Notes under the pieces: generated by a model
Told to the model about the DNA's origin: nothing
What the model saw: the letters and a program-made list of their open reading frames with translations, nothing else
Databases searched by the model: none
In this document: piece by piece, positions 1-39,207 of the stretch
How the letters are laid out: every line of letters starts with the position of its first letter
Numbering within the stretch: the first letter of the stretch is position 1
From: a virus
Direction: 5' to 3' (one strand)
DNA length: 39,207 nucleotides
IMG/VR virus record: IMGVR_UViG_3300045988_127422
Location: 1-39,207 of that record
Made by a program: the position numbers and the translations under genes

Positions 1-188
1 AATATCACCCCGTTCACTATTATGATATACATACTACCTTGGATTGTCAAGTACTGTGTTATACGTATTTGATTTAGATGAATTTAACATCGAATATTCA
101 CTTTATTTTAAAATATCTATCTAACGAAGATTTTAGTAGGATATAGGTGAAATAATATATAGTGCTAATTGATCCTTTAATGTATTAA

Positions 189-296
189 CACAAACACCTG
201 GAAACATATAGGTATCTGGATAACAAAGGTCAACATACAGTGGATACAGTAGCTCAGATGGAATATGAAAGTATTAAAGAAGGAAAAATAAAATGA
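189..296 (+). pseudogene. 3' remnant of an XRE/CI-like repressor gene (no start codon, no HTH part)
   Basis: The frame is open only from 189. It reads HKHLETYRYLDNKGQHTVDTVAQMEYESIKEGKIK*, which aligns with the C-terminus of the intact repressor at 38314..38664 (LLDIYRVLDDKGQHTVDTVTQMEYERVKKDNK*). The DNA is similar but clearly diverged. The TGA stop overlaps the ATG at 293 (ATGA). Confidence 0.55.
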
Positions 297-784
297 AATT
301 TCAAAGATTTAAACGCGGAAGTGTTGTAATGGTGGAATTTTCACCATCTATGGGTAGTGAAATCAAGGGGAAACATTTAGCTATCGTTTTAACGAAAAAT
401 GATTCACCTAATAATGGTGTGCTAACAGTAATTCCATTAAGTTCAAAAAATAAGCCTTATTATGTTCCAATCGGTAATTTTTTTCTTAATGAAGCAATCC
501 CTTTCTTAGATAAACAATTAAATGAATTCATAGAGAACATTAAAAATGTTACAGATGAAGAGAAAAAAGCAATGTTAGATAATGCAAATAAGTTTATTTT
601 GGTTGCCAAAATGTATCAAAAAATGGGTGTTGACTCCTATGCAATGGTACAAAATATCTCCACAATCAGCAAATTAAGAGTTCTTAAACCAATAAACAAG
701 TATGATCCCATTTTAAAAATTAGAGTTTCAGATGAAATCATGACAATACTTGATAATAAATTAATAGAATTATTTACAAAGTAA
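293..784 (+). CDS. PemK/MazF-fold toxin-like protein with a central insertion
   Basis: N-terminal FKRGSVVMVEFSPSMGSEIKGKHLAIVLTKND...VLTVIPLSS and C-terminal SYAMVQNISTISKLRVL match the PemK/MazF pattern (RGdv..vdf.p..GsE..g.RP.lVls ... v..Pits ... S.v..dQirtidk.Rl). Confidence 0.55.
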   Translation: MKFQRFKRGSVVMVEFSPSMGSEIKGKHLAIVLTKNDSPNNGVLTVIPLSSKNKPYYVPIGNFFLNEAIPFLDKQLNEFIENIKNVTDEEKKAMLDNANKFILVAKMYQKMGVDSYAMVQNISTISKLRVLKPINKYDPILKIRVSDEIMTILDNKLIELFTK

Positions 785-826
785 ATCTTTTGACTTTAGA
801 GTTATGAGATGTTAATATACTTATGA

Positions 827-874
827 ACAACGGCCTTAGCGCCATTGATTATTACACAACGGCCTTAGCGCCAT
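827..874. repeat. Two exact 19-bp direct repeats ACAACGGCCTTAGCGCCAT (827..845, 856..874) separated by 10 bp
   Basis: Read directly. The repeats are GC-rich in an AT-rich intergenic region and fall in different reading frames, so they are unlikely to be coding. Confidence 0.8.
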
Positions 875-1033
875 GTAGAAAGTCACTGATTTATTTCAGT
901 GGCTTTTCTTTATTATCAAATCTTTGTGTGAATGTCAAATCTATGGCTGCTTAATTAATGCTGAAGAAGAGATTTTGAACGCAATTTCAAATTTTTAGGG
1001 CCTAATTAAGATATAATACAACATAAAATCATT

Positions 1034-1061
1034 AAATCCCCTTTATATAAAAGGGGATTTT
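1034..1061 (+). terminator. Hairpin AAATCCCCTTTAT/ATAAAAGGGGATTT followed by a T-run
   Basis: Near-perfect 13-bp stem (one extra A) followed by TTTT, in the intergenic region. Confidence 0.5.
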
Positions 1062-1195
1062 GCTTAGTTAGTAAATTTTTCGTAGATGTATGCCTTGTTT
1101 ATGCATATGATTTATACTTTATATAAAGGTATGTGTTTCATATAAAATATTACTTTTTAATACTTTTAAAAAATAATAAGTCAAATTCAAGTCAT

Positions 1196-1224
1196 AAAAA
1201 AGAACCTACGCATTACACGTAGGC
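1196..1224 (-). terminator. Rho-independent terminator downstream of the endolysin gene
   Basis: The minus strand reads CCTACG-tgtaatg-CGTAGG followed by TTCTTTTTT, immediately after the stop at 1235. Confidence 0.6.
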
Positions 1225-1234
1225 TTCATTATAT

Positions 1235-2329
1235 TTACGCAATTTCTGTTAACGGTGTTGGGTCAACCCAAACGCCACCAATCTTGACAATATTCTTTTG
1301 AACATTCACTGCATCGACTCTGATTCTAGATACATAGACTACTGCATTTGTGGTATGCAATACATTGTCATTATATCCGTCTGAATTAGGTACTTTGTCT
1401 ACCATACGAATTGGAAACCAACCACCCAGTTTTGATAGATAGCAACATAAATCATCGCCAATTTTCTTCAAGCCTTGATTTCCGATTTTCATATGTACAG
1501 AAGTAACATAGCTACCTTCATGTAAAATTTGATCGATAGCTTCACTACTTGATTGCGTCGTTCCTACTGGTGTATGAGGGTCTGTATCGATACCTGCATC
1601 ATTTGTCCATCCAATAGCTACTCCATTACGATCAACACGATATGGATATTTAGAGCCTTTAATAACTCTACCAATTGAACCGTTCCAATCTCCTTTTAAG
1701 ATTTTAGAAGTTCCGTAGCAGTTAACGCTTAATGTATTTGTGCAGATAGGTGTACCGACTGAATACTTTTCACCACTTGGAGTGTTTGGAGTACTTGGAG
1801 CGCTTGGTGCTACAGTTTGACCATCCAATCTAGCATTTACTTCTTTTGCTAATTGATTCATCTTAGAATGTAAATAAGGACCAGGACAAGATGTTGCTGC
1901 GAACATTCTATGTTCTGTCAAACTTCCAGTTGAATCACCAGTGTAGTTTAATCTGAATCCATATCGTTTACATACATCCACGCATAGATTTACTAATGCA
2001 TTCCATGCTTTTGGTGAGATTGTCCACGTATCTGTATTATCATTAGCAATTTCAATTGTAATTGATTGGCAATCGTTGTAGTAGTTTGATGATGTCCACG
2101 CTCTATTTTCTTCGTCGACATTCGCTACAATCGTACCATCTGAACCAATACAATAGTTTGCACTAGCCATTCTTCCGCTTACTTGGAATGACTGAGCACA
2201 TCGTTCTGCAGTCCATTCGCAAGCCATATGATGAGGTGTGATTTTACAAATCTTATATCCTCCACGACCACGCATATAGTTATCTGCACTTGCAGGAATA
2301 TATTTATTAGTTAAGCTTGAGTAAGACAT
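1235..2329 (-). CDS. Endolysin: N-acetylmuramoyl-L-alanine amidase (Amidase_2/PGRP type) with a C-terminal cell-wall-binding region
   Basis: ITPHHMA...ASANYCIGSDGTIVANVDEENRAWTSS...SITIEIAND...TEHRMFAATSCPG are Amidase_2 hallmarks. A Pro/Ser/Thr linker precedes a roughly 190-aa C-terminal region. It is the last gene of the late operon. Confidence 0.85.
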   Translation of the reverse strand: MSYSSLTNKYIPASADNYMRGRGGYKICKITPHHMACEWTAERCAQSFQVSGRMASANYCIGSDGTIVANVDEENRAWTSSNYYNDCQSITIEIANDNTDTWTISPKAWNALVNLCVDVCKRYGFRLNYTGDSTGSLTEHRMFAATSCPGPYLHSKMNQLAKEVNARLDGQTVAPSAPSTPNTPSGEKYSVGTPICTNTLSVNCYGTSKILKGDWNGSIGRVIKGSKYPYRVDRNGVAIGWTNDAGIDTDPHTPVGTTQSSSEAIDQILHEGSYVTSVHMKIGNQGLKKIGDDLCCYLSKLGGWFPIRMVDKVPNSDGYNDNVLHTTNAVVYVSRIRVDAVNVQKNIVKIGGVWVDPTPLTEIA

Positions 2330-2415
2330 TCATCTTCACCTTCTTCTTTTCCATTTGATAGCTCTGATTGAGCTTCTTCTGATAATTCTTCAAATTGTAC
2401 TTCTTTTTCTTCCAT
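2311..2415 (-). CDS. Small acidic ORF (34 aa, MEEKEVQFEELSEEAQSELSNGKEEGEDECLTQA), unknown function
   Basis: Not in the ORF track because it is under 60 aa. It has a strong SD (TAGGAGGcaaaattt-ATG) and overlaps the endolysin start. Confidence 0.4.
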   Translation of the reverse strand: MEEKEVQFEELSEEAQSELSNGKEEGEDECLTQA

Positions 2416-2427
2416 AAATTTTGCCTC

Positions 2428-2826
2428 CTAATTTTTTTCGACTAAAAAGTCTTGAATTTCCTTTCGCGTAGCCTTCAGGCTTTCTTTATCATCTTCAGAT
2501 AACATTCCGTCAAGAATGGCCATGTTCGCTTTTAACATCAGATCGCCCCGCTCTTTATCAGCCTCAAGCCTTTGCTCGTGTTCAGACAAAAGTTGAGAAT
2601 GCTTATTTAGTTCTGCTTTGATACCTTCCTGAGCAATCAATAATGTTTCGATTGACTTGATTCGTTCATTATCGCGTTTCAACCATTCTTCATGCCTTCT
2701 AACTGTTTCTTTTAAGTCGTCATTCGGCTTTTTAAAATCTTTGTAAACCTTCCAAGCGCCACCGATAGTGATGACTGCTCCGCATACCAATAAGAATTGG
2801 CGGACTGCAATTATAATTTCATCCAT
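2428..2826 (-). CDS. N-terminally membrane-anchored coiled-coil protein of the lysis module (holin accessory or holin-like)
   Basis: One hydrophobic segment (IIIAVRQFLLVCGAVITIGGAW) is followed by a charged heptad-like region. It sits between the holin and the endolysin. Confidence 0.4.
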   Translation of the reverse strand: MDEIIIAVRQFLLVCGAVITIGGAWKVYKDFKKPNDDLKETVRRHEEWLKRDNERIKSIETLLIAQEGIKAELNKHSQLLSEHEQRLEADKERGDLMLKANMAILDGMLSEDDKESLKATRKEIQDFLVEKN

Positions 2827-2840
2827 TGCAGACCACCGAA

Positions 2841-3056
2841 TTAATTTTCTTTCGTTGTTTCAACTTCTGGTAAGCCGGCCAAAGATGTCAAAAGCGATAA
2901 GATTCCTGCCAAAGCAGTGCTTGATACCACAACTTTAATATCCACCTGTTCCATCAATTGTGATGTTCCAATCATCGCGATTGCAGTTTGACACATTGTT
3001 TTTAAGCAGCGTGTGCAAGCTGCATTCCACCACTTAACATTTTTTAATTGTTCCAT
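2841..3056 (-). CDS. Putative holin (72 aa, two hydrophobic segments)
   Basis: I moved the start to the ATG at 3056 (MEQLKNVKWW...), which has the SD AAGGAGAG 8 nt upstream and removes the overlap with 3061..3285. Hydrophobic stretches are TMCQTAIAMIGT and VVVSSTALAGILSLLTSLAGL. It lies upstream of the endolysin. Confidence 0.6.
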   Translation of the reverse strand: MEQLKNVKWWNAACTRCLKTMCQTAIAMIGTSQLMEQVDIKVVVSSTALAGILSLLTSLAGLPEVETTKEN

Positions 3057-3060
3057 ATCT

Positions 3061-3285
3061 CTATCTCTCCTTACTAACTCCATAATTATCCACAATGTGC
3101 CAGTCATCACATGCACAATTGCTGATTGTATACACGATATCATCTGAATCTGTTAATTTGAAATCAACACCATCTTTTGTGTGGATCATGATGATTCCAT
3201 CTACGATATGCCAATATCCAGTCCAATGACTACGTGCCACCTTGTGGCCACGTGTCATAGATATAAATGCAGATGCAAAATTCAT
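3061..3285 (-). CDS. DUF2829 / Tad2-like small protein
   Basis: MNFASAFISMTRGHKVARSHWTGYW...CDDWHIV fits the DUF2829 pattern (mnFg.Al.alk.GkkvaR.gW.g...... dDW.iv). Confidence 0.55.
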   Translation of the reverse strand: MNFASAFISMTRGHKVARSHWTGYWHIVDGIIMIHTKDGVDFKLTDSDDIVYTISNCACDDWHIVDNYGVSKER

Positions 3286-3298
3286 ATACAGTTACCTC

Positions 3299-3547
3299 CT
3301 AGATCAACTCAACATTTTCAATCTTTGTACGAATAACAAGGATGTCCATATATCTTTTCATGGCATCTAATTGAAGATCATAGATTTCTCTTGGACAAGT
3401 CGGTTTGAAATTCAACTTTCCTTCATCCCATTTTTCGCACATAGCTTTCAATTTGTCGTGACGAATCTTTACTTGAAAATACTCGCCTTTGAATCTGTCT
3501 TTGTAATCTGCAGAGTTCATCAACTCTACTGTTTCATTTAACTCCAT
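3299..3547 (-). CDS. Hypothetical small phage protein
   Basis: ORF with an SD (AGGAGGAAAG). The motif KDRFKGEYFQVKIRHDKL...CPREIYDLQLDAMKRYMDIL resembles a family of small helical proteins common in Firmicutes phages. That is a recollection, with no function assigned. Confidence 0.5.
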   Translation of the reverse strand: MELNETVELMNSADYKDRFKGEYFQVKIRHDKLKAMCEKWDEGKLNFKPTCPREIYDLQLDAMKRYMDILVIRTKIENVELI

Positions 3548-3557
3548 AACTTTCCTC

Positions 3558-3806
3558 CTATAATTTAGTTACATTTAACATCACATAGCCTTCTTTGAAT
3601 CCATCGTTAGTAGTGATGCTGCGAATCTGTGTCATTCTAAATAAACCAGTATCCATTTCTTTTCCTTCGTCTAACGATACTTGTTTAAATAACACATAAT
3701 CTTGTTCATTGATTTGCTCATCAGTCAAATCAAGAATAATAAAATCGTGTTCTTGGAAAAAATTCCATAATTTAGTATTTAAATTGATTTCATGTGTTTT
3801 AACCAT
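3558..3806 (-). CDS. DUF3850-like (ASCH/PUA-fold) protein
   Basis: THEINLNTKLWNFF...DYVLFKQ...GLFRMTQIRSIT...GFKEGYVMLNV resembles the DUF3850 pattern (THELKi.p.yF... gD.l.l.E...tGr....i..i.....gl..gyvil). SD is AATAGGAGGC. Confidence 0.45.
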   Translation of the reverse strand: MVKTHEINLNTKLWNFFQEHDFIILDLTDEQINEQDYVLFKQVSLDEGKEMDTGLFRMTQIRSITTNDGFKEGYVMLNVTKL

Positions 3807-3849
3807 TTAAAAGCCTCCTATTAATATAAAAAAAGCGAGGTAAACAAAA

Positions 3850-4743
3850 ATGCTATATTCTGACAAATTACATTCTTGGTTAAAAGAAAAGAAAATCTAT
3901 CTAAAATACAGCACTTACACAAATTATTGTAATGTGATTCATAATCACATACTGCCATCACTTGGCAGTTATCAAATCGAGGAACTGAACAATGATATTC
4001 TTCAGGAAATGATTCTTCAAAAACTTGAAAATGGTCGTAAAGATGGAAAAGGTGGCATTTCTTTTAAATATGCCAAAGACATTATTCAAATTCTGAAGTT
4101 CACACTTCCATTTAAAATCGATATTCAACTTCCATACCATCCTCCTACGGCGGTAGAAATTTTTGAAAAAGAAAATCAAATCTCATTGATTAATCACCTC
4201 CAATCTGAGATTAATTACAAAAACTTTGGAATCCTGTTATGCATCCACACTGGAATACGCATAGGTGAACTATGCGCTTTGAAATGGTCTGATATAAATG
4301 TACAGACCAAACTTTTAAAAATTGACAAAACCATGATTCGCACATATACAAAAGAAGATGGTAGTCACTTGTATGTGACACCACCTAAATCACGTTCTAG
4401 CACTCGTATGATTCCCTTGAACACATGGATAATGCATTATGCAATCCTTCTACAAGGTGATGCAGATAACTATGTATTAACAAATCGAGATAAACCAATA
4501 GAGCCTAATAAATACAGGCTTTACTACAATAGAGTTTTAAAAGTGCTTGACCTACCACATCTCAAATTCCATGCACTCAGACACACATTCGCAACAAGAT
4601 GTATTGAATGTGGTTGTGATTATAAATCACTGAGCGAATTGTTAGGACACTCCAACGTATCAATCACAATGAACATCTACGTTCATCCACAAATGGAATT
4701 GAAGCGTAAATGCGTTGAACTCTTGTGTGACTACTACAAGTAA
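3850..4743 (+). CDS. Tyrosine site-specific recombinase (Xer/phage-integrase family, 297 aa); proposed shufflon invertase
   Basis: Catalytic signature: GIRIGELCALKWSDI (Arg I), HALRHTFATRC (H-x-x-R), LLGHSNVSITMNIYVH (His and the nucleophilic Tyr). It has an N-terminal SAM-like domain. Its stop codon (4741..4743) lies 2 nt from the first recombination core. Confidence 0.9.
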   Translation: MLYSDKLHSWLKEKKIYLKYSTYTNYCNVIHNHILPSLGSYQIEELNNDILQEMILQKLENGRKDGKGGISFKYAKDIIQILKFTLPFKIDIQLPYHPPTAVEIFEKENQISLINHLQSEINYKNFGILLCIHTGIRIGELCALKWSDINVQTKLLKIDKTMIRTYTKEDGSHLYVTPPKSRSSTRMIPLNTWIMHYAILLQGDADNYVLTNRDKPIEPNKYRLYYNRVLKVLDLPHLKFHALRHTFATRCIECGCDYKSLSELLGHSNVSITMNIYVHPQMELKRKCVELLCDYYK

Positions 4744-4745
4744 AT

Positions 4746-4758
4746 GTATGTCATTTAC
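4746..4758 (+). repeat. Shufflon core site 1, GTATGTCATTTAC
   Basis: One of six copies of GTATGTCnTTTAC, preceded by A[T/A/G]. In every copy the ATG TCn TTT AC phase encodes MSFT. Confidence 0.85.
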
Positions 4759-5050
4759 TACTGATTCTATTGGTGGAGAATATAAACATAAACTTCAAGA
4801 AATTGAAATGCCAAAACATCATCATGGCGAACGTATATTGGTTAAAGGATATTCTGAATGGGATTCAATGACCACAAGTGATTATGGAATTATAATTGAC
4901 TATTCAACGAAAAACTATGTCGTTCCAAAAACACACGTAAATGCAGCTGATGTGACCACGTTTTGCTATACTGGGTTTGCAGGAGATAACGTTCATCATA
5001 ATAATATCCAACCTTATATTGTGACTTATTTTTGGCGAAGAACGAAGTAA
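4748..5050 (+). CDS. Silent RBP C-terminal cassette A (100 aa, MSFTTDSIGGEYKHKL...HHNNIQPYIVTYFWRRTK)
   Basis: No SD upstream. It starts in the core site. It shares the GGEYKH.L..EMP.H.H ... HNN.QPY....FWRR.K framework with the 3' end of the RBP gene. Confidence 0.8.
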   Translation: MSFTTDSIGGEYKHKLQEIEMPKHHHGERILVKGYSEWDSMTTSDYGIIIDYSTKNYVVPKTHVNAADVTTFCYTGFAGDNVHHNNIQPYIVTYFWRRTK

Positions 5051-5057
5051 TGTTTAT

Positions 5058-5070
5058 GTATGTCTTTTAC
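5058..5070 (+). repeat. Shufflon core site 2, GTATGTCTTTTAC
   Basis: Read directly. Confidence 0.85.
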
Positions 5071-5308
5071 ATCTGGAAAGTTGTATGGCGAATACAAACA
5101 CAAACTAACAATACAAGAAATACCTAGTCATGCACACAAATTTAATGACTGCGCTTGGATTGATGGAAAAGGAAATATTCAATCCGCATCAAACAACTCC
5201 TGGTTTAACGGTGGATTTATGAGCGATACAACAAGCGCAGGAGGGGATAAAGCTCATAATAATTTACAACCATCATTTGTCGTTTTCTTTTGGAGACGAA
5301 CTGCATAA
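5060..5308 (+). CDS. Silent RBP C-terminal cassette B (82 aa)
   Basis: MSFTSGKLYGEYKHKLTIQEIPSHAH...AHNNLQPSFVVFFWRRTA. No SD. Confidence 0.8.
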   Translation: MSFTSGKLYGEYKHKLTIQEIPSHAHKFNDCAWIDGKGNIQSASNNSWFNGGFMSDTTSAGGDKAHNNLQPSFVVFFWRRTA

Positions 5309-5321
5309 GTATGTCCTTTAC
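5309..5321 (+). repeat. Shufflon core site 3, GTATGTCCTTTAC
   Basis: Read directly. It starts 1 nt after cassette B's stop codon. Confidence 0.85.
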
Positions 5322-5613
5322 TTCTTCCGGAACTGGAGGAGAATTCAAACATCAATTAAATTATTACGAAATGCCAAGCCATGTGCATAATGAGTATGCA
5401 ATGGTTGAAGGATACACTGGATGGGATACTTTTACGCCATTACCATATTCAATGTTGTTTAGATTTGGCGGAGGCGACTATCGAGAAAACGTATCTCAAT
5501 ACCACGCAGCTAGAGTTTCATTAAACACATTCACTTCAAGCGAAGGAGGAAGTCAAAGTCACAATAACATTCAGCCTTATATCGTAGTTTATTTCTGGAG
5601 AAGGACAAAGTAA
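5311..5613 (+). CDS. Silent RBP C-terminal cassette C (100 aa)
   Basis: MSFTSSGTGGEFKHQLNYYEMPSHVH...SHNNIQPYIVVYFWRRTK. No SD. Its stop abuts the stop of cassette D, tail to tail with zero spacer. Confidence 0.8.
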   Translation: MSFTSSGTGGEFKHQLNYYEMPSHVHNEYAMVEGYTGWDTFTPLPYSMLFRFGGGDYRENVSQYHAARVSLNTFTSSEGGSQSHNNIQPYIVVYFWRRTK

Positions 5614-5904
5614 TCACTTGATTCTTTTCCAGAAGAATACTGTTGTATATGGTTGAATGACATTATGCGCTTCGTTATTGCCAACATATGAGCCATATCT
5701 ATTTTTATCGTAATCATGAATAAATGGAGTAAATGTTCCTGATCGATTATTGTCTCCTAAATAAGTCATGTTATAGAATCCTGTATTACCGCCATATGCA
5801 GTAATAATATCCCAATCATGTGGACGGTGAGCGTGTGATGGCATTTCGTTCAAAGATAGTAAATGCTTATATTCGCCACCCACTTGATTGGCAGTAAAGG
5901 ACAT
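5614..5904 (-). CDS. Silent RBP C-terminal cassette D (96 aa), same orientation as the expressed gene
   Basis: MSFTANQVGGEYKHLLSLNEMPSHAH...AHNVIQPYTTVFFWKRIK. No SD. Confidence 0.8.
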   Translation of the reverse strand: MSFTANQVGGEYKHLLSLNEMPSHAHRPHDWDIITAYGGNTGFYNMTYLGDNNRSGTFTPFIHDYDKNRYGSYVGNNEAHNVIQPYTTVFFWKRIK

Positions 5905-5906
5905 AC
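5894..5906 (-). repeat. Shufflon core site 4 (minus strand GTATGTCCTTTAC)
   Basis: The plus strand reads GTAAAGGACATAC. Confidence 0.85.
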
Positions 5907-5924
5907 CTTGAATAACGATTATAT

Positions 5925-5937
5925 GTATGTCATTTAC
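5925..5937 (+). repeat. Shufflon core site 5, GTATGTCATTTAC
   Basis: Read directly. It lies 18 bp from site 4, head to head. Confidence 0.85.
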
Positions 5938-6205
5938 TGCTGGATGGATTGGCGGTAACTACTTTCATAAACTTACGCGTGAAGAGCTACCGAGCCATAC
6001 GCATTGGATCTTAGACCAACAAACTGATGTAACAACTGCATTATATGGTAATTCATATAGTGATGTGCCTTTTACGAGAGCCACTGAACGTACTAATAGA
6101 ACTAATTATTATTGGTACGGTCAAACATGGCGAACAGGCGGAAACAAACCACACGATAATGTACAACCTTACGTGGTAACTTACTTTTGGAGACGTATCA
6201 AGTAG
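5927..6205 (+). CDS. Silent RBP C-terminal cassette E (92 aa)
   Basis: MSFTAGWIGGNYFHKLTREELPSHTH...PHDNVQPYVVTYFWRRIK. No SD. Its stop abuts the RBP stop, tail to tail with zero spacer. Confidence 0.8.
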   Translation: MSFTAGWIGGNYFHKLTREELPSHTHWILDQQTDVTTALYGNSYSDVPFTRATERTNRTNYYWYGQTWRTGGNKPHDNVQPYVVTYFWRRIK

Positions 6206-8065
6206 CTATTTTACCCTTCGCCAAAAGAAAACAACTAAATATGGTTGCACGTTATTGTGTGGAATATTGTTACCAGAACCATTTGTATGAATACTATTTA
6301 CATTGTGACTTTGACCATCAGAATGATGCGAACCATTAATGGTCATAAATTCCCACGGAGTAGTTGTTAAAACGCCAGACGTACCCCATATACCAACTTC
6401 GTGTGCGTGAGCAGGCATTTCAGAATATGATAACGTATGATAGTATTCTCCACCTTCAGAATTGGATGTAAAGGACATACTTGTACTACCATCGTTTCCA
6501 GTACCTTCACCAACCAAAGTTCGACCTTGGCCAAACTGTACCCATGTCCCGCCTAGGAATGTTCCAGGGTTCTTTTTATCATAAGTGATGTATACTGCAC
6601 CAACCGGAAATATCTTATTTAAGAACATAGGCGCTACAATATCACCTAATACTGTTAATGTGTCTTTTTGATTACTATCTTGGCCGAAGAAAGTTAATGA
6701 TCTTCCATCTTTACCAAAGTTAATTAAGGAATAAGTAGGAGTTACAGTAAATATCTGCCATGAATAATCATTCATGAACTTATCCTTAACACCGAACGCA
6801 ACCTCATAAGAGCTTGTTGCAGATGTAAATAAATTACCTGCTTTATAGTCTTGCTCAAGCGCATAGTTGTTGTCCCATGAATTTATTTTAGTCCAACTAG
6901 TAGCACCACTCGCTCTATATTGGATATAGAATGATGTTACATTCTTATTGCTTAAACTAGTAAATCCAACTTTGAAGTGTAATAAAGCATATGTACCACT
7001 TGCCTCATCAACTACATAACTTGAGTTAGTACGTTTTGCAGTTACATTAGTCAAACTTGGCGAGCTATATGCCGACACAGTAACTGAACCGCTCTTAGAT
7101 GCGGTACGACCACGTGAATCTGTAACTGTGATTGTGTACGACAACTTGCCACTTCCCTGTACAGTACCTGTAGTAAATGAACTATCATTGTATGTTTGTC
7201 CTTCAAATTTAGTTGATACAGATGTAACAGTTGAGCCTTGACTACCACTTGTAGCAATTGAGAACTTTAATCTTGATTGACTTTGAACATGTTGACCTAT
7301 TCCTACGCAGATTGAATTTATATCAGATATCGAGACCGTTCCAACGCTAGGAACGACTCCACTTCTTACTTTAATTGTTGCATTTACTGATTTTGAGCCA
7401 ACCGAAGTTGAACCACTGAATGTTTCTAATGTAAATGTAGCAATTCCGCTTGTCGAATTAGGTAAGTCCTTTTCCCATGCGGTAGGAATCGTATAAGAAA
7501 AAGTGGGTGTTAATGTCCCACTTATCGTTGTTAATTCACTTGTTTTACCATTCCATGTTGCGTAGATTTTATGTGTAAAGTTTTTTGAAGCACTCGAGCC
7601 ATTAATATTTATAGTTTTACCACATTCAATGCTAGGGCTATCAATAGATATGCTTGATGCTCTTGGAATAGTTGTCAATTTAACAGTACCACTGCAAGAA
7701 CCAGTAATAGGTGCATAATATCCAGAGTTACTTCCACTGAAAGATGCGCTTGCTGAAATTGTTTTTGAACCATCTGCATCATGTGAAATAGTTACCGTTC
7801 CACTTTTTACACCAACAAGAGTTCCAGCTGGAACATTAGGTGTAAAGCTTTGATCTAACACTTGAGTACCATTCACGGATACTTTAAATGTTTCTGGAAT
7901 TCCATTGTGTGTATGGTACTGCGTATTAGATCGAATACCAACCCACCACTCTACATATGATGTGTTGTTTTCAACAGAATAAGATATTTCATTGATTCGT
8001 AATATTAACGAGTATTTATCCCACTGACCACTACCAATTTGTATTCCACCACTAAATTCTGCCAT
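6206..8065 (-). CDS. Receptor-binding / tail-fibre protein with a C-terminal tail-collar-like domain (currently expressed tip = 6206..6478)
   Basis: It is the last structural gene after Tal. It has Ser/Thr/Gly-rich beta-type repeats. The C-terminus reads FPVGAVYITYDKKNPGTFLGGTWVQFGQGRTLVG...SMSFTSNSEGGEYYHTLSYSEMPAHAH...PHNNVQPYLVVFFWRRVK, the phage tail collar (PF07484-like) pattern. Confidence 0.8.
   Translation of the reverse strand: MAEFSGGIQIGSGQWDKYSLILRINEISYSVENNTSYVEWWVGIRSNTQYHTHNGIPETFKVSVNGTQVLDQSFTPNVPAGTLVGVKSGTVTISHDADGSKTISASASFSGSNSGYYAPITGSCSGTVKLTTIPRASSISIDSPSIECGKTININGSSASKNFTHKIYATWNGKTSELTTISGTLTPTFSYTIPTAWEKDLPNSTSGIATFTLETFSGSTSVGSKSVNATIKVRSGVVPSVGTVSISDINSICVGIGQHVQSQSRLKFSIATSGSQGSTVTSVSTKFEGQTYNDSSFTTGTVQGSGKLSYTITVTDSRGRTASKSGSVTVSAYSSPSLTNVTAKRTNSSYVVDEASGTYALLHFKVGFTSLSNKNVTSFYIQYRASGATSWTKINSWDNNYALEQDYKAGNLFTSATSSYEVAFGVKDKFMNDYSWQIFTVTPTYSLINFGKDGRSLTFFGQDSNQKDTLTVLGDIVAPMFLNKIFPVGAVYITYDKKNPGTFLGGTWVQFGQGRTLVGEGTGNDGSTSMSFTSNSEGGEYYHTLSYSEMPAHAHEVGIWGTSGVLTTTPWEFMTINGSHHSDGQSHNVNSIHTNGSGNNIPHNNVQPYLVVFFWRRVK
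6468..6480 (-). repeat. Shufflon core site 6, inside the expressed RBP gene (minus strand GTATGTCCTTTAC)
   Basis: The plus strand reads GTAAAGGACATAC and encodes the SMSFT junction of the RBP. Confidence 0.85.
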
Positions 8066-8069
8066 TTAA

Positions 8070-11000
8070 TCACCCTACTTTCTTGAAGTCTAGCGAGCCA
8101 TTTGCTCTTGGCACGAATCCAAATGCACCAACTTTCAAAGACTGTGTGAATTGTCCATCTGTGATGTACATTGTTTGATCGTTTATATAAGTAACTTTCG
8201 CACCATTCTTTTGAATCGACCATTCTTGGTTTGTAATCTTAGTTTTAAATGCACTGTCTGATTTACCTAAAGTCAACGCATCATTATCGAAAGACATATA
8301 ACTGTTTACGTTATCTGCAGTTTGTTTTAAACCATCCAATCTACCATTCACACTGCTGATTTGACCATTCATTTCATTTTTAGCATCGGTCACGCTTCGA
8401 TTAATTGACCACGTAAAATCGCTCTTAGTTTGGCTAAACTGAGTAGATACTTCTTCTTTATAATGATTCAAAGCCGAATTTGATACGTAAGTTTCGCTAA
8501 CTTTCGCAGTAATTTCATTCGCTTTTGTCTCAATGGCAGATTGTCGTTCTGTACGTTCTTCATTGACTGCTTCCCATGAACTATCACATACAGGAGTGGT
8601 ATAAACTGTTGAAGCAGGATTCTTATAAACCACTTTATACCTAGTCCATAAATATTTACCATTTGACCACGTAGGCATTGATTCAACCCATGAGCCACCG
8701 GTTTGAGTGGTTTTCGAGTCGCTCATGTAATACTGTTGTGTCATACTAGCTACACCAGTACCAGTCGCACCAGTAGGGCCTTGAGCCCCTGTTGCTCCTT
8801 TATCACCTTTCAATCCCTGAGGTCCTTGAGGACCAACATCTCCTTTTAATCCCTGTACTCCTTGCGGTCCACGTTCTCCTGTGGCACCAGTGGCTCCTCT
8901 ATCTCCTTGAGCTCCTTTTATTTTGGCCCATGTATAACTTGAAACAGAATTAGAGTCGGCCTCAACAAAATCTGTATAAGTACCAATATAATCCCCTACA
9001 GTCTCTCCTGAATTAGAAGTAAATGTTTTACCACCATCATTTGAATACTTTACATGAAAATATGTAGTTTTTCCTGTAGCTCCATCTTTACCAGGAGTTC
9101 CATTAGTTCCATCTTTTACAGTTTGACTTGTTTTTGTACCATCAGGGTTATTTACAGTAATAGTTGTAGTGTTTCCACTTTTGCTAACAGACACAGTTGG
9201 TGATTTACCATCAGCGCCTTTAGGACCAGTATCTCCTTTTAGTCCTTGAGGACCCTGTGAACCTGTCTCGCCCTTAACTCCTTGTGGCCCTTGAGGTCCT
9301 GTTTGTCCGATTTCGCCTTTTTCACCTTTCGCTCCGTTCACACCCATACGAGCTACAGAATATCCAACAGTAGGAGTTCCGCTTGTATAGTTAGTTGTAG
9401 TCTTTGTCCATAAATATGAACCTTGAGCAACAGATGGAATTGTAGAAGACCATGTTCCTGTAGGTACAGTAGTGCCAGAAGTAGAAGCTTGGTATTCAAC
9501 GGATGTACTTTTAACACCACGACCATCAAACTCACCACTATTAGCTCTATCAGTTAGACTATTGGCTTTATTTAATGCACTTGATGCATTACTGTTTGCA
9601 GTATTTGCCACTCCTTTAATTTCTGTAACAGATGTAGCTTGTAATTTAATAGCTTTTGAATTCTGTTCAATTGCAGTTGTGTTAGAAGTAACTTTGTTTG
9701 TTAGTTCTGCAAGGTCTTTCTGAGCTTGTTCTGCTTTAGCTTTTGCATCATCCGCCACTCCTTGAGCCGTCTTTGCATTATTGATTGCCGTAGTTGCGTT
9801 GCTTTGAGCCTTAGTTGCATCAGACTGAGCTTTCTGTACTGCAGATTCTGCGTTTGTTAAACGTGTTTGAGCTTTTGTAATTTCACTCTCAGTCGCATCA
9901 ACACGACCTGTGACTGTTTCTAAATTAGCTTTTGCATCTGCCAATTCTTTATTAGCATTGTCTAAGTTAGTTTGAGCACTATCTGCTTTTTTCTTCGCTT
10001 GGTCTGCTAGAGTTTGAGCGCTCTGAGCATTACCTAAAGCTTTATCTGCTTGAGTTTGAGCATCCGTTGCTTTCTTTGTTGCATCAATAATATCTTTCTG
10101 AGCTTTAGTTGTATCAGATTGCAACTTTTCAATTGAACTTGCTTGAGTTGTGATTGAATCGGCATTTTGTTTAATCTTGGTATTTAAACTACCTTCAATG
10201 CTTGTTAAATCACTCTTAGAAGCATAAGTTTCTGATACAGTAGTCGACAATTCACCAACTTTCTTTTCAATTTCTGTTGTAACATCTGCATGAATTGTTT
10301 TTGATTCCGTAGTTAAATCAACTTTTGTAGCGTATGTTTCTTTAACTGTATTGATTTCATTTGCATTTGCATTTGCTTTATCAACCGCATCTTGAATTTG
10401 TTGCTTTGAATCAGTGATATCGCCTTTAATCGCATCAATCTGTTTCTGAGCGTTACCAGTACTAGTATTGGCATCTTGTGCTAGTTGCTTAGCTTCACTT
10501 GATTGAGCATTTGCAGTTGTAGCTAATTCATTCGCTTTACTTGCAGCCGTTTGAGCTTGTGTTGCTTTTTCAACTGCTTCTTTTGATTGCACATTTGCTT
10601 GAGACACTTGAGTGTGAATCTCACCGATTTGCGCATCAATCTCATTCCAGGTATTATCAAATATAGCTTTCGTATACTTGATTTCACTAGGATTAGCATA
10701 CGTACATTTCCAACGTTTCCAAAGGAATTTATCTGATTGATAAACCACATTACCAACGAACCATTCGCCACCAATTAATTCGGTTTGTGATGTTGAATAA
10801 TAGAATTGTTCTTCGGCACTCACAAATGACTGACCATCTTCCCCTTTAATTGCACTCCATCGGTATTTGGTTGGGTCATCACTGCCATATTGCTTTGAGT
10901 CAGAATACTGACCAATAAATTTACGATTTGAGTCTGTCAAACTGAAATCAACACGACCATCTGAACTGTTGGCATAGGCAATATGCACATATGCACTTGT

Positions 11001-12452
11001 TCCATTCTGACCATCTTGTAGTCGCATTACAGTGACTTCTGCGCTTGCTTTAAGTATTTCACCACTCATTGCTTTAAATCGATATACGGCCTTTTCTGTG
11101 AAATCTGAAGCGTTGACTGTGATTGTTTGGCTAGTTGATAATTGCACATCATCTTTATACCAAATGATTGAATACTTAGATGTAATATCAACACCATCAT
11201 TTTTAACTAATGCAGTCAATTTAGTTGAATCTGAATCATTTTTAAAAAGAACCCCATTTGAAGATACAATCGAGCCTTCATAAACTTTTTTTAACTCAAT
11301 CATCTTGTTCATTTCTGAAATAAGAGCCGAACTAATCTGTGATTGTTTTTCTTCAAAGTTATCAAAAATTGTCTTGCACTTTTCTGTATCTGTAAAACAA
11401 ATCTCTTGTTCCGTTATTCGTGCTTCTAAATATAAAGTAGGACTATACTCCGCATCTTCGATGGTAAATGTATCGCCAATATCAGCATCAATATATGCAT
11501 CTACATCGTATGTAACTTTAGGAACACAATTCTTTTTCAATTGAGCTAGTGCTTGACCATATAAGGTTTCTACACTGTCTGTTTCATAAGACCACACTAG
11601 CACTGCATACATATCGTTTGAATGATTTGTTAATAACGTACTAGGAAATCTATCTCTAGATTGAGGTGCAAGTATATTGTTACCTTGAACTTTATACAAA
11701 ACGTTTCCATTTGAATCTTTTACAACACGGCCACTAATCGAGTTAAGTTGTAACCCATTATTACCCGTAGGTCTGATACCTGTATACAACTCTGTAATAT
11801 CACTTGTTTTAGTGATTCCGTAAACATCATTAGGATATCTTAAGATCGTACTGCGTTTATCTGTTCCCATACCTTGAACTGAATCTGAATGAGCACGATA
11901 AATATTCAACACAACATTCTTCAACGAGTAATCATCATTTAATTGAGTAATAAACTCTAGCTCTGCATCAAATACATTTGCGATTGAATACAATCTTGCA
12001 AGCACTGTATCACTGCCAGTCCATTCGTGACTAATCTTCTTATTAGATACTTCATTTCGGCCAATTGTGAATGATTGCTCAAATCCATACGCACTAACAT
12101 ATTCTGCAAATGACATCGCTCTAGGCGCTTTATATGCATCTACATATTCATTCGTTAATTCAAGGCAAAGACCATAGGCGGTAACGTTTGTCGTGTTACC
12201 ACCTTTTTCTACGTTCATGATCGTTAAATAATAGCCTTTGTTCTTTCTTGTAAAGCTCAGTTTATTTCCTTCAACTAAAAAGGCTGCATCATCATGTGCA
12301 GTCAATGTTGTAAATTCAAATGTATATGCCGAGCCTTTCAAGTATGTATGCAAGGTTTCATCAAAGTAATGCATTGCGCTAGGTACTGTATTGTCTAAAA
12401 AAGCTAGAACCTTGTCGTATGGAGTCAATACTGCTATTCTGATTTGTTCCAT
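8070..12452 (-). CDS. Tal-like tail tip / minor structural protein (about 1460 aa) with coiled-coil and collagen-like regions
   Basis: It follows Dit. The N-terminal roughly 380 aa resemble the prophage-tail (Tal, SPP1 gp21-type) domain. It contains repeated Y.H.(A/K)Y(A/S)...Y.W..IKG and QYY.S.S....GG.W.....(K/S)(Y/F)LW.R modules. I prefer the ATG at 12452 (MEQIRI) because GGAGG lies 10 nt upstream and it forms a TAATG junction with the upstream frame. The track start at 12461 is only 1 nt from the SD. Confidence 0.8.
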   Translation of the reverse strand: MEQIRIAVLTPYDKVLAFLDNTVPSAMHYFDETLHTYLKGSAYTFEFTTLTAHDDAAFLVEGNKLSFTRKNKGYYLTIMNVEKGGNTTNVTAYGLCLELTNEYVDAYKAPRAMSFAEYVSAYGFEQSFTIGRNEVSNKKISHEWTGSDTVLARLYSIANVFDAELEFITQLNDDYSLKNVVLNIYRAHSDSVQGMGTDKRSTILRYPNDVYGITKTSDITELYTGIRPTGNNGLQLNSISGRVVKDSNGNVLYKVQGNNILAPQSRDRFPSTLLTNHSNDMYAVLVWSYETDSVETLYGQALAQLKKNCVPKVTYDVDAYIDADIGDTFTIEDAEYSPTLYLEARITEQEICFTDTEKCKTIFDNFEEKQSQISSALISEMNKMIELKKVYEGSIVSSNGVLFKNDSDSTKLTALVKNDGVDITSKYSIIWYKDDVQLSTSQTITVNASDFTEKAVYRFKAMSGEILKASAEVTVMRLQDGQNGTSAYVHIAYANSSDGRVDFSLTDSNRKFIGQYSDSKQYGSDDPTKYRWSAIKGEDGQSFVSAEEQFYYSTSQTELIGGEWFVGNVVYQSDKFLWKRWKCTYANPSEIKYTKAIFDNTWNEIDAQIGEIHTQVSQANVQSKEAVEKATQAQTAASKANELATTANAQSSEAKQLAQDANTSTGNAQKQIDAIKGDITDSKQQIQDAVDKANANANEINTVKETYATKVDLTTESKTIHADVTTEIEKKVGELSTTVSETYASKSDLTSIEGSLNTKIKQNADSITTQASSIEKLQSDTTKAQKDIIDATKKATDAQTQADKALGNAQSAQTLADQAKKKADSAQTNLDNANKELADAKANLETVTGRVDATESEITKAQTRLTNAESAVQKAQSDATKAQSNATTAINNAKTAQGVADDAKAKAEQAQKDLAELTNKVTSNTTAIEQNSKAIKLQATSVTEIKGVANTANSNASSALNKANSLTDRANSGEFDGRGVKSTSVEYQASTSGTTVPTGTWSSTIPSVAQGSYLWTKTTTNYTSGTPTVGYSVARMGVNGAKGEKGEIGQTGPQGPQGVKGETGSQGPQGLKGDTGPKGADGKSPTVSVSKSGNTTTITVNNPDGTKTSQTVKDGTNGTPGKDGATGKTTYFHVKYSNDGGKTFTSNSGETVGDYIGTYTDFVEADSNSVSSYTWAKIKGAQGDRGATGATGERGPQGVQGLKGDVGPQGPQGLKGDKGATGAQGPTGATGTGVASMTQQYYMSDSKTTQTGGSWVESMPTWSNGKYLWTRYKVVYKNPASTVYTTPVCDSSWEAVNEERTERQSAIETKANEITAKVSETYVSNSALNHYKEEVSTQFSQTKSDFTWSINRSVTDAKNEMNGQISSVNGRLDGLKQTADNVNSYMSFDNDALTLGKSDSAFKTKITNQEWSIQKNGAKVTYINDQTMYITDGQFTQSLKVGAFGFVPRANGSLDFKKVG
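8754..8915 (-). repeat. Collagen-like Gly-X-Y block 2 (18 triplets) within Tal
   Basis: GAQGDRGATGATGERGPQGVQGLKGDVGPQGPQGLKGDKGATGAQGPTGATGTG. Confidence 0.9.
9201..9335 (-). repeat. Collagen-like Gly-X-Y block 1 (15 triplets) within Tal
   Basis: GAKGEKGEIGQTGPQGPQGVKGETGSQGPQGLKGDTGPKGADGKS. Confidence 0.9.
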
Positions 12453-12676
12453 TATAACCATGCCTCCCTTATTCTAGCTTTCACTGTCGGCTTCGATTTT
12501 GACCAACTAGAGCACGTAGTCTTTATTTCTGTAGTTCCTACTGGTGCTTTAAAATACTTAGTTCCTAAAACCTCATCTTGAGGTCTAGACATTCCGTTTA
12601 CATAAACGTGTGATGACTTACCATCAATTGTAATTTTCGTACCATTAGGATATCTATTAGGAATATCTCTCCATTT
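12452..12676 (-). other. In-frame 74-codon continuation of Dit beyond its TAA stop (conserved Dit C-terminus)
   Basis: Directly after TAA (12677..12679) the same frame stays open: KWRDIPNRYPNGTKITIDGKSSHVYVNGMSRPQDEVLGTKYFKAPVGTTEIKTTCSSWSKSKPTVKARIREAWL*. It has no start codon or SD of its own at its 5' end. Its TAA overlaps the Tal ATG (TAATG), as at other junctions in this operon. Confidence 0.6.
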
Positions 12677-13978
12677 TTATACATTATTTTTTGTAAAATT
12701 GATTACATCAAATCCCATCATTGACATCAGTTGATTACCGCCTCTATCACCCCATTGCTTGAACGCAATCTGAATTTTAGCGCACTTCATATTTGCAATT
12801 TCTGGAATGTAATAATTGTAATATCCCCCCCAGTAGAAGAATCGGATGTTTCCGCCTTCTTTTAACACATCGCAATGTCCCCAACTCCAATACCAAGGAT
12901 TTTGTGTGTGTAAATGTGAAGTTGTATATGAGAAGTTTCTAAGCATTTTGCCGTTTGCCCAAAACTCATAATGTCCTGTATTGCCTACTGTATCTGTCTT
13001 GTACCAGTTACAACCACATATCAATTTATTGTCTGCAGTTAAGAAGTTGATACACATTTCTCCTGTTTGCCCCATTAGACCTGCATAAAACAACAAATGA
13101 AAATAACAATAGAAGTTCTGAGCACCACTTGCATCTCCATTTGAATCTGCAGGTATTACCAAGGTTCTTAATCCACCACTCGCAGACCCTTTTTTTGCTC
13201 CAACAGTGCCAAATCCAATAAACTTTTGATTAAACCAAGTGTGTTCGGCTAATGTACCGTTCGAACCGTACTGAGGATGCATTACATCCGTTCCACCAGT
13301 GTCATCTGCACAATTGTAAAAGTTGTTGATGCTAACTAAATGTTCGCTTTGTTGATATGTTTCTGAATCAAGCTCCTCAATTTTTCCATATTGCATTACT
13401 CCTTCAGTTGACATGATACCAATATATCCGGTTTCAGATGTTGCTTGAATTTCATAATCGATACTTACAGGCACTGTACCTTCATTTACGATGTTCAAAA
13501 CTCCATCAGTAGCAGTAAATTCTTTTTCTGTGGATGAATATTTCCTAGGATCTGAGCAATAGATTTCGATTTCACCGATCACGTTATTACTTCCGCCATC
13601 AACTTGTGTGTTAGATGTCTTAGTTCCAATGAAATACTTGTCGCTTTCATCATTAAAAATGACCTTTACTTGCTCGCCACTCAACAATTTATTCATCTTG
13701 TTGTAAGCTTCTCGAAATTCTCTGCTTCCTCTAGCTCTCAACTGGTACTTAACAGTAATCGTTCTTGCAGGACTTGTTTTATATCTGTAATAAGAACCAT
13801 CCATTCCATCAATTTCAGTATGTTTTACTTCTGATTCCATCAACTCACGTCCTGTTACAGAAAGTGTACGATATCCATCTATTTCATTTTCTAAATATAC
13901 GCCATTATATGACATGGCTTCTGTCGGTAGGTTAGTACCGACGATACCACTATTTACTGTATTTACGAATGCATACAT
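12677..13978 (-). CDS. Distal tail protein (Dit, Sipho_tail family) with a large internal insertion; ORF ends at a possibly premature TAA
   Basis: It lies between the tape measure and Tal. The N-terminal domain motif is GVLNIVNEGTVPVSIDYEI. The start overlaps the tape-measure stop (TAATG). Confidence 0.75.
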   Translation of the reverse strand: MYAFVNTVNSGIVGTNLPTEAMSYNGVYLENEIDGYRTLSVTGRELMESEVKHTEIDGMDGSYYRYKTSPARTITVKYQLRARGSREFREAYNKMNKLLSGEQVKVIFNDESDKYFIGTKTSNTQVDGGSNNVIGEIEIYCSDPRKYSSTEKEFTATDGVLNIVNEGTVPVSIDYEIQATSETGYIGIMSTEGVMQYGKIEELDSETYQQSEHLVSINNFYNCADDTGGTDVMHPQYGSNGTLAEHTWFNQKFIGFGTVGAKKGSASGGLRTLVIPADSNGDASGAQNFYCYFHLLFYAGLMGQTGEMCINFLTADNKLICGCNWYKTDTVGNTGHYEFWANGKMLRNFSYTTSHLHTQNPWYWSWGHCDVLKEGGNIRFFYWGGYYNYYIPEIANMKCAKIQIAFKQWGDRGGNQLMSMMGFDVINFTKNNV

Positions 13979-16800
13979 TATCTGTTACCTCGCAATCTCT
14001 CGTTAAGCTTTGAGTTTCTGTTAATCTCATTCTGATTTGCTCTATATGTTGCACGTGCAAATTCACGATCATTAATGTAAAGTGGTGTTTCAACCGTTAA
14101 TTGAGCGTTGCTAGTGTAATCGTATTCTGCATTCATATCACTCACAACACCTCCAAAAGCCATTTTAGGAGCGCTCATTAGTGGAAGGTATAATAACTTC
14201 TCTGCAGCCTTTTTAACCTGAGGAACCATTCCTAAAATACCATTGCGATATCCTTTACCCCACCACATACCATCTTTATCTGCAATTTTAGATGGTGAGC
14301 CAATCTTAGCTTTTGCACGAATTGCGGCATCTGCAGCTGCTGCTAAACTAGCGGCCGCAGCTCTAACAGAACCTTCACTAGCTCTTAAACCATTCGCCAA
14401 TCCTTGACCAATCATCTGACCACAATATTGTGCTTTTGACTGACACGCATTGAATGCACTGATAATGTTATTGCATGAAGATCGTGCTATTGACACACTT
14501 TTTGATAAGCTTCCTTTAAGTCCTGATGTAAACTTAGTACCCATTGCAGTTCCTGAAGTTGAAGCCCTAGCTTCTGCTGCAGACATTGCACTGATAATGT
14601 TATTGCATGAGTTTGTCACTGTAGCTGACGTACTGGCAAATGTAGTACCTACCATACCAATAGCAGTTACAAGGACCATCATCTGAGTACCAGCACTTCC
14701 TATGCCTACAGAAGCTGCAGATATAGCTCCTATACCGGTTGCTACTGCAGCTAAGCTAGCTCCCATATCAAACAAATTTAAACCAGTAATAATCTGAATA
14801 CCTTTAGCTAATTCTTTAAATCCTTTACCAGCATTTAATGCCGATTGACCAATAGATTCAATCACTCCTGATACTGAGTTTAAGATTCCACTTACTGTTT
14901 CACCGAATGATGTAATTACACCACTGATACCTTCAAACACTTCTTTGATAACGGGTCCAAACGCAGATACAACATCTGCAACTCCCTGAAGAACCATTTG
15001 CAAGCCTTCACCTTGCGATCCAACCAATGCCATTGCAGCACCAGTTGCTAGAATAGCCGCTGCCAACGCAAGCCATGTTGTAGGTGGTACTAATGCAATT
15101 GCAGTTCCTAAACCTGTAAATGCAGTTGCTAATCCTTGTCCAATACCTTGTGCTACCGTACTGATTGCAGTACCAAGCGATTCAATGACTGTTCCGACTC
15201 CTTCCAAAGCTGATTTAATGCCTTGTCCGATACCTTGAAAAGCAGTACTAATAGCTTCTCCTAGACCTGTTATAATTCCTTTTACACCTTCACATACCGA
15301 AGCAATAACATTTGAAATTCCTTCAAATGCAGAATTAATAATCTGTGCAGCTTTAGATGTTTTCTGAGCAGTTCGCATTGCTGCATCACCAATACCGTCG
15401 CTTGGAGTACCATTTTGTGGTAATTGTCCAGGTATTTCTTGAGTTGGTTTTTCTCCTAATCCTCTGATTTTGTCAATAATCGATTTTAACTTTGAATATC
15501 CACCTTTAGCCGTGCCAACGACACCACTAATCATACTAGATACTTTGCTACCGACTTTGATCGCAACAAATGCTCCTGCCAATAATTTGACTGCACTTGC
15601 AAATCTCTTAACATCTTCCGTTTTAAGATTTGCTATGAAATCTGCAATTTTGCCAGTTACATCTTCTACTTTTGCAATGATATTTCCAATGTCTTGTCCT
15701 AACTGCTCAAAGACTTTACTGTCTTGCAACTTATCCATTACATTTCCAATAGCATCTTTAACTTTGTCGAACAATGTAATAGCGTTTTGTACTGCATCTG
15801 TCTTCATAAATCCATCATAGAATTGTTGGACCATAGCTTTAGCATTGTTTGCTCTATCTGCAAGCCAATCCATAGCTTTTGATACATTCTCCAAGACTCC
15901 AGGCTTAAAGTCCCATGTCAAACCATCATCCTTGGATTCCATGATTGAATTTCTAAAGTCATAGATTTTAGATTTGATCTTTTCTAGATTATCAACTAAT
16001 CCACCCATGGCTTTTGACTTCAACATGTTATTCATTGCAGACAAGAACCCTTGTTCTAAGTTTTGTACTGCACTCTTGATGTTAGTCATAGAAGTTTTAA
16101 TACCTTTAGATGCTTCTAATGCAGTTTCTGCAAAGCCACCTGTTTCTGTATCACATTCAATCATTGCATCATTAAACTGATCAAATGTAATCGTTCCATT
16201 CTGCAATGCATCATACAATTCATTTGCATTACCGCTTGTAATACCTAGTTTCTTTGCAACTTTAGTTAATGCTGGTGCCATTGTTTCTTGTAAGGTTCTC
16301 CATGATTGCATATCAACTGTACCTTTAGCAAGCATCTGTGAATACTGTTGTAAACCACGTGATGCATCTTCTGAGCTTGAACCGCTCGCTAAAAACGCAT
16401 GATTTAATGCAATTGTAGTATCAGTTGCCTTATCGATATTACTTGTAACGGCAGCCAACGACTTAGATGTTGTTACAACATCTGCCAAGTTTGTAGGTAA
16501 GCCTTGTACTGACTGATTTAACTTTGCAACACTCTTTTGAGACTGTTCAATTGAAAACCCCAAAGACTTCATAACTTTTGGATAGGATTGCATGGTATCA
16601 AATCTATTAATAGCACCATCAAAGGATGAGCTAAGAACGTTCATCGTTGCACCAATAGCTTTAGTTATGCCGACACCTGCAACGATAGATTTAACTCTAT
16701 CACCAAACGACTGACACGCTCCTATAGCTTTGTTCATGGTTGAGGTCATATTCTTATCGGTTGCCGTTAGTATGGCTTCAACACTAAAACTTTCTGCCAT
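13978..16800 (-). CDS. Tape measure protein
   Basis: 940 aa, directly downstream of the G/GT chaperones. N-terminal helical region, then a central Gly/Ala/Ile-rich membrane-like repeat region (GxxxG ladders). SD is AAAAAGGAGGG. Confidence 0.9.
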   Translation of the reverse strand: MAESFSVEAILTATDKNMTSTMNKAIGACQSFGDRVKSIVAGVGITKAIGATMNVLSSSFDGAINRFDTMQSYPKVMKSLGFSIEQSQKSVAKLNQSVQGLPTNLADVVTTSKSLAAVTSNIDKATDTTIALNHAFLASGSSSEDASRGLQQYSQMLAKGTVDMQSWRTLQETMAPALTKVAKKLGITSGNANELYDALQNGTITFDQFNDAMIECDTETGGFAETALEASKGIKTSMTNIKSAVQNLEQGFLSAMNNMLKSKAMGGLVDNLEKIKSKIYDFRNSIMESKDDGLTWDFKPGVLENVSKAMDWLADRANNAKAMVQQFYDGFMKTDAVQNAITLFDKVKDAIGNVMDKLQDSKVFEQLGQDIGNIIAKVEDVTGKIADFIANLKTEDVKRFASAVKLLAGAFVAIKVGSKVSSMISGVVGTAKGGYSKLKSIIDKIRGLGEKPTQEIPGQLPQNGTPSDGIGDAAMRTAQKTSKAAQIINSAFEGISNVIASVCEGVKGIITGLGEAISTAFQGIGQGIKSALEGVGTVIESLGTAISTVAQGIGQGLATAFTGLGTAIALVPPTTWLALAAAILATGAAMALVGSQGEGLQMVLQGVADVVSAFGPVIKEVFEGISGVITSFGETVSGILNSVSGVIESIGQSALNAGKGFKELAKGIQIITGLNLFDMGASLAAVATGIGAISAASVGIGSAGTQMMVLVTAIGMVGTTFASTSATVTNSCNNIISAMSAAEARASTSGTAMGTKFTSGLKGSLSKSVSIARSSCNNIISAFNACQSKAQYCGQMIGQGLANGLRASEGSVRAAAASLAAAADAAIRAKAKIGSPSKIADKDGMWWGKGYRNGILGMVPQVKKAAEKLLYLPLMSAPKMAFGGVVSDMNAEYDYTSNAQLTVETPLYINDREFARATYRANQNEINRNSKLNERLRGNR

Positions 16801-16802
16801 TG

Positions 16803-17213
16803 TTATCCCTCCTTTTTATTTATGAACTCTGCCAACTTATCAAACTTGCTTTGTTTCTTTATTCCCATGACACGATCCAACTCTTTCTGATAGTCAAAGA
16901 ACTTGCTAAATTTCGTGTATACCATTCTCTGTTTCTTGCCAACTTGCTTTTTAGCCTGTGCAGTCATATTTAGGTACGCTTGCAAATGCAGATAATACTG
17001 ATCATCCACCATTTGTAGCTCTTTGGCCTTCATTAAAAGACGATATTCGTAAGGGGTAAGATTATTTACCTGATCCAAACTTTTGAAGTCTAGATATCTA
17101 AAACAAGTCAAAGCGACACGCTCATACATTTCATCAAATGTTTCGTCTATTTCTTCTCTTCTTTCTCTTCTTTCTGCATGCTCGTCATCAGTGATTTCAC
17201 TTCTTTCTTGCAC
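16803..17213 (-). CDS. Tail assembly chaperone T-part, probably expressed only as a G-T fusion by -1 frameshift
   Basis: It overlaps the 3' end of 17147..17530 in the -1 frame. The -1 frame is open from the slippery site. There is no convincing SD of its own, and the track uses a GTG start. Confidence 0.7.
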   Translation of the reverse strand: MQERSEITDDEHAERRERREEIDETFDEMYERVALTCFRYLDFKSLDQVNNLTPYEYRLLMKAKELQMVDDQYYLHLQAYLNMTAQAKKQVGKKQRMVYTKFSKFFDYQKELDRVMGIKKQSKFDKLAEFINKKEG

Positions 17214-17530
17214 GCATTCGCTTGAGATAAAAAATTGATTACGTCCTCAAAAACTTTGTCGATATCTTCTACATCTTCTAAATATCTTTCAATGTATGCT
17301 TTATTTAAACGTGGTGTTTGCCCAATATTCATACAGAAGATACAATCGACTAATGCATCAATATCTCCATCCATGATGCTTGCGACCATAAACTTCAAAC
17401 CTACTTCTTTTTTGTTTTTAGTGTTTGGTACATCTACAGTCACTCTTTTATTGACTTCATGTAAAAATCCAAACCCTGCTACTAGTTGATATGTTTCACC
17501 ATTTACTTCAATTTCCATGTTTTTACTCAT
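17147..17530 (-). CDS. Tail assembly chaperone (gpG-like)
   Basis: It lies between the tail tube and the tape measure. It has an acidic C-terminus. SD is GAAAGTGAGGA. Confidence 0.75.
   Translation of the reverse strand: MSKNMEIEVNGETYQLVAGFGFLHEVNKRVTVDVPNTKNKKEVGLKFMVASIMDGDIDALVDCIFCMNIGQTPRLNKAYIERYLEDVEDIDKVFEDVINFLSQANACKKEVKSLMTSMQKEEKEEKK
17228..17234 (-). other. Candidate -1 programmed frameshift heptamer T_TTT_TTA
   Basis: The minus strand reads AAT TTT TTA in the zero frame (N F L of ...VINFLSQ...). After a -1 slip the frame reads ISSECVQERSEITDD... and continues into 16803..17213 without a stop. Confidence 0.65.
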
Positions 17531-17560
17531 TTAAAGTCCTCACTTTCTAAATACAAATAT

Positions 17561-17582
17561 AAAAGGGGCAATCTCTGCCCCT
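17561..17582 (-). terminator. Hairpin terminator after the tail tube gene
   Basis: The minus strand reads GGGGCA-gagat-TGCCCC followed by TTTTAT, 10 nt after the stop at 17593. Confidence 0.55.
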
Positions 17583-17592
17583 CATGCGTTTA

Positions 17593-18129
17593 TTACGCTT
17601 CCTTAGTTACATCCTTGTAAACGTAAGATGCTACTTCCTGTTGCTCTTTTGTGACTGTTGCATATCCATCTGCACCATTTCCATTTGCTCCGAATGTTAA
17701 ATCAACTTCAACAACTCCTTCTGCTTCTGATGAAATTGAGCATTCAGTCAAATATCCTTGGTAGTATTTAGATTTAAACTTGCCGACATTTGTTTCAGTT
17801 CCTTCTTCTGCTAGGTTTACTTCCCAACATTCAACTAACTTATCTGCCAACATAGCTTTCTCTAATTTGTCGATAATCGCATCACCTTTTGCCAAAACAG
17901 ATGTTGATGTAATTTCAATTTCTGCCACTGATGGTGTACGAATAGTTCCGTCTTTTGTAGCAGTTGTATCTGCATCTTTTGTTACGTTTCGTTCGTTTTC
18001 TGTTGGGAATGCAATTGCACTAGCATCTTCTTTTTTTGAATCTTCTGCAACTCTGAAAAGATAGATCAACTGTTTACCTGCAACTGATTCTTTCATTGCT
18101 TCTGCGAACATTTGTAAATCAAATTTCAT
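17593..18129 (-). CDS. Major tail (tube) protein
   Basis: 178 aa, upstream of the chaperone pair. Followed by a terminator. The N-terminus MKFDLQMFAE carries the LQxFA motif. Confidence 0.75.
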   Translation of the reverse strand: MKFDLQMFAEAMKESVAGKQLIYLFRVAEDSKKEDASAIAFPTENERNVTKDADTTATKDGTIRTPSVAEIEITSTSVLAKGDAIIDKLEKAMLADKLVECWEVNLAEEGTETNVGKFKSKYYQGYLTECSISSEAEGVVEVDLTFGANGNGADGYATVTKEQQEVASYVYKDVTKEA

Positions 18130-18539
18130 TATTTTATTCCTCCTGTAATTCTAAAATCCAACTCTAGAACACCATGCATCAATGGTGCTCCTGTACTTGA
18201 ATCCGATAATATCCGTTGGTTGATATTTTGGATCATAAAAGCAAAGTTGTTTGTGTGGTTGATTTGTCTAGCCACTTTCTTAATGGTTTGCATAATTTCA
18301 GACAATTCTCCACGTTTCCTAGGATTGTTGTGCCAAACATCCACAACTTGCGTGATAGTGCCTAAAATCATTGTTTTATTCCCATAATCGTCCACTAGTT
18401 GACTTGAACCAATGTATACATATGGATATGGTGTCCCTTCACTTGGAAGAAATGTGTCATATACATTAACACCTTTACTTTTTAACGCTTTTTCTAATTG
18501 CACTTTTAGTGCAATGAATAACTCTTGTTGTGAATCCAT
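18129..18539 (-). CDS. Tail terminator / tail completion protein (positional call)
   Basis: 136 aa, immediately upstream of the tube gene with a TAATG junction. Confidence 0.5.
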   Translation of the reverse strand: MDSQQELFIALKVQLEKALKSKGVNVYDTFLPSEGTPYPYVYIGSSQLVDDYGNKTMILGTITQVVDVWHNNPRKRGELSEIMQTIKKVARQINHTNNFAFMIQNINQRILSDSSTGAPLMHGVLELDFRITGGIK

Positions 18540-18547
18540 TGCATCAC

Positions 18548-18895
18548 CTACTTAACTAGTTTTTTCATGTCTGACTTGAATATTGGTACTTGTTGTTTAA
18601 ACGCAGGCCTAACAAAAGGTTGTGCATCCATAAAACGTGTTCCAAATTCAACATAAGGTGCATAATGTGTTGATGGTCCTTCTGCATATGTGAATCCGCC
18701 ATCACGAGTTTCACCTCTGATGCTTCTTTTGGTTGCTCCTGTTGAATACCCTTTTGTAAATACTGCATTTTTAACAGTTTTATTTTGCATATCCATTCCA
18801 TTCTTCAAAACTACTGTTTTCACATCTTCCAAAGAACAATTCTTTTTGAGCTTCTTCTGCAGTTTATCTAATCCTCTTATTTCAACTTTTGCCAT
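18548..18895 (-). CDS. HK97 gp10-family head-tail joining protein
   Basis: The motif THYAPYVEFGTRFMDAQPFVRPAF matches the gp10-family signature (yA..vEfGT....a.PF..pA). Confidence 0.75.
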   Translation of the reverse strand: MAKVEIRGLDKLQKKLKKNCSLEDVKTVVLKNGMDMQNKTVKNAVFTKGYSTGATKRSIRGETRDGGFTYAEGPSTHYAPYVEFGTRFMDAQPFVRPAFKQQVPIFKSDMKKLVK

Positions 18896-19198
18896 TTATT
18901 GCACCTCAGACAGAATAAAAGACTCCTTTGTTCGGAGTCTTCGTGAGTAATCAACTTTGTATCTCTTTGCACCGATTCGAATATAATCAAAAGACTTTTG
19001 ATAGATATTCTGAATATGACAAGTAAGGCTTCCTTGTTTGATTTGTCCGTATACCTGCATCATAGTTTGTGTTTTTGTATCCATTATGGAAGCCATTGCC
19101 ATTTCTTCTACAATCAAATCATCTTCATAGTTGCCTGTGTTCTCATTATAAGAACCTTGCACAAATCTTTGAAAGTAGATAGGTTTATCGTACCTCAT
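18896..19198 (-). CDS. Head closure / head-tail adaptor protein (SPP1 gp16-like, by position and size)
   Basis: 100 aa, between the gp6-like connector and the gp10-like protein. Confidence 0.55.
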   Translation of the reverse strand: MRYDKPIYFQRFVQGSYNENTGNYEDDLIVEEMAMASIMDTKTQTMMQVYGQIKQGSLTCHIQNIYQKSFDYIRIGAKRYKVDYSRRLRTKESFILSEVQ

Positions 19199-19530
19199 AA
19201 GAATCGTACCTTCCCTTTATTTTGATTGGCTTGCTCATCTCTCCAAGATTGAATCTCAGAAGAGAAAGAAGAGAAGTCATCGTCGTTAAATGACATTGAC
19301 TCCCCTTCAACTGAATGCGTTTGAACGCCTTCAGAACCAATCCTGTTAAAGCGTTTGATAGACACTTCTGTAATGATATATTCGAGCTCATCCGGTATGG
19401 TTTTGACGCTTAGAAGCGCTTTAAGTCGACCTTCCGTAAGTCTTACAATGGTCTCTAGCTTTTCATCATCAGTTTGCAAACCAAGAAGCAGTTTTACATC
19501 ATTTAATACGGTTGTTGTCGACATCTTCAA
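19195..19530 (-). CDS. gp6-like head-tail connector protein
   Basis: VLNDVKLLLGLQTDDEKLETIVRLTEGRLKALL resembles the N-terminal pattern of the gp6-like connector family. It lies directly after the capsid gene. Confidence 0.6.
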   Translation of the reverse strand: MKMSTTTVLNDVKLLLGLQTDDEKLETIVRLTEGRLKALLSVKTIPDELEYIITEVSIKRFNRIGSEGVQTHSVEGESMSFNDDDFSSFSSEIQSWRDEQANQNKGKVRFL

Positions 19531-19534
19531 TCAC

Positions 19535-20740
19535 CTATGCCTTTAAATCAACAACTACATCGCCTTTTGATACTGCTTTGTAGTTTTTGTCACATTCTAC
19601 GATTGTGCAGTGATTAGATGCTGCTGCTTTAATATCTGCTCCTTCTTCGAAGTTCTTCCAAGATTTTACATCTGTACCATATTCCACTGCTTCTTCAGAA
19701 GCTCCTACCTTGAATTTGAATTTGTTATTCATAGATTGCAACTGTTCGTCAACTGCTACTTTTGTAGTTCCTGTTTCTTCGCCTTTAGAAGCCGTTAATG
19801 TTAAATTACGCAATGTCTGAGTATCAGAACCACCTACTGCAAAGTGTGCAATTGCATCTTGGTATTCACACATTAAACGTAATCCCATGATAGCGAACAT
19901 ATCAGAAATAGCACGATCATAGTTCCCTTCTACATGGAATCCTAAGAAGCCAGTAGTACTGTCAGTAGTATATGAAAGTCCTGCTTTAACAAATTCAGAA
20001 TCGCTTGGATCTACATAATATGCAATGATGTTGTTCATTGGAGTAGCCACTACTGTTTTTTCTGCAACTCGGTCTGTTAAGAATACAATATCTGCTCCTA
20101 AGAAGTTCTTAATGTATGTTAAACCGAATGCAGTCTGCATAGATACATTAGCTTCTCCTAAATAGCGGTAAGCATCCAAAGTATTTACGAATACAACAAT
20201 ACCAGTAGTATTTCGTTTCATTTGTTGGAATTTGTGTTTAACATTACCGATTGCCATTGCGATAGCCATTTGCCAAGTCGCTTCATGTCCTACTAAGCTA
20301 CCTGAATTTAATTGAGCATATAAGCGATCAGTGATGTTATCTTGCAAATCAATACGGAACTGTTCGTCAGTATCAGATACTGCAGCTTCATATCCTTTCT
20401 CTGCAATTGCTTCAATAGGAACGGCTTTACGGAATTTCTCGATTTGAATTGTATCGAACACTTTTTCTTCAACTTTGTATTCGCTTAATGGAATTGATTC
20501 GCCTTCTGCTACATGTCCGTCCTGTAATGTTCCTGTTACTTTCTTTGTTTTCAAAACAGAACCGTTTGCTTTACGAATTGGACGAATAATTCCTAATACG
20601 TCCAATAAAGCTTGGATGTTCTTTCCAAAACTAGTAACAAAATCAATTTCGTGTGCTCTAACTTGGATGTTGCCTGTTCCTGTTAATCCTTCAGGTGCTG
20701 CAAACATTTGCAAGTTCATACCTTTATAAATTTTTTTCAT
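19535..20740 (-). CDS. Major capsid protein
   Basis: 401 aa after the scaffold gene. Strong SD (AAAAAGGAGAAC). The N-terminal leader is MKKIYKGMNLQMFAAPEG. Confidence 0.85.
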   Translation of the reverse strand: MKKIYKGMNLQMFAAPEGLTGTGNIQVRAHEIDFVTSFGKNIQALLDVLGIIRPIRKANGSVLKTKKVTGTLQDGHVAEGESIPLSEYKVEEKVFDTIQIEKFRKAVPIEAIAEKGYEAAVSDTDEQFRIDLQDNITDRLYAQLNSGSLVGHEATWQMAIAMAIGNVKHKFQQMKRNTTGIVVFVNTLDAYRYLGEANVSMQTAFGLTYIKNFLGADIVFLTDRVAEKTVVATPMNNIIAYYVDPSDSEFVKAGLSYTTDSTTGFLGFHVEGNYDRAISDMFAIMGLRLMCEYQDAIAHFAVGGSDTQTLRNLTLTASKGEETGTTKVAVDEQLQSMNNKFKFKVGASEEAVEYGTDVKSWKNFEEGADIKAAASNHCTIVECDKNYKAVSKGDVVVDLKA

Positions 20741-20762
20741 ATGTTAGTTCTCCTTTTTCTAT

Positions 20763-21383
20763 TTACTGGAATAAATCCATATTTTCCGCAATCATGCGTT
20801 GTCTTTCCATTGGATCAGTGATATTCATGATTGATTCACGTGTTACACCTTTGTTTGAACCTCCACGTTTAGGGCCGTTACCTTTCAGTTTTTCTTTAAC
20901 TGCTTTTTCTACTTCTTGTTCAAACATCTTAACAAATGCATCAACCGCTTTCTTTGTTTTATCTGCATCTTTATTAACTAGAACAGATAAAAGGTCATCT
21001 CCAACGTTAATATCATGTTCTGCACACATTTTACGTGCTTCATTTGTCATTTCTGCGATTGCGTTTTTTGCTTTCAATTCATCTAGCTCTTTTTGCACCT
21101 TATCACGTTCTGCTTCTGCTCGTTCTTGTGCATTCATTTCTGCTAAGCGCTTAGCTTCTGCTTTTTCTTTTTCTTGATCCGCTTTCCAACGTGCAAACCT
21201 TTTGTCAAGAATCGCATTCAAATCTTCATCTGAATACTTTTTTTCAGATGATTTGTTTTTTTCTTGGTTGTCTTGTCCTTCAGTTGATTGAGCATTTTTT
21301 GTTTCTGTACCCTCGTTTTCACCTGTAGTTTCATCTGCAAAAAGTTGTAAGCAAAAAGGTAGTCTGGCATTGAATTTTTTCAT
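20763..21383 (-). CDS. Scaffolding protein (DUF4355-like)
   Basis: Highly charged coiled coil (KADQEKEKAEAKRLAEMNAQERAEAERDKVQKELDELKAKN). It lies upstream of the capsid gene. The N-terminus is ...LPFCLQLFADETT. Confidence 0.8.
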   Translation of the reverse strand: MKKFNARLPFCLQLFADETTGENEGTETKNAQSTEGQDNQEKNKSSEKKYSDEDLNAILDKRFARWKADQEKEKAEAKRLAEMNAQERAEAERDKVQKELDELKAKNAIAEMTNEARKMCAEHDINVGDDLLSVLVNKDADKTKKAVDAFVKMFEQEVEKAVKEKLKGNGPKRGGSNKGVTRESIMNITDPMERQRMIAENMDLFQ

Positions 21384-21540
21384 ATATATTTCCTCCTATT
21401 TTTCTGACTTTGCTTGTCATTTCCCATATCTTTTTAAGGCATAAATGCTTGGCCTATAACCCATACAGTTTAACGACGTGAATGCTTGGTCTTGTTTGGT
21501 AGTGTTGATATGTAGACTTTATAAGTCTTGGCTTTTCCAC

Positions 21541-21577
21541 AAAAAATGCACCGTTGATTACGTACTTCAACGATGCA
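21541..21577 (-). terminator. Strong hairpin plus T6 between prp and the scaffold gene
   Basis: The minus strand reads TGCATCGTTGA-agtacgtaa-TCAACGGTGCA followed by TTTTTT (11-bp stem with one G-U pair). Confidence 0.65.
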
Positions 21578-21629
21578 CTCTAGCCATTGGTCAAAATAAA
21601 CCTTTTCGACACGCTCCAAATATTTGTGA

Positions 21630-21938
21630 TTACACATCTTTCAGTTCCACACATTCAGGATATGCTTCTTCTGTGCCTCTGCATCCAATTTTGAAGAAAT
21701 TTATTGCTAGTTCTCCAGCAAGGTCCAAACCCGAGATATACAACGTCTTGCTATCTTTATCAGGCTCATAATATCTGCAAAGTGCATCGGATGTTTCGTC
21801 GATTGAATTGGCCAATGTCAAATATAGTACTGAGATAGCGCTGCAGACGATATCTTTTCCTATCGGAGCGTAACGAGCATGGCCATGTACTTCAATCAGG
21901 CAATCATTTTCTGTCTGTTTAATCTTAATTTTTATCAC
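21630..21938 (-). CDS. prp: Prp-like cysteine protease (ribosomal-processing cysteine protease family, DUF464)
   Basis: MIKIKIKQTENDCLIEVHGHARYAPIGKDIVCSAISVL matches the Prp His/Cys dyad pattern (v.GHAgya..G.DIVCAavS.l). The size is about 100 aa. Confidence 0.75.
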   Translation of the reverse strand: MIKIKIKQTENDCLIEVHGHARYAPIGKDIVCSAISVLYLTLANSIDETSDALCRYYEPDKDSKTLYISGLDLAGELAINFFKIGCRGTEEAYPECVELKDV

Positions 21939-22018
21939 ATAGTATCACTCCCTTGCATAATAAAAGGCCACTCGTTTGAGTGACCATAATTACATCATAT
22001 TTTTTTAATGCTCATCAT

Positions 22019-22213
22019 TTAGTAAACTAAAGAGTCAATAATATTCTTTGGTAAATCAACATCGGAAAGGTTTTCTTTGCTTTTTCTGAATTTCTCTGAA
22101 ATTTTATCCCAGTTTTTATATAAAACTTCTGCATTCTGCCAATCTTCCAAAAGATTTTCAAAAAAAACTTTATCGTCAGTTATTTTGCCATCTAAAACTG
22201 GTTTATTTTTCAT
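22019..22213 (-). CDS. Hypothetical protein (64 aa)
   Basis: ORF in operon orientation between gp7-like and prp. No recognisable motif. Confidence 0.4.
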   Translation of the reverse strand: MKNKPVLDGKITDDKVFFENLLEDWQNAEVLYKNWDKISEKFRKSKENLSDVDLPKNIIDSLVY

Positions 22214-22218
22214 AGTTA

Positions 22219-23775
22219 TCAGTTCCTTTCTACACCAAAACTATAGCCTTTTTTTAGGAACTTTTCAATAGCAACATCTTTATCTTTGTGCTTTTCAAGT
22301 ATATCTTTCATAACAGATTTTGCTTCTATAAAATTAAAGTTATCGAGTTTGTTGATATACCTAGTTTTTCCTTGATTTGTAACAATTGTCATTGTTTTTA
22401 TAGAAGGATATGTCATAAAAACATTTATGTCATTCATAGAAAAATAAGACAGTCCAGGATGATTATGTACTAATTCCAATGTTCGTTCATCAGAAGAAAC
22501 TAATAAATGGAATGTATCTGAATCACCTAAAAAGTCTACACTATCCTCTGTACCTTTTACAAAATTTGTCGGTGTCTTCTCGATGTTAGTTATTTTTCTT
22601 AGTGCTAAGACTTCATTGCTATTATTGTACTTCTTTGAATAGGATAATAATTCTTGTCTTACAAGCATCGACTCATGAGCTTCATCCTCTGTATACCCTG
22701 TTGGTCTAACATTTTTTATTTTGTTTATAGCCTGGCTTGTAATATTTACTTTGTTTCCTTTTTTGTGTTGCTCTATTTGAGTATTAAAATCAATACTTTT
22801 CCACTCGTCAAACCTTAGACTATGCTCTCCATTAGCTAATCCATTTAGCCACTGCTCATATACGTTTCTATCTGAATAAGGTGCGAGCGCACAATGACAA
22901 TTTGGATGCATAGGTGGAGCATTCTCGCCTATTTCCATGTCTTTAAGTTTAAAGACCTTGCCATCCATTTCTTTACATAATGGACACACATCTTTTAAGC
23001 CACAGGCTACATATTCATACTCATCTATTCCGTTAGCTTCGTAAGATTCTGCCTGTGCTTGCGTTTGAACTCGTGCTACCTCTGTTCGCAACAATCTTTC
23101 TGCATTGCATCTTGATACATCGAATTTCTTTCGTATCTGAGGGATAAACTCTCTTGGATTCTTACCTTGAATCAATGCACTGGATAGAACACTGGATAAA
23201 CTGTTTTTTAGCTGGTCTTGATTTACCCAAATTCGTTCTGAAAAGGTTGCGTTCTTAAAAGATGAATCTGCTACTGTTTTGGCCATCTTCGCATTGTCAA
23301 TCACTGTATCACCTAAGATAGAAGCATTACGTTTGAGTTCTTCTAAATAGGCTCCTTCCAGTTTATCACCAGTATACGACTTCAATTCGTCATGGCCTGC
23401 CACAAGTTCTAATCCAATGTTCGCTTTTAAAAGCTCCAATCGGTTGACTTTCATTGCTAAGTTATAAAGTCTCATCTGTTCATTGGCTTCATCTGAAAAG
23501 TTCTTTTCCTTTACATACTTCTTAGCTTTTCTTTGATATGCTTGGATATCTATGTTAGAAACTCTCTTTTTGGCTTCTGCCATAGTAATGTTTTCTTTAT
23601 TGGCATAGCGAGTAAAAAAGGATTCGATTTCCTTTTCAACCGAATCCATCATGTTTGCATATATTTCTTGTATCTCATCCGCATATTGCTTTTCATCTTT
23701 TAAGCGTTTCTTTTTCCATTCAAGCTCACGATCTCGCCAATATGTTTTACTGCTCATCGTTTTGTGAATCCTCAT
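22219..23775 (-). CDS. Minor head protein (SPP1 gp7 / Mu F family) with a roughly 200-aa C-terminal extension
   Basis: RLLRTEVARVQTQAQ...VACGLKDVCPLCKEMDGKVF...APPMHPNCHCALAPY is the Phage_Mu_F signature. It follows the portal. The start is uncertain (23775 or the ATG at 23757). Confidence 0.8.
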   Translation of the reverse strand: MRIHKTMSSKTYWRDRELEWKKKRLKDEKQYADEIQEIYANMMDSVEKEIESFFTRYANKENITMAEAKKRVSNIDIQAYQRKAKKYVKEKNFSDEANEQMRLYNLAMKVNRLELLKANIGLELVAGHDELKSYTGDKLEGAYLEELKRNASILGDTVIDNAKMAKTVADSSFKNATFSERIWVNQDQLKNSLSSVLSSALIQGKNPREFIPQIRKKFDVSRCNAERLLRTEVARVQTQAQAESYEANGIDEYEYVACGLKDVCPLCKEMDGKVFKLKDMEIGENAPPMHPNCHCALAPYSDRNVYEQWLNGLANGEHSLRFDEWKSIDFNTQIEQHKKGNKVNITSQAINKIKNVRPTGYTEDEAHESMLVRQELLSYSKKYNNSNEVLALRKITNIEKTPTNFVKGTEDSVDFLGDSDTFHLLVSSDERTLELVHNHPGLSYFSMNDINVFMTYPSIKTMTIVTNQGKTRYINKLDNFNFIEAKSVMKDILEKHKDKDVAIEKFLKKGYSFGVERN

Positions 23776-25105
23776 TATTTTGGAAGATTCGGTTTTCAGT
23801 TTCTACCATATCATTCTCATCTTCCTTTTTGATACGTTCCATTTCGGCATTCGTATCTTCAACTGCCGAGATAAACGACAATTGAGTTTCGTGAGACACG
23901 ATTCCTGATAATTGTGCAGCAGTCTGTGCTTCTTCTAATAAGTTTGCAGGATAATTTTGTGTAAACTTGTATTCAACCTCAAGCCAGTCATTCTCAGAAC
24001 GATGTGTGATCGCATTACTAAATAAGACTCGATATCTACGATTCATTCCAGACGTGAACTTTCGCTCTTTCGCTTTTGCCAGGTTTGACATAGAAAGAAG
24101 TTTATATCTCAATGCAATACCTGATGACGTTCCAAAGTTCTCATCATTGATATTGGCCACCATTGAGTTTTGGAAGATTAAACGTTCTAATCTGTTGATC
24201 AGATTTTCCTGTGTTGCATCTGCATTTGGCTTTGACATGAAATCAACTACAATTCCGTCACCACTTCCATCCATTGACTCAAAGTTAATTGTTCGATTTT
24301 CACGAATGTGTACTAAATCAGACTCTTCTAATTTTGGACCTAAGATTTTTAAATAGGCATCTGCGAAATAATCAACATCATTTGCTTTTTCTGACATTGC
24401 TTTGTTATAGGCATTAATCAAACTGTATGTTGATTCAAAAATAGACATACGTTCTTCATTCTCAATAAATTCAGTGGCCGGAATATCGTTGAATCCATGC
24501 TCTACACCATCAAACACATGAAGACCGCCTTTATCGTTGAACTCATACTTATATGTTTTGTCATAGATATATCCACGCATTACTTCATCAACAATATGAT
24601 ATGTTACAAAATATCTAGGTTTCTGAACTGTTGATTCATCATAAACCATGAAGCCTTCTCTTGGATCTAAATAGGTAATCCCTAGATTTCCATAATCATC
24701 ATTGAAATACAATTCATATCCTTTTCCAAAAACACTACAAATCTTAGATAGTTCTGCATTGTTGTCGTCCTGATCATTGTATTTATCTAGCAAGTTGATA
24801 TAATCATCAATTTCTTTTTTCTTAGATGATACTTTGATTGGAACGCCAATAAAAAAACCGTTGAATGTGTCAACAATGTATTTTGCAAAGTTGACAACCA
24901 CACGGTTATCGGGTTTATAGGCTTCTTTGTTGGCTTGATGCAAGATTGGATAATCTCCAATATAGGCATCATATAGCTTTTTATATCTGTCTGTGATTAA
25001 CGACTTATGACTTGTAATCAATCTATTCAACACTTCAATGTTGAGGATGTCTTTGTCGTCAGATAATTTAAATATCGTATCTGGTTTAATAATGTATGCG
25101 TTCAT
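23747..25105 (-). CDS. Portal protein (SPP1 gp6 type)
   Basis: 452 aa directly after TerL with a TAATG junction. SD is AAAGGAGG. It has an acidic C-terminus. Confidence 0.85.
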   Translation of the reverse strand: MNAYIIKPDTIFKLSDDKDILNIEVLNRLITSHKSLITDRYKKLYDAYIGDYPILHQANKEAYKPDNRVVVNFAKYIVDTFNGFFIGVPIKVSSKKKEIDDYINLLDKYNDQDDNNAELSKICSVFGKGYELYFNDDYGNLGITYLDPREGFMVYDESTVQKPRYFVTYHIVDEVMRGYIYDKTYKYEFNDKGGLHVFDGVEHGFNDIPATEFIENEERMSIFESTYSLINAYNKAMSEKANDVDYFADAYLKILGPKLEESDLVHIRENRTINFESMDGSGDGIVVDFMSKPNADATQENLINRLERLIFQNSMVANINDENFGTSSGIALRYKLLSMSNLAKAKERKFTSGMNRRYRVLFSNAITHRSENDWLEVEYKFTQNYPANLLEEAQTAAQLSGIVSHETQLSFISAVEDTNAEMERIKKEDENDMVETENRIFQNNEDSQNDEQ

Positions 25106-26361
25106 TAAATACCTCCTTTAAATGTCCTTACTTTAACTCGGCCAAATGCATATTTTTCAACTGCATATCGCATTGCATCCATCAAGTGGTTGAAATCATC
25201 AATTGGACGATTTATTTTGTTACCCAATCTATCTTCATCCCATGTGTAGTTTCCTATTTCAGTTATGAAATTAACACATCTAGGATGAATGATAATTTCA
25301 AAATCTTGAATATATTGAATCCCATGCATAATGGAATCCTTTCCCTTTTGCGATTTCTCAACACGAAGTCCATACCCTCTTAGCTCATCAATCGACTTAG
25401 GCTCTGCACAGTCTGCCGTGTAAGACTTCTTTTGATAATGTGAGCTTTCAATCTCCTCATAAAGCCTTTTGTTGGAAAGGCCTTTTTTATACACCTCATC
25501 CCAAACATAAAGTTTCTTATGTTCTGTATCAATAAAACCTATAAATACTGCAGCAGGGTCATTTGTATACCCGAAGTCAATACCATCTACAGAATCACAG
25601 TTAACGACTTGATCTAGTGTATATTCTTCCTCTTTCCAATTCTCATAAACCAATCCATCAACAATACCCCAATTTCCTAATCCAGCAACTTGATATCGTC
25701 TAGGATTGTTCTTCTTCATATTTTCAAACAACCTTAAATCGGCATCATCCAACCATTCATTACACTTATAATTGGTTGTGATAGCCAATATGTCAGGATC
25801 ATTCTTTGCATCAAAGAAACGTTTTTTAAGCCAATGGTGTTCATTCCAAGGGTTGAATGTAATCATCCACTGTTTCCAAAGATGAGGCGGCAGCTCACCA
25901 CGAATTGACTCATCTAATGTATCAAAGTCTTTTTCACTTGTTATCTCATAGGCTTCTTCAAGCCAAGCCCAACACAAATATCCATAATCAACAGTAATAG
26001 ATGTTACTTTTAATGGATCATCAAGACCTCTAAAAAGAATCTTCTGCCCAGTTGGAAGATAAGTTGCTTCCAAAGGTGAATACTTGAATTCCCATAAGTT
26101 CTCAACTCCCAACCTTTTTGTGGCCCATTTTAAATCCGTAAAGCACGAATCTTTAAGCGTTCGATAAGTTTTACGAACAACAAGAGTATTCGACTGATCG
26201 TATTTCATCATGTTGTATATGATGCGCAATGCGGTTGTTTTCGATTTTTTAGAAGCACGCGATCCTTTGCATGCAACATAACGTCCTCTAAAGTTCCAAT
26301 AAGACTTATATCCTCTTCCAACTATTTCAGGTAACCTGATAGTCTTAGTCTTCAAGTTCAT
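25105..26361 (-). CDS. terL: Terminase large subunit (PBSX/Terminase_3 type)
   Basis: Walker A-like CKGSRASKKSKTT, with Walker B/coupling WLEEAYE. The C-terminal nuclease region includes DAMRYA. It overlaps the TerS 3' end. Confidence 0.9.
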   Translation of the reverse strand: MNLKTKTIRLPEIVGRGYKSYWNFRGRYVACKGSRASKKSKTTALRIIYNMMKYDQSNTLVVRKTYRTLKDSCFTDLKWATKRLGVENLWEFKYSPLEATYLPTGQKILFRGLDDPLKVTSITVDYGYLCWAWLEEAYEITSEKDFDTLDESIRGELPPHLWKQWMITFNPWNEHHWLKKRFFDAKNDPDILAITTNYKCNEWLDDADLRLFENMKKNNPRRYQVAGLGNWGIVDGLVYENWKEEEYTLDQVVNCDSVDGIDFGYTNDPAAVFIGFIDTEHKKLYVWDEVYKKGLSNKRLYEEIESSHYQKKSYTADCAEPKSIDELRGYGLRVEKSQKGKDSIMHGIQYIQDFEIIIHPRCVNFITEIGNYTWDEDRLGNKINRPIDDFNHLMDAMRYAVEKYAFGRVKVRTFKGGI

Positions 26362-26842
26362 CTTCTCCTTCGAACTTAGGAACTACGATTTCTGCTTGAA
26401 CCTTATCTGTGAATAATGCATATCTTTTTCCAAGCAATTCCGCAGCTTTATTTGCATCAGAAAGCTTTGCAGGAATCTCAACGATTTGGGGAACTTCTTC
26501 TTTAACCGTTTTCTTTCTTGGTTTTCCATCTCCTGTATCAACATATTCCGAGCGCTCTTTTGTCAGTGTTACAACAACAGATTCCTTCATTTCTCGTCGC
26601 ATTACTTTTGTGAGGTATTCCATGACTTCTTGAACATCTGCCACATTGTTACTGTGCGCTTTCTCAAGACACTCATCCACATATTCTCTGATATGCGGTA
26701 AAGCTAATAACCTAGATGCATGCTTTGATGCATTATCTCGGCTCTTGCAATTCTTATAAACTTCCAAATAAGCATCTACTGCGTTCATAGTTATCAAATA
26801 TTTCTCACAAAAAAGCTTTTGCTTTTCAGTCAACTTAGCCAT
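26345..26842 (-). CDS. terS: Terminase small subunit (Terminase_2 type)
   Basis: MAKLTEKQKLFCEKYLITMNAVDAYLEVY...ASKHASRLLALPHIREYV. I set the start at the ATG at 26842, which has an AGGAGG SD. The track start at 26875 lacks one. Confidence 0.85.
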   Translation of the reverse strand: MAKLTEKQKLFCEKYLITMNAVDAYLEVYKNCKSRDNASKHASRLLALPHIREYVDECLEKAHSNNVADVQEVMEYLTKVMRREMKESVVVTLTKERSEYVDTGDGKPRKKTVKEEVPQIVEIPAKLSDANKAAELLGKRYALFTDKVQAEIVVPKFEGEDELED

Positions 26843-26863
26843 AGAATTCCTCCTTTCTTGCAT

Positions 26864-26888
26864 AAAAAAAGCCAAGACCTCTGTCTTG
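26864..26888 (-). terminator. Short hairpin plus T7 immediately upstream of terS
   Basis: The minus strand reads CAAGAC-agag-GTCTTG followed by GCTTTTTTT. Confidence 0.5.
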
Positions 26889-26949
26889 ACATAATTTCTT
26901 ATAATATTAGTTTATCACGAAATTCTTGTCCACTAGGGGACAAAATGCA

Positions 26950-27768
26950 TTATTCGTAACTTTTTACCTCAATAACTGTATAACTGATTGGATCTCCATT
27001 CTTTAATCTTACTCGCATTTTCGCATTCAATTTTGATACAAGTGGAAAGCTAATCTCTTTTTCCTTTACTTTTTTCAAAAAATTCTCATCCTCAATATCT
27101 GCATTGATTGTTTTTCCAAGGAATTTAAACTGCCATTTACTGTTTCCTAATAAATCAGGCTTCCGAACAATTAATACTCCTGTTGCTTCTTCTTCGGTGA
27201 TATCACCATTTAGTGATTCAACATCAATAGGATTCCTAGTTCTAATTAAATCGTCTTTATCCATTTCAACGGTCTTTACTGTTTTATCATCAGTAACTGC
27301 GATGGAAAAGCCTGTCCGATCATCATCTTCTGAAATAGTTCTTGATAATTCTGATAAGCACTTTTCTATTGAGGAATCTCTTGTGTAAAGATTATATGTT
27401 CTGTTATCAATATAGGTTACATTACCAACACAAGACTTGACTATAGTATTATTCCCTTCATGAATTACTTCTGCAGGCATTTGTCCACCAAGATTTTTCT
27501 TCAGTTCAACAATACTATTAAACGATTCTAGGATAGGTGGCATCAATGGAAATAATACAGTAGCCATATCAACAATCTGCTCTATCGTTATCATAAAGCT
27601 ACCCTTTTCGATATTCTTTACTTTAAATTTGCAAAAATCATTTTCGGTTAATGACGAATCAGTAATTTTACCTAAAACCGCAACAACACAGTCTAGCGAC
27701 TTAGATAATGTTTCTATATCAATGTCATTTTCGCCTTTAAACCTTAATGTAAGTGTTTCTTTTTTCAT
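26950..27768 (-). CDS. Hypothetical 272-aa protein (moron between the late regulator and terS)
   Basis: I set the start at the ATG at 27768 (SD AAGAGGG 6 nt upstream). No motif recognised. It is followed by its own terminator. Confidence 0.6.
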   Translation of the reverse strand: MKKETLTLRFKGENDIDIETLSKSLDCVVAVLGKITDSSLTENDFCKFKVKNIEKGSFMITIEQIVDMATVLFPLMPPILESFNSIVELKKNLGGQMPAEVIHEGNNTIVKSCVGNVTYIDNRTYNLYTRDSSIEKCLSELSRTISEDDDRTGFSIAVTDDKTVKTVEMDKDDLIRTRNPIDVESLNGDITEEEATGVLIVRKPDLLGNSKWQFKFLGKTINADIEDENFLKKVKEKEISFPLVSKLNAKMRVRLKNGDPISYTVIEVKSYE

Positions 27769-27849
27769 GACATACCCTCTTTTAATCAACATTATTGTAC
27801 CACCTCTTCTTTTAAACACTAATACCTATATGAACATTATCAACGTCAA

Positions 27850-28287
27850 TTAAACTAATTTACCAATTTCTCTGCGGATATGTTTGTACATTCCGTTCTT
27901 TGTATAACCATATTTTTCTGCAACATCCCATGCATTCATATTCCAAAAGTATAGATCAAACAAAATATTCTGATCGCGCAAAGATAGAAGTTCTATCGCT
28001 TTACATTCATTTAAACGTCTACGATAATAGTTGATTTCTGCCACCTTTTGAGATTCTTCCTCCATCATTCCTAAAGGACTTGTATAACAGCCATGAAAGG
28101 TTGGCATAGGAGCACTGGATTTCTCCTGCTCCTTTGTCAACCTAATTGGATTATGACTAAGCCCTAACATTTTATGATTCAGAACCTCTAGTTCCTCGTT
28201 CAATTCAATAATTCGATGGCAGCAATAGTTTGCCGACTTCAAGTCATTCAACATTTGATTTACTTTTAATTTGTTCATTTTGTCCAC
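27850..28287 (-). CDS. ArpU/RinA-like late-gene transcriptional activator (sigma-70 region-4-like HTH)
   Basis: About 145 aa, positioned just upstream of the packaging genes. The C-terminal LFDLYFWNMNAWDVAEKYGYTKNGMYKHIRREIGKL is HTH-like. Confidence 0.6.
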   Translation of the reverse strand: MDKMNKLKVNQMLNDLKSANYCCHRIIELNEELEVLNHKMLGLSHNPIRLTKEQEKSSAPMPTFHGCYTSPLGMMEEESQKVAEINYYRRRLNECKAIELLSLRDQNILFDLYFWNMNAWDVAEKYGYTKNGMYKHIRREIGKLV

Positions 28288-28566
28288 CTACTTCTTCTTT
28301 GCGACAACTGACCCTCTGTGCCAGGACTCTTCCCCACTACGATATCTGCGTTCATTTGCTCTTTCCTGATGTAGTTTGTATTCTTTCAACCCTAGATTCT
28401 CACGCTCTAGTTTAGCAATGTAATCAATGACGTGATCCAATTTATTGTCCAGGTCAAACGATTTGTCTTTCGTTGCATTTCGAACGAAACGAAAGTAATT
28501 CAACAATGAATCACATTCATCTTTGATTTCTTTGTTGTGAATTTCATATTCAGTTAAGTTCATCAC
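28288..28566 (-). CDS. Hypothetical protein (92 aa)
   Basis: ORF in the operon with no motif. Confidence 0.45.
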   Translation of the reverse strand: MMNLTEYEIHNKEIKDECDSLLNYFRFVRNATKDKSFDLDNKLDHVIDYIAKLERENLGLKEYKLHQERANERRYRSGEESWHRGSVVAKKK

Positions 28567-28763
28567 TTCGTCTCCTCGAATCCTTCGTAAGAACTAGCAT
28601 ACATACATTTGTATGTTCGCAAGTCCTTATTCTTTTGTTCCAGTTCATTCATCAACTGTTCATTCTGGCACTCCAGACTGTTGATCCTATCGGACACGAT
28701 AACGGAATACAGCATCATCGCACCTAGCCCTCCGACAAAGAACCCGATCATAAAGTAGATCAC
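28563..28763 (-). CDS. Small membrane protein with a coiled-coil tail (66 aa)
   Basis: N-terminal TM segment IYFMIGFFVGGLGAMMLYSVIV. GTGA overlap with the upstream stop. Confidence 0.45.
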   Translation of the reverse strand: MIYFMIGFFVGGLGAMMLYSVIVSDRINSLECQNEQLMNELEQKNKDLRTYKCMYASSYEGFEETK

Positions 28764-28990
28764 CCAACCACCTCACAATTTCTTAAAATCTCATTGATAG
28801 CTACATTAGCAGGAACATTTTTAAAAAATCCTTGTTTCTTCAGGTCCGATAAAGCTGCATACCTGCTAATCGACTTATTGCCAGGTTCTCCTTCAAAGGC
28901 CCGTAATAAATTGAATTCCTTCCAAGTTATCTTATATAGCGGCTCCTTATTTTCTCTTCTAGGCATCATAAACCCTGCCTGTCGTATCAT
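28760..28990 (-). CDS. Hypothetical protein (76 aa); paralogous to the C-terminus of 28987..29478
   Basis: Shared pattern: EFNLLRAF...ISRYAALSDLKKQGFFKNVP...INEILRNCEVVG versus EYDLLNAY...ISNYGTLLEMYGKGHFKGID...IHEILDNCEVIK. Confidence 0.5.
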   Translation of the reverse strand: MIRQAGFMMPRRENKEPLYKITWKEFNLLRAFEGEPGNKSISRYAALSDLKKQGFFKNVPANVAINEILRNCEVVG

Positions 28991-29478
28991 TTGATTACCT
29001 CACAATTGTCTAAGATTTCATGAATTGGAGTACTTGTATCAATGCCTTTAAAATGTCCTTTTCCATACATTTCAAGCAAAGTACCGTAATTTGAAATACA
29101 CTGTCGCATTCCACTATTTTTATATGCATTCAATAAATCGTATTCAAATTGACTTACTTTAAACTTACAAGCTTTATATTCAACAAATCCGTATTCTTGC
29201 AGAAGCATGACAAAATTCTCTTTGTCGATAGAATTAAGTGTTGTTCTTTGGTATTTGTACTGAAGTAATTCATTCGACCTTCCATATCTCGATGCCATAT
29301 ATTTTAGACAACATTTGCATCTTCCTTCATACAATGTCATCACAAATGTAGATTCTGTGCCACCATTATTAAACGTGTAGTGTTTTCTATCATATTTGAA
29401 GTGAATCACATCGTTATGTTTAATTGATGTAATCTTTAGCTTATCGAGATTTTCAATAACCAACTTTTTATTCTTCAT
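28987..29478 (-). CDS. Hypothetical protein (163 aa)
   Basis: ATG at 29478 with a GAGGA SD (the track uses an upstream GTG). The C-terminal domain is duplicated in the next gene. Confidence 0.5.
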   Translation of the reverse strand: MKNKKLVIENLDKLKITSIKHNDVIHFKYDRKHYTFNNGGTESTFVMTLYEGRCKCCLKYMASRYGRSNELLQYKYQRTTLNSIDKENFVMLLQEYGFVEYKACKFKVSQFEYDLLNAYKNSGMRQCISNYGTLLEMYGKGHFKGIDTSTPIHEILDNCEVIK

Positions 29479-29797
29479 CCTCTGTATCCTCACATTCTTG
29501 TTCTAAGCTATCTAAATCGATATGTTGGCCACACTTTGGACAATACTCATAATCGTCATAATCGATTTCATATCTTGTGCCACATCGAGGACAAATCCAC
29601 GTGTCATACACAAGCTCACCTTTGTAATATCCATCACCCTCGATATCAGGTGTTGTTGCTGTTTCTTTTTCAACAAGATCATATAAAGTATCAAGTAACT
29701 CGTGATAATAGTCTGCACCACGCACTTCCAATTCATAACTATGTTCAGCACCAGGAGAAGTTAGCTTTGAGTTCATGAGTGAATTCACCAATCTCAT
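29468..29797 (-). CDS. Zinc-ribbon protein (109 aa)
   Basis: CPRCGTRYEIDYDDYEYCPKCGQH gives two CxxC pairs. Acidic tail. Confidence 0.5.
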   Translation of the reverse strand: MRLVNSLMNSKLTSPGAEHSYELEVRGADYYHELLDTLYDLVEKETATTPDIEGDGYYKGELVYDTWICPRCGTRYEIDYDDYEYCPKCGQHIDLDSLEQECEDTEDEE

Positions 29798-29960
29798 CGA
29801 GTGTGGCTAAATCAATTTGTTCCTTTGAAATTGTAGTCAAACCATATTCTTTCATGATTGCCGAATTCAGCTCATCTTGTTTTTTTAGCATTGTCTCAAT
29901 CATGCGTAGTTCTGAGTCTTTCATCGTTTTTCCTCCTTGTTGTCTTTTGAAGAAATCCAT
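29745..29960 (-). CDS. Short ORF resembling the N-terminal part of a MazG/dimeric-dUTPase-like fold (71 aa)
   Basis: MLKKQDELNSAIMKEYGL...ATLDEIGEFTHELKANFSW resembles q.eLn........ al..E.gEl.... fKwW. It is much shorter than a full domain. Confidence 0.3.
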   Translation of the reverse strand: MDFFKRQQGGKTMKDSELRMIETMLKKQDELNSAIMKEYGLTTISKEQIDLATLDEIGEFTHELKANFSWC

Positions 29961-30343
29961 TCAAGTGTTTTGAACGTTTCCTCGTTTTGTTTTTTCTGCT
30001 CTTTCAGTAAGGCTTTATGCTTTTTTAGATCCACTCCGCCAAAATATGCATCCATATTGCTTAGGCCATACATGATCTGTTCTTCTTCAGTGAATGGAAG
30101 GTTATTCTGGTCATGTCCTTCTGGATCTAGAACGAAATCATATTCATCTGGAGTTCCGCAGCCATTCTGCAGGTTGAAGTACTGGATGTGTCCATCGTCA
30201 TCCAGGTACAATCTGTCGTGTTCGTTTGTTCCGACCATGTGAATGCATTTCGTGCAGTAATCTCTCACGTAGATGGCCGGCATCTTTATACAGTCAAAAA
30301 TCATCATTCTCGATTTCTCCTTTAAAACTTCGCCATTCTTCAT
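29921..30343 (-). CDS. Hypothetical protein (140 aa)
   Basis: ATGA overlap with the ssb stop. No motif. Confidence 0.5.
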   Translation of the reverse strand: MKNGEVLKEKSRMMIFDCIKMPAIYVRDYCTKCIHMVGTNEHDRLYLDDDGHIQYFNLQNGCGTPDEYDFVLDPEGHDQNNLPFTEEEQIMYGLSNMDAYFGGVDLKKHKALLKEQKKQNEETFKTLEWISSKDNKEEKR

Positions 30344-30852
30344 CAGAAAGGCAAGTCGTCTGATGCAATCTCAAGAGCATCAACTTCGGCTTGTTGAGTC
30401 AAACTTTGCGCATACTGCACATTTGATTGATTGTGATTGCTTGTCTGAACTCCATACGATTGATTCCGAGCGTAACTTTGAGTGCCATAGGTATTTGTAA
30501 CTCCTAGAGTGTTTTGCCCGTTAAAATCATTTCTAGGTGTCAAAAACTGTACATTCTCTGCAATAACTTCTGTGACATAGACTTTTTGCCCTTGTTGGTT
30601 GTCGTATGAGCGTGTATTGATTCGGCCTTCAATGCCTAGCTGATTGCCTTTCTTCTGGTACAGTTGGATATTGTCGGCCAGTTTGTTCCATGCAACGCAG
30701 TTGATGAAATCAGCATCTTGTGTTCCATCTTGGTTCTGTCTTCGATTGACTGCCAAGGTAAATGAACAGACACTCGTTCCACTCTGTGTCTTTCTGAGTT
30801 CTGGATCACGTGTCAATCGGCCAATCAGAACCACTCTGTTGATATCCTGCAT
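30343..30852 (-). CDS. ssb: Single-stranded DNA-binding protein
   Basis: NRVVLIGRLTRDPELRKTQSGTSVCSFTLAVNR...VAWNKLADN...GNQLGIEGRINTRSY is an OB fold. It has a Gln/Asn-rich linker and the canonical acidic tail DDLPF. Confidence 0.95.
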   Translation of the reverse strand: MQDINRVVLIGRLTRDPELRKTQSGTSVCSFTLAVNRRQNQDGTQDADFINCVAWNKLADNIQLYQKKGNQLGIEGRINTRSYDNQQGQKVYVTEVIAENVQFLTPRNDFNGQNTLGVTNTYGTQSYARNQSYGVQTSNHNQSNVQYAQSLTQQAEVDALEIASDDLPF

Positions 30853-30856
30853 AGGC

Positions 30857-31342
30857 TCACGCTTTCAATCCGCAATCATTCGCGATTGCCTGCATAGATT
30901 CGGCCATCATCTGACGCATCTTTTTCGTGTCTGCAGTAACCAAGTCGACCAGGTCGTTGAATTCCGCCATGTTGATCGTGCTCTTGAAAGCTTGATACTT
31001 CTCAACAAGTGTCGGTTCGACTTCTGGCTCTTCTTCCTGGATGGATTCAACCACCTGAGCTTCTTCTGGTTTTGATTCAGATGCTGCATTGACTACGACC
31101 TCCGTTTTTTCTTCAACTTGCTTTTTGGCAGCAGGTCTGCCACGTCGCTTTGCCACTTTCTCGATGATATCCGCTTCACGAATGTTCATTCCGTTGATTC
31201 GGTATGGTGCTACGTTGTCTGTGTCGTCAACGTATGCGATAAGTCCTTCTCTGTCCACTCCGGCGCAGTGATAAACAACTTTATCACCAGGAGCGTATTT
31301 GAGTTCTTGTTTTTCGGCTTGTTTTTTAGTTTTCATTTTCAC
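30857..31342 (-). CDS. Hypothetical protein with an AT-hook-like RRGRPAAKK motif
   Basis: ORF in the replication module. Confidence 0.5.
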   Translation of the reverse strand: MKMKTKKQAEKQELKYAPGDKVVYHCAGVDREGLIAYVDDTDNVAPYRINGMNIREADIIEKVAKRRGRPAAKKQVEEKTEVVVNAASESKPEEAQVVESIQEEEPEVEPTLVEKYQAFKSTINMAEFNDLVDLVTADTKKMRQMMAESMQAIANDCGLKA

Positions 31343-32301
31343 AGTTCTCCATTTTTGATTTTTTCCTGCAGCTGCGCTAATTCGCTTTGCAGTTGTTCTT
31401 CTGACATCTGGACTGGTTTAGCATAGAATTTCTCATCTAGCTGGATCGCTTTGATTCCTGGATTGTCTTCTTCGCGTTCCGCTTTGCTCCATTTCTTCAA
31501 AAGTCCTTTCCAGTCCCTGATAGGGTCATTGCCTGTCTTCCATCCGGTGGATTCGTAGTGTTTCCAAAACTTTTTGGCATCTACGTTCAAGTTGTGTTCC
31601 TGGATGTAGTCCACGATTTCTGAAATGGACGGTTTAACAAAACAGTCAGTCCAGTCAGTCTGCACAGTTTCGTTTGTTGCACTTTTTGACGCAGCCATAC
31701 TATCTAACTTCTGACTACTGACTGACTTATTTCTAGACTCTAGACTCTTATCTCTAGACTCTAATCTCTTATCGGACAATGTCCTTTTTTTGTCCGAGAC
31801 AATGTCCTCTACTTTGTCCTTCGATTTTTTCTCTGTTTTTGAGCTCGTTTTTCGAGTGCTTTTTGAGCCTTTTTTTGAGCTTTTTTCAGACGGATTTTTC
31901 TTCTTATTTTCACGATACAATCTCTTTTTTTGTGCCCATCCGGTTTCTGATCCAATCATCGATTCATAATTCGCAATCTTCATCACATCGTTCTCAGACA
32001 CTACAATCAGTCTTAAATTCTGGAATAATTCAAGGGCCGCTCTGACTGTGTCTGCGGAAAAAAACTTTGTGTCACGTGCAATTTTATCGACAGTGTATGG
32101 AACTAATATATTGCCAATTTTTGTAGCTAAAACACCATTTGTATTTGATGTCATGGTGCACAATTTTATGTATAGAGTTACGTATTTACATCCGTCTTCC
32201 TGGGATAAAAGAAAATCGATTGCGTCACTTTCGAAAAAATCAGTCTTCAACTTGATCCAATAATAAACTTTGCTATTATCCTTGATTTCCGACATATGCA
32301 A
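31339..32301 (-). CDS. Replisome organizer (Phage_rep_org_N) with a DnaD-like C-terminal domain
   Basis: YYWIKLKTDFFESDAIDFLLSQEDGCKYVTLYIKLC is the replisome-organizer N-terminal signature. The C-terminal FWKHYESTGWKTGNDPIRDWKGLLKKW is DnaD-like. Confidence 0.8.
   Translation of the reverse strand: MHMSEIKDNSKVYYWIKLKTDFFESDAIDFLLSQEDGCKYVTLYIKLCTMTSNTNGVLATKIGNILVPYTVDKIARDTKFFSADTVRAALELFQNLRLIVVSENDVMKIANYESMIGSETGWAQKKRLYRENKKKNPSEKSSKKGSKSTRKTSSKTEKKSKDKVEDIVSDKKRTLSDKRLESRDKSLESRNKSVSSQKLDSMAASKSATNETVQTDWTDCFVKPSISEIVDYIQEHNLNVDAKKFWKHYESTGWKTGNDPIRDWKGLLKKWSKAEREEDNPGIKAIQLDEKFYAKPVQMSEEQLQSELAQLQEKIKNGEL
31730..31885. repeat. Cluster of short direct and inverted repeats inside the organizer gene linker; candidate phage ori iterons
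   Basis: TCTAGACTC occurs three times (two copies share a TC dinucleotide), with TTATC/TAATC spacers between copies (31731..31772). GACAATGTCCT occurs twice (31775.., 31798..), and the first copy contains the palindrome GGACAaTGTCC. TTTTTGAGC-type units occur four times (31836..31885). Confidence 0.5.
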
Positions 32302-32307
32302 TCCTTT

Positions 32308-32739
32308 CTATTCTTCTTTTGGTTCTATTTCATTTATAACTACCATTACGCATGGTTTCTGTGCATATCTCTTGAAGACATGCAGGTCTGATACTTGCTT
32401 ATCATCTTCGAAAGCCACTTTGTTTAAAGAGTCCAGTACAACCTTTGCAATGTTGTCGGAATCTGGCTTCTTTTGTGGGTGGATTTCATTTGCGAGCATC
32501 TTATTTAACTTCACTTTTGATACACTCTTAGGTGGCGAGAAATACGCGAAAATCTTCACTTCCAGGGACCCTTCCAGCATGCTTGGAGTGCCACACTGTT
32601 CCATGAAGCTTAATCGTACTAGATTCTCATATTCAACTGTTTTAGGTGGTGTATGCACACTTACATACTTACCACGATTAGAGAATCGAGGTCTTCCTTT
32701 GGACCCCGGTTCTCCTGGTACTACAAACTGATAACGCAT
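32308..32739 (-). CDS. rusA: RusA-family Holliday junction resolvase
   Basis: FVVPGEPGSKGRPRFS...VHTPPKT..YE...KKPDSDNIAKVVLDSLNKVAFEDDKQV is the RusA pattern. Confidence 0.85.
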   Translation of the reverse strand: MRYQFVVPGEPGSKGRPRFSNRGKYVSVHTPPKTVEYENLVRLSFMEQCGTPSMLEGSLEVKIFAYFSPPKSVSKVKLNKMLANEIHPQKKPDSDNIAKVVLDSLNKVAFEDDKQVSDLHVFKRYAQKPCVMVVINEIEPKEE

Positions 32740-33545
32740 TATTCTTTGATTTCTCCGGTCACTGGATCTTCACCAGGTTGTTCCTGATATTCTGCATCAA
32801 AGAATTCGTTTGGAACTTCTGTCATATCTTCTTCAATCGTTGTCTTGATTGATTCATCTGTATTCACTTGTTTAACGAATTCAGTTTTCAAAGGAGCGTA
32901 TTTTAGCAGCTTCTTCAAAACTGTCTTCTTGGCCATTTCATCAAAGTTTGTTTTCCATGGTCCACTTGAAAATGATTTTGAATACTTTTTCGCATGATCA
33001 AGAACATCTTCATACGACATGACCTGGAATCCTTGGCCACCATTCACTAATTTGAACGTTGCATAATAATAGATCGGCTTACCTCGATTTGTTCTTGCAG
33101 GTTTATGTTTAAGCACTGGATCCATTCCAAGTTCATACTCAAACTCATCATTTTCATAAACGACTTGAGCATCAATCATCTTGACTTCGCCTGAACGATA
33201 TGCCAGGTCAATCAATCCCTTGTAACCAATCTGGAACTGACAAGCTCCACCATACGGAATCAAATAGGCTTGTCCTAGTGGAGTATTTGGCTCCAGTCCT
33301 AATTGTGCTGCATTCATCATTGCAGCCAAGAATGATTGAGGAGTACATGATGCTAACTTGGCATTATTAGATACCGCAGACAATGCGATTCGTGTAAATC
33401 GTTCTGGAGTCATCACACTAGGCAATGCCTTCGCGATTTCTCCTGACATCACTGAGATATACTCCTTGATGGTCTTTGATTGCTTTTTGGCCACAGTGTT
33501 TGACTGCTTCTTTGCAATCATTCCTTGTTGATTTGTTGTTGTCAT
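32739..33545 (-). CDS. recT: RecT-family single-strand annealing recombinase
   Basis: PERFTRIALSAVSNNAKLASCTPQSFLAAMMNAAQLGLEPNTPLGQAYLIPYGG...FQIGYKGLIDLAYRSG. Confidence 0.9.
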   Translation of the reverse strand: MTTTNQQGMIAKKQSNTVAKKQSKTIKEYISVMSGEIAKALPSVMTPERFTRIALSAVSNNAKLASCTPQSFLAAMMNAAQLGLEPNTPLGQAYLIPYGGACQFQIGYKGLIDLAYRSGEVKMIDAQVVYENDEFEYELGMDPVLKHKPARTNRGKPIYYYATFKLVNGGQGFQVMSYEDVLDHAKKYSKSFSSGPWKTNFDEMAKKTVLKKLLKYAPLKTEFVKQVNTDESIKTTIEEDMTEVPNEFFDAEYQEQPGEDPVTGEIKE

Positions 33546-33559
33546 AAATATTTATCCTC

Positions 33560-34498
33560 CTACTGTTCTTTGACTAAAAATCTTCTCATTTTTCTTTGAG
33601 TTAAGTATTGATCATAAAGTTCAGGTTCATCTTTTCTGAATTCTTTAGTATCGAATGTATTTGATACCGATGTTTTCCATGTAACTTTGAACTTGTCAGA
33701 TGTTCCAATACCAGAATCACCTAAGTAGTTCTTTACTTCATTCTCATGTTTCTTTTGAATATCCTGGAGCTCCTTGATTTTATCTTTGACAAGCTTCAAT
33801 GCATCCAGTTCTTGCTGCAATGGAGTTAGATCCACAATGTTGTCTTCATCATTTTCTACTGGATGAAGTTCACTGATTGCTTGTGCAGTGGAATCCGAAC
33901 CATCGATTGGCGGTTCAATGTCGTTCTCCACACAGTTCCAGAATTCTTCTTCTGCCTTAATCAACGCATCGATTTCCTGGTTGCTTCTAATAACCTCATA
34001 GCAGTACAAGTCAACCCCTGGAATATAAATAGCTATATACCACTTAGAAAGACCAGTAACCGCCATATAATGCATGCACTGTGCATAATACTGAGGTGGA
34101 ATGTTTCCTTTCTGATACATATCTTTGTTGTATTCAGACGTGGTCTTGATTTCAAGACCTGCATCCTCTCCAACAACCAATCTGTCAATGTTGGCCAACA
34201 TGAACGGATGATCTACAGATTGAAATGAAAATCCACTCTTTCGACATTTCTTGCCAGTTTCTTCTTCCCAACGCTTAGCCACATAAGCTTCCGCATCTCG
34301 ACCAAATCGCATGCGCTCATTGTCAATGTTCTTATGGATTCGGCCAGTCTTTTCACACCACAATGCATAAGCCGACTTGTATTTGTTCATGCCTAGAACA
34401 GAACCGGCATCCGATCCACCGATCCCTTTTAGACGATTGTCCAGCCACTCTTCATGAGTAGCTGGTAACTTATGCTTTGTCACTTTATTCATCTTCAT
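33560..34498 (-). CDS. YqaJ-like recombination exonuclease
   Basis: EEWLDNRLKGIGGSDAGSVLGMNKYKSAYALWCEKTG...FGRDAEAYV...ANIDRLVVGEDAGLEIKTTS. I prefer the start MKMNKV at 34498 (GAGG 8 nt upstream). The track start at 34576 is unsupported. Confidence 0.8.
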   Translation of the reverse strand: MKMNKVTKHKLPATHEEWLDNRLKGIGGSDAGSVLGMNKYKSAYALWCEKTGRIHKNIDNERMRFGRDAEAYVAKRWEEETGKKCRKSGFSFQSVDHPFMLANIDRLVVGEDAGLEIKTTSEYNKDMYQKGNIPPQYYAQCMHYMAVTGLSKWYIAIYIPGVDLYCYEVIRSNQEIDALIKAEEEFWNCVENDIEPPIDGSDSTAQAISELHPVENDEDNIVDLTPLQQELDALKLVKDKIKELQDIQKKHENEVKNYLGDSGIGTSDKFKVTWKTSVSNTFDTKEFRKDEPELYDQYLTQRKMRRFLVKEQ

Positions 34499-34598
34499 TT
34501 GATTCATCCTCTTTTTCTTCTTCTGGTTCACCTTCATCATCGATGTAACGATTGTCATTCCATTCTCTCCAGTCATCGATATCCTTAAAGAATGGCAT
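34485..34598 (-). CDS. Small acidic ORF (37 aa, MPFFKDIDDWREWNDNRYIDDEGEPEEEKEDESNEDE)
   Basis: AAGGAGA SD upstream of the ATG at 34598. Confidence 0.35.
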   Translation of the reverse strand: MPFFKDIDDWREWNDNRYIDDEGEPEEEKEDESNEDE

Positions 34599-34600
34599 TG

Positions 34601-34864
34601 CTAGTTCTCCTTGAATGGTGGATGCTCCGCTAGAAATCTGTCCGTTTCGCCATCGTAGCATTCTGCACATACCGCATATCCAAATCCATATGCAGTATGT
34701 ACTTCTCTCGATGTGTACATCTCACCGAATCTGAATATTCTTCCACATTGTGCACATGGCACCATCTTTTCCATATCATCTTCATACGTTCTGCATTCAT
34801 CAGGAAGAAGAACATCTTCATACTTATGCAGCTTCGTGTTGTATCTGCCTGCTCTAATGGACAT
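34601..34864 (-). CDS. Small zinc-binding protein (87 aa)
   Basis: I set the start at the ATG at 34864 (SD AAGAGG). Contains CAQCG...CAEC. Confidence 0.5.
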   Translation of the reverse strand: MSIRAGRYNTKLHKYEDVLLPDECRTYEDDMEKMVPCAQCGRIFRFGEMYTSREVHTAYGFGYAVCAECYDGETDRFLAEHPPFKEN

Positions 34865-35258
34865 AGCACTTACCTCTTTTATTTGCGTTGTTGATATCGC
34901 AATAACTTCTGATTTTCTGTTGCAACCTATCTTGGAACGCATCTACTGCACTTTCGAAGCAATCGATCGTCTGGTCTGAACTTAGATCGAATAGAGATCC
35001 AACTGCACATATACTAGGATTTGCATGTGCTTCAATATCCAGCATAGGCGATATAGCAACTTCGTATGCACTGCCTAAAGATTTCAAATATTCTTTAAAT
35101 TCAGATTCGATTTTCGCAAGATCATCAGGATTGCTAGATTTTGCGATATCTTTCTTTAATTTGTCGAATCTTTCCATGATTTCATTGATTTGAGCATTTC
35201 TTTCAAGTATTTCCTCTAAGCTCGCTTTTATTGGTTCGCGGTATCCCTTTTTTTCCAT
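34854..35258 (-). CDS. Hypothetical early protein; paralog of 35273..35650
   Basis: Shared layout: EFKEYLKSLGSAYEVAISP / EFQNLIKNCGAAFELRVIP and TIDCFESAVDAFQDRLQQKI / ITECFKACTQAFSKELERQI. SD is TAGGAGGAG. Confidence 0.55.
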   Translation of the reverse strand: MEKKGYREPIKASLEEILERNAQINEIMERFDKLKKDIAKSSNPDDLAKIESEFKEYLKSLGSAYEVAISPMLDIEAHANPSICAVGSLFDLSSDQTIDCFESAVDAFQDRLQQKIRSYCDINNANKRGKCYVH

Positions 35259-35272
35259 ATTGATGTCTCCTC

Positions 35273-35650
35273 CTAATGAATCTGATGATTGACTTTGTTC
35301 ATGTTGATTTGTCTTTCAAGCTCTTTAGAAAAAGCCTGCGTACACGCTTTGAAGCACTCAGTGATTAGATCAGGCTTCATCTCTGTAGTGACTCCAAAAA
35401 TTAAAGCACCAGCTTTTGATTCACCAGTTACAACCGGACTATCAAACCCAGGAATCACTCTCAATTCAAATGCTGCTCCGCAATTCTTAATGAGATTTTG
35501 AAATTCTTCTATAATTGCGTCACCCTCTTCTTCTGATACATCACCTTGTAGCTTTTCATAAAGCTCATTAAGCTTGTCATTCATTCTTTCATATTTTTTC
35601 GACTCATCATCGAATTCATTCCCACTTTTTTTCAATACAAATTGTTTCAT
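35273..35650 (-). CDS. Hypothetical early protein; paralog of 34854..35258
   Basis: See the previous feature. SD is AAAAAGGAGAA. Confidence 0.55.
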   Translation of the reverse strand: MKQFVLKKSGNEFDDESKKYERMNDKLNELYEKLQGDVSEEEGDAIIEEFQNLIKNCGAAFELRVIPGFDSPVVTGESKAGALIFGVTTEMKPDLITECFKACTQAFSKELERQINMNKVNHQIH

Positions 35651-35677
35651 TTTTGATTTTCTCCTTTTTACCTTTTA

Positions 35678-35696
35678 CTCAAACCCTGCAACCTGG
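35678..35696 (+). repeat. Left arm of a 19-bp imperfect inverted repeat (CTCAAACCCTGCAACCTGG)
   Basis: Its reverse complement matches 35900..35918 at 17 of 19 positions. Confidence 0.75.
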
Positions 35697-35899
35697 ATAT
35701 CGCAATCTGCTAATTATTTATGCCCAAATTCAAACGTGTTTTTTTGCTTTATCTTAGGAAGTTTAACCAGTTACGATCATGGATTTTTTTGACGTGCTTG
35801 CATTATTTATGACAATTTTTTAAGAAGGTATTGAGATATCGGTCTATTATGAAAAGAATGATCCTTTTTTTTAGCAGACCACGTCACTTACGGCAATAC

Positions 35900-35918
35900 C
35901 CAGGTTGCAAGATTTGAG
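35900..35918 (-). repeat. Right arm of the inverted repeat (plus strand CCAGGTTGCAAGATTTGAG)
   Basis: Pairs with 35678..35696. The arms enclose a 203-bp AT-rich non-coding segment. Confidence 0.75.
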
Positions 35919-35980
35919 ATATATGTATATAATTTAGTTGTTCATTTTTGATTGGCCACTTTCCTAATAAGTGGTCTTTT

Positions 35981-36247
35981 TTATGCTCTGTATGACTTAC
36001 GCAGCTTGATCAGATTGTCCAAATATGGCTGCAGGCCAAGAACACTGATTACTTTAGTTGTTGGCCATCCAAAACAATTGGATTCAACACCAAGCTTATT
36101 CAACTCTGTTTTAACAGTGGCGCTGCAACATCCAATAATCTCTGCCAAGTCTCCTTGCGTGATATATGCATACTTTGTAAGCTTCTGGATCTTGTCCTCA
36201 ACTTCCGCATCATATTCCTGACGAGATACAGTTCTTATAGTTTTCAT
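35981..36247 (-). CDS. Small HTH DNA-binding protein (88 aa)
   Basis: ITQGDLAEIIGCCSATVKTELNKLG is HTH-like. Confidence 0.5.
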   Translation of the reverse strand: MKTIRTVSRQEYDAEVEDKIQKLTKYAYITQGDLAEIIGCCSATVKTELNKLGVESNCFGWPTTKVISVLGLQPYLDNLIKLRKSYRA

Positions 36248-36262
36248 ATGTGATTCACCTCC

Positions 36263-36502
36263 TTACCAAATTTGCTTTGCTAAGATAACGAAATTTAACA
36301 ATGTGACCATGAATCCAAATGCGTACAGGATAAACAACGTTCCTTTTTCTTCACTGTCGATTCTGCCACCTTTTTCAAAGATTACCTGGACATTGACTTC
36401 CGGTTGTTCCTTGGTTGGTTGTCCAAAATTGAAATCAGGAATCTCCAATTGATTCTCCATTACAGTATCCGCTTTCTTAGTTGCTGTGTTTGCTCTTGGC
36501 AT
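36263..36502 (-). CDS. Small membrane protein (C-terminal TM segment)
   Basis: LFILYAFGFMVTLLNFVILAKQIW. ATG at 36502 with a GAAGGA SD (the track uses a GTG at 36517). Confidence 0.45.
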   Translation of the reverse strand: MPRANTATKKADTVMENQLEIPDFNFGQPTKEQPEVNVQVIFEKGGRIDSEEKGTLFILYAFGFMVTLLNFVILAKQIW

Positions 36503-36785
36503 GTTTAAATCCTTCACTTTCTATTTTTTCGATTGCTTCATCCAATTTAAATCTGAAATTGAACTCTTCAATATCCTGCATTCCAAGATAATAAAGGAGG
36601 TCAATATCTTCATGATTGAATACGTAACAATGTTCTTTATCCATATAACCTTCCGACCATGGACATCCTGCATAATCGTAGAGCTTTTTTGTTTTTGGAT
36701 TCGCTTGAAGTCTTCCGATAATCATCAACTTCTTGGTTCCTTCTTTAAGAACTACGACGCTTCCAATAGGTAATAATTCTTGCAT
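36477..36785 (-). CDS. DUF4176-family protein
   Basis: LLPIGSVVVLKEGTKKLMIIGRL......YDYAGCPWSEGY.....VFNHEDIDLLYYLGMQD fits the DUF4176 pattern. Confidence 0.65.
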   Translation of the reverse strand: MQELLPIGSVVVLKEGTKKLMIIGRLQANPKTKKLYDYAGCPWSEGYMDKEHCYVFNHEDIDLLYYLGMQDIEEFNFRFKLDEAIEKIESEGFKHAKSKHSN

Positions 36786-36847
36786 GTTCTACTCCTTTCT
36801 ACTGCGTTCTACTACGTTTCTACTACGTTTCTACTACGTTCTGGTGC
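36786..36847. repeat. Five to six tandem 10-11-bp repeats (plus strand GTT(T)CTACT(A/C/G)C; minus strand ACGTAGTAGAA) abutting the start codon and SD of 36477..36785
   Basis: Read directly: gttctactcc tttctactgc gttctactac gtttctactac gtttctactac gttctggtgc. The last unit on the mRNA strand contains the SD (AAAGGAG). Confidence 0.85.
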
Positions 36848-37066
36848 AGCACTTGAGGTGCCACTTCACTGTATTGATACTCATAGACTTTGGAATTTGA
36901 TTTTTTAATCGTTTCAGTTATTGGGGATATCTTTAACGATATTTTGTAAGTGTATACTTAAGTAGTTTTGGAGGCTGTACTCACCTCTTTAATAAAATGC
37001 TGTTATTGTTATGCTAGATTATAGTTTTTTCTATATGTACATTTTTATGATCAAACCACTAAGTCT

Positions 37067-37102
37067 AATATCTTTTTTGCGAAAAGAGATATTTCTTTTT
37101 TT
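37067..37102 (+). terminator. Orphan plus-strand intrinsic terminator in the 570-bp non-coding region
   Basis: AATATCTTTT-ttgcg-AAAAGAGATATT (one bulge) followed by TCTTTTTTT. There is no plus-strand ORF upstream. Confidence 0.5.
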
Positions 37103-37360
37103 GTATCAAACAGTATTCTGCTAGAAAATTTAAGGGGTTTTATTTTGAATCAATCTACTCCTGAATAACTGCATGTGATAAGGTCTGTAGAGCACTGATC
37201 CAGGATTCAATTGGACTTGAACGAACAAACTAGCAGGTTTGTGTATAAGAGCTTTTCTTAGGCTCTCGAAGCAACACCTCAAGTACTGACCAGAGAGTTT
37301 CTGCATTTATGTGCACTTTTGAAAATTCGATGATACTATGTATCCTGAAAGGAGGTGAGT

Positions 37361-37570
37361 ATGCTTATGTACAATTTGATACCCGTACGATCAAGCAGAA
37401 TGAATGCTGTTGGATGGAATGAAGGCACCATGTACATTCAATTCAAGAATGGAGCCTTATATGCTTACTACAATGTCAGTGAGTCTGAATATAAAGCCTT
37501 TATTTCTTCGCCGTCATTAGGTCAGGCACTAAATACGTTCCAGCATAGACATCCATATCGACGTGTCTAA
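37361..37570 (+). CDS. KTSC-domain protein
   Basis: SSRMNAVGWNEGTMYIQFKNGALYAYYNVSESEYKAFISSPSLGQALN fits the KTSC pattern (S..i.avgYd...l.v.F.nG..Y.Y..Vp...y..l..a.S.G.y.n). SD is AAAGGAGG. I prefer the ATG at 37361 over the track's GTG. Confidence 0.65.
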   Translation: MLMYNLIPVRSSRMNAVGWNEGTMYIQFKNGALYAYYNVSESEYKAFISSPSLGQALNTFQHRHPYRRV

Positions 37571-37863
37571 TCTGTTGGAGTAGACAATTCCTTGCTTACA
37601 ACAGTTACTCTGTCTACATCTACAACTACAGAACACATAGGATTGAAGTGACTTGTTAAGTACTCTTGCAAAGGCTTAGCAAGTACCTTTAATTCATCCG
37701 GATTGATTCTTGCTTTCGGAACCAATCTAACGTTTAAATCAGAACTAGTTATTTCAACACCGTCACTGTTGATAATGACTAGTTTTTCTTTTGTTTTTTC
37801 ATCCTCAACAATAAGTTCTTTCCATTCATTGGATAGAATCTTTGATGATTCATCTTTTCTCAT
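37567..37863 (-). CDS. Hypothetical early protein (98 aa)
   Basis: ATG at 37863 with a GGGAGG SD. It is the first gene after cro. Confidence 0.5.
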   Translation of the reverse strand: MRKDESSKILSNEWKELIVEDEKTKEKLVIINSDGVEITSSDLNVRLVPKARINPDELKVLAKPLQEYLTSHFNPMCSVVVDVDRVTVVSKELSTPTD

Positions 37864-37958
37864 ATAATTTCCTCCCATCCTCAAGTACCGCACCAATCTT
37901 ATTTATTTAATTTCTGTGGTAGTCGTTGGTAGTATTCTTTAAAATAAGTTTAATATTT

Positions 37959-38174
37959 TTAAACTTTTTCTGTAAAAAAATAATATCCTACTTGGTCTTT
38001 CGGAATATTTAACATATCGCATATTTTAACGATATCATCTCGTGAAAATGGCGTTTTACTTTGCATTTTTCGAGACATTGTATTTTCAGATGTTCCAAAC
38101 GCTTCTGCAAATTGGTTTTGACTCCCATATTTCTCAATCATTTTAGCTTTTAAAGCGTTAAAATCAAACTTCAT
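37959..38174 (-). CDS. Cro-like HTH regulator (DUF739/XRE type)
   Basis: MKFDFNALKAKMIEKYGSQNQFAEAFGTSENTMSRKMQSKTPFSRDDIVKICDMLNI. Divergent from the cI-like gene. ATG at 38174 with a GAAGGAGG SD. Confidence 0.75.
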   Translation of the reverse strand: MKFDFNALKAKMIEKYGSQNQFAEAFGTSENTMSRKMQSKTPFSRDDIVKICDMLNIPKDQVGYYFFTEKV

Positions 38175-38203
38175 TTTTAACACCTCCTTCATTTGACAAC
38201 TAA

Positions 38204-38232
38204 AGTTTAACTTTATTAAACTCTTTTGTCAA
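38204..38232 (-). promoter_or_regulatory. Early lytic promoter (TTGACA, 17 nt, TAAACT) overlapping TTGACAA-type operator half-sites
   Basis: The minus strand reads gtgTTGACAaaagagtttaataaagtTAAACTtta. The inverted half-sites TTGACAA (38193..38199) and TTGTCAA (38226..38232) bracket the inner palindrome AGTTTAA-cttta-TTAAACT. Confidence 0.6.
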
Positions 38233-38263
38233 CACGTTTGTTTAATTTTATTGAACTTTGTTG

Positions 38264-38292
38264 TTGATTTACTTAATTTTGTTCAATATAAT
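38264..38292 (+). promoter_or_regulatory. Repressor promoter (TTGATT, 17 nt, TATAAT)
   Basis: Read directly, 22 nt upstream of the cI-like start codon. Confidence 0.55.
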
Positions 38293-38313
38293 TAAATCGT
38301 GAGGTATATAAAT

Positions 38314-38664
38314 ATGTCAGAAATTAAAGATAGAATTATTGAAGCATTAAAATACAATAGAATGAGTGCAAAAGAACTTAGTGATAAAACTGGTATTCCA
38401 AAATCGTCTATATCTCAATATATGAGCGGATATGCCAAACCGAAACATGACCGAATTTATCTAATTGCTAAAGCATTACACGTTGATGAAGCTTGGTTGA
38501 TCGGCTATGATGTTCCGATGGTTAAAGAGACATTCACACAGAATCTCTCCCCAAACGAAAAAAATCTCTTGGACATATATCGTGTTTTAGACGACAAAGG
38601 CCAGCACACAGTGGATACAGTCACACAAATGGAATATGAAAGAGTTAAAAAGGATAATAAGTAA
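38314..38664 (+). CDS. CI-like XRE-family repressor
   Basis: MSAKELSDKTGIPKSSISQYMSGYAKPKHDRIYLIAKALHVDEAWLIGYD is an HTH_3 motif. Divergent from cro. ATG at 38314 (the track starts at an upstream GTG within the SD). Confidence 0.85.
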   Translation: MSEIKDRIIEALKYNRMSAKELSDKTGIPKSSISQYMSGYAKPKHDRIYLIAKALHVDEAWLIGYDVPMVKETFTQNLSPNEKNLLDIYRVLDDKGQHTVDTVTQMEYERVKKDNK

Positions 38665-38725
38665 TTTATGTATGTAAATATATCTGGATTTTGATTATAG
38701 AAGGAGTTGACAAACGACATATTGT

Positions 38726-38754
38726 TTGACAATCAAAATATAATTTAGTAAAAT
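38726..38754 (+). promoter_or_regulatory. Promoter upstream of the Abi gene (TTGACA, 17 nt, TAAAAT)
   Basis: Read directly. It is preceded by a second TTGACAA copy at 38707. Confidence 0.55.
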
Positions 38755-38805
38755 GAGGACAAGGATAGCGGTAGAGAATTCTAAGTGAACCTACTCGCGC
38801 AAGAA

Positions 38806-38832
38806 AGTCTCTCATTTTGAGGGGCTTTTTTT
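38806..38832 (+). terminator. Leader hairpin plus T7 between the promoter and the Abi start codon
   Basis: AGTCTCTC-atttt-GAGGGGCT (8 bp, two G-U pairs) followed by TTTTTTT. It ends 20 nt before the ATG at 38853. Confidence 0.5.
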
Positions 38833-38852
38833 GTTAGGAGGAGATTACAAAA

Positions 38853-39207
38853 ATGTCTAAACCATTTAAAACATTAGATGAGCAAATTGGTATTTTAAAA
38901 AGCAGAGGGTTAATTGTACATGATGACGAATCTGCTAAACTATCTTTACTTTGTAACAATTATTACAACGTAATAAATTATTATTCCAAATTTTTTATGA
39001 TTCCTGGTACAGATAATTATTTACATGATGTATCTTTTAATGAAATTTTATCAGTTTATTATTTTGATAAAGAGATAAAAAGTATTTTTCTAAAAGCTAC
39101 TATTGATATAGAAAAGTGCTTAAAATCAATGATTGCTTATTATTTTTCTGAATCACATCCAGAAGATTATTCCTATTTGAATGTAAATAATTTTGATTGT
39201 TCAAAAA
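38853..39207 (+). CDS. Abi_2 (AbiD/AbiF-like) abortive-infection protein, 3' end truncated by the window
   Basis: It is absent from the ORF track because there is no stop codon in the window. SD is TAGGAGGAG. MSKPFKTLDEQIGILKSRGLIV.DDESAKLSLLCNNYYNVINYYSKFF...FNEILSVYYFDKEIKSIFLKATIDIEKCLKSMIAYYFSE matches the N-terminal pattern of Abi-like PF07751 proteins. Confidence 0.7.
   Translation, partial: MSKPFKTLDEQIGILKSRGLIVHDDESAKLSLLCNNYYNVINYYSKFFMIPGTDNYLHDVSFNEILSVYYFDKEIKSIFLKATIDIEKCLKSMIAYYFSESHPEDYSYLNVNNFDCSK

Follow-up and report, generated by a model that had tools for sequence, protein, structure and literature searches.

The phage shufflons closest to the locus analysed here come from prophages of other Gram-positive gut bacteria. 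The Rin shufflon of Bifidobacterium breve and Bifidobacterium longum prophages acts on receptor-binding proteins, and sequencing reads of induced virions showed its inversions directly (Mavrich et al. 2018, PMC6109161); the same system is present in Eggerthella lenta clade-1 prophages (PMC8778435). Our locus lies in a 39,207-nucleotide stretch of viral DNA (the window), and we read it, with a probability of roughly 0.87, as an active multiple-inversion system in an integrated temperate siphophage of Holdemanella that places alternative C-terminal cassettes onto a DUF859 tail protein. Holdemanella is a member of the Erysipelotrichaceae (Bacillota) from the human gut. Like Rin, the locus belongs to a temperate siphophage whose host is a Gram-positive gut bacterium, has an arm-less tyrosine recombinase beside a small array of C-terminal cassettes (Rv) with the constant N-terminal gene (Rc) opposite, carries a short asymmetric repeat at every cassette 5' end and inside the expressed gene, and differs in order between near-identical prophages. 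It departs from Rin in its host (Actinomycetota for Rin, Bacillota of the family Erysipelotrichaceae here), in its site (TTCCCTAACCC compared to GTATGTCnTTTAC here), in its tips, which are TP901-1-like or H-type-lectin in Rin and here belong to a DUF859 protein whose T4-gp10_C-like head is split mid-domain, and in the data behind it, virion reads for Rin and assemblies only in this report. Phage shufflons of the same kind are already known, and the present one is a well-supported member from the Erysipelotrichaceae (Bacillota). The earlier note on this DNA had held that no multi-cassette tyrosine-recombinase tail-tip shufflon was characterised in a Gram-positive siphophage, a statement contradicted by Rin (PMC6109161) and by the Eggerthella lenta system (PMC8778435).

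More distant systems share individual features. The R64/IncI shufflon (Rci, sfx sites, pilV) also combines a tyrosine recombinase and multiple inversions with C-terminal cassette swapping; its site, with a 7-bp core, is well conserved in the right arm and poorly in the left, as is ours (PMC11852207), and its assemblies likewise break within the shufflon (PMC5430464). However, its target is a conjugative-pilus adhesin on an Enterobacteria plasmid, and its arms are 12 bp compared to about 6 bp here. Mu Gin, P1 Cin and p15B Min are phage-encoded invertases that give a tail adsorption protein a different C-terminal part by means of tail-to-tail cassettes in an invertible segment, and p15B Min is a six-site multiple-inversion system like this one. 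In contrast to the tyrosine recombinase found here, these are serine invertases that depend on Fis and an enhancer, they belong to myophages or plasmid prophages of Enterobacteria, and their cassettes bring a separate downstream chaperone gene. Finally, BV01-like phages of Phocaeicola vulgatus, also gut temperate phages, have a tail-fibre shufflon whose configurations were quantified from reads (preprint, PMC13596623); a recombinase again flanks a multi-cassette region of about 1.7 kb that overlaps the tail-fibre gene's distal end and six protein variants result, but these phages have a Bacteroidota host, three cassettes and, as motif, the 10-bp TGGGAGAACT. That motif was not found beside the 34-40% identical Bacteroidales recombinases that we retrieved.

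The recombinase of the window, a putative invertase of 297 aa (3850..4743, plus strand), matches Pfam Phage_integrase (E=3e-28) and Phage_int_SAM_3 (E=3e-11) and is built from a SAM-like core-binding and a catalytic domain, with the arm-binding domain absent. Its tyrosine-recombinase signature is intact as previously described (R137, K180, H241, R244, H267 and Y277 are all in place), and its reading frame stops 2 nt short of the first core. The closest solved structure is that of Tn1549 Int (6emy, E=4e-17); no NCBIfam family scored above its cut-off, and neither NCBIfam nor anything else placed it in the Rci family. In every complete related locus the recombinase gene adjoins the cassettes.

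The core GTATGTCNTTTAC has exact matches at 4746, 5058, 5309 and 5925 on the plus strand and at 5894 and 6468 on the minus strand, the six copies first reported, and no match in any of 100 dinucleotide-preserving shuffles (0 expected by chance compared to 6 found). All six were said to share one codon phase and do: each reads ATG-TCN-TTT-AC, and the encoded MSFT forms the first four residues of every cassette, a further difference from Rin. The full site is GTAWAn-GTATGTC-nTTTAC, an asymmetric 7-bp overlap between two 6-bp inverted arms. In the 19-bp site A (4740..4758, plus; GTAAAT-GTATGTC-ATTTAC) the arms are perfectly inverted, as seen in the sequence and the site logo, and the left arm overlaps the stop codon of the recombinase gene. 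Sites B (5052..5070, plus; GTTTAT-GTATGTC-TTTTAC), C (5303..5321, plus; GCATAA-GTATGTC-CTTTAC) and E (5919..5937, plus; TTATAT-GTATGTC-ATTTAC) share the orientation of site A, while site D (5894..5912; TTCAAG-GTATGTC-CTTTAC) and site F, which lies within the expressed gene (6468..6486; GTACAA-GTATGTC-CTTTAC), are on the minus strand. Across 74 unique non-coding left flanks, positions -6 to -2 read G(0.69) T(0.80) A(0.64) W A(1.00), which repeats the right arm in inverted form, though imperfectly, and the match to GTAAA is 3.62 of 5 positions in register compared to 1.0-1.8 at other offsets. The body-side junction 20-mer at site F, GATGGTAGTACAAGTATGTC, is conserved family-wide. Between sites D and E an 18-bp head-to-head spacer (5907..5924) holds the left arms of both and is a separate invertible segment: in one relative (L001) it has cassettes C and A, not D and E, at its two ends.

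The five silent cores each open a reading frame, as the earlier note had it: cassettes A (100 codons; 4748..5050, plus), B (82; 5060..5308, plus), C (100; 5311..5613, plus), D (96; 5614..5904, minus) and E (92; 5927..6205, plus). The sixth core lies inside the expressed 619-aa frame (6206-8065, minus), where ...GNDGSTS is followed by MSFTSNSEGGEYYH, and marks off cassette F (90 aa and a stop; 6206..6478, minus), the tip expressed in the window. The predicted tail-to-tail abutment with zero spacer is found for C and D (between 5613 and 5614) and for E and the expressed tip (between 6205 and 6206). All six cassettes match Pfam Gp10_C at positions ~55-139 (cassette A with E=1.9e-8), so that each, at 82-100 aa, amounts to the C-terminal two-thirds or so of a T4-gp10-like head domain with the site at its 5' end, and the silent copies are missing the fold's first third. 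Each has an ATG start and its own stop codon, and gene callers annotate them as genes, which would fit independently expressed proteins (tail-fibre chaperones or alternative subunits, for example) rather than swappable gene ends. We consider this extremely unlikely, given the incomplete fold, the lack of a usable Shine-Dalgarno sequence on any silent cassette (21 of the 23 other window genes match at least 4 nt) and the occurrence of each cassette fused to the body in natural proteins.

These fusions bear out the claim of six alternative tips from one gene, all six being found in frame on the body in database proteins, with A in an 89% identical form. Tips D (100% identical), C (100%) and E (98.9%) replace F on bodies that are 99.2-99.8% identical, and tips B (100%) and A (89%) sit on 96% identical bodies. 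The proteins concerned are P0010 for D (also expressed in L001, L056 and L137), P0013 for C (L002; body 99.2% identical), P0015 and P0016 for E (the former with the 98.9% tip, the latter from L044), P0036 for B (L046) and, as the nearest expressed form found, P0032 for A. Cassette F is in turn silent in L001, L002, L044 and L056.

Public gut-metagenome contigs with flanks at least 99.7% identical hold the same six cassettes in five orders, which are interconvertible via inversions between oppositely oriented cores. The order of the window, F>E<D>C<B<A<, recurs in L050, L054 and L057, all 100% identical to it over 13.7 kb. L002 has C>D<E>F<B<A<, the product of the single inversion between 6468 (minus) and 5309 (plus) that had been predicted. 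The related phages yielded further permuted orders: L044 has E>F<B<C>D<A<, L001 (segments 98.0-99.9% identical to the window, the 98.0% being the 50-bp spacer) has D>C<A>E>F<B<, and L056 and L137, which match the window at 100% identity in body and recombinase DNA, both have D>C<A<F>E<B<. Cassette D had been expected to need a prior inversion, and the comparative evidence supports this multi-step reading, with D the expressed tip in L001, L056 and L137. A breadth-first search over inversions found all observed orders to be legal and 1-6 inversions from the window. Furthermore, a second phage group, with 99% identical recombinase DNA, is also shuffled between samples. The evidence consists wholly of assemblies, and a static array of paralogous pseudo-cassettes, in which the differing orders are assembly errors or old fixed lineage differences, might be proposed. 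It is extremely unlikely: misjoins are not to be expected at repeats of 13-19 bp, below the k-mer length of assemblers, the same order turns up in assemblies made independently (L056 and L137; the window, L050, L054 and L057), DNA is 99.6-100% identical between orders 4-6 inversions apart, and every silent cassette is intact, with 99-100% conservation. Three relatives (L052, L055 and L058) have fewer cassettes, which suggests that deletions occur and that the system is not strictly inversion-only, a difference from R64 in that deletion appears not to be fully suppressed; sites A, B and C, in direct orientation, should permit it.

Between arrangements the left flanks are swapped exactly at the core, and the variable base N travels with the cassette (T is kept by B and A by E); the crossover is therefore confined to the 7-bp GTATGTC. 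The same position recurs where assemblies stop. Among 110 related contigs there are 19 that terminate no more than 150 bp from the junction, five of them exactly after GTATGTC, five at +55 and two at +99, offsets that may reflect typical assembler k values, and two MAG contigs also stop exactly after GTATGTC, beside the recombinase. Contig breaks at the core are a signature of alternative junctions inside one sample, and from such break points and between-sample comparison only we infer that a single clonal population may be heterogeneous. A rival reading, in which the conserved 5' ends of the cassettes undergo general, RecA-type homologous recombination and the recombinase is an unrelated prophage integrase or Xer-like resolvase, could draw on the ~60% identity over ~60 nt at both cassette ends and on the lack of another integrase in the window. 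It is nevertheless very improbable, as every exchange uses the same 7 bp and the shared identity spans only 13-19 bp, less than RecA needs to recombine efficiently. In addition, the inverted arm is conserved in non-coding left flanks, the core covaries within a locus (relative L179 has the variant GTATGAC in both its sites), and the recombinase, whose stop codon overlaps a perfectly palindromic site, has no arm-binding domain. Related phages encode a separate integrase of 368-373 aa with an arm-binding domain beside a cI-type repressor gene; by analogy the window phage probably has one as well, which is not visible because the contig ends past its own cI-type repressor gene. Adjacency, conservation and site architecture indicate that this particular recombinase probably catalyses the exchange.

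The constant body (aa 1-529; 6479..8065, minus) comprises DUF859 (Pfam E=1.4e-42) and, from the gp10_C-like head domain, the first third, so that the Gp10_C match runs across body and tip (aa 482-618, E=5e-23); the profile of the C-terminal domain matches T4 gp10 (2FKK, E=9.5e-10). A structure model of the tip was of poor quality and gave no readout of exposed residues. The gene, which lies directly downstream of Tal and codes for a DUF859 tail protein whose head is gp10_C-like, had been called that of the receptor-binding protein, an assignment that we keep as the probable one. The shufflon could be real and the protein an accessory baseplate or tail decoration protein, whose switching could serve binding of secondary ligands or mucus or evasion of a host surface defence: DUF859 has no experimental function, PHROG 372 carries no annotation beyond 'tail protein', and the upstream Tal (1463 aa), which has collagen-like matches and matches to a 'host specificity' family, might be the protein that binds the receptor. 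We regard this as unlikely. Low-GC Gram-positive siphophages encode receptor-binding or baseplate peripheral proteins directly after Tal, and heads of the T4 gp10/gp11/gp12 type are a fibre-attachment, receptor-binding fold. The cassette types number more than 50, and their conserved framework together with a hypervariable middle has the pattern of ligand-binding diversification; the shufflon is widespread and its cassette pool is common to diverged phages. Moreover, the known phage inversion systems all act on adsorption proteins (PMC6109161, PMC9881135).

The sequence features first reported held up wherever they could be checked, and comparative data strongly support the interpretation as a tyrosine-recombinase shufflon; of the mechanism first proposed, the multi-site system and the in-frame fusion of cassettes to a constant body stand, its novelty does not, and the receptor-binding and host-range role is kept as a prediction. 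In the proposed mechanism the 297-aa arm-less recombinase would act on the six 19-bp sites, exchanging strands within the 7-bp overlap between the two inverted 6-bp binding arms of each site. Recombination of the site in the expressed gene with any oppositely oriented site would invert the intervening DNA and set another cassette in frame behind ...GNDGSTS, inversions between the remaining sites would reorder the silent cassettes, and through both kinds all six tips could be expressed; by computation there are 320 legal configurations, every one reachable by inversion alone. Such switching would be expected to alter adsorption or host range, and a change of tip in the tail protein of this prophage would probably change the cells available to it for attachment.

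The sequence comparisons strongly support a mechanism in which site-specific multiple inversion would exchange the tip of a phage tail protein. The pattern GTATGTCNTTTAC, which describes the 13-bp core, has six exact matches in the 39.2-kb window, four on the plus strand (4746, 5058, 5309 and 5925) and two on the minus strand (5894 and 6468), with none beyond the 1.75 kb that holds them; the chance expectation is zero (no match in 100 dinucleotide-preserving shuffles). Each copy opens a cassette: A (4748-5050, plus strand, 100 aa, read from the ATG inside the core), B (5060-5308, plus, 82 aa), C (5311-5613, plus, 100 aa), D (5614-5904, minus, 96 aa), E (5927-6205, plus, 92 aa) and F, the last 90 aa of the minus-strand ORF at 6206-8065. 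Cassette F closes this 619-aa ORF, where it is joined to the constant part of the protein (the body) at the junction ...GNDGSTS|MSFTSNSEGGEYYH. Cassettes C and D, and likewise E and F, lie tail to tail with zero spacer, while D and E are placed head to head, 18 bp apart. No usable Shine-Dalgarno sequence is found at the silent cassettes; of the window's 23 other genes, 21 show a match of 4 nt or more. A 297-aa recombinase ORF (3850-4743, plus) stops 2 nt short of the first core. The earlier note had described the six cores, the cassette ORFs, the abutting recombinase and the missing Shine-Dalgarno sequences from the sequence alone, and pattern counts, ORF calls and Pfam searches bear out every one of these elements. 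A scan of 2800-8200 for promoters and terminators gave no excess of sites over shuffled sequence.

Relatives that carry the same cassettes in other orders provide evidence for inversion. When the tail protein was compared with its 120 nearest homologues in the database, all six tips turned up on similar bodies: tip D (100% identical) on a body of 99.8% identity (P0010), tip C (100%) on one of 99.2% (P0013), tip E (98.9%) on one of 99.6% (P0015), tip B (100%) and tip A (89%) on bodies of 96% (P0036 and P0032, respectively), and tip F (98.9%) on a body of 97.4% in the nearest F-tip protein (P0001). We then compared the contigs encoding these homologues and those with the exact recombinase. Where > denotes the same strand as the tail gene, the window and three related loci (L050, L054 and L057) read F>E<D>C<B<A<, and the other orders are C>D<E>F<B<A< (L002, one inversion from the window), E>F<B<[spacer]C>D<A< (L044, 3-4 inversions), D>C<[spacer]A>E>F<B< (L001, four inversions) and D>C<A<[spacer]F>E<B< (L056 and L137, 5-6 inversions). 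The same six cassettes thus occur in five orders among elements that are at least 99.7% identical, with the segments of L001 at 98.0-99.9%, the minimum being a 50-bp spacer segment. In L056 and L137 the body and recombinase DNA is 100% identical to that of the window. That elements with near-identical DNA are reordered indicates that rearrangement is much faster than point mutation.

The earlier note had proposed inversion between 6468(-) and a plus-strand core, and had suggested a search of homologous prophages for permuted orders; L002 is the exact product of a single inversion between 6468(-) and 5309(+), and the remaining orders can be derived by 3 to 6 inversions, each between sites of opposite orientation. 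A breadth-first search showed that inversion alone can reach all 320 configurations in which every 'upstream flank-cassette head' junction is preserved, and can bring each of the six cassettes to the expressed position. The six left flanks (the body, the two spacer ends, the B tail, the A tail and the recombinase end) have changed places between cassettes, and the break points fall exactly at the core. Because the variable base N travels with its cassette (T for B, A for E), exchange must occur within the 7 bp GTATGTC.

A second phage group, from five samples of one study and one other sample, has recombinase DNA 99% and body 90% identical to those of the window and is likewise shuffled. The number of cassettes in this group is 3, 5 or 6 (L052, L055 and L058 versus L051, L053 and L059). 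Cassettes were lost in L052, L055 and L058, and exactly one is missing from the five-cassette loci L052 and L055, a pattern that fits a single deletion between direct sites and suggests that directly oriented sites may occasionally recombine, deleting cassettes. A separate, decayed copy (L049, GCA_037022285.1, JBAMEH010000097.1, 10001-13082) has a tail protein that ends 5 aa past MSFT, a single cassette-like ORF and split TMP and Dit genes; either the prophage is degenerating or the assembly is of low quality.

In order to define the crossover site, we built a logo from 222 unique site contexts at 116 loci. The GTATGTC core and the right arm nTTTAC are essentially invariant over the 222 contexts. 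At positions -6 to -2 of the 74 unique non-coding flanks the left arm reads G(0.69) T(0.80) A(0.64) W A(1.00), and the mean agreement of these flanks with GTAAA in this register is 3.62 of 5 positions, compared to 1.0-1.8 at other offsets. Together, the logo and the left-flank match give the full site as GTAWAn-GTATGTC-nTTTAC, which has the makeup of a classical tyrosine-recombinase core site, namely two inverted 6-bp arms around an asymmetric 7-bp overlap. A perfect site, GTAAAT-GTATGTC-ATTTAC, lies at 4740-4758 and adjoins the recombinase gene. The 7-bp core, conserved right arm and degenerate left arm are much like the layout of R64 sfx (PMC11852207). A minimal two-site version is found in Firmicutes bacterium M10-2 (L179, KE159692.1), with sites at 6903(+) and 7433(-) and a neighbouring recombinase of 61% identity; both of its sites carry the variant GTATGAC, as would be expected if the overlaps of partner sites must match.

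Contig ends provide a further view of the locus. Nineteen of the 110 related contigs with the body junction terminate at most 150 bp from it; among them, five stop right after GTATGTC and one at the end of the 13-bp core, five more stop at +55, and another two at +99. Two MAG contigs stop exactly after GTATGTC on the recombinase side. Since a de Bruijn contig would end at the last shared base, or k past the first, where a sequence has two continuations, these ends suggest that alternative continuations may coexist in one sample. The shufflons of IncI plasmids are likewise hard to assemble (PMC5430464).

The recombinase matches only Phage_integrase (E=3e-28) and Phage_int_SAM_3 in Pfam, with no arm-binding domain, and NCBIfam gave only sub-threshold matches (Xer, integron-integrase and invertase). 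Alignment to Tn1549 Int (6emy, E=4e-17) places R137, K180, H241, R244, H267 and Y277 as a full catalytic set, and by these residues the enzyme is a tyrosine recombinase and not a serine resolvase/invertase, unlike Gin, Cin and Min. The prophage integrase was tried as an identity for this protein and rejected, as it has no arm-binding domain and its stop codon overlaps a crossover site. Moreover, all relatives have this gene placed between the tail module and the lysis module. IMG/VR relatives were used to place a separate integrase: two related phages (contigs L032/L063 and L016/L066), whose cI repressors are 97-99% identical to the window's and which have the same body junction, encode a 368-373-aa integrase with Arm-DNA-bind_4 that adjoins a moron gene and the host gene rnhB. 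Hence the 297-aa recombinase is probably not the integrase, and the window's own phage, judging by these relatives, would encode a separate one past the end of the window. Its place directly beside the sites suggests that the 297-aa enzyme catalyses the inversions.

What is exchanged is the end of a tail protein with a DUF859 domain (aa 17-432) and a Gp10_C domain (aa 482-618, E=5e-23). A profile of its last 150 aa matches the C-terminal domain of T4 baseplate protein gp10 (2FKK, E=9.5e-10). The six cassettes each cover only positions ~55-139 of the Gp10_C profile, so that the crossover falls roughly a third of the way into the head domain; the constant side contributes ...FPVGAVYITYDKKNPGTFLGGTW.QFGQGRTLVGEGTGNDGSTS, and the cassettes share the framework MSFT..GGEY.H.L...E.PSH.H, 30-50 hypervariable residues and HNN.QPY.V.FWRR.K. 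An AlphaFold2 model of the full-length protein, from a 50-sequence alignment, was poor (mean pLDDT 61.5), with values mostly below 50 at the constant body end (aa 444-531) and 52-64 across the tip. As the model is too poor in the tip, the T4 gp10 C-terminal fold was assigned by profile search. By its domains the target is a phage tail protein, as opposed to the pilV adhesin of the conjugative thin pilus that is the target of Rci/sfx in IncI plasmids, and exchange of the tip would be expected to affect adsorption.

The system is not confined to near-identical phages. The 20-mer of the body junction, GATGGTAGTACAAGTATGTC, was found in 57 contigs from human-gut metagenomes, which carry 1 to 7 or more cassettes each, and at a 70% identity cut-off these represent more than 50 cassette types. 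One of the related loci, on a 163-kb contig (L143, ERZ779866 NODE_12), has the same body junction and a recombinase with 76% protein identity, and its 742-aa tail protein has an N-terminal body with 25-35% amino acid identity to the window's. Despite this diverged body, its C, E and F cassettes match the window's at 96-99% DNA identity, which indicates that diverged shufflons exchange cassettes. The route could be homologous exchange or, possibly, site-specific excision and re-insertion. The second route would make the shufflon a mobile, integron-like platform, with recombinase, body junction and cassettes grafted onto unrelated bodies: recombination between direct sites would excise single cassettes as circles, which would then re-insert site-specifically into another co-resident prophage. 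The near-identical cassettes shared among shufflons would fit such a platform, which we consider unlikely; if it did exist, more than 50 receptor-binding tips would form a community-wide pool.

The window is a prophage. Its minus strand carries RecT, YqaJ and a replisome organiser for replication and recombination, then head and tail genes with the tape-measure protein, Dit (12677-13978), and Tal (8070-12461), a 1463-aa protein with collagen-like repeats. After Tal come the DUF859 tail protein and the shufflon, with the recombinase on the opposite strand, followed by three small ORFs, holin genes and an amidase endolysin (1235-2329). Tal differs widely in length among near-identical phages (1264, 1269, 1291, 1320, 1460 and 1463 aa in the window, L001, L002 and L044-L059), and this host-specificity protein is a second hot spot of tail variation. 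The three small minus-strand ORFs between recombinase and holin are one with a weak, sub-threshold match to Tad2-like Thoeris anti-defence proteins (3061-3285), one of the crAss001_48 family (PF21825; 3299-3547) and one without a family (3558-3806). At the right edge lie a cI-like repressor (38299-38664), for which an exact database look-up gave no record, and, downstream of it, a partial plus-strand Abi_2 gene, abortive-infection-like (~38850-39207, Pfam E=8e-16), that runs off the end and is probably a prophage moron; the expected phage integrase would fall past it, outside the window. At the left end, a 69-bp stretch (223-291) immediately upstream of a PemK-like ORF (293-784) is 82% identical to the 3' end of the repressor gene (38594-38660). 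This stretch may have been left by an earlier prophage or may belong to the attachment region; alternatively, an HTH antitoxin gene that forms a pair with PemK could end here.

Several observations point to the host. Clustering at 90% identity groups the exact recombinase sequence with others in a set of 2,215, of which one is annotated as Holdemanella biformis (Bacillota, Erysipelotrichaceae), and a scan of genome contigs found the recombinase in a Holdemanella MAG (93% identity) as well as in Floccifex and further Erysipelotrichaceae (61-74%). To the left, contigs that match window positions 1-13743 at 100% identity run on into the host genes PadR, HAAS, UbiB, lspA and rluD. The tail-protein scan of genome contigs gave no match. 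A megablast search of 50,697 deposited phage genomes with the locus likewise gave no match, and tblastn of deposited phages found only recombinase relatives below 40% and tail-protein relatives at ~30% (Streptococcus phages A25, T12 and 315.5), from which we conclude that no cultured phage carries the system.

The earlier note held that no multi-cassette, tyrosine-recombinase tail-tip shufflon in a Gram-positive-type siphophage had been characterised, a claim that does not stand. The Rin shufflon of Bifidobacterium prophages (Mavrich et al. 2018, PMC6109161) combines an arm-less tyrosine invertase and 11-bp rix sites with a constant Rc gene and several Rv cassettes; its inversions were observed in prophage and virion sequence, and its authors termed it the first phage-encoded tyrosine-family invertase (PMC6109161). 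Eggerthella lenta prophages have the Rin architecture too (PMC8778435), BV01-like Phocaeicola phages have an active tail-fibre shufflon (PMC13596623), and phage tail genes are among the targets of programmed inversion in large-scale screens (PMC9881135). Near the recombinases of four Bacteroidales/Muribaculaceae MAG loci (L180-L183, 34-40% identical to ours), neither our core nor the BV01 motif TGGGAGAACT was found. Our system is of the Rin type in architecture, in that an arm-less tyrosine recombinase lies directly beside the cassette array (the integrases of relatives carry Arm-DNA-bind_4), a constant N-terminal part is combined with several C-terminal cassettes of the same fold that have low mutual identity and lack Shine-Dalgarno sequences, a short asymmetric repeat opens each cassette and also sits inside the expressed gene, and otherwise identical elements are reordered with break points at the repeats. 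It differs from the Rin-type systems already described in host phylum, target fold and site, and a literature search found no paper on a Holdemanella or Erysipelotrichaceae shufflon. The Holdemanella system is therefore best filed as an unusually well-supported further case of a known shufflon type, with a shared cassette pool.

A compact system with a 19-bp site and a 7-bp crossover is now defined and directly testable, and the small recombinase with its short sites could serve as a multi-inversion tool for Gram-positive synthetic biology. The shufflon also has practical consequences, as it breaks the assemblies of these phages, leads gene callers to annotate silent cassettes as separate genes, and means that a single assembled tail gene will mislead host-range prediction. 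Tyrosine-invertase shufflons of probable receptor-binding proteins reach beyond the phages of Actinomycetota and are common in prophages of the Erysipelotrichaceae too, an abundant Bacillota family of the human gut with almost no cultured phages, in which a phage has up to six tips (seven in relatives) out of a pool that exceeds 50 cassette types.

Follow-up and report, generated by a model that had tools for sequence, protein, structure and literature searches.

Inversion switches that change the C-terminus of a phage receptor-binding protein (RBP) are already known. The Rin shufflon has been described in prophages of Bifidobacterium breve and Bifidobacterium longum (Mavrich et al. 2018, PMC6109161) and of Eggerthella lenta (PMC8778435). 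It comprises a phage-encoded, armless XerD-like tyrosine recombinase at one end of an array, in which a constant 5' part of the RBP gene precedes several promoterless 3' cassettes lying in either orientation, and a short asymmetric site that lies at the cassette starts and inside the expressed gene and at which inversions take place. The locus described here has all of these traits, but its site is the 13-bp GTATGTCNTTTAC instead of the 11-bp rix TTCCCTAACCC, and its host lineage is Firmicutes, probably Erysipelotrichaceae. Furthermore, the Rin cassettes resemble a whole TP901-1-type RBP head, whereas those found here are half-domains that must complement a constant half.

The Gin, Cin and Min systems of phages Mu, P1 and p15B also join alternative 3' parts to a constant 5' part of a tail-fibre gene by inversion, thereby changing host range, and Min is a multi-segment shufflon like the present one. 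These systems use serine invertases and exchange a large fibre segment along with a chaperone gene, in contrast to the tyrosine recombinase (PF00589) and the abutting, chaperone-free cassettes of 82-100 codons in this locus. In the R64 shufflon the tyrosine recombinase Rci recombines several inverted sites that lie in coding sequence, and the exchange is limited to the C-terminus of the adhesin PilV, as here; its target, however, is the pilus adhesin of a conjugative plasmid and not a phage RBP, and the sfx sequence and the extra C-terminal domain of Rci appear to be absent from our locus.

The window analysed in the present study is a virus record of 39,207 nt (39.2 kb, IMGVR_UViG_3300045988_127422) from a gut phage. 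A single database name points to Holdemanella, or to a different member of the Erysipelotrichaceae, as the probable host. The RBP/tail protein gene (6206..8065, minus strand) encodes 619 aa with a DUF859 domain at residues 17-432 and a Gp10_C domain at residues 482-618, and the gene of a 1463-aa Tal-like protein (8070-12461) lies directly upstream. The anatomy of the array can be read directly: six cassettes, one expressed and five silent, adjoin the gene of a Xer-like tyrosine recombinase (3850..4743, plus strand, 297 aa). Four of them are on the plus strand and two on the minus strand, all are second halves of Gp10_C with 0-18 nt between neighbours, and the invertible DNA contains neither a chaperone nor a partner gene. 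The span of 4746-6480 given in a preliminary description of this DNA is exact, its two limits being the outermost bases of the first and last core repeats. The stop codon of the recombinase is located 2 nt ahead of the first core. This protein contains only a SAM-like core-binding domain (PF14659, E 3e-11) and a catalytic domain (PF00589, E 3e-28), with no arm-binding domain; it scores under every NCBIfam cut-off and resembles XerA/XerC best. We presume from its adjacency to the array that it is the invertase. A serine-invertase switch of the Gin/Cin/Min kind was rejected, as the adjacent recombinase is a PF00589 protein with no resolvase domain.

The 13-bp core has 6 matches in the 39.2 kb against 0.33 expected, all of them at cassette starts: sA (4746..4758, plus, GTATGTCATTTAC), sB (5058..5070, plus, GTATGTCTTTTAC), sC (5309..5321, plus, GTATGTCCTTTAC), sD (5894..5906, minus, GTATGTCCTTTAC), sE (5925..5937, plus, GTATGTCATTTAC) and sF (6468..6480, minus), the last one inside the RBP gene at codons S529-M530-S531-F532-T533. 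The core encodes (S)MSFT and all six cassettes start with MSFT. The consensus A-N-GTATGTC-N-TTTAC is kept over 65 sites in related loci, where synonymous positions are also fixed (AGT in 64/65, TTT in 65/65) and the third position of the Ser codon is free. The asymmetry of the site, with a conserved core and one conserved arm, would seem to be like that of R64 sfx. At the protein level the core specifies a conserved stretch, predicted to be a loop, that lies midway through a single Gp10_C domain.

The position of the site within a domain is directly apparent from profile matches. PF21939 (Gp10_C) covers RBP residues 482-618 from profile position 2 to 139 of 139 (E 5e-23, 82.9 bits, above the gathering cut-off of 27 bits) and is matched in 60/60 family members. 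As had been proposed, the constant gene supplies the first half of the domain (6479..6622, minus; residues 482-529, FPVGAVYITY...GGTWVQFGQGRTLVGEGTGNDGSTS; profile positions 2-~54) and the cassettes the second, each of them alone matching positions ~55-139 (E 3e-7 to 8e-11). These data support that the crossover splits one compact Gp10_C domain. The crossover had previously been placed inside a tail-collar-like domain; its in-domain location stands, while the Pfam Collar identity does not. PF07484 (Collar) gave no match in the RBP at E <= 1, nor in 60 domain homologues at E <= 10, and we rejected this family, the resemblance being that of the related gp10/gp12 fold. Among 60 homologues the constant half (residues 471-529) is nearly invariant, with a mean entropy of 0.11 bits, and variation begins straight after MSFT.

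Each silent cassette, or one similar to it, is the expressed one elsewhere. Cassette A (4748..5050, plus, 100 aa; insert 4826-4996, 57 aa; profile positions 56-139) has an 89% identical tail that is expressed in P0086, where the constant part is 96% identical, and a cassette 80% identical to cassette B (5060..5308, plus, 82 aa; insert 5138-5254, 39 aa; profile positions 55-139) is the expressed one in L020. Cassette C (5311..5613, plus, 100 aa; insert 5389-5559, 57 aa) is expressed in P0045/L043, with 100% amino acid identity in the cassette and 99.2% identity in the constant part. For cassette D (5614..5904, minus, 96 aa; insert 5668-5826, 53 aa), expressed in P0051/L042, the corresponding identities are 100% and 99.8%, and for cassette E (5927..6205, plus, 92 aa; insert 6005-6151, 49 aa), expressed in P0112/L044, they are 99% and 99.6%. 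Cassette D is oriented like the RBP gene, so that its expression takes two or more inversions. The expressed cassette F (6206..6478, minus) forms the 3' end of the RBP gene, with 90 aa plus stop corresponding to residues 530-619; its insert (6260-6400, minus) comprises the 47 aa of residues 556-602, next to the HxH codons (6401-6409, minus; H553 and H555).

The alternative arrangements were seen directly in nature. Three contigs from three other public samples (L042, L043 and L044) represent the same phage in other arrangements, with matching pieces 96.6-100% nucleotide-identical, all but one at least 99.2%, and with breakpoints at sF. L043 is the window after a single inversion between sC and sF, which turns F+ E- D+ C- into C+ D- E+ F-; both reciprocal junctions match perfectly to the left and right of the core, within which the changeover falls. 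L044 carries the F/E inversion between sE and sF, and its junction core has the variable base of E, so that strand exchange is directly located within GTATGTC. Four permitted inversions separate L042 from the window, and in total all six tips can be reached through 160 arrangements. In addition, 13/35 related IMG/VR contigs end 8-120 nt past a core, and assemblies break this way where a sample contains mixed arrangements. The switch is therefore active in nature, as seen by comparison between samples and not within one population.

That inversion is observed between samples only could also be explained if the array were a fossil, its arrangements arising from general homologous recombination or from assembly artefacts, since conserved flanks recombine homologously over evolutionary time and repeats can be mis-joined in metagenome assemblies. 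We regard this as scarcely credible: the two L043 junctions are exact and switch within a 13-bp core between otherwise dissimilar flanks, 13 bases being far below the length for RecA-type exchange, and the three samples and assemblers are independent, with every arrangement reachable via permitted inversions. Moreover, the recombinase gene is an uninterrupted, complete reading frame of 297 aa in which the PF00589 and PF14659 matches are both full-length, and a homologue is found at the far array end in 16 related loci.

Thus, we propose, with a probability of about 0.75, that the locus is a Rin-type phage shufflon, that is, a multiple-inversion system in which a phage tyrosine recombinase changes the C-terminus of a tail RBP, with the site located within Gp10_C. 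The features shared with Rin are an armless recombinase, a constant 5' part with promoterless cassettes, a repeated site and inversions, a likeness of organisation; the split-domain anatomy is the modest addition to the known switches of this type. In this system the constant gene encodes the helix at the N-terminus of Gp10_C and its strands one and two, and the cassette a 26-aa lead-in (GG.Y.H.L...E.P.H.H), an unrelated insert of 39-57 aa and H(N/D)N.QPY....FW(R/K)R as its closing motif. Another cassette is fused in frame by inversion when the expressed site recombines with any site of opposite orientation, strand exchange taking place within GTATGTC. The closing strand may then pair with the constant half, restoring the core sheet, and the insert may make up the stalk-distal part of the trimer and contact the host receptor. 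HxH, possibly together with H543 and H603, may bind metal ions along the three-fold axis in the manner of T4 gp12/gp37 and of the short fibre of SU10.

The flanking motifs named in the preliminary description are real, GG.Y.H.L, E.P.H.H, H(N/D)N.QPY and FW(R/K)R being conserved across the six cassettes, in which M1, S2, F3, T4, G10, H14, L16, E20, P22, H24, H26, H74, Q78, P79, F85, W86 and R88 are invariant along with one further Gly before the last motif. Pairwise identity is 0.59 in the 26-aa lead-in and 0.67 in the 17-aa closing strand, falling in the insert to 0.20, equal to that of shuffled sequence (0.19 +/- 0.04), and so the stretch between H.H and HNN is wholly different, as claimed. 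Its length had been estimated at roughly 35 to 65 residues, a wider range than the 39-57 aa measured in the six cassettes (B 39, F 47, E 49, D 53, A 57 and C 57 aa); across 153 related cassettes it is 37-68 aa. The description of the insert as rich in Trp, Tyr, Gly and Asn is correct in direction for all four residues, but the enrichment over the constant part is only modest (W 3.3 vs 1.7%, Y 7.0 vs 4.2%, N 9.3 vs 5.7%, G 11.9 vs 10.0%). Among the 60 homologues the entropy rises from 0.11 bits in the constant half to 1.14 in the lead-in and 2.58 in the insert, then drops to 0.79 in the closing strand. Diversity is accordingly highest in the insert without being strictly confined to it, as nine non-motif positions of the 26-aa lead-in also vary (1.9-3.3 bits). 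The suggested signature of diversifying selection restricted to the insert was not found, pN/pS within cassette types being 0.28 in the lead-in and 0.30 in both the insert and the closing strand. Clustering of the 153 cassettes yields 21 insert clusters, which supports, at the sequence level, that the Gp10_C family can accept at least 21 unrelated insert types on one conserved framework. Together with the near-invariant constant half, this agrees with the idea of a fixed scaffold, but the swapped unit is not a loop. What is exchanged is the whole second half of the domain, from the 26-aa lead-in, which carries the His motifs, through the insert to the C-terminal strand.

Among solved structures the nearest relative is T4 gp10 (PDB 2FKK; PF21939), which the family profile matches over the whole domain (E 1.7e-15), including the N-terminal strand motif and the C-terminal QPY...W.R strand. 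The core shared by gp10, gp11 and gp12 consists of a helix, a three-stranded sheet and another sheet away from the helix, decorated by big inserted loops (PMC3004832). The secondary structure of our domain model fits this core, with a predicted helix at 2-15, constant-half strands at 21-24 and 38-47, a cassette strand at 139-147 and weaker strands within the insert. Confidence in this AlphaFold model (mean pLDDT 64.6) is best in the constant half (85-91) and lower in the junction loop and insert (45-67); in the full-length model pLDDT is <50 over residues 442-542, and a Foldseek comparison of the low-confidence domain model with gp10 gave only TM 0.30 (E 3e-3). The profile also matches residues 94-266 of gp16, the short tail fibre of SU10 (PDB 7Z47 chain I, 7z47_I; E 1.8e-6). 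The stretch of gp16 between the conserved N-terminal half and the closing strand was proposed as the receptor-binding domain, stabilised by iron-binding HxH pairs, in an AlphaFold model fitted to a 15-A map (PMC9509320). Homology to these two proteins suggests that the insert may lie distally and contact the ligand.

In T4, gp10 is a constant component of the baseplate that neither varies nor binds a receptor, and it undergoes no inversion. Its C-terminal domain binds gp7 and gp9, and the region equivalent to the insert, in which residues 553-565 align, contacts gp7 (PMC3004832), which would favour the insert being a docking surface for another virion protein, the shufflon then acting on the choice of baseplate partners or accessory fibres instead of directly on that of the receptor. 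This seems unlikely, given that Gp10_C forms the very end of the protein encoded by the final tail gene ahead of the lysis genes, that at least 21 unrelated inserts would require equally many co-varying partners, for which the closely packed invertible DNA holds no gene, and that in the SU10 homologue, a short tail fibre, the corresponding insertion is the proposed receptor-binding domain (PMC9509320). Receptor contact is the reading we prefer. SU10 gp16 differs in having no cassettes and no recombinase, and its HxH pairs lie deeper in the insertion, not straight after the E.P motif; in T4 gp10 the aligned stretch reads PATETDEE and lacks HxH.

Neither H553 nor H555 varies among the six cassettes or among the 60 homologues. 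HxH is present in 200/209 variable halves and closely accompanied by the HNN His (both in 170 cassettes, HxH only in 1, HNN His only in 7, neither in 31). This co-occurrence, with the precedent of SU10, in which HxH pairs were proposed to bind Fe as in T4 and JUB59 (PMC9509320), suggests a metal role for HxH. The metal site is not obligatory for the family, because 9/209 halves have no HxH and two silent cassettes (L016 and L017) have none of the four conserved His. The invariance of four His and one Glu across the six cassettes and 60 homologues, and the joint occurrence of HxH and H603, might alternatively denote a catalytic metal centre formed by H543, E549, H553, H555 and H603, e.g. of an enzyme modifying cell-wall glycans. 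We consider this highly improbable in view of the lack of any matching enzyme family, of the hypervariable residues adjoining the motifs, unusual in an active site, and of the family members from which these His are wholly absent, the HxH motifs known in phage fibres being structural (PMC9509320). A structural axial metal site remains our preferred interpretation of these residues.

A more general and tentative possibility, to which we give rather less than even odds, is that the Gp10_C half-domain with its conserved STSMSFT junction serves as a natural grafting scaffold across phage lineages. One invariant half might fold with dozens of unrelated inserts of 37-68 aa because each cassette brings its own closing strand and an axial metal clamp made of two six-His sites (HxH; H543 and H603), a lost His site being replaced by HxH elsewhere in the cassette. 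Exchange would take place at two levels, by inversion at the 5' junction and by homologous exchange at the HNN.QPY flank. HxH occurs elsewhere in 29/38 non-canonical cassettes against 5% expected. Inserts and closing strands do reassort, with 52 pairs of cassettes sharing the same insert with a different C-flank and 51 pairs combining unrelated inserts with identical C-flanks.

The tail protein of 619 aa encoded at 6206-8065 on the minus strand combines a DUF859 region (residues 17-432) with a Pfam Gp10_C domain (residues 482-618, E 5e-23), and is annotated as a tail protein in PHROGs. Its gene comes after that of a 1463-aa Tal-like host-specificity protein and before the lysis genes, in a record of 39,207 bases and ~36% G+C whose late genes lie on the minus strand and which is described as a complete IMG/VR virus record (CheckV completeness figure 94%). 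The tyrosine recombinase (297 aa, 3850-4743, plus strand) contains PF00589 and PF14659 domains, the arm-binding domain being absent, and between this gene and the tail gene there are five short reading frames, the silent cassettes A to E. Together with the final 90 codons of the tail gene (cassette F) they form six cassettes, all of them (6/6) starting with MSFT. The 13-bp core GTATGTCNTTTAC is located at every cassette start, on the plus strand in four cases and on the minus strand in two; with one mismatch permitted, the record as a whole still gives only these 6 matches, where shuffling predicts 0.33. The interval 4746-6480 assigned to the array in the preliminary description runs exactly from the outer edge of the first core to that of the last. 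With all six cassettes packed into only 1735 bases, the array has no room for a chaperone gene. Between tail-to-tail cassettes the stop codons are back to back, without spacer (5611-5616 and 6203-6208; TAA/TCA and TAG/CTA). A megablast of 3800-8100 against GenBank phages gave no match and no relative was found in a scan of genome contigs. One named database protein points to Holdemanella, or another bacterium of the family Erysipelotrichaceae, as the probable host.

The crossover lies inside one compact domain, because the constant gene and the cassettes cover complementary parts of the Gp10_C profile: of its 139 positions the constant gene supplies 2 to ~54, and the cassettes alone match ~55-139. 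The preliminary description had placed the crossover within a tail-collar-like domain, and this split supports the in-domain position. The domain is not of the Pfam tail-collar family: membership of Collar (PF07484) was rejected, as none of 60 homologous domains matches it even at E <= 10 and all 60 match Gp10_C. Sequence profiles link the domain to the C-terminal domain of T4 gp10 (2FKK, E 1.7e-15) and also reach the short-tail-fibre protein of SU10 (7z47_I, E 1.8e-6); T4 gp12 and gp37 were not reached by sequence profiles from the domain. The locus is a clean and well-documented case of a recombination site cutting through a single small domain, and for the gp10-like fold it reveals the residues that must stay fixed and the 40-60 residues that can be replaced wholesale.

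Descriptions of shufflons in which a tyrosine recombinase varies a phage receptor-binding protein date back to 2018. The system itself is nothing new, and the split of the Gp10_C domain documented here is a modest new detail. The locus has the architecture of the Rin shufflon of Bifidobacterium prophages (PMC6109161), and is thereby an already known kind of system; however, Rin cassettes resemble whole TP901-1-type heads and recombine at the 11-bp rix site (PMC6109161), whereas half-domain cassettes and a 13-bp core are present here. Gin, Cin and Min differ in recombinase class and in that no chaperone gene is swapped in the window. Another report describes programmed inversions within a gene encoding a tail-collar domain (PMC9881135).

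The switch is active, judged from the different arrangements between samples. Searching 5.8 billion proteins gave 1269 relatives. Some are full-length proteins with a constant part 99.2-99.8% identical to that of the window and a tail that matches one of its silent cassettes, namely C (100% identical, P0045), D (100%, P0051) and E (99%, P0112). Tails resembling A and B are also expressed, on backbones slightly further removed from that of the window. The three contigs encoding such proteins (L043, L042 and L044, respectively; samples behind L042-L044: ERZ27280889, ERR11773969, SRR26887002) were compared with the window, all read in the direction of the RBP gene. The window then reads F+ E- D+ C- B- A- rec-, L043 reads C+ D- E+ F- B- A- rec-, L044 starts E+ F-, and L042 reads D+ C- A+ E+ F- B- rec-; nucleotide identity of the pieces in common is 96.6-100%, with only one of them below 99.2%. 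A single inversion, pairing the expressed site with site C, turns the window into exactly the L043 arrangement. The two reciprocal junctions of L043 match the parental flanks perfectly with the switch inside the 13-bp core, which is the signature of conservative site-specific recombination. The junction core of L044 has the variable base of E and not that of F, and therefore the exchange occurred within GTATGTC. A search over permitted inversions reached L042 in four steps and yielded 160 arrangements in total; among them, each of the six cassettes can come to be expressed. The recombinase gene of L043 (L043:7322-8173) is an exception, being only 91% identical to that of the window while the RBP constant part and cassettes are 96.6-100% identical; this divergence suggests a mosaic exchange of the invertase gene.

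Assemblers break contigs at a point of rearrangement when the sample has mixed arrangements. Of 35 related IMG/VR contigs, 13 have their 3' end 8-120 nt past the core of the expressed site (L005, L008-L014, L018, L023, L037, L039 and L040), which points to mixed arrangements in those metagenomes. Several further related contigs stop one or two cassettes later.

Across the six cassettes, pairwise identity is 59% in the lead-in (26 aa) and 67% in the closing segment (17 aa), and 20% in the inserts, a value indistinguishable from that of shuffled sequences (19 +/- 4%). In 60 full-length homologues the mean column entropy is 0.11 bits in the constant half, 1.14 in the lead-in, 2.58 in the insert and 0.79 in the closing segment, and the step falls directly after MSFT. 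Diversity had been described as confined to the insert; it is indeed concentrated there, but not strictly, as the non-motif positions of the lead-in are just as variable. The residues of the variable half that are invariant in these homologues are G539, H543, L545, E549, P551, H553, H555, G598, H603, P608 and W615. The inserts measure 39-57 aa in the six cassettes, so that the earlier range of roughly 35-65 was somewhat too wide, and their enrichment in Trp, Tyr, Asn and Gly is real but modest.

Extending the comparison to 153 distinct cassettes of the window's type, we found 21 unrelated insert clusters of 37-68 aa. The same insert is followed by a different C-flank in 52 pairs and unrelated inserts share an identical C-flank in 51, lead-in mosaics being rare (2 pairs). 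This reassortment of inserts and closing segments indicates homologous exchange at the HNN.QPY region as a second, slower level of shuffling. Diversifying selection restricted to the insert was not found: Nei-Gojobori counts over 62 same-type cassette pairs, a rough result since the pairs are non-independent, gave pN/pS values of 0.28 for the lead-in, 0.30 for the insert and 0.30 for the closing segment. In these comparisons the diversity takes the form of discrete alternative modules, with purifying selection acting on each, rather than of ongoing diversifying selection on a loop. Diversity-generating retroelements were set aside, the variation being one of discrete cassettes rather than point changes. 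With at least 21 unrelated natural inserts on one framework, these related sequences are a useful resource for testing structure predictions, for work on how the tips of trimeric fibres fold when no chaperone is swapped along, and in the search for receptors of phages of little-studied gut Firmicutes. In P0036, a related protein of 733 aa without DUF859, an F-type cassette (83% identical) is carried on a constant part only 24% identical to that of the window, and cassettes appear to be common to different RBP backbones.

The common core of T4 gp10, gp11 and gp12 is formed by a helix, a three-stranded sheet beside it and a small further sheet away from the helix, decorated by large inserted loops (PMC3004832). 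Residues 553-565 of gp10, which align within the insert of the window, are a disordered, partner-contacting loop (PMC3004832). In the SU10 fibre the central domain resembles the tip of T4 gp12, and the receptor-binding domain is distal (PMC9509320). Since the C-terminal strand of gp16 from this fibre lines up with our closing strand, we infer that the distal part of this protein is inserted into the domain. A full-length AlphaFold model based on an alignment of 60 close homologues, which have no variation in the constant half, was poor over residues 442-542 and its C-terminal domain was unusable. Residues 1-240 (window 7346-8065), in the DUF859 part, were confidently predicted (pLDDT about 90) to form successive beta-sandwich domains, for which Foldseek matched only generic FN3/Ig/macroglobulin-type arrays. 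A domain-only model from a more diverse alignment (A5) reached a mean pLDDT of 64.6, with values below 50 in the junction loop and 45-67 in the insert. Its confident elements are a helix (2-15) and two strands (21-24 and 38-47) in the constant half and a strand (139-147) in the cassette, and Foldseek placed gp10 first, weakly (TM 0.30). The predicted order of secondary structure fits the published core fold, in which the last strand of the cassette would complete the sheet of the constant half.

In another siphophage lineage, Gp10_C exists as a stand-alone protein of 138-167 aa, the DUF859 protein is devoid of the domain, and both the cassette array and the tyrosine invertase are absent. Two examples of 153-167 aa are located upstream of Prophage_tail (L045:5001-5504 and L046:5001-5462), both with a short N-terminal anchor, MA.YLD..GL.YFWGKIK. 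The stand-alone proteins retain GNDGSTSM(N/T)FT although the DNA core is broken. Conservation of the STSMSFT peptide only for the sake of the DNA site is therefore ruled out, and the junction peptide is structurally conserved in its own right. The shufflon uses a segment whose sequence all variants would have to share in any case. Where a shufflon is present, the synonymous core positions (AGT, TTT) are also fixed, indicating an added constraint at the DNA level. A general rule is illustrated here: the site must lie where all the variants share DNA, that is, inside a structurally conserved peptide.

Among 209 distinct variable halves, HxH (H553, H555) and the HNN histidine (H603) occur together in 170, HxH only in 1, H603 only in 7 and neither in 31, counts that are phylogenetically non-independent. 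In 29 of the 38 halves without the canonical HxH, such a pair is found elsewhere (e.g. GG.Y.H.H, HDH), against 5% expected by chance. In the distal domain of the SU10 fibre, HxH pairs were proposed to bind iron, as in T4 and JUB59 (PMC9509320). The histidine pattern fits relocatable axial metal sites and also suggests a second putative site formed by H543 and H603. HxH is entirely missing from nine variable halves, among them two silent cassettes of related shufflons that lack all four histidines; the putative site is common but not obligatory. Structurally different cassette classes are mixed within related shufflons. The cassette at L017:8195-8470 (plus strand) shows HxH relocated to GKYKHLH, without E.P.H.H and HNN, and the 'MSYT' cassettes at L016:7859-8176 and L017:7856-8173 (both minus strand), devoid of the four conserved histidines, have the mismatched core GTATGTCATATAC.
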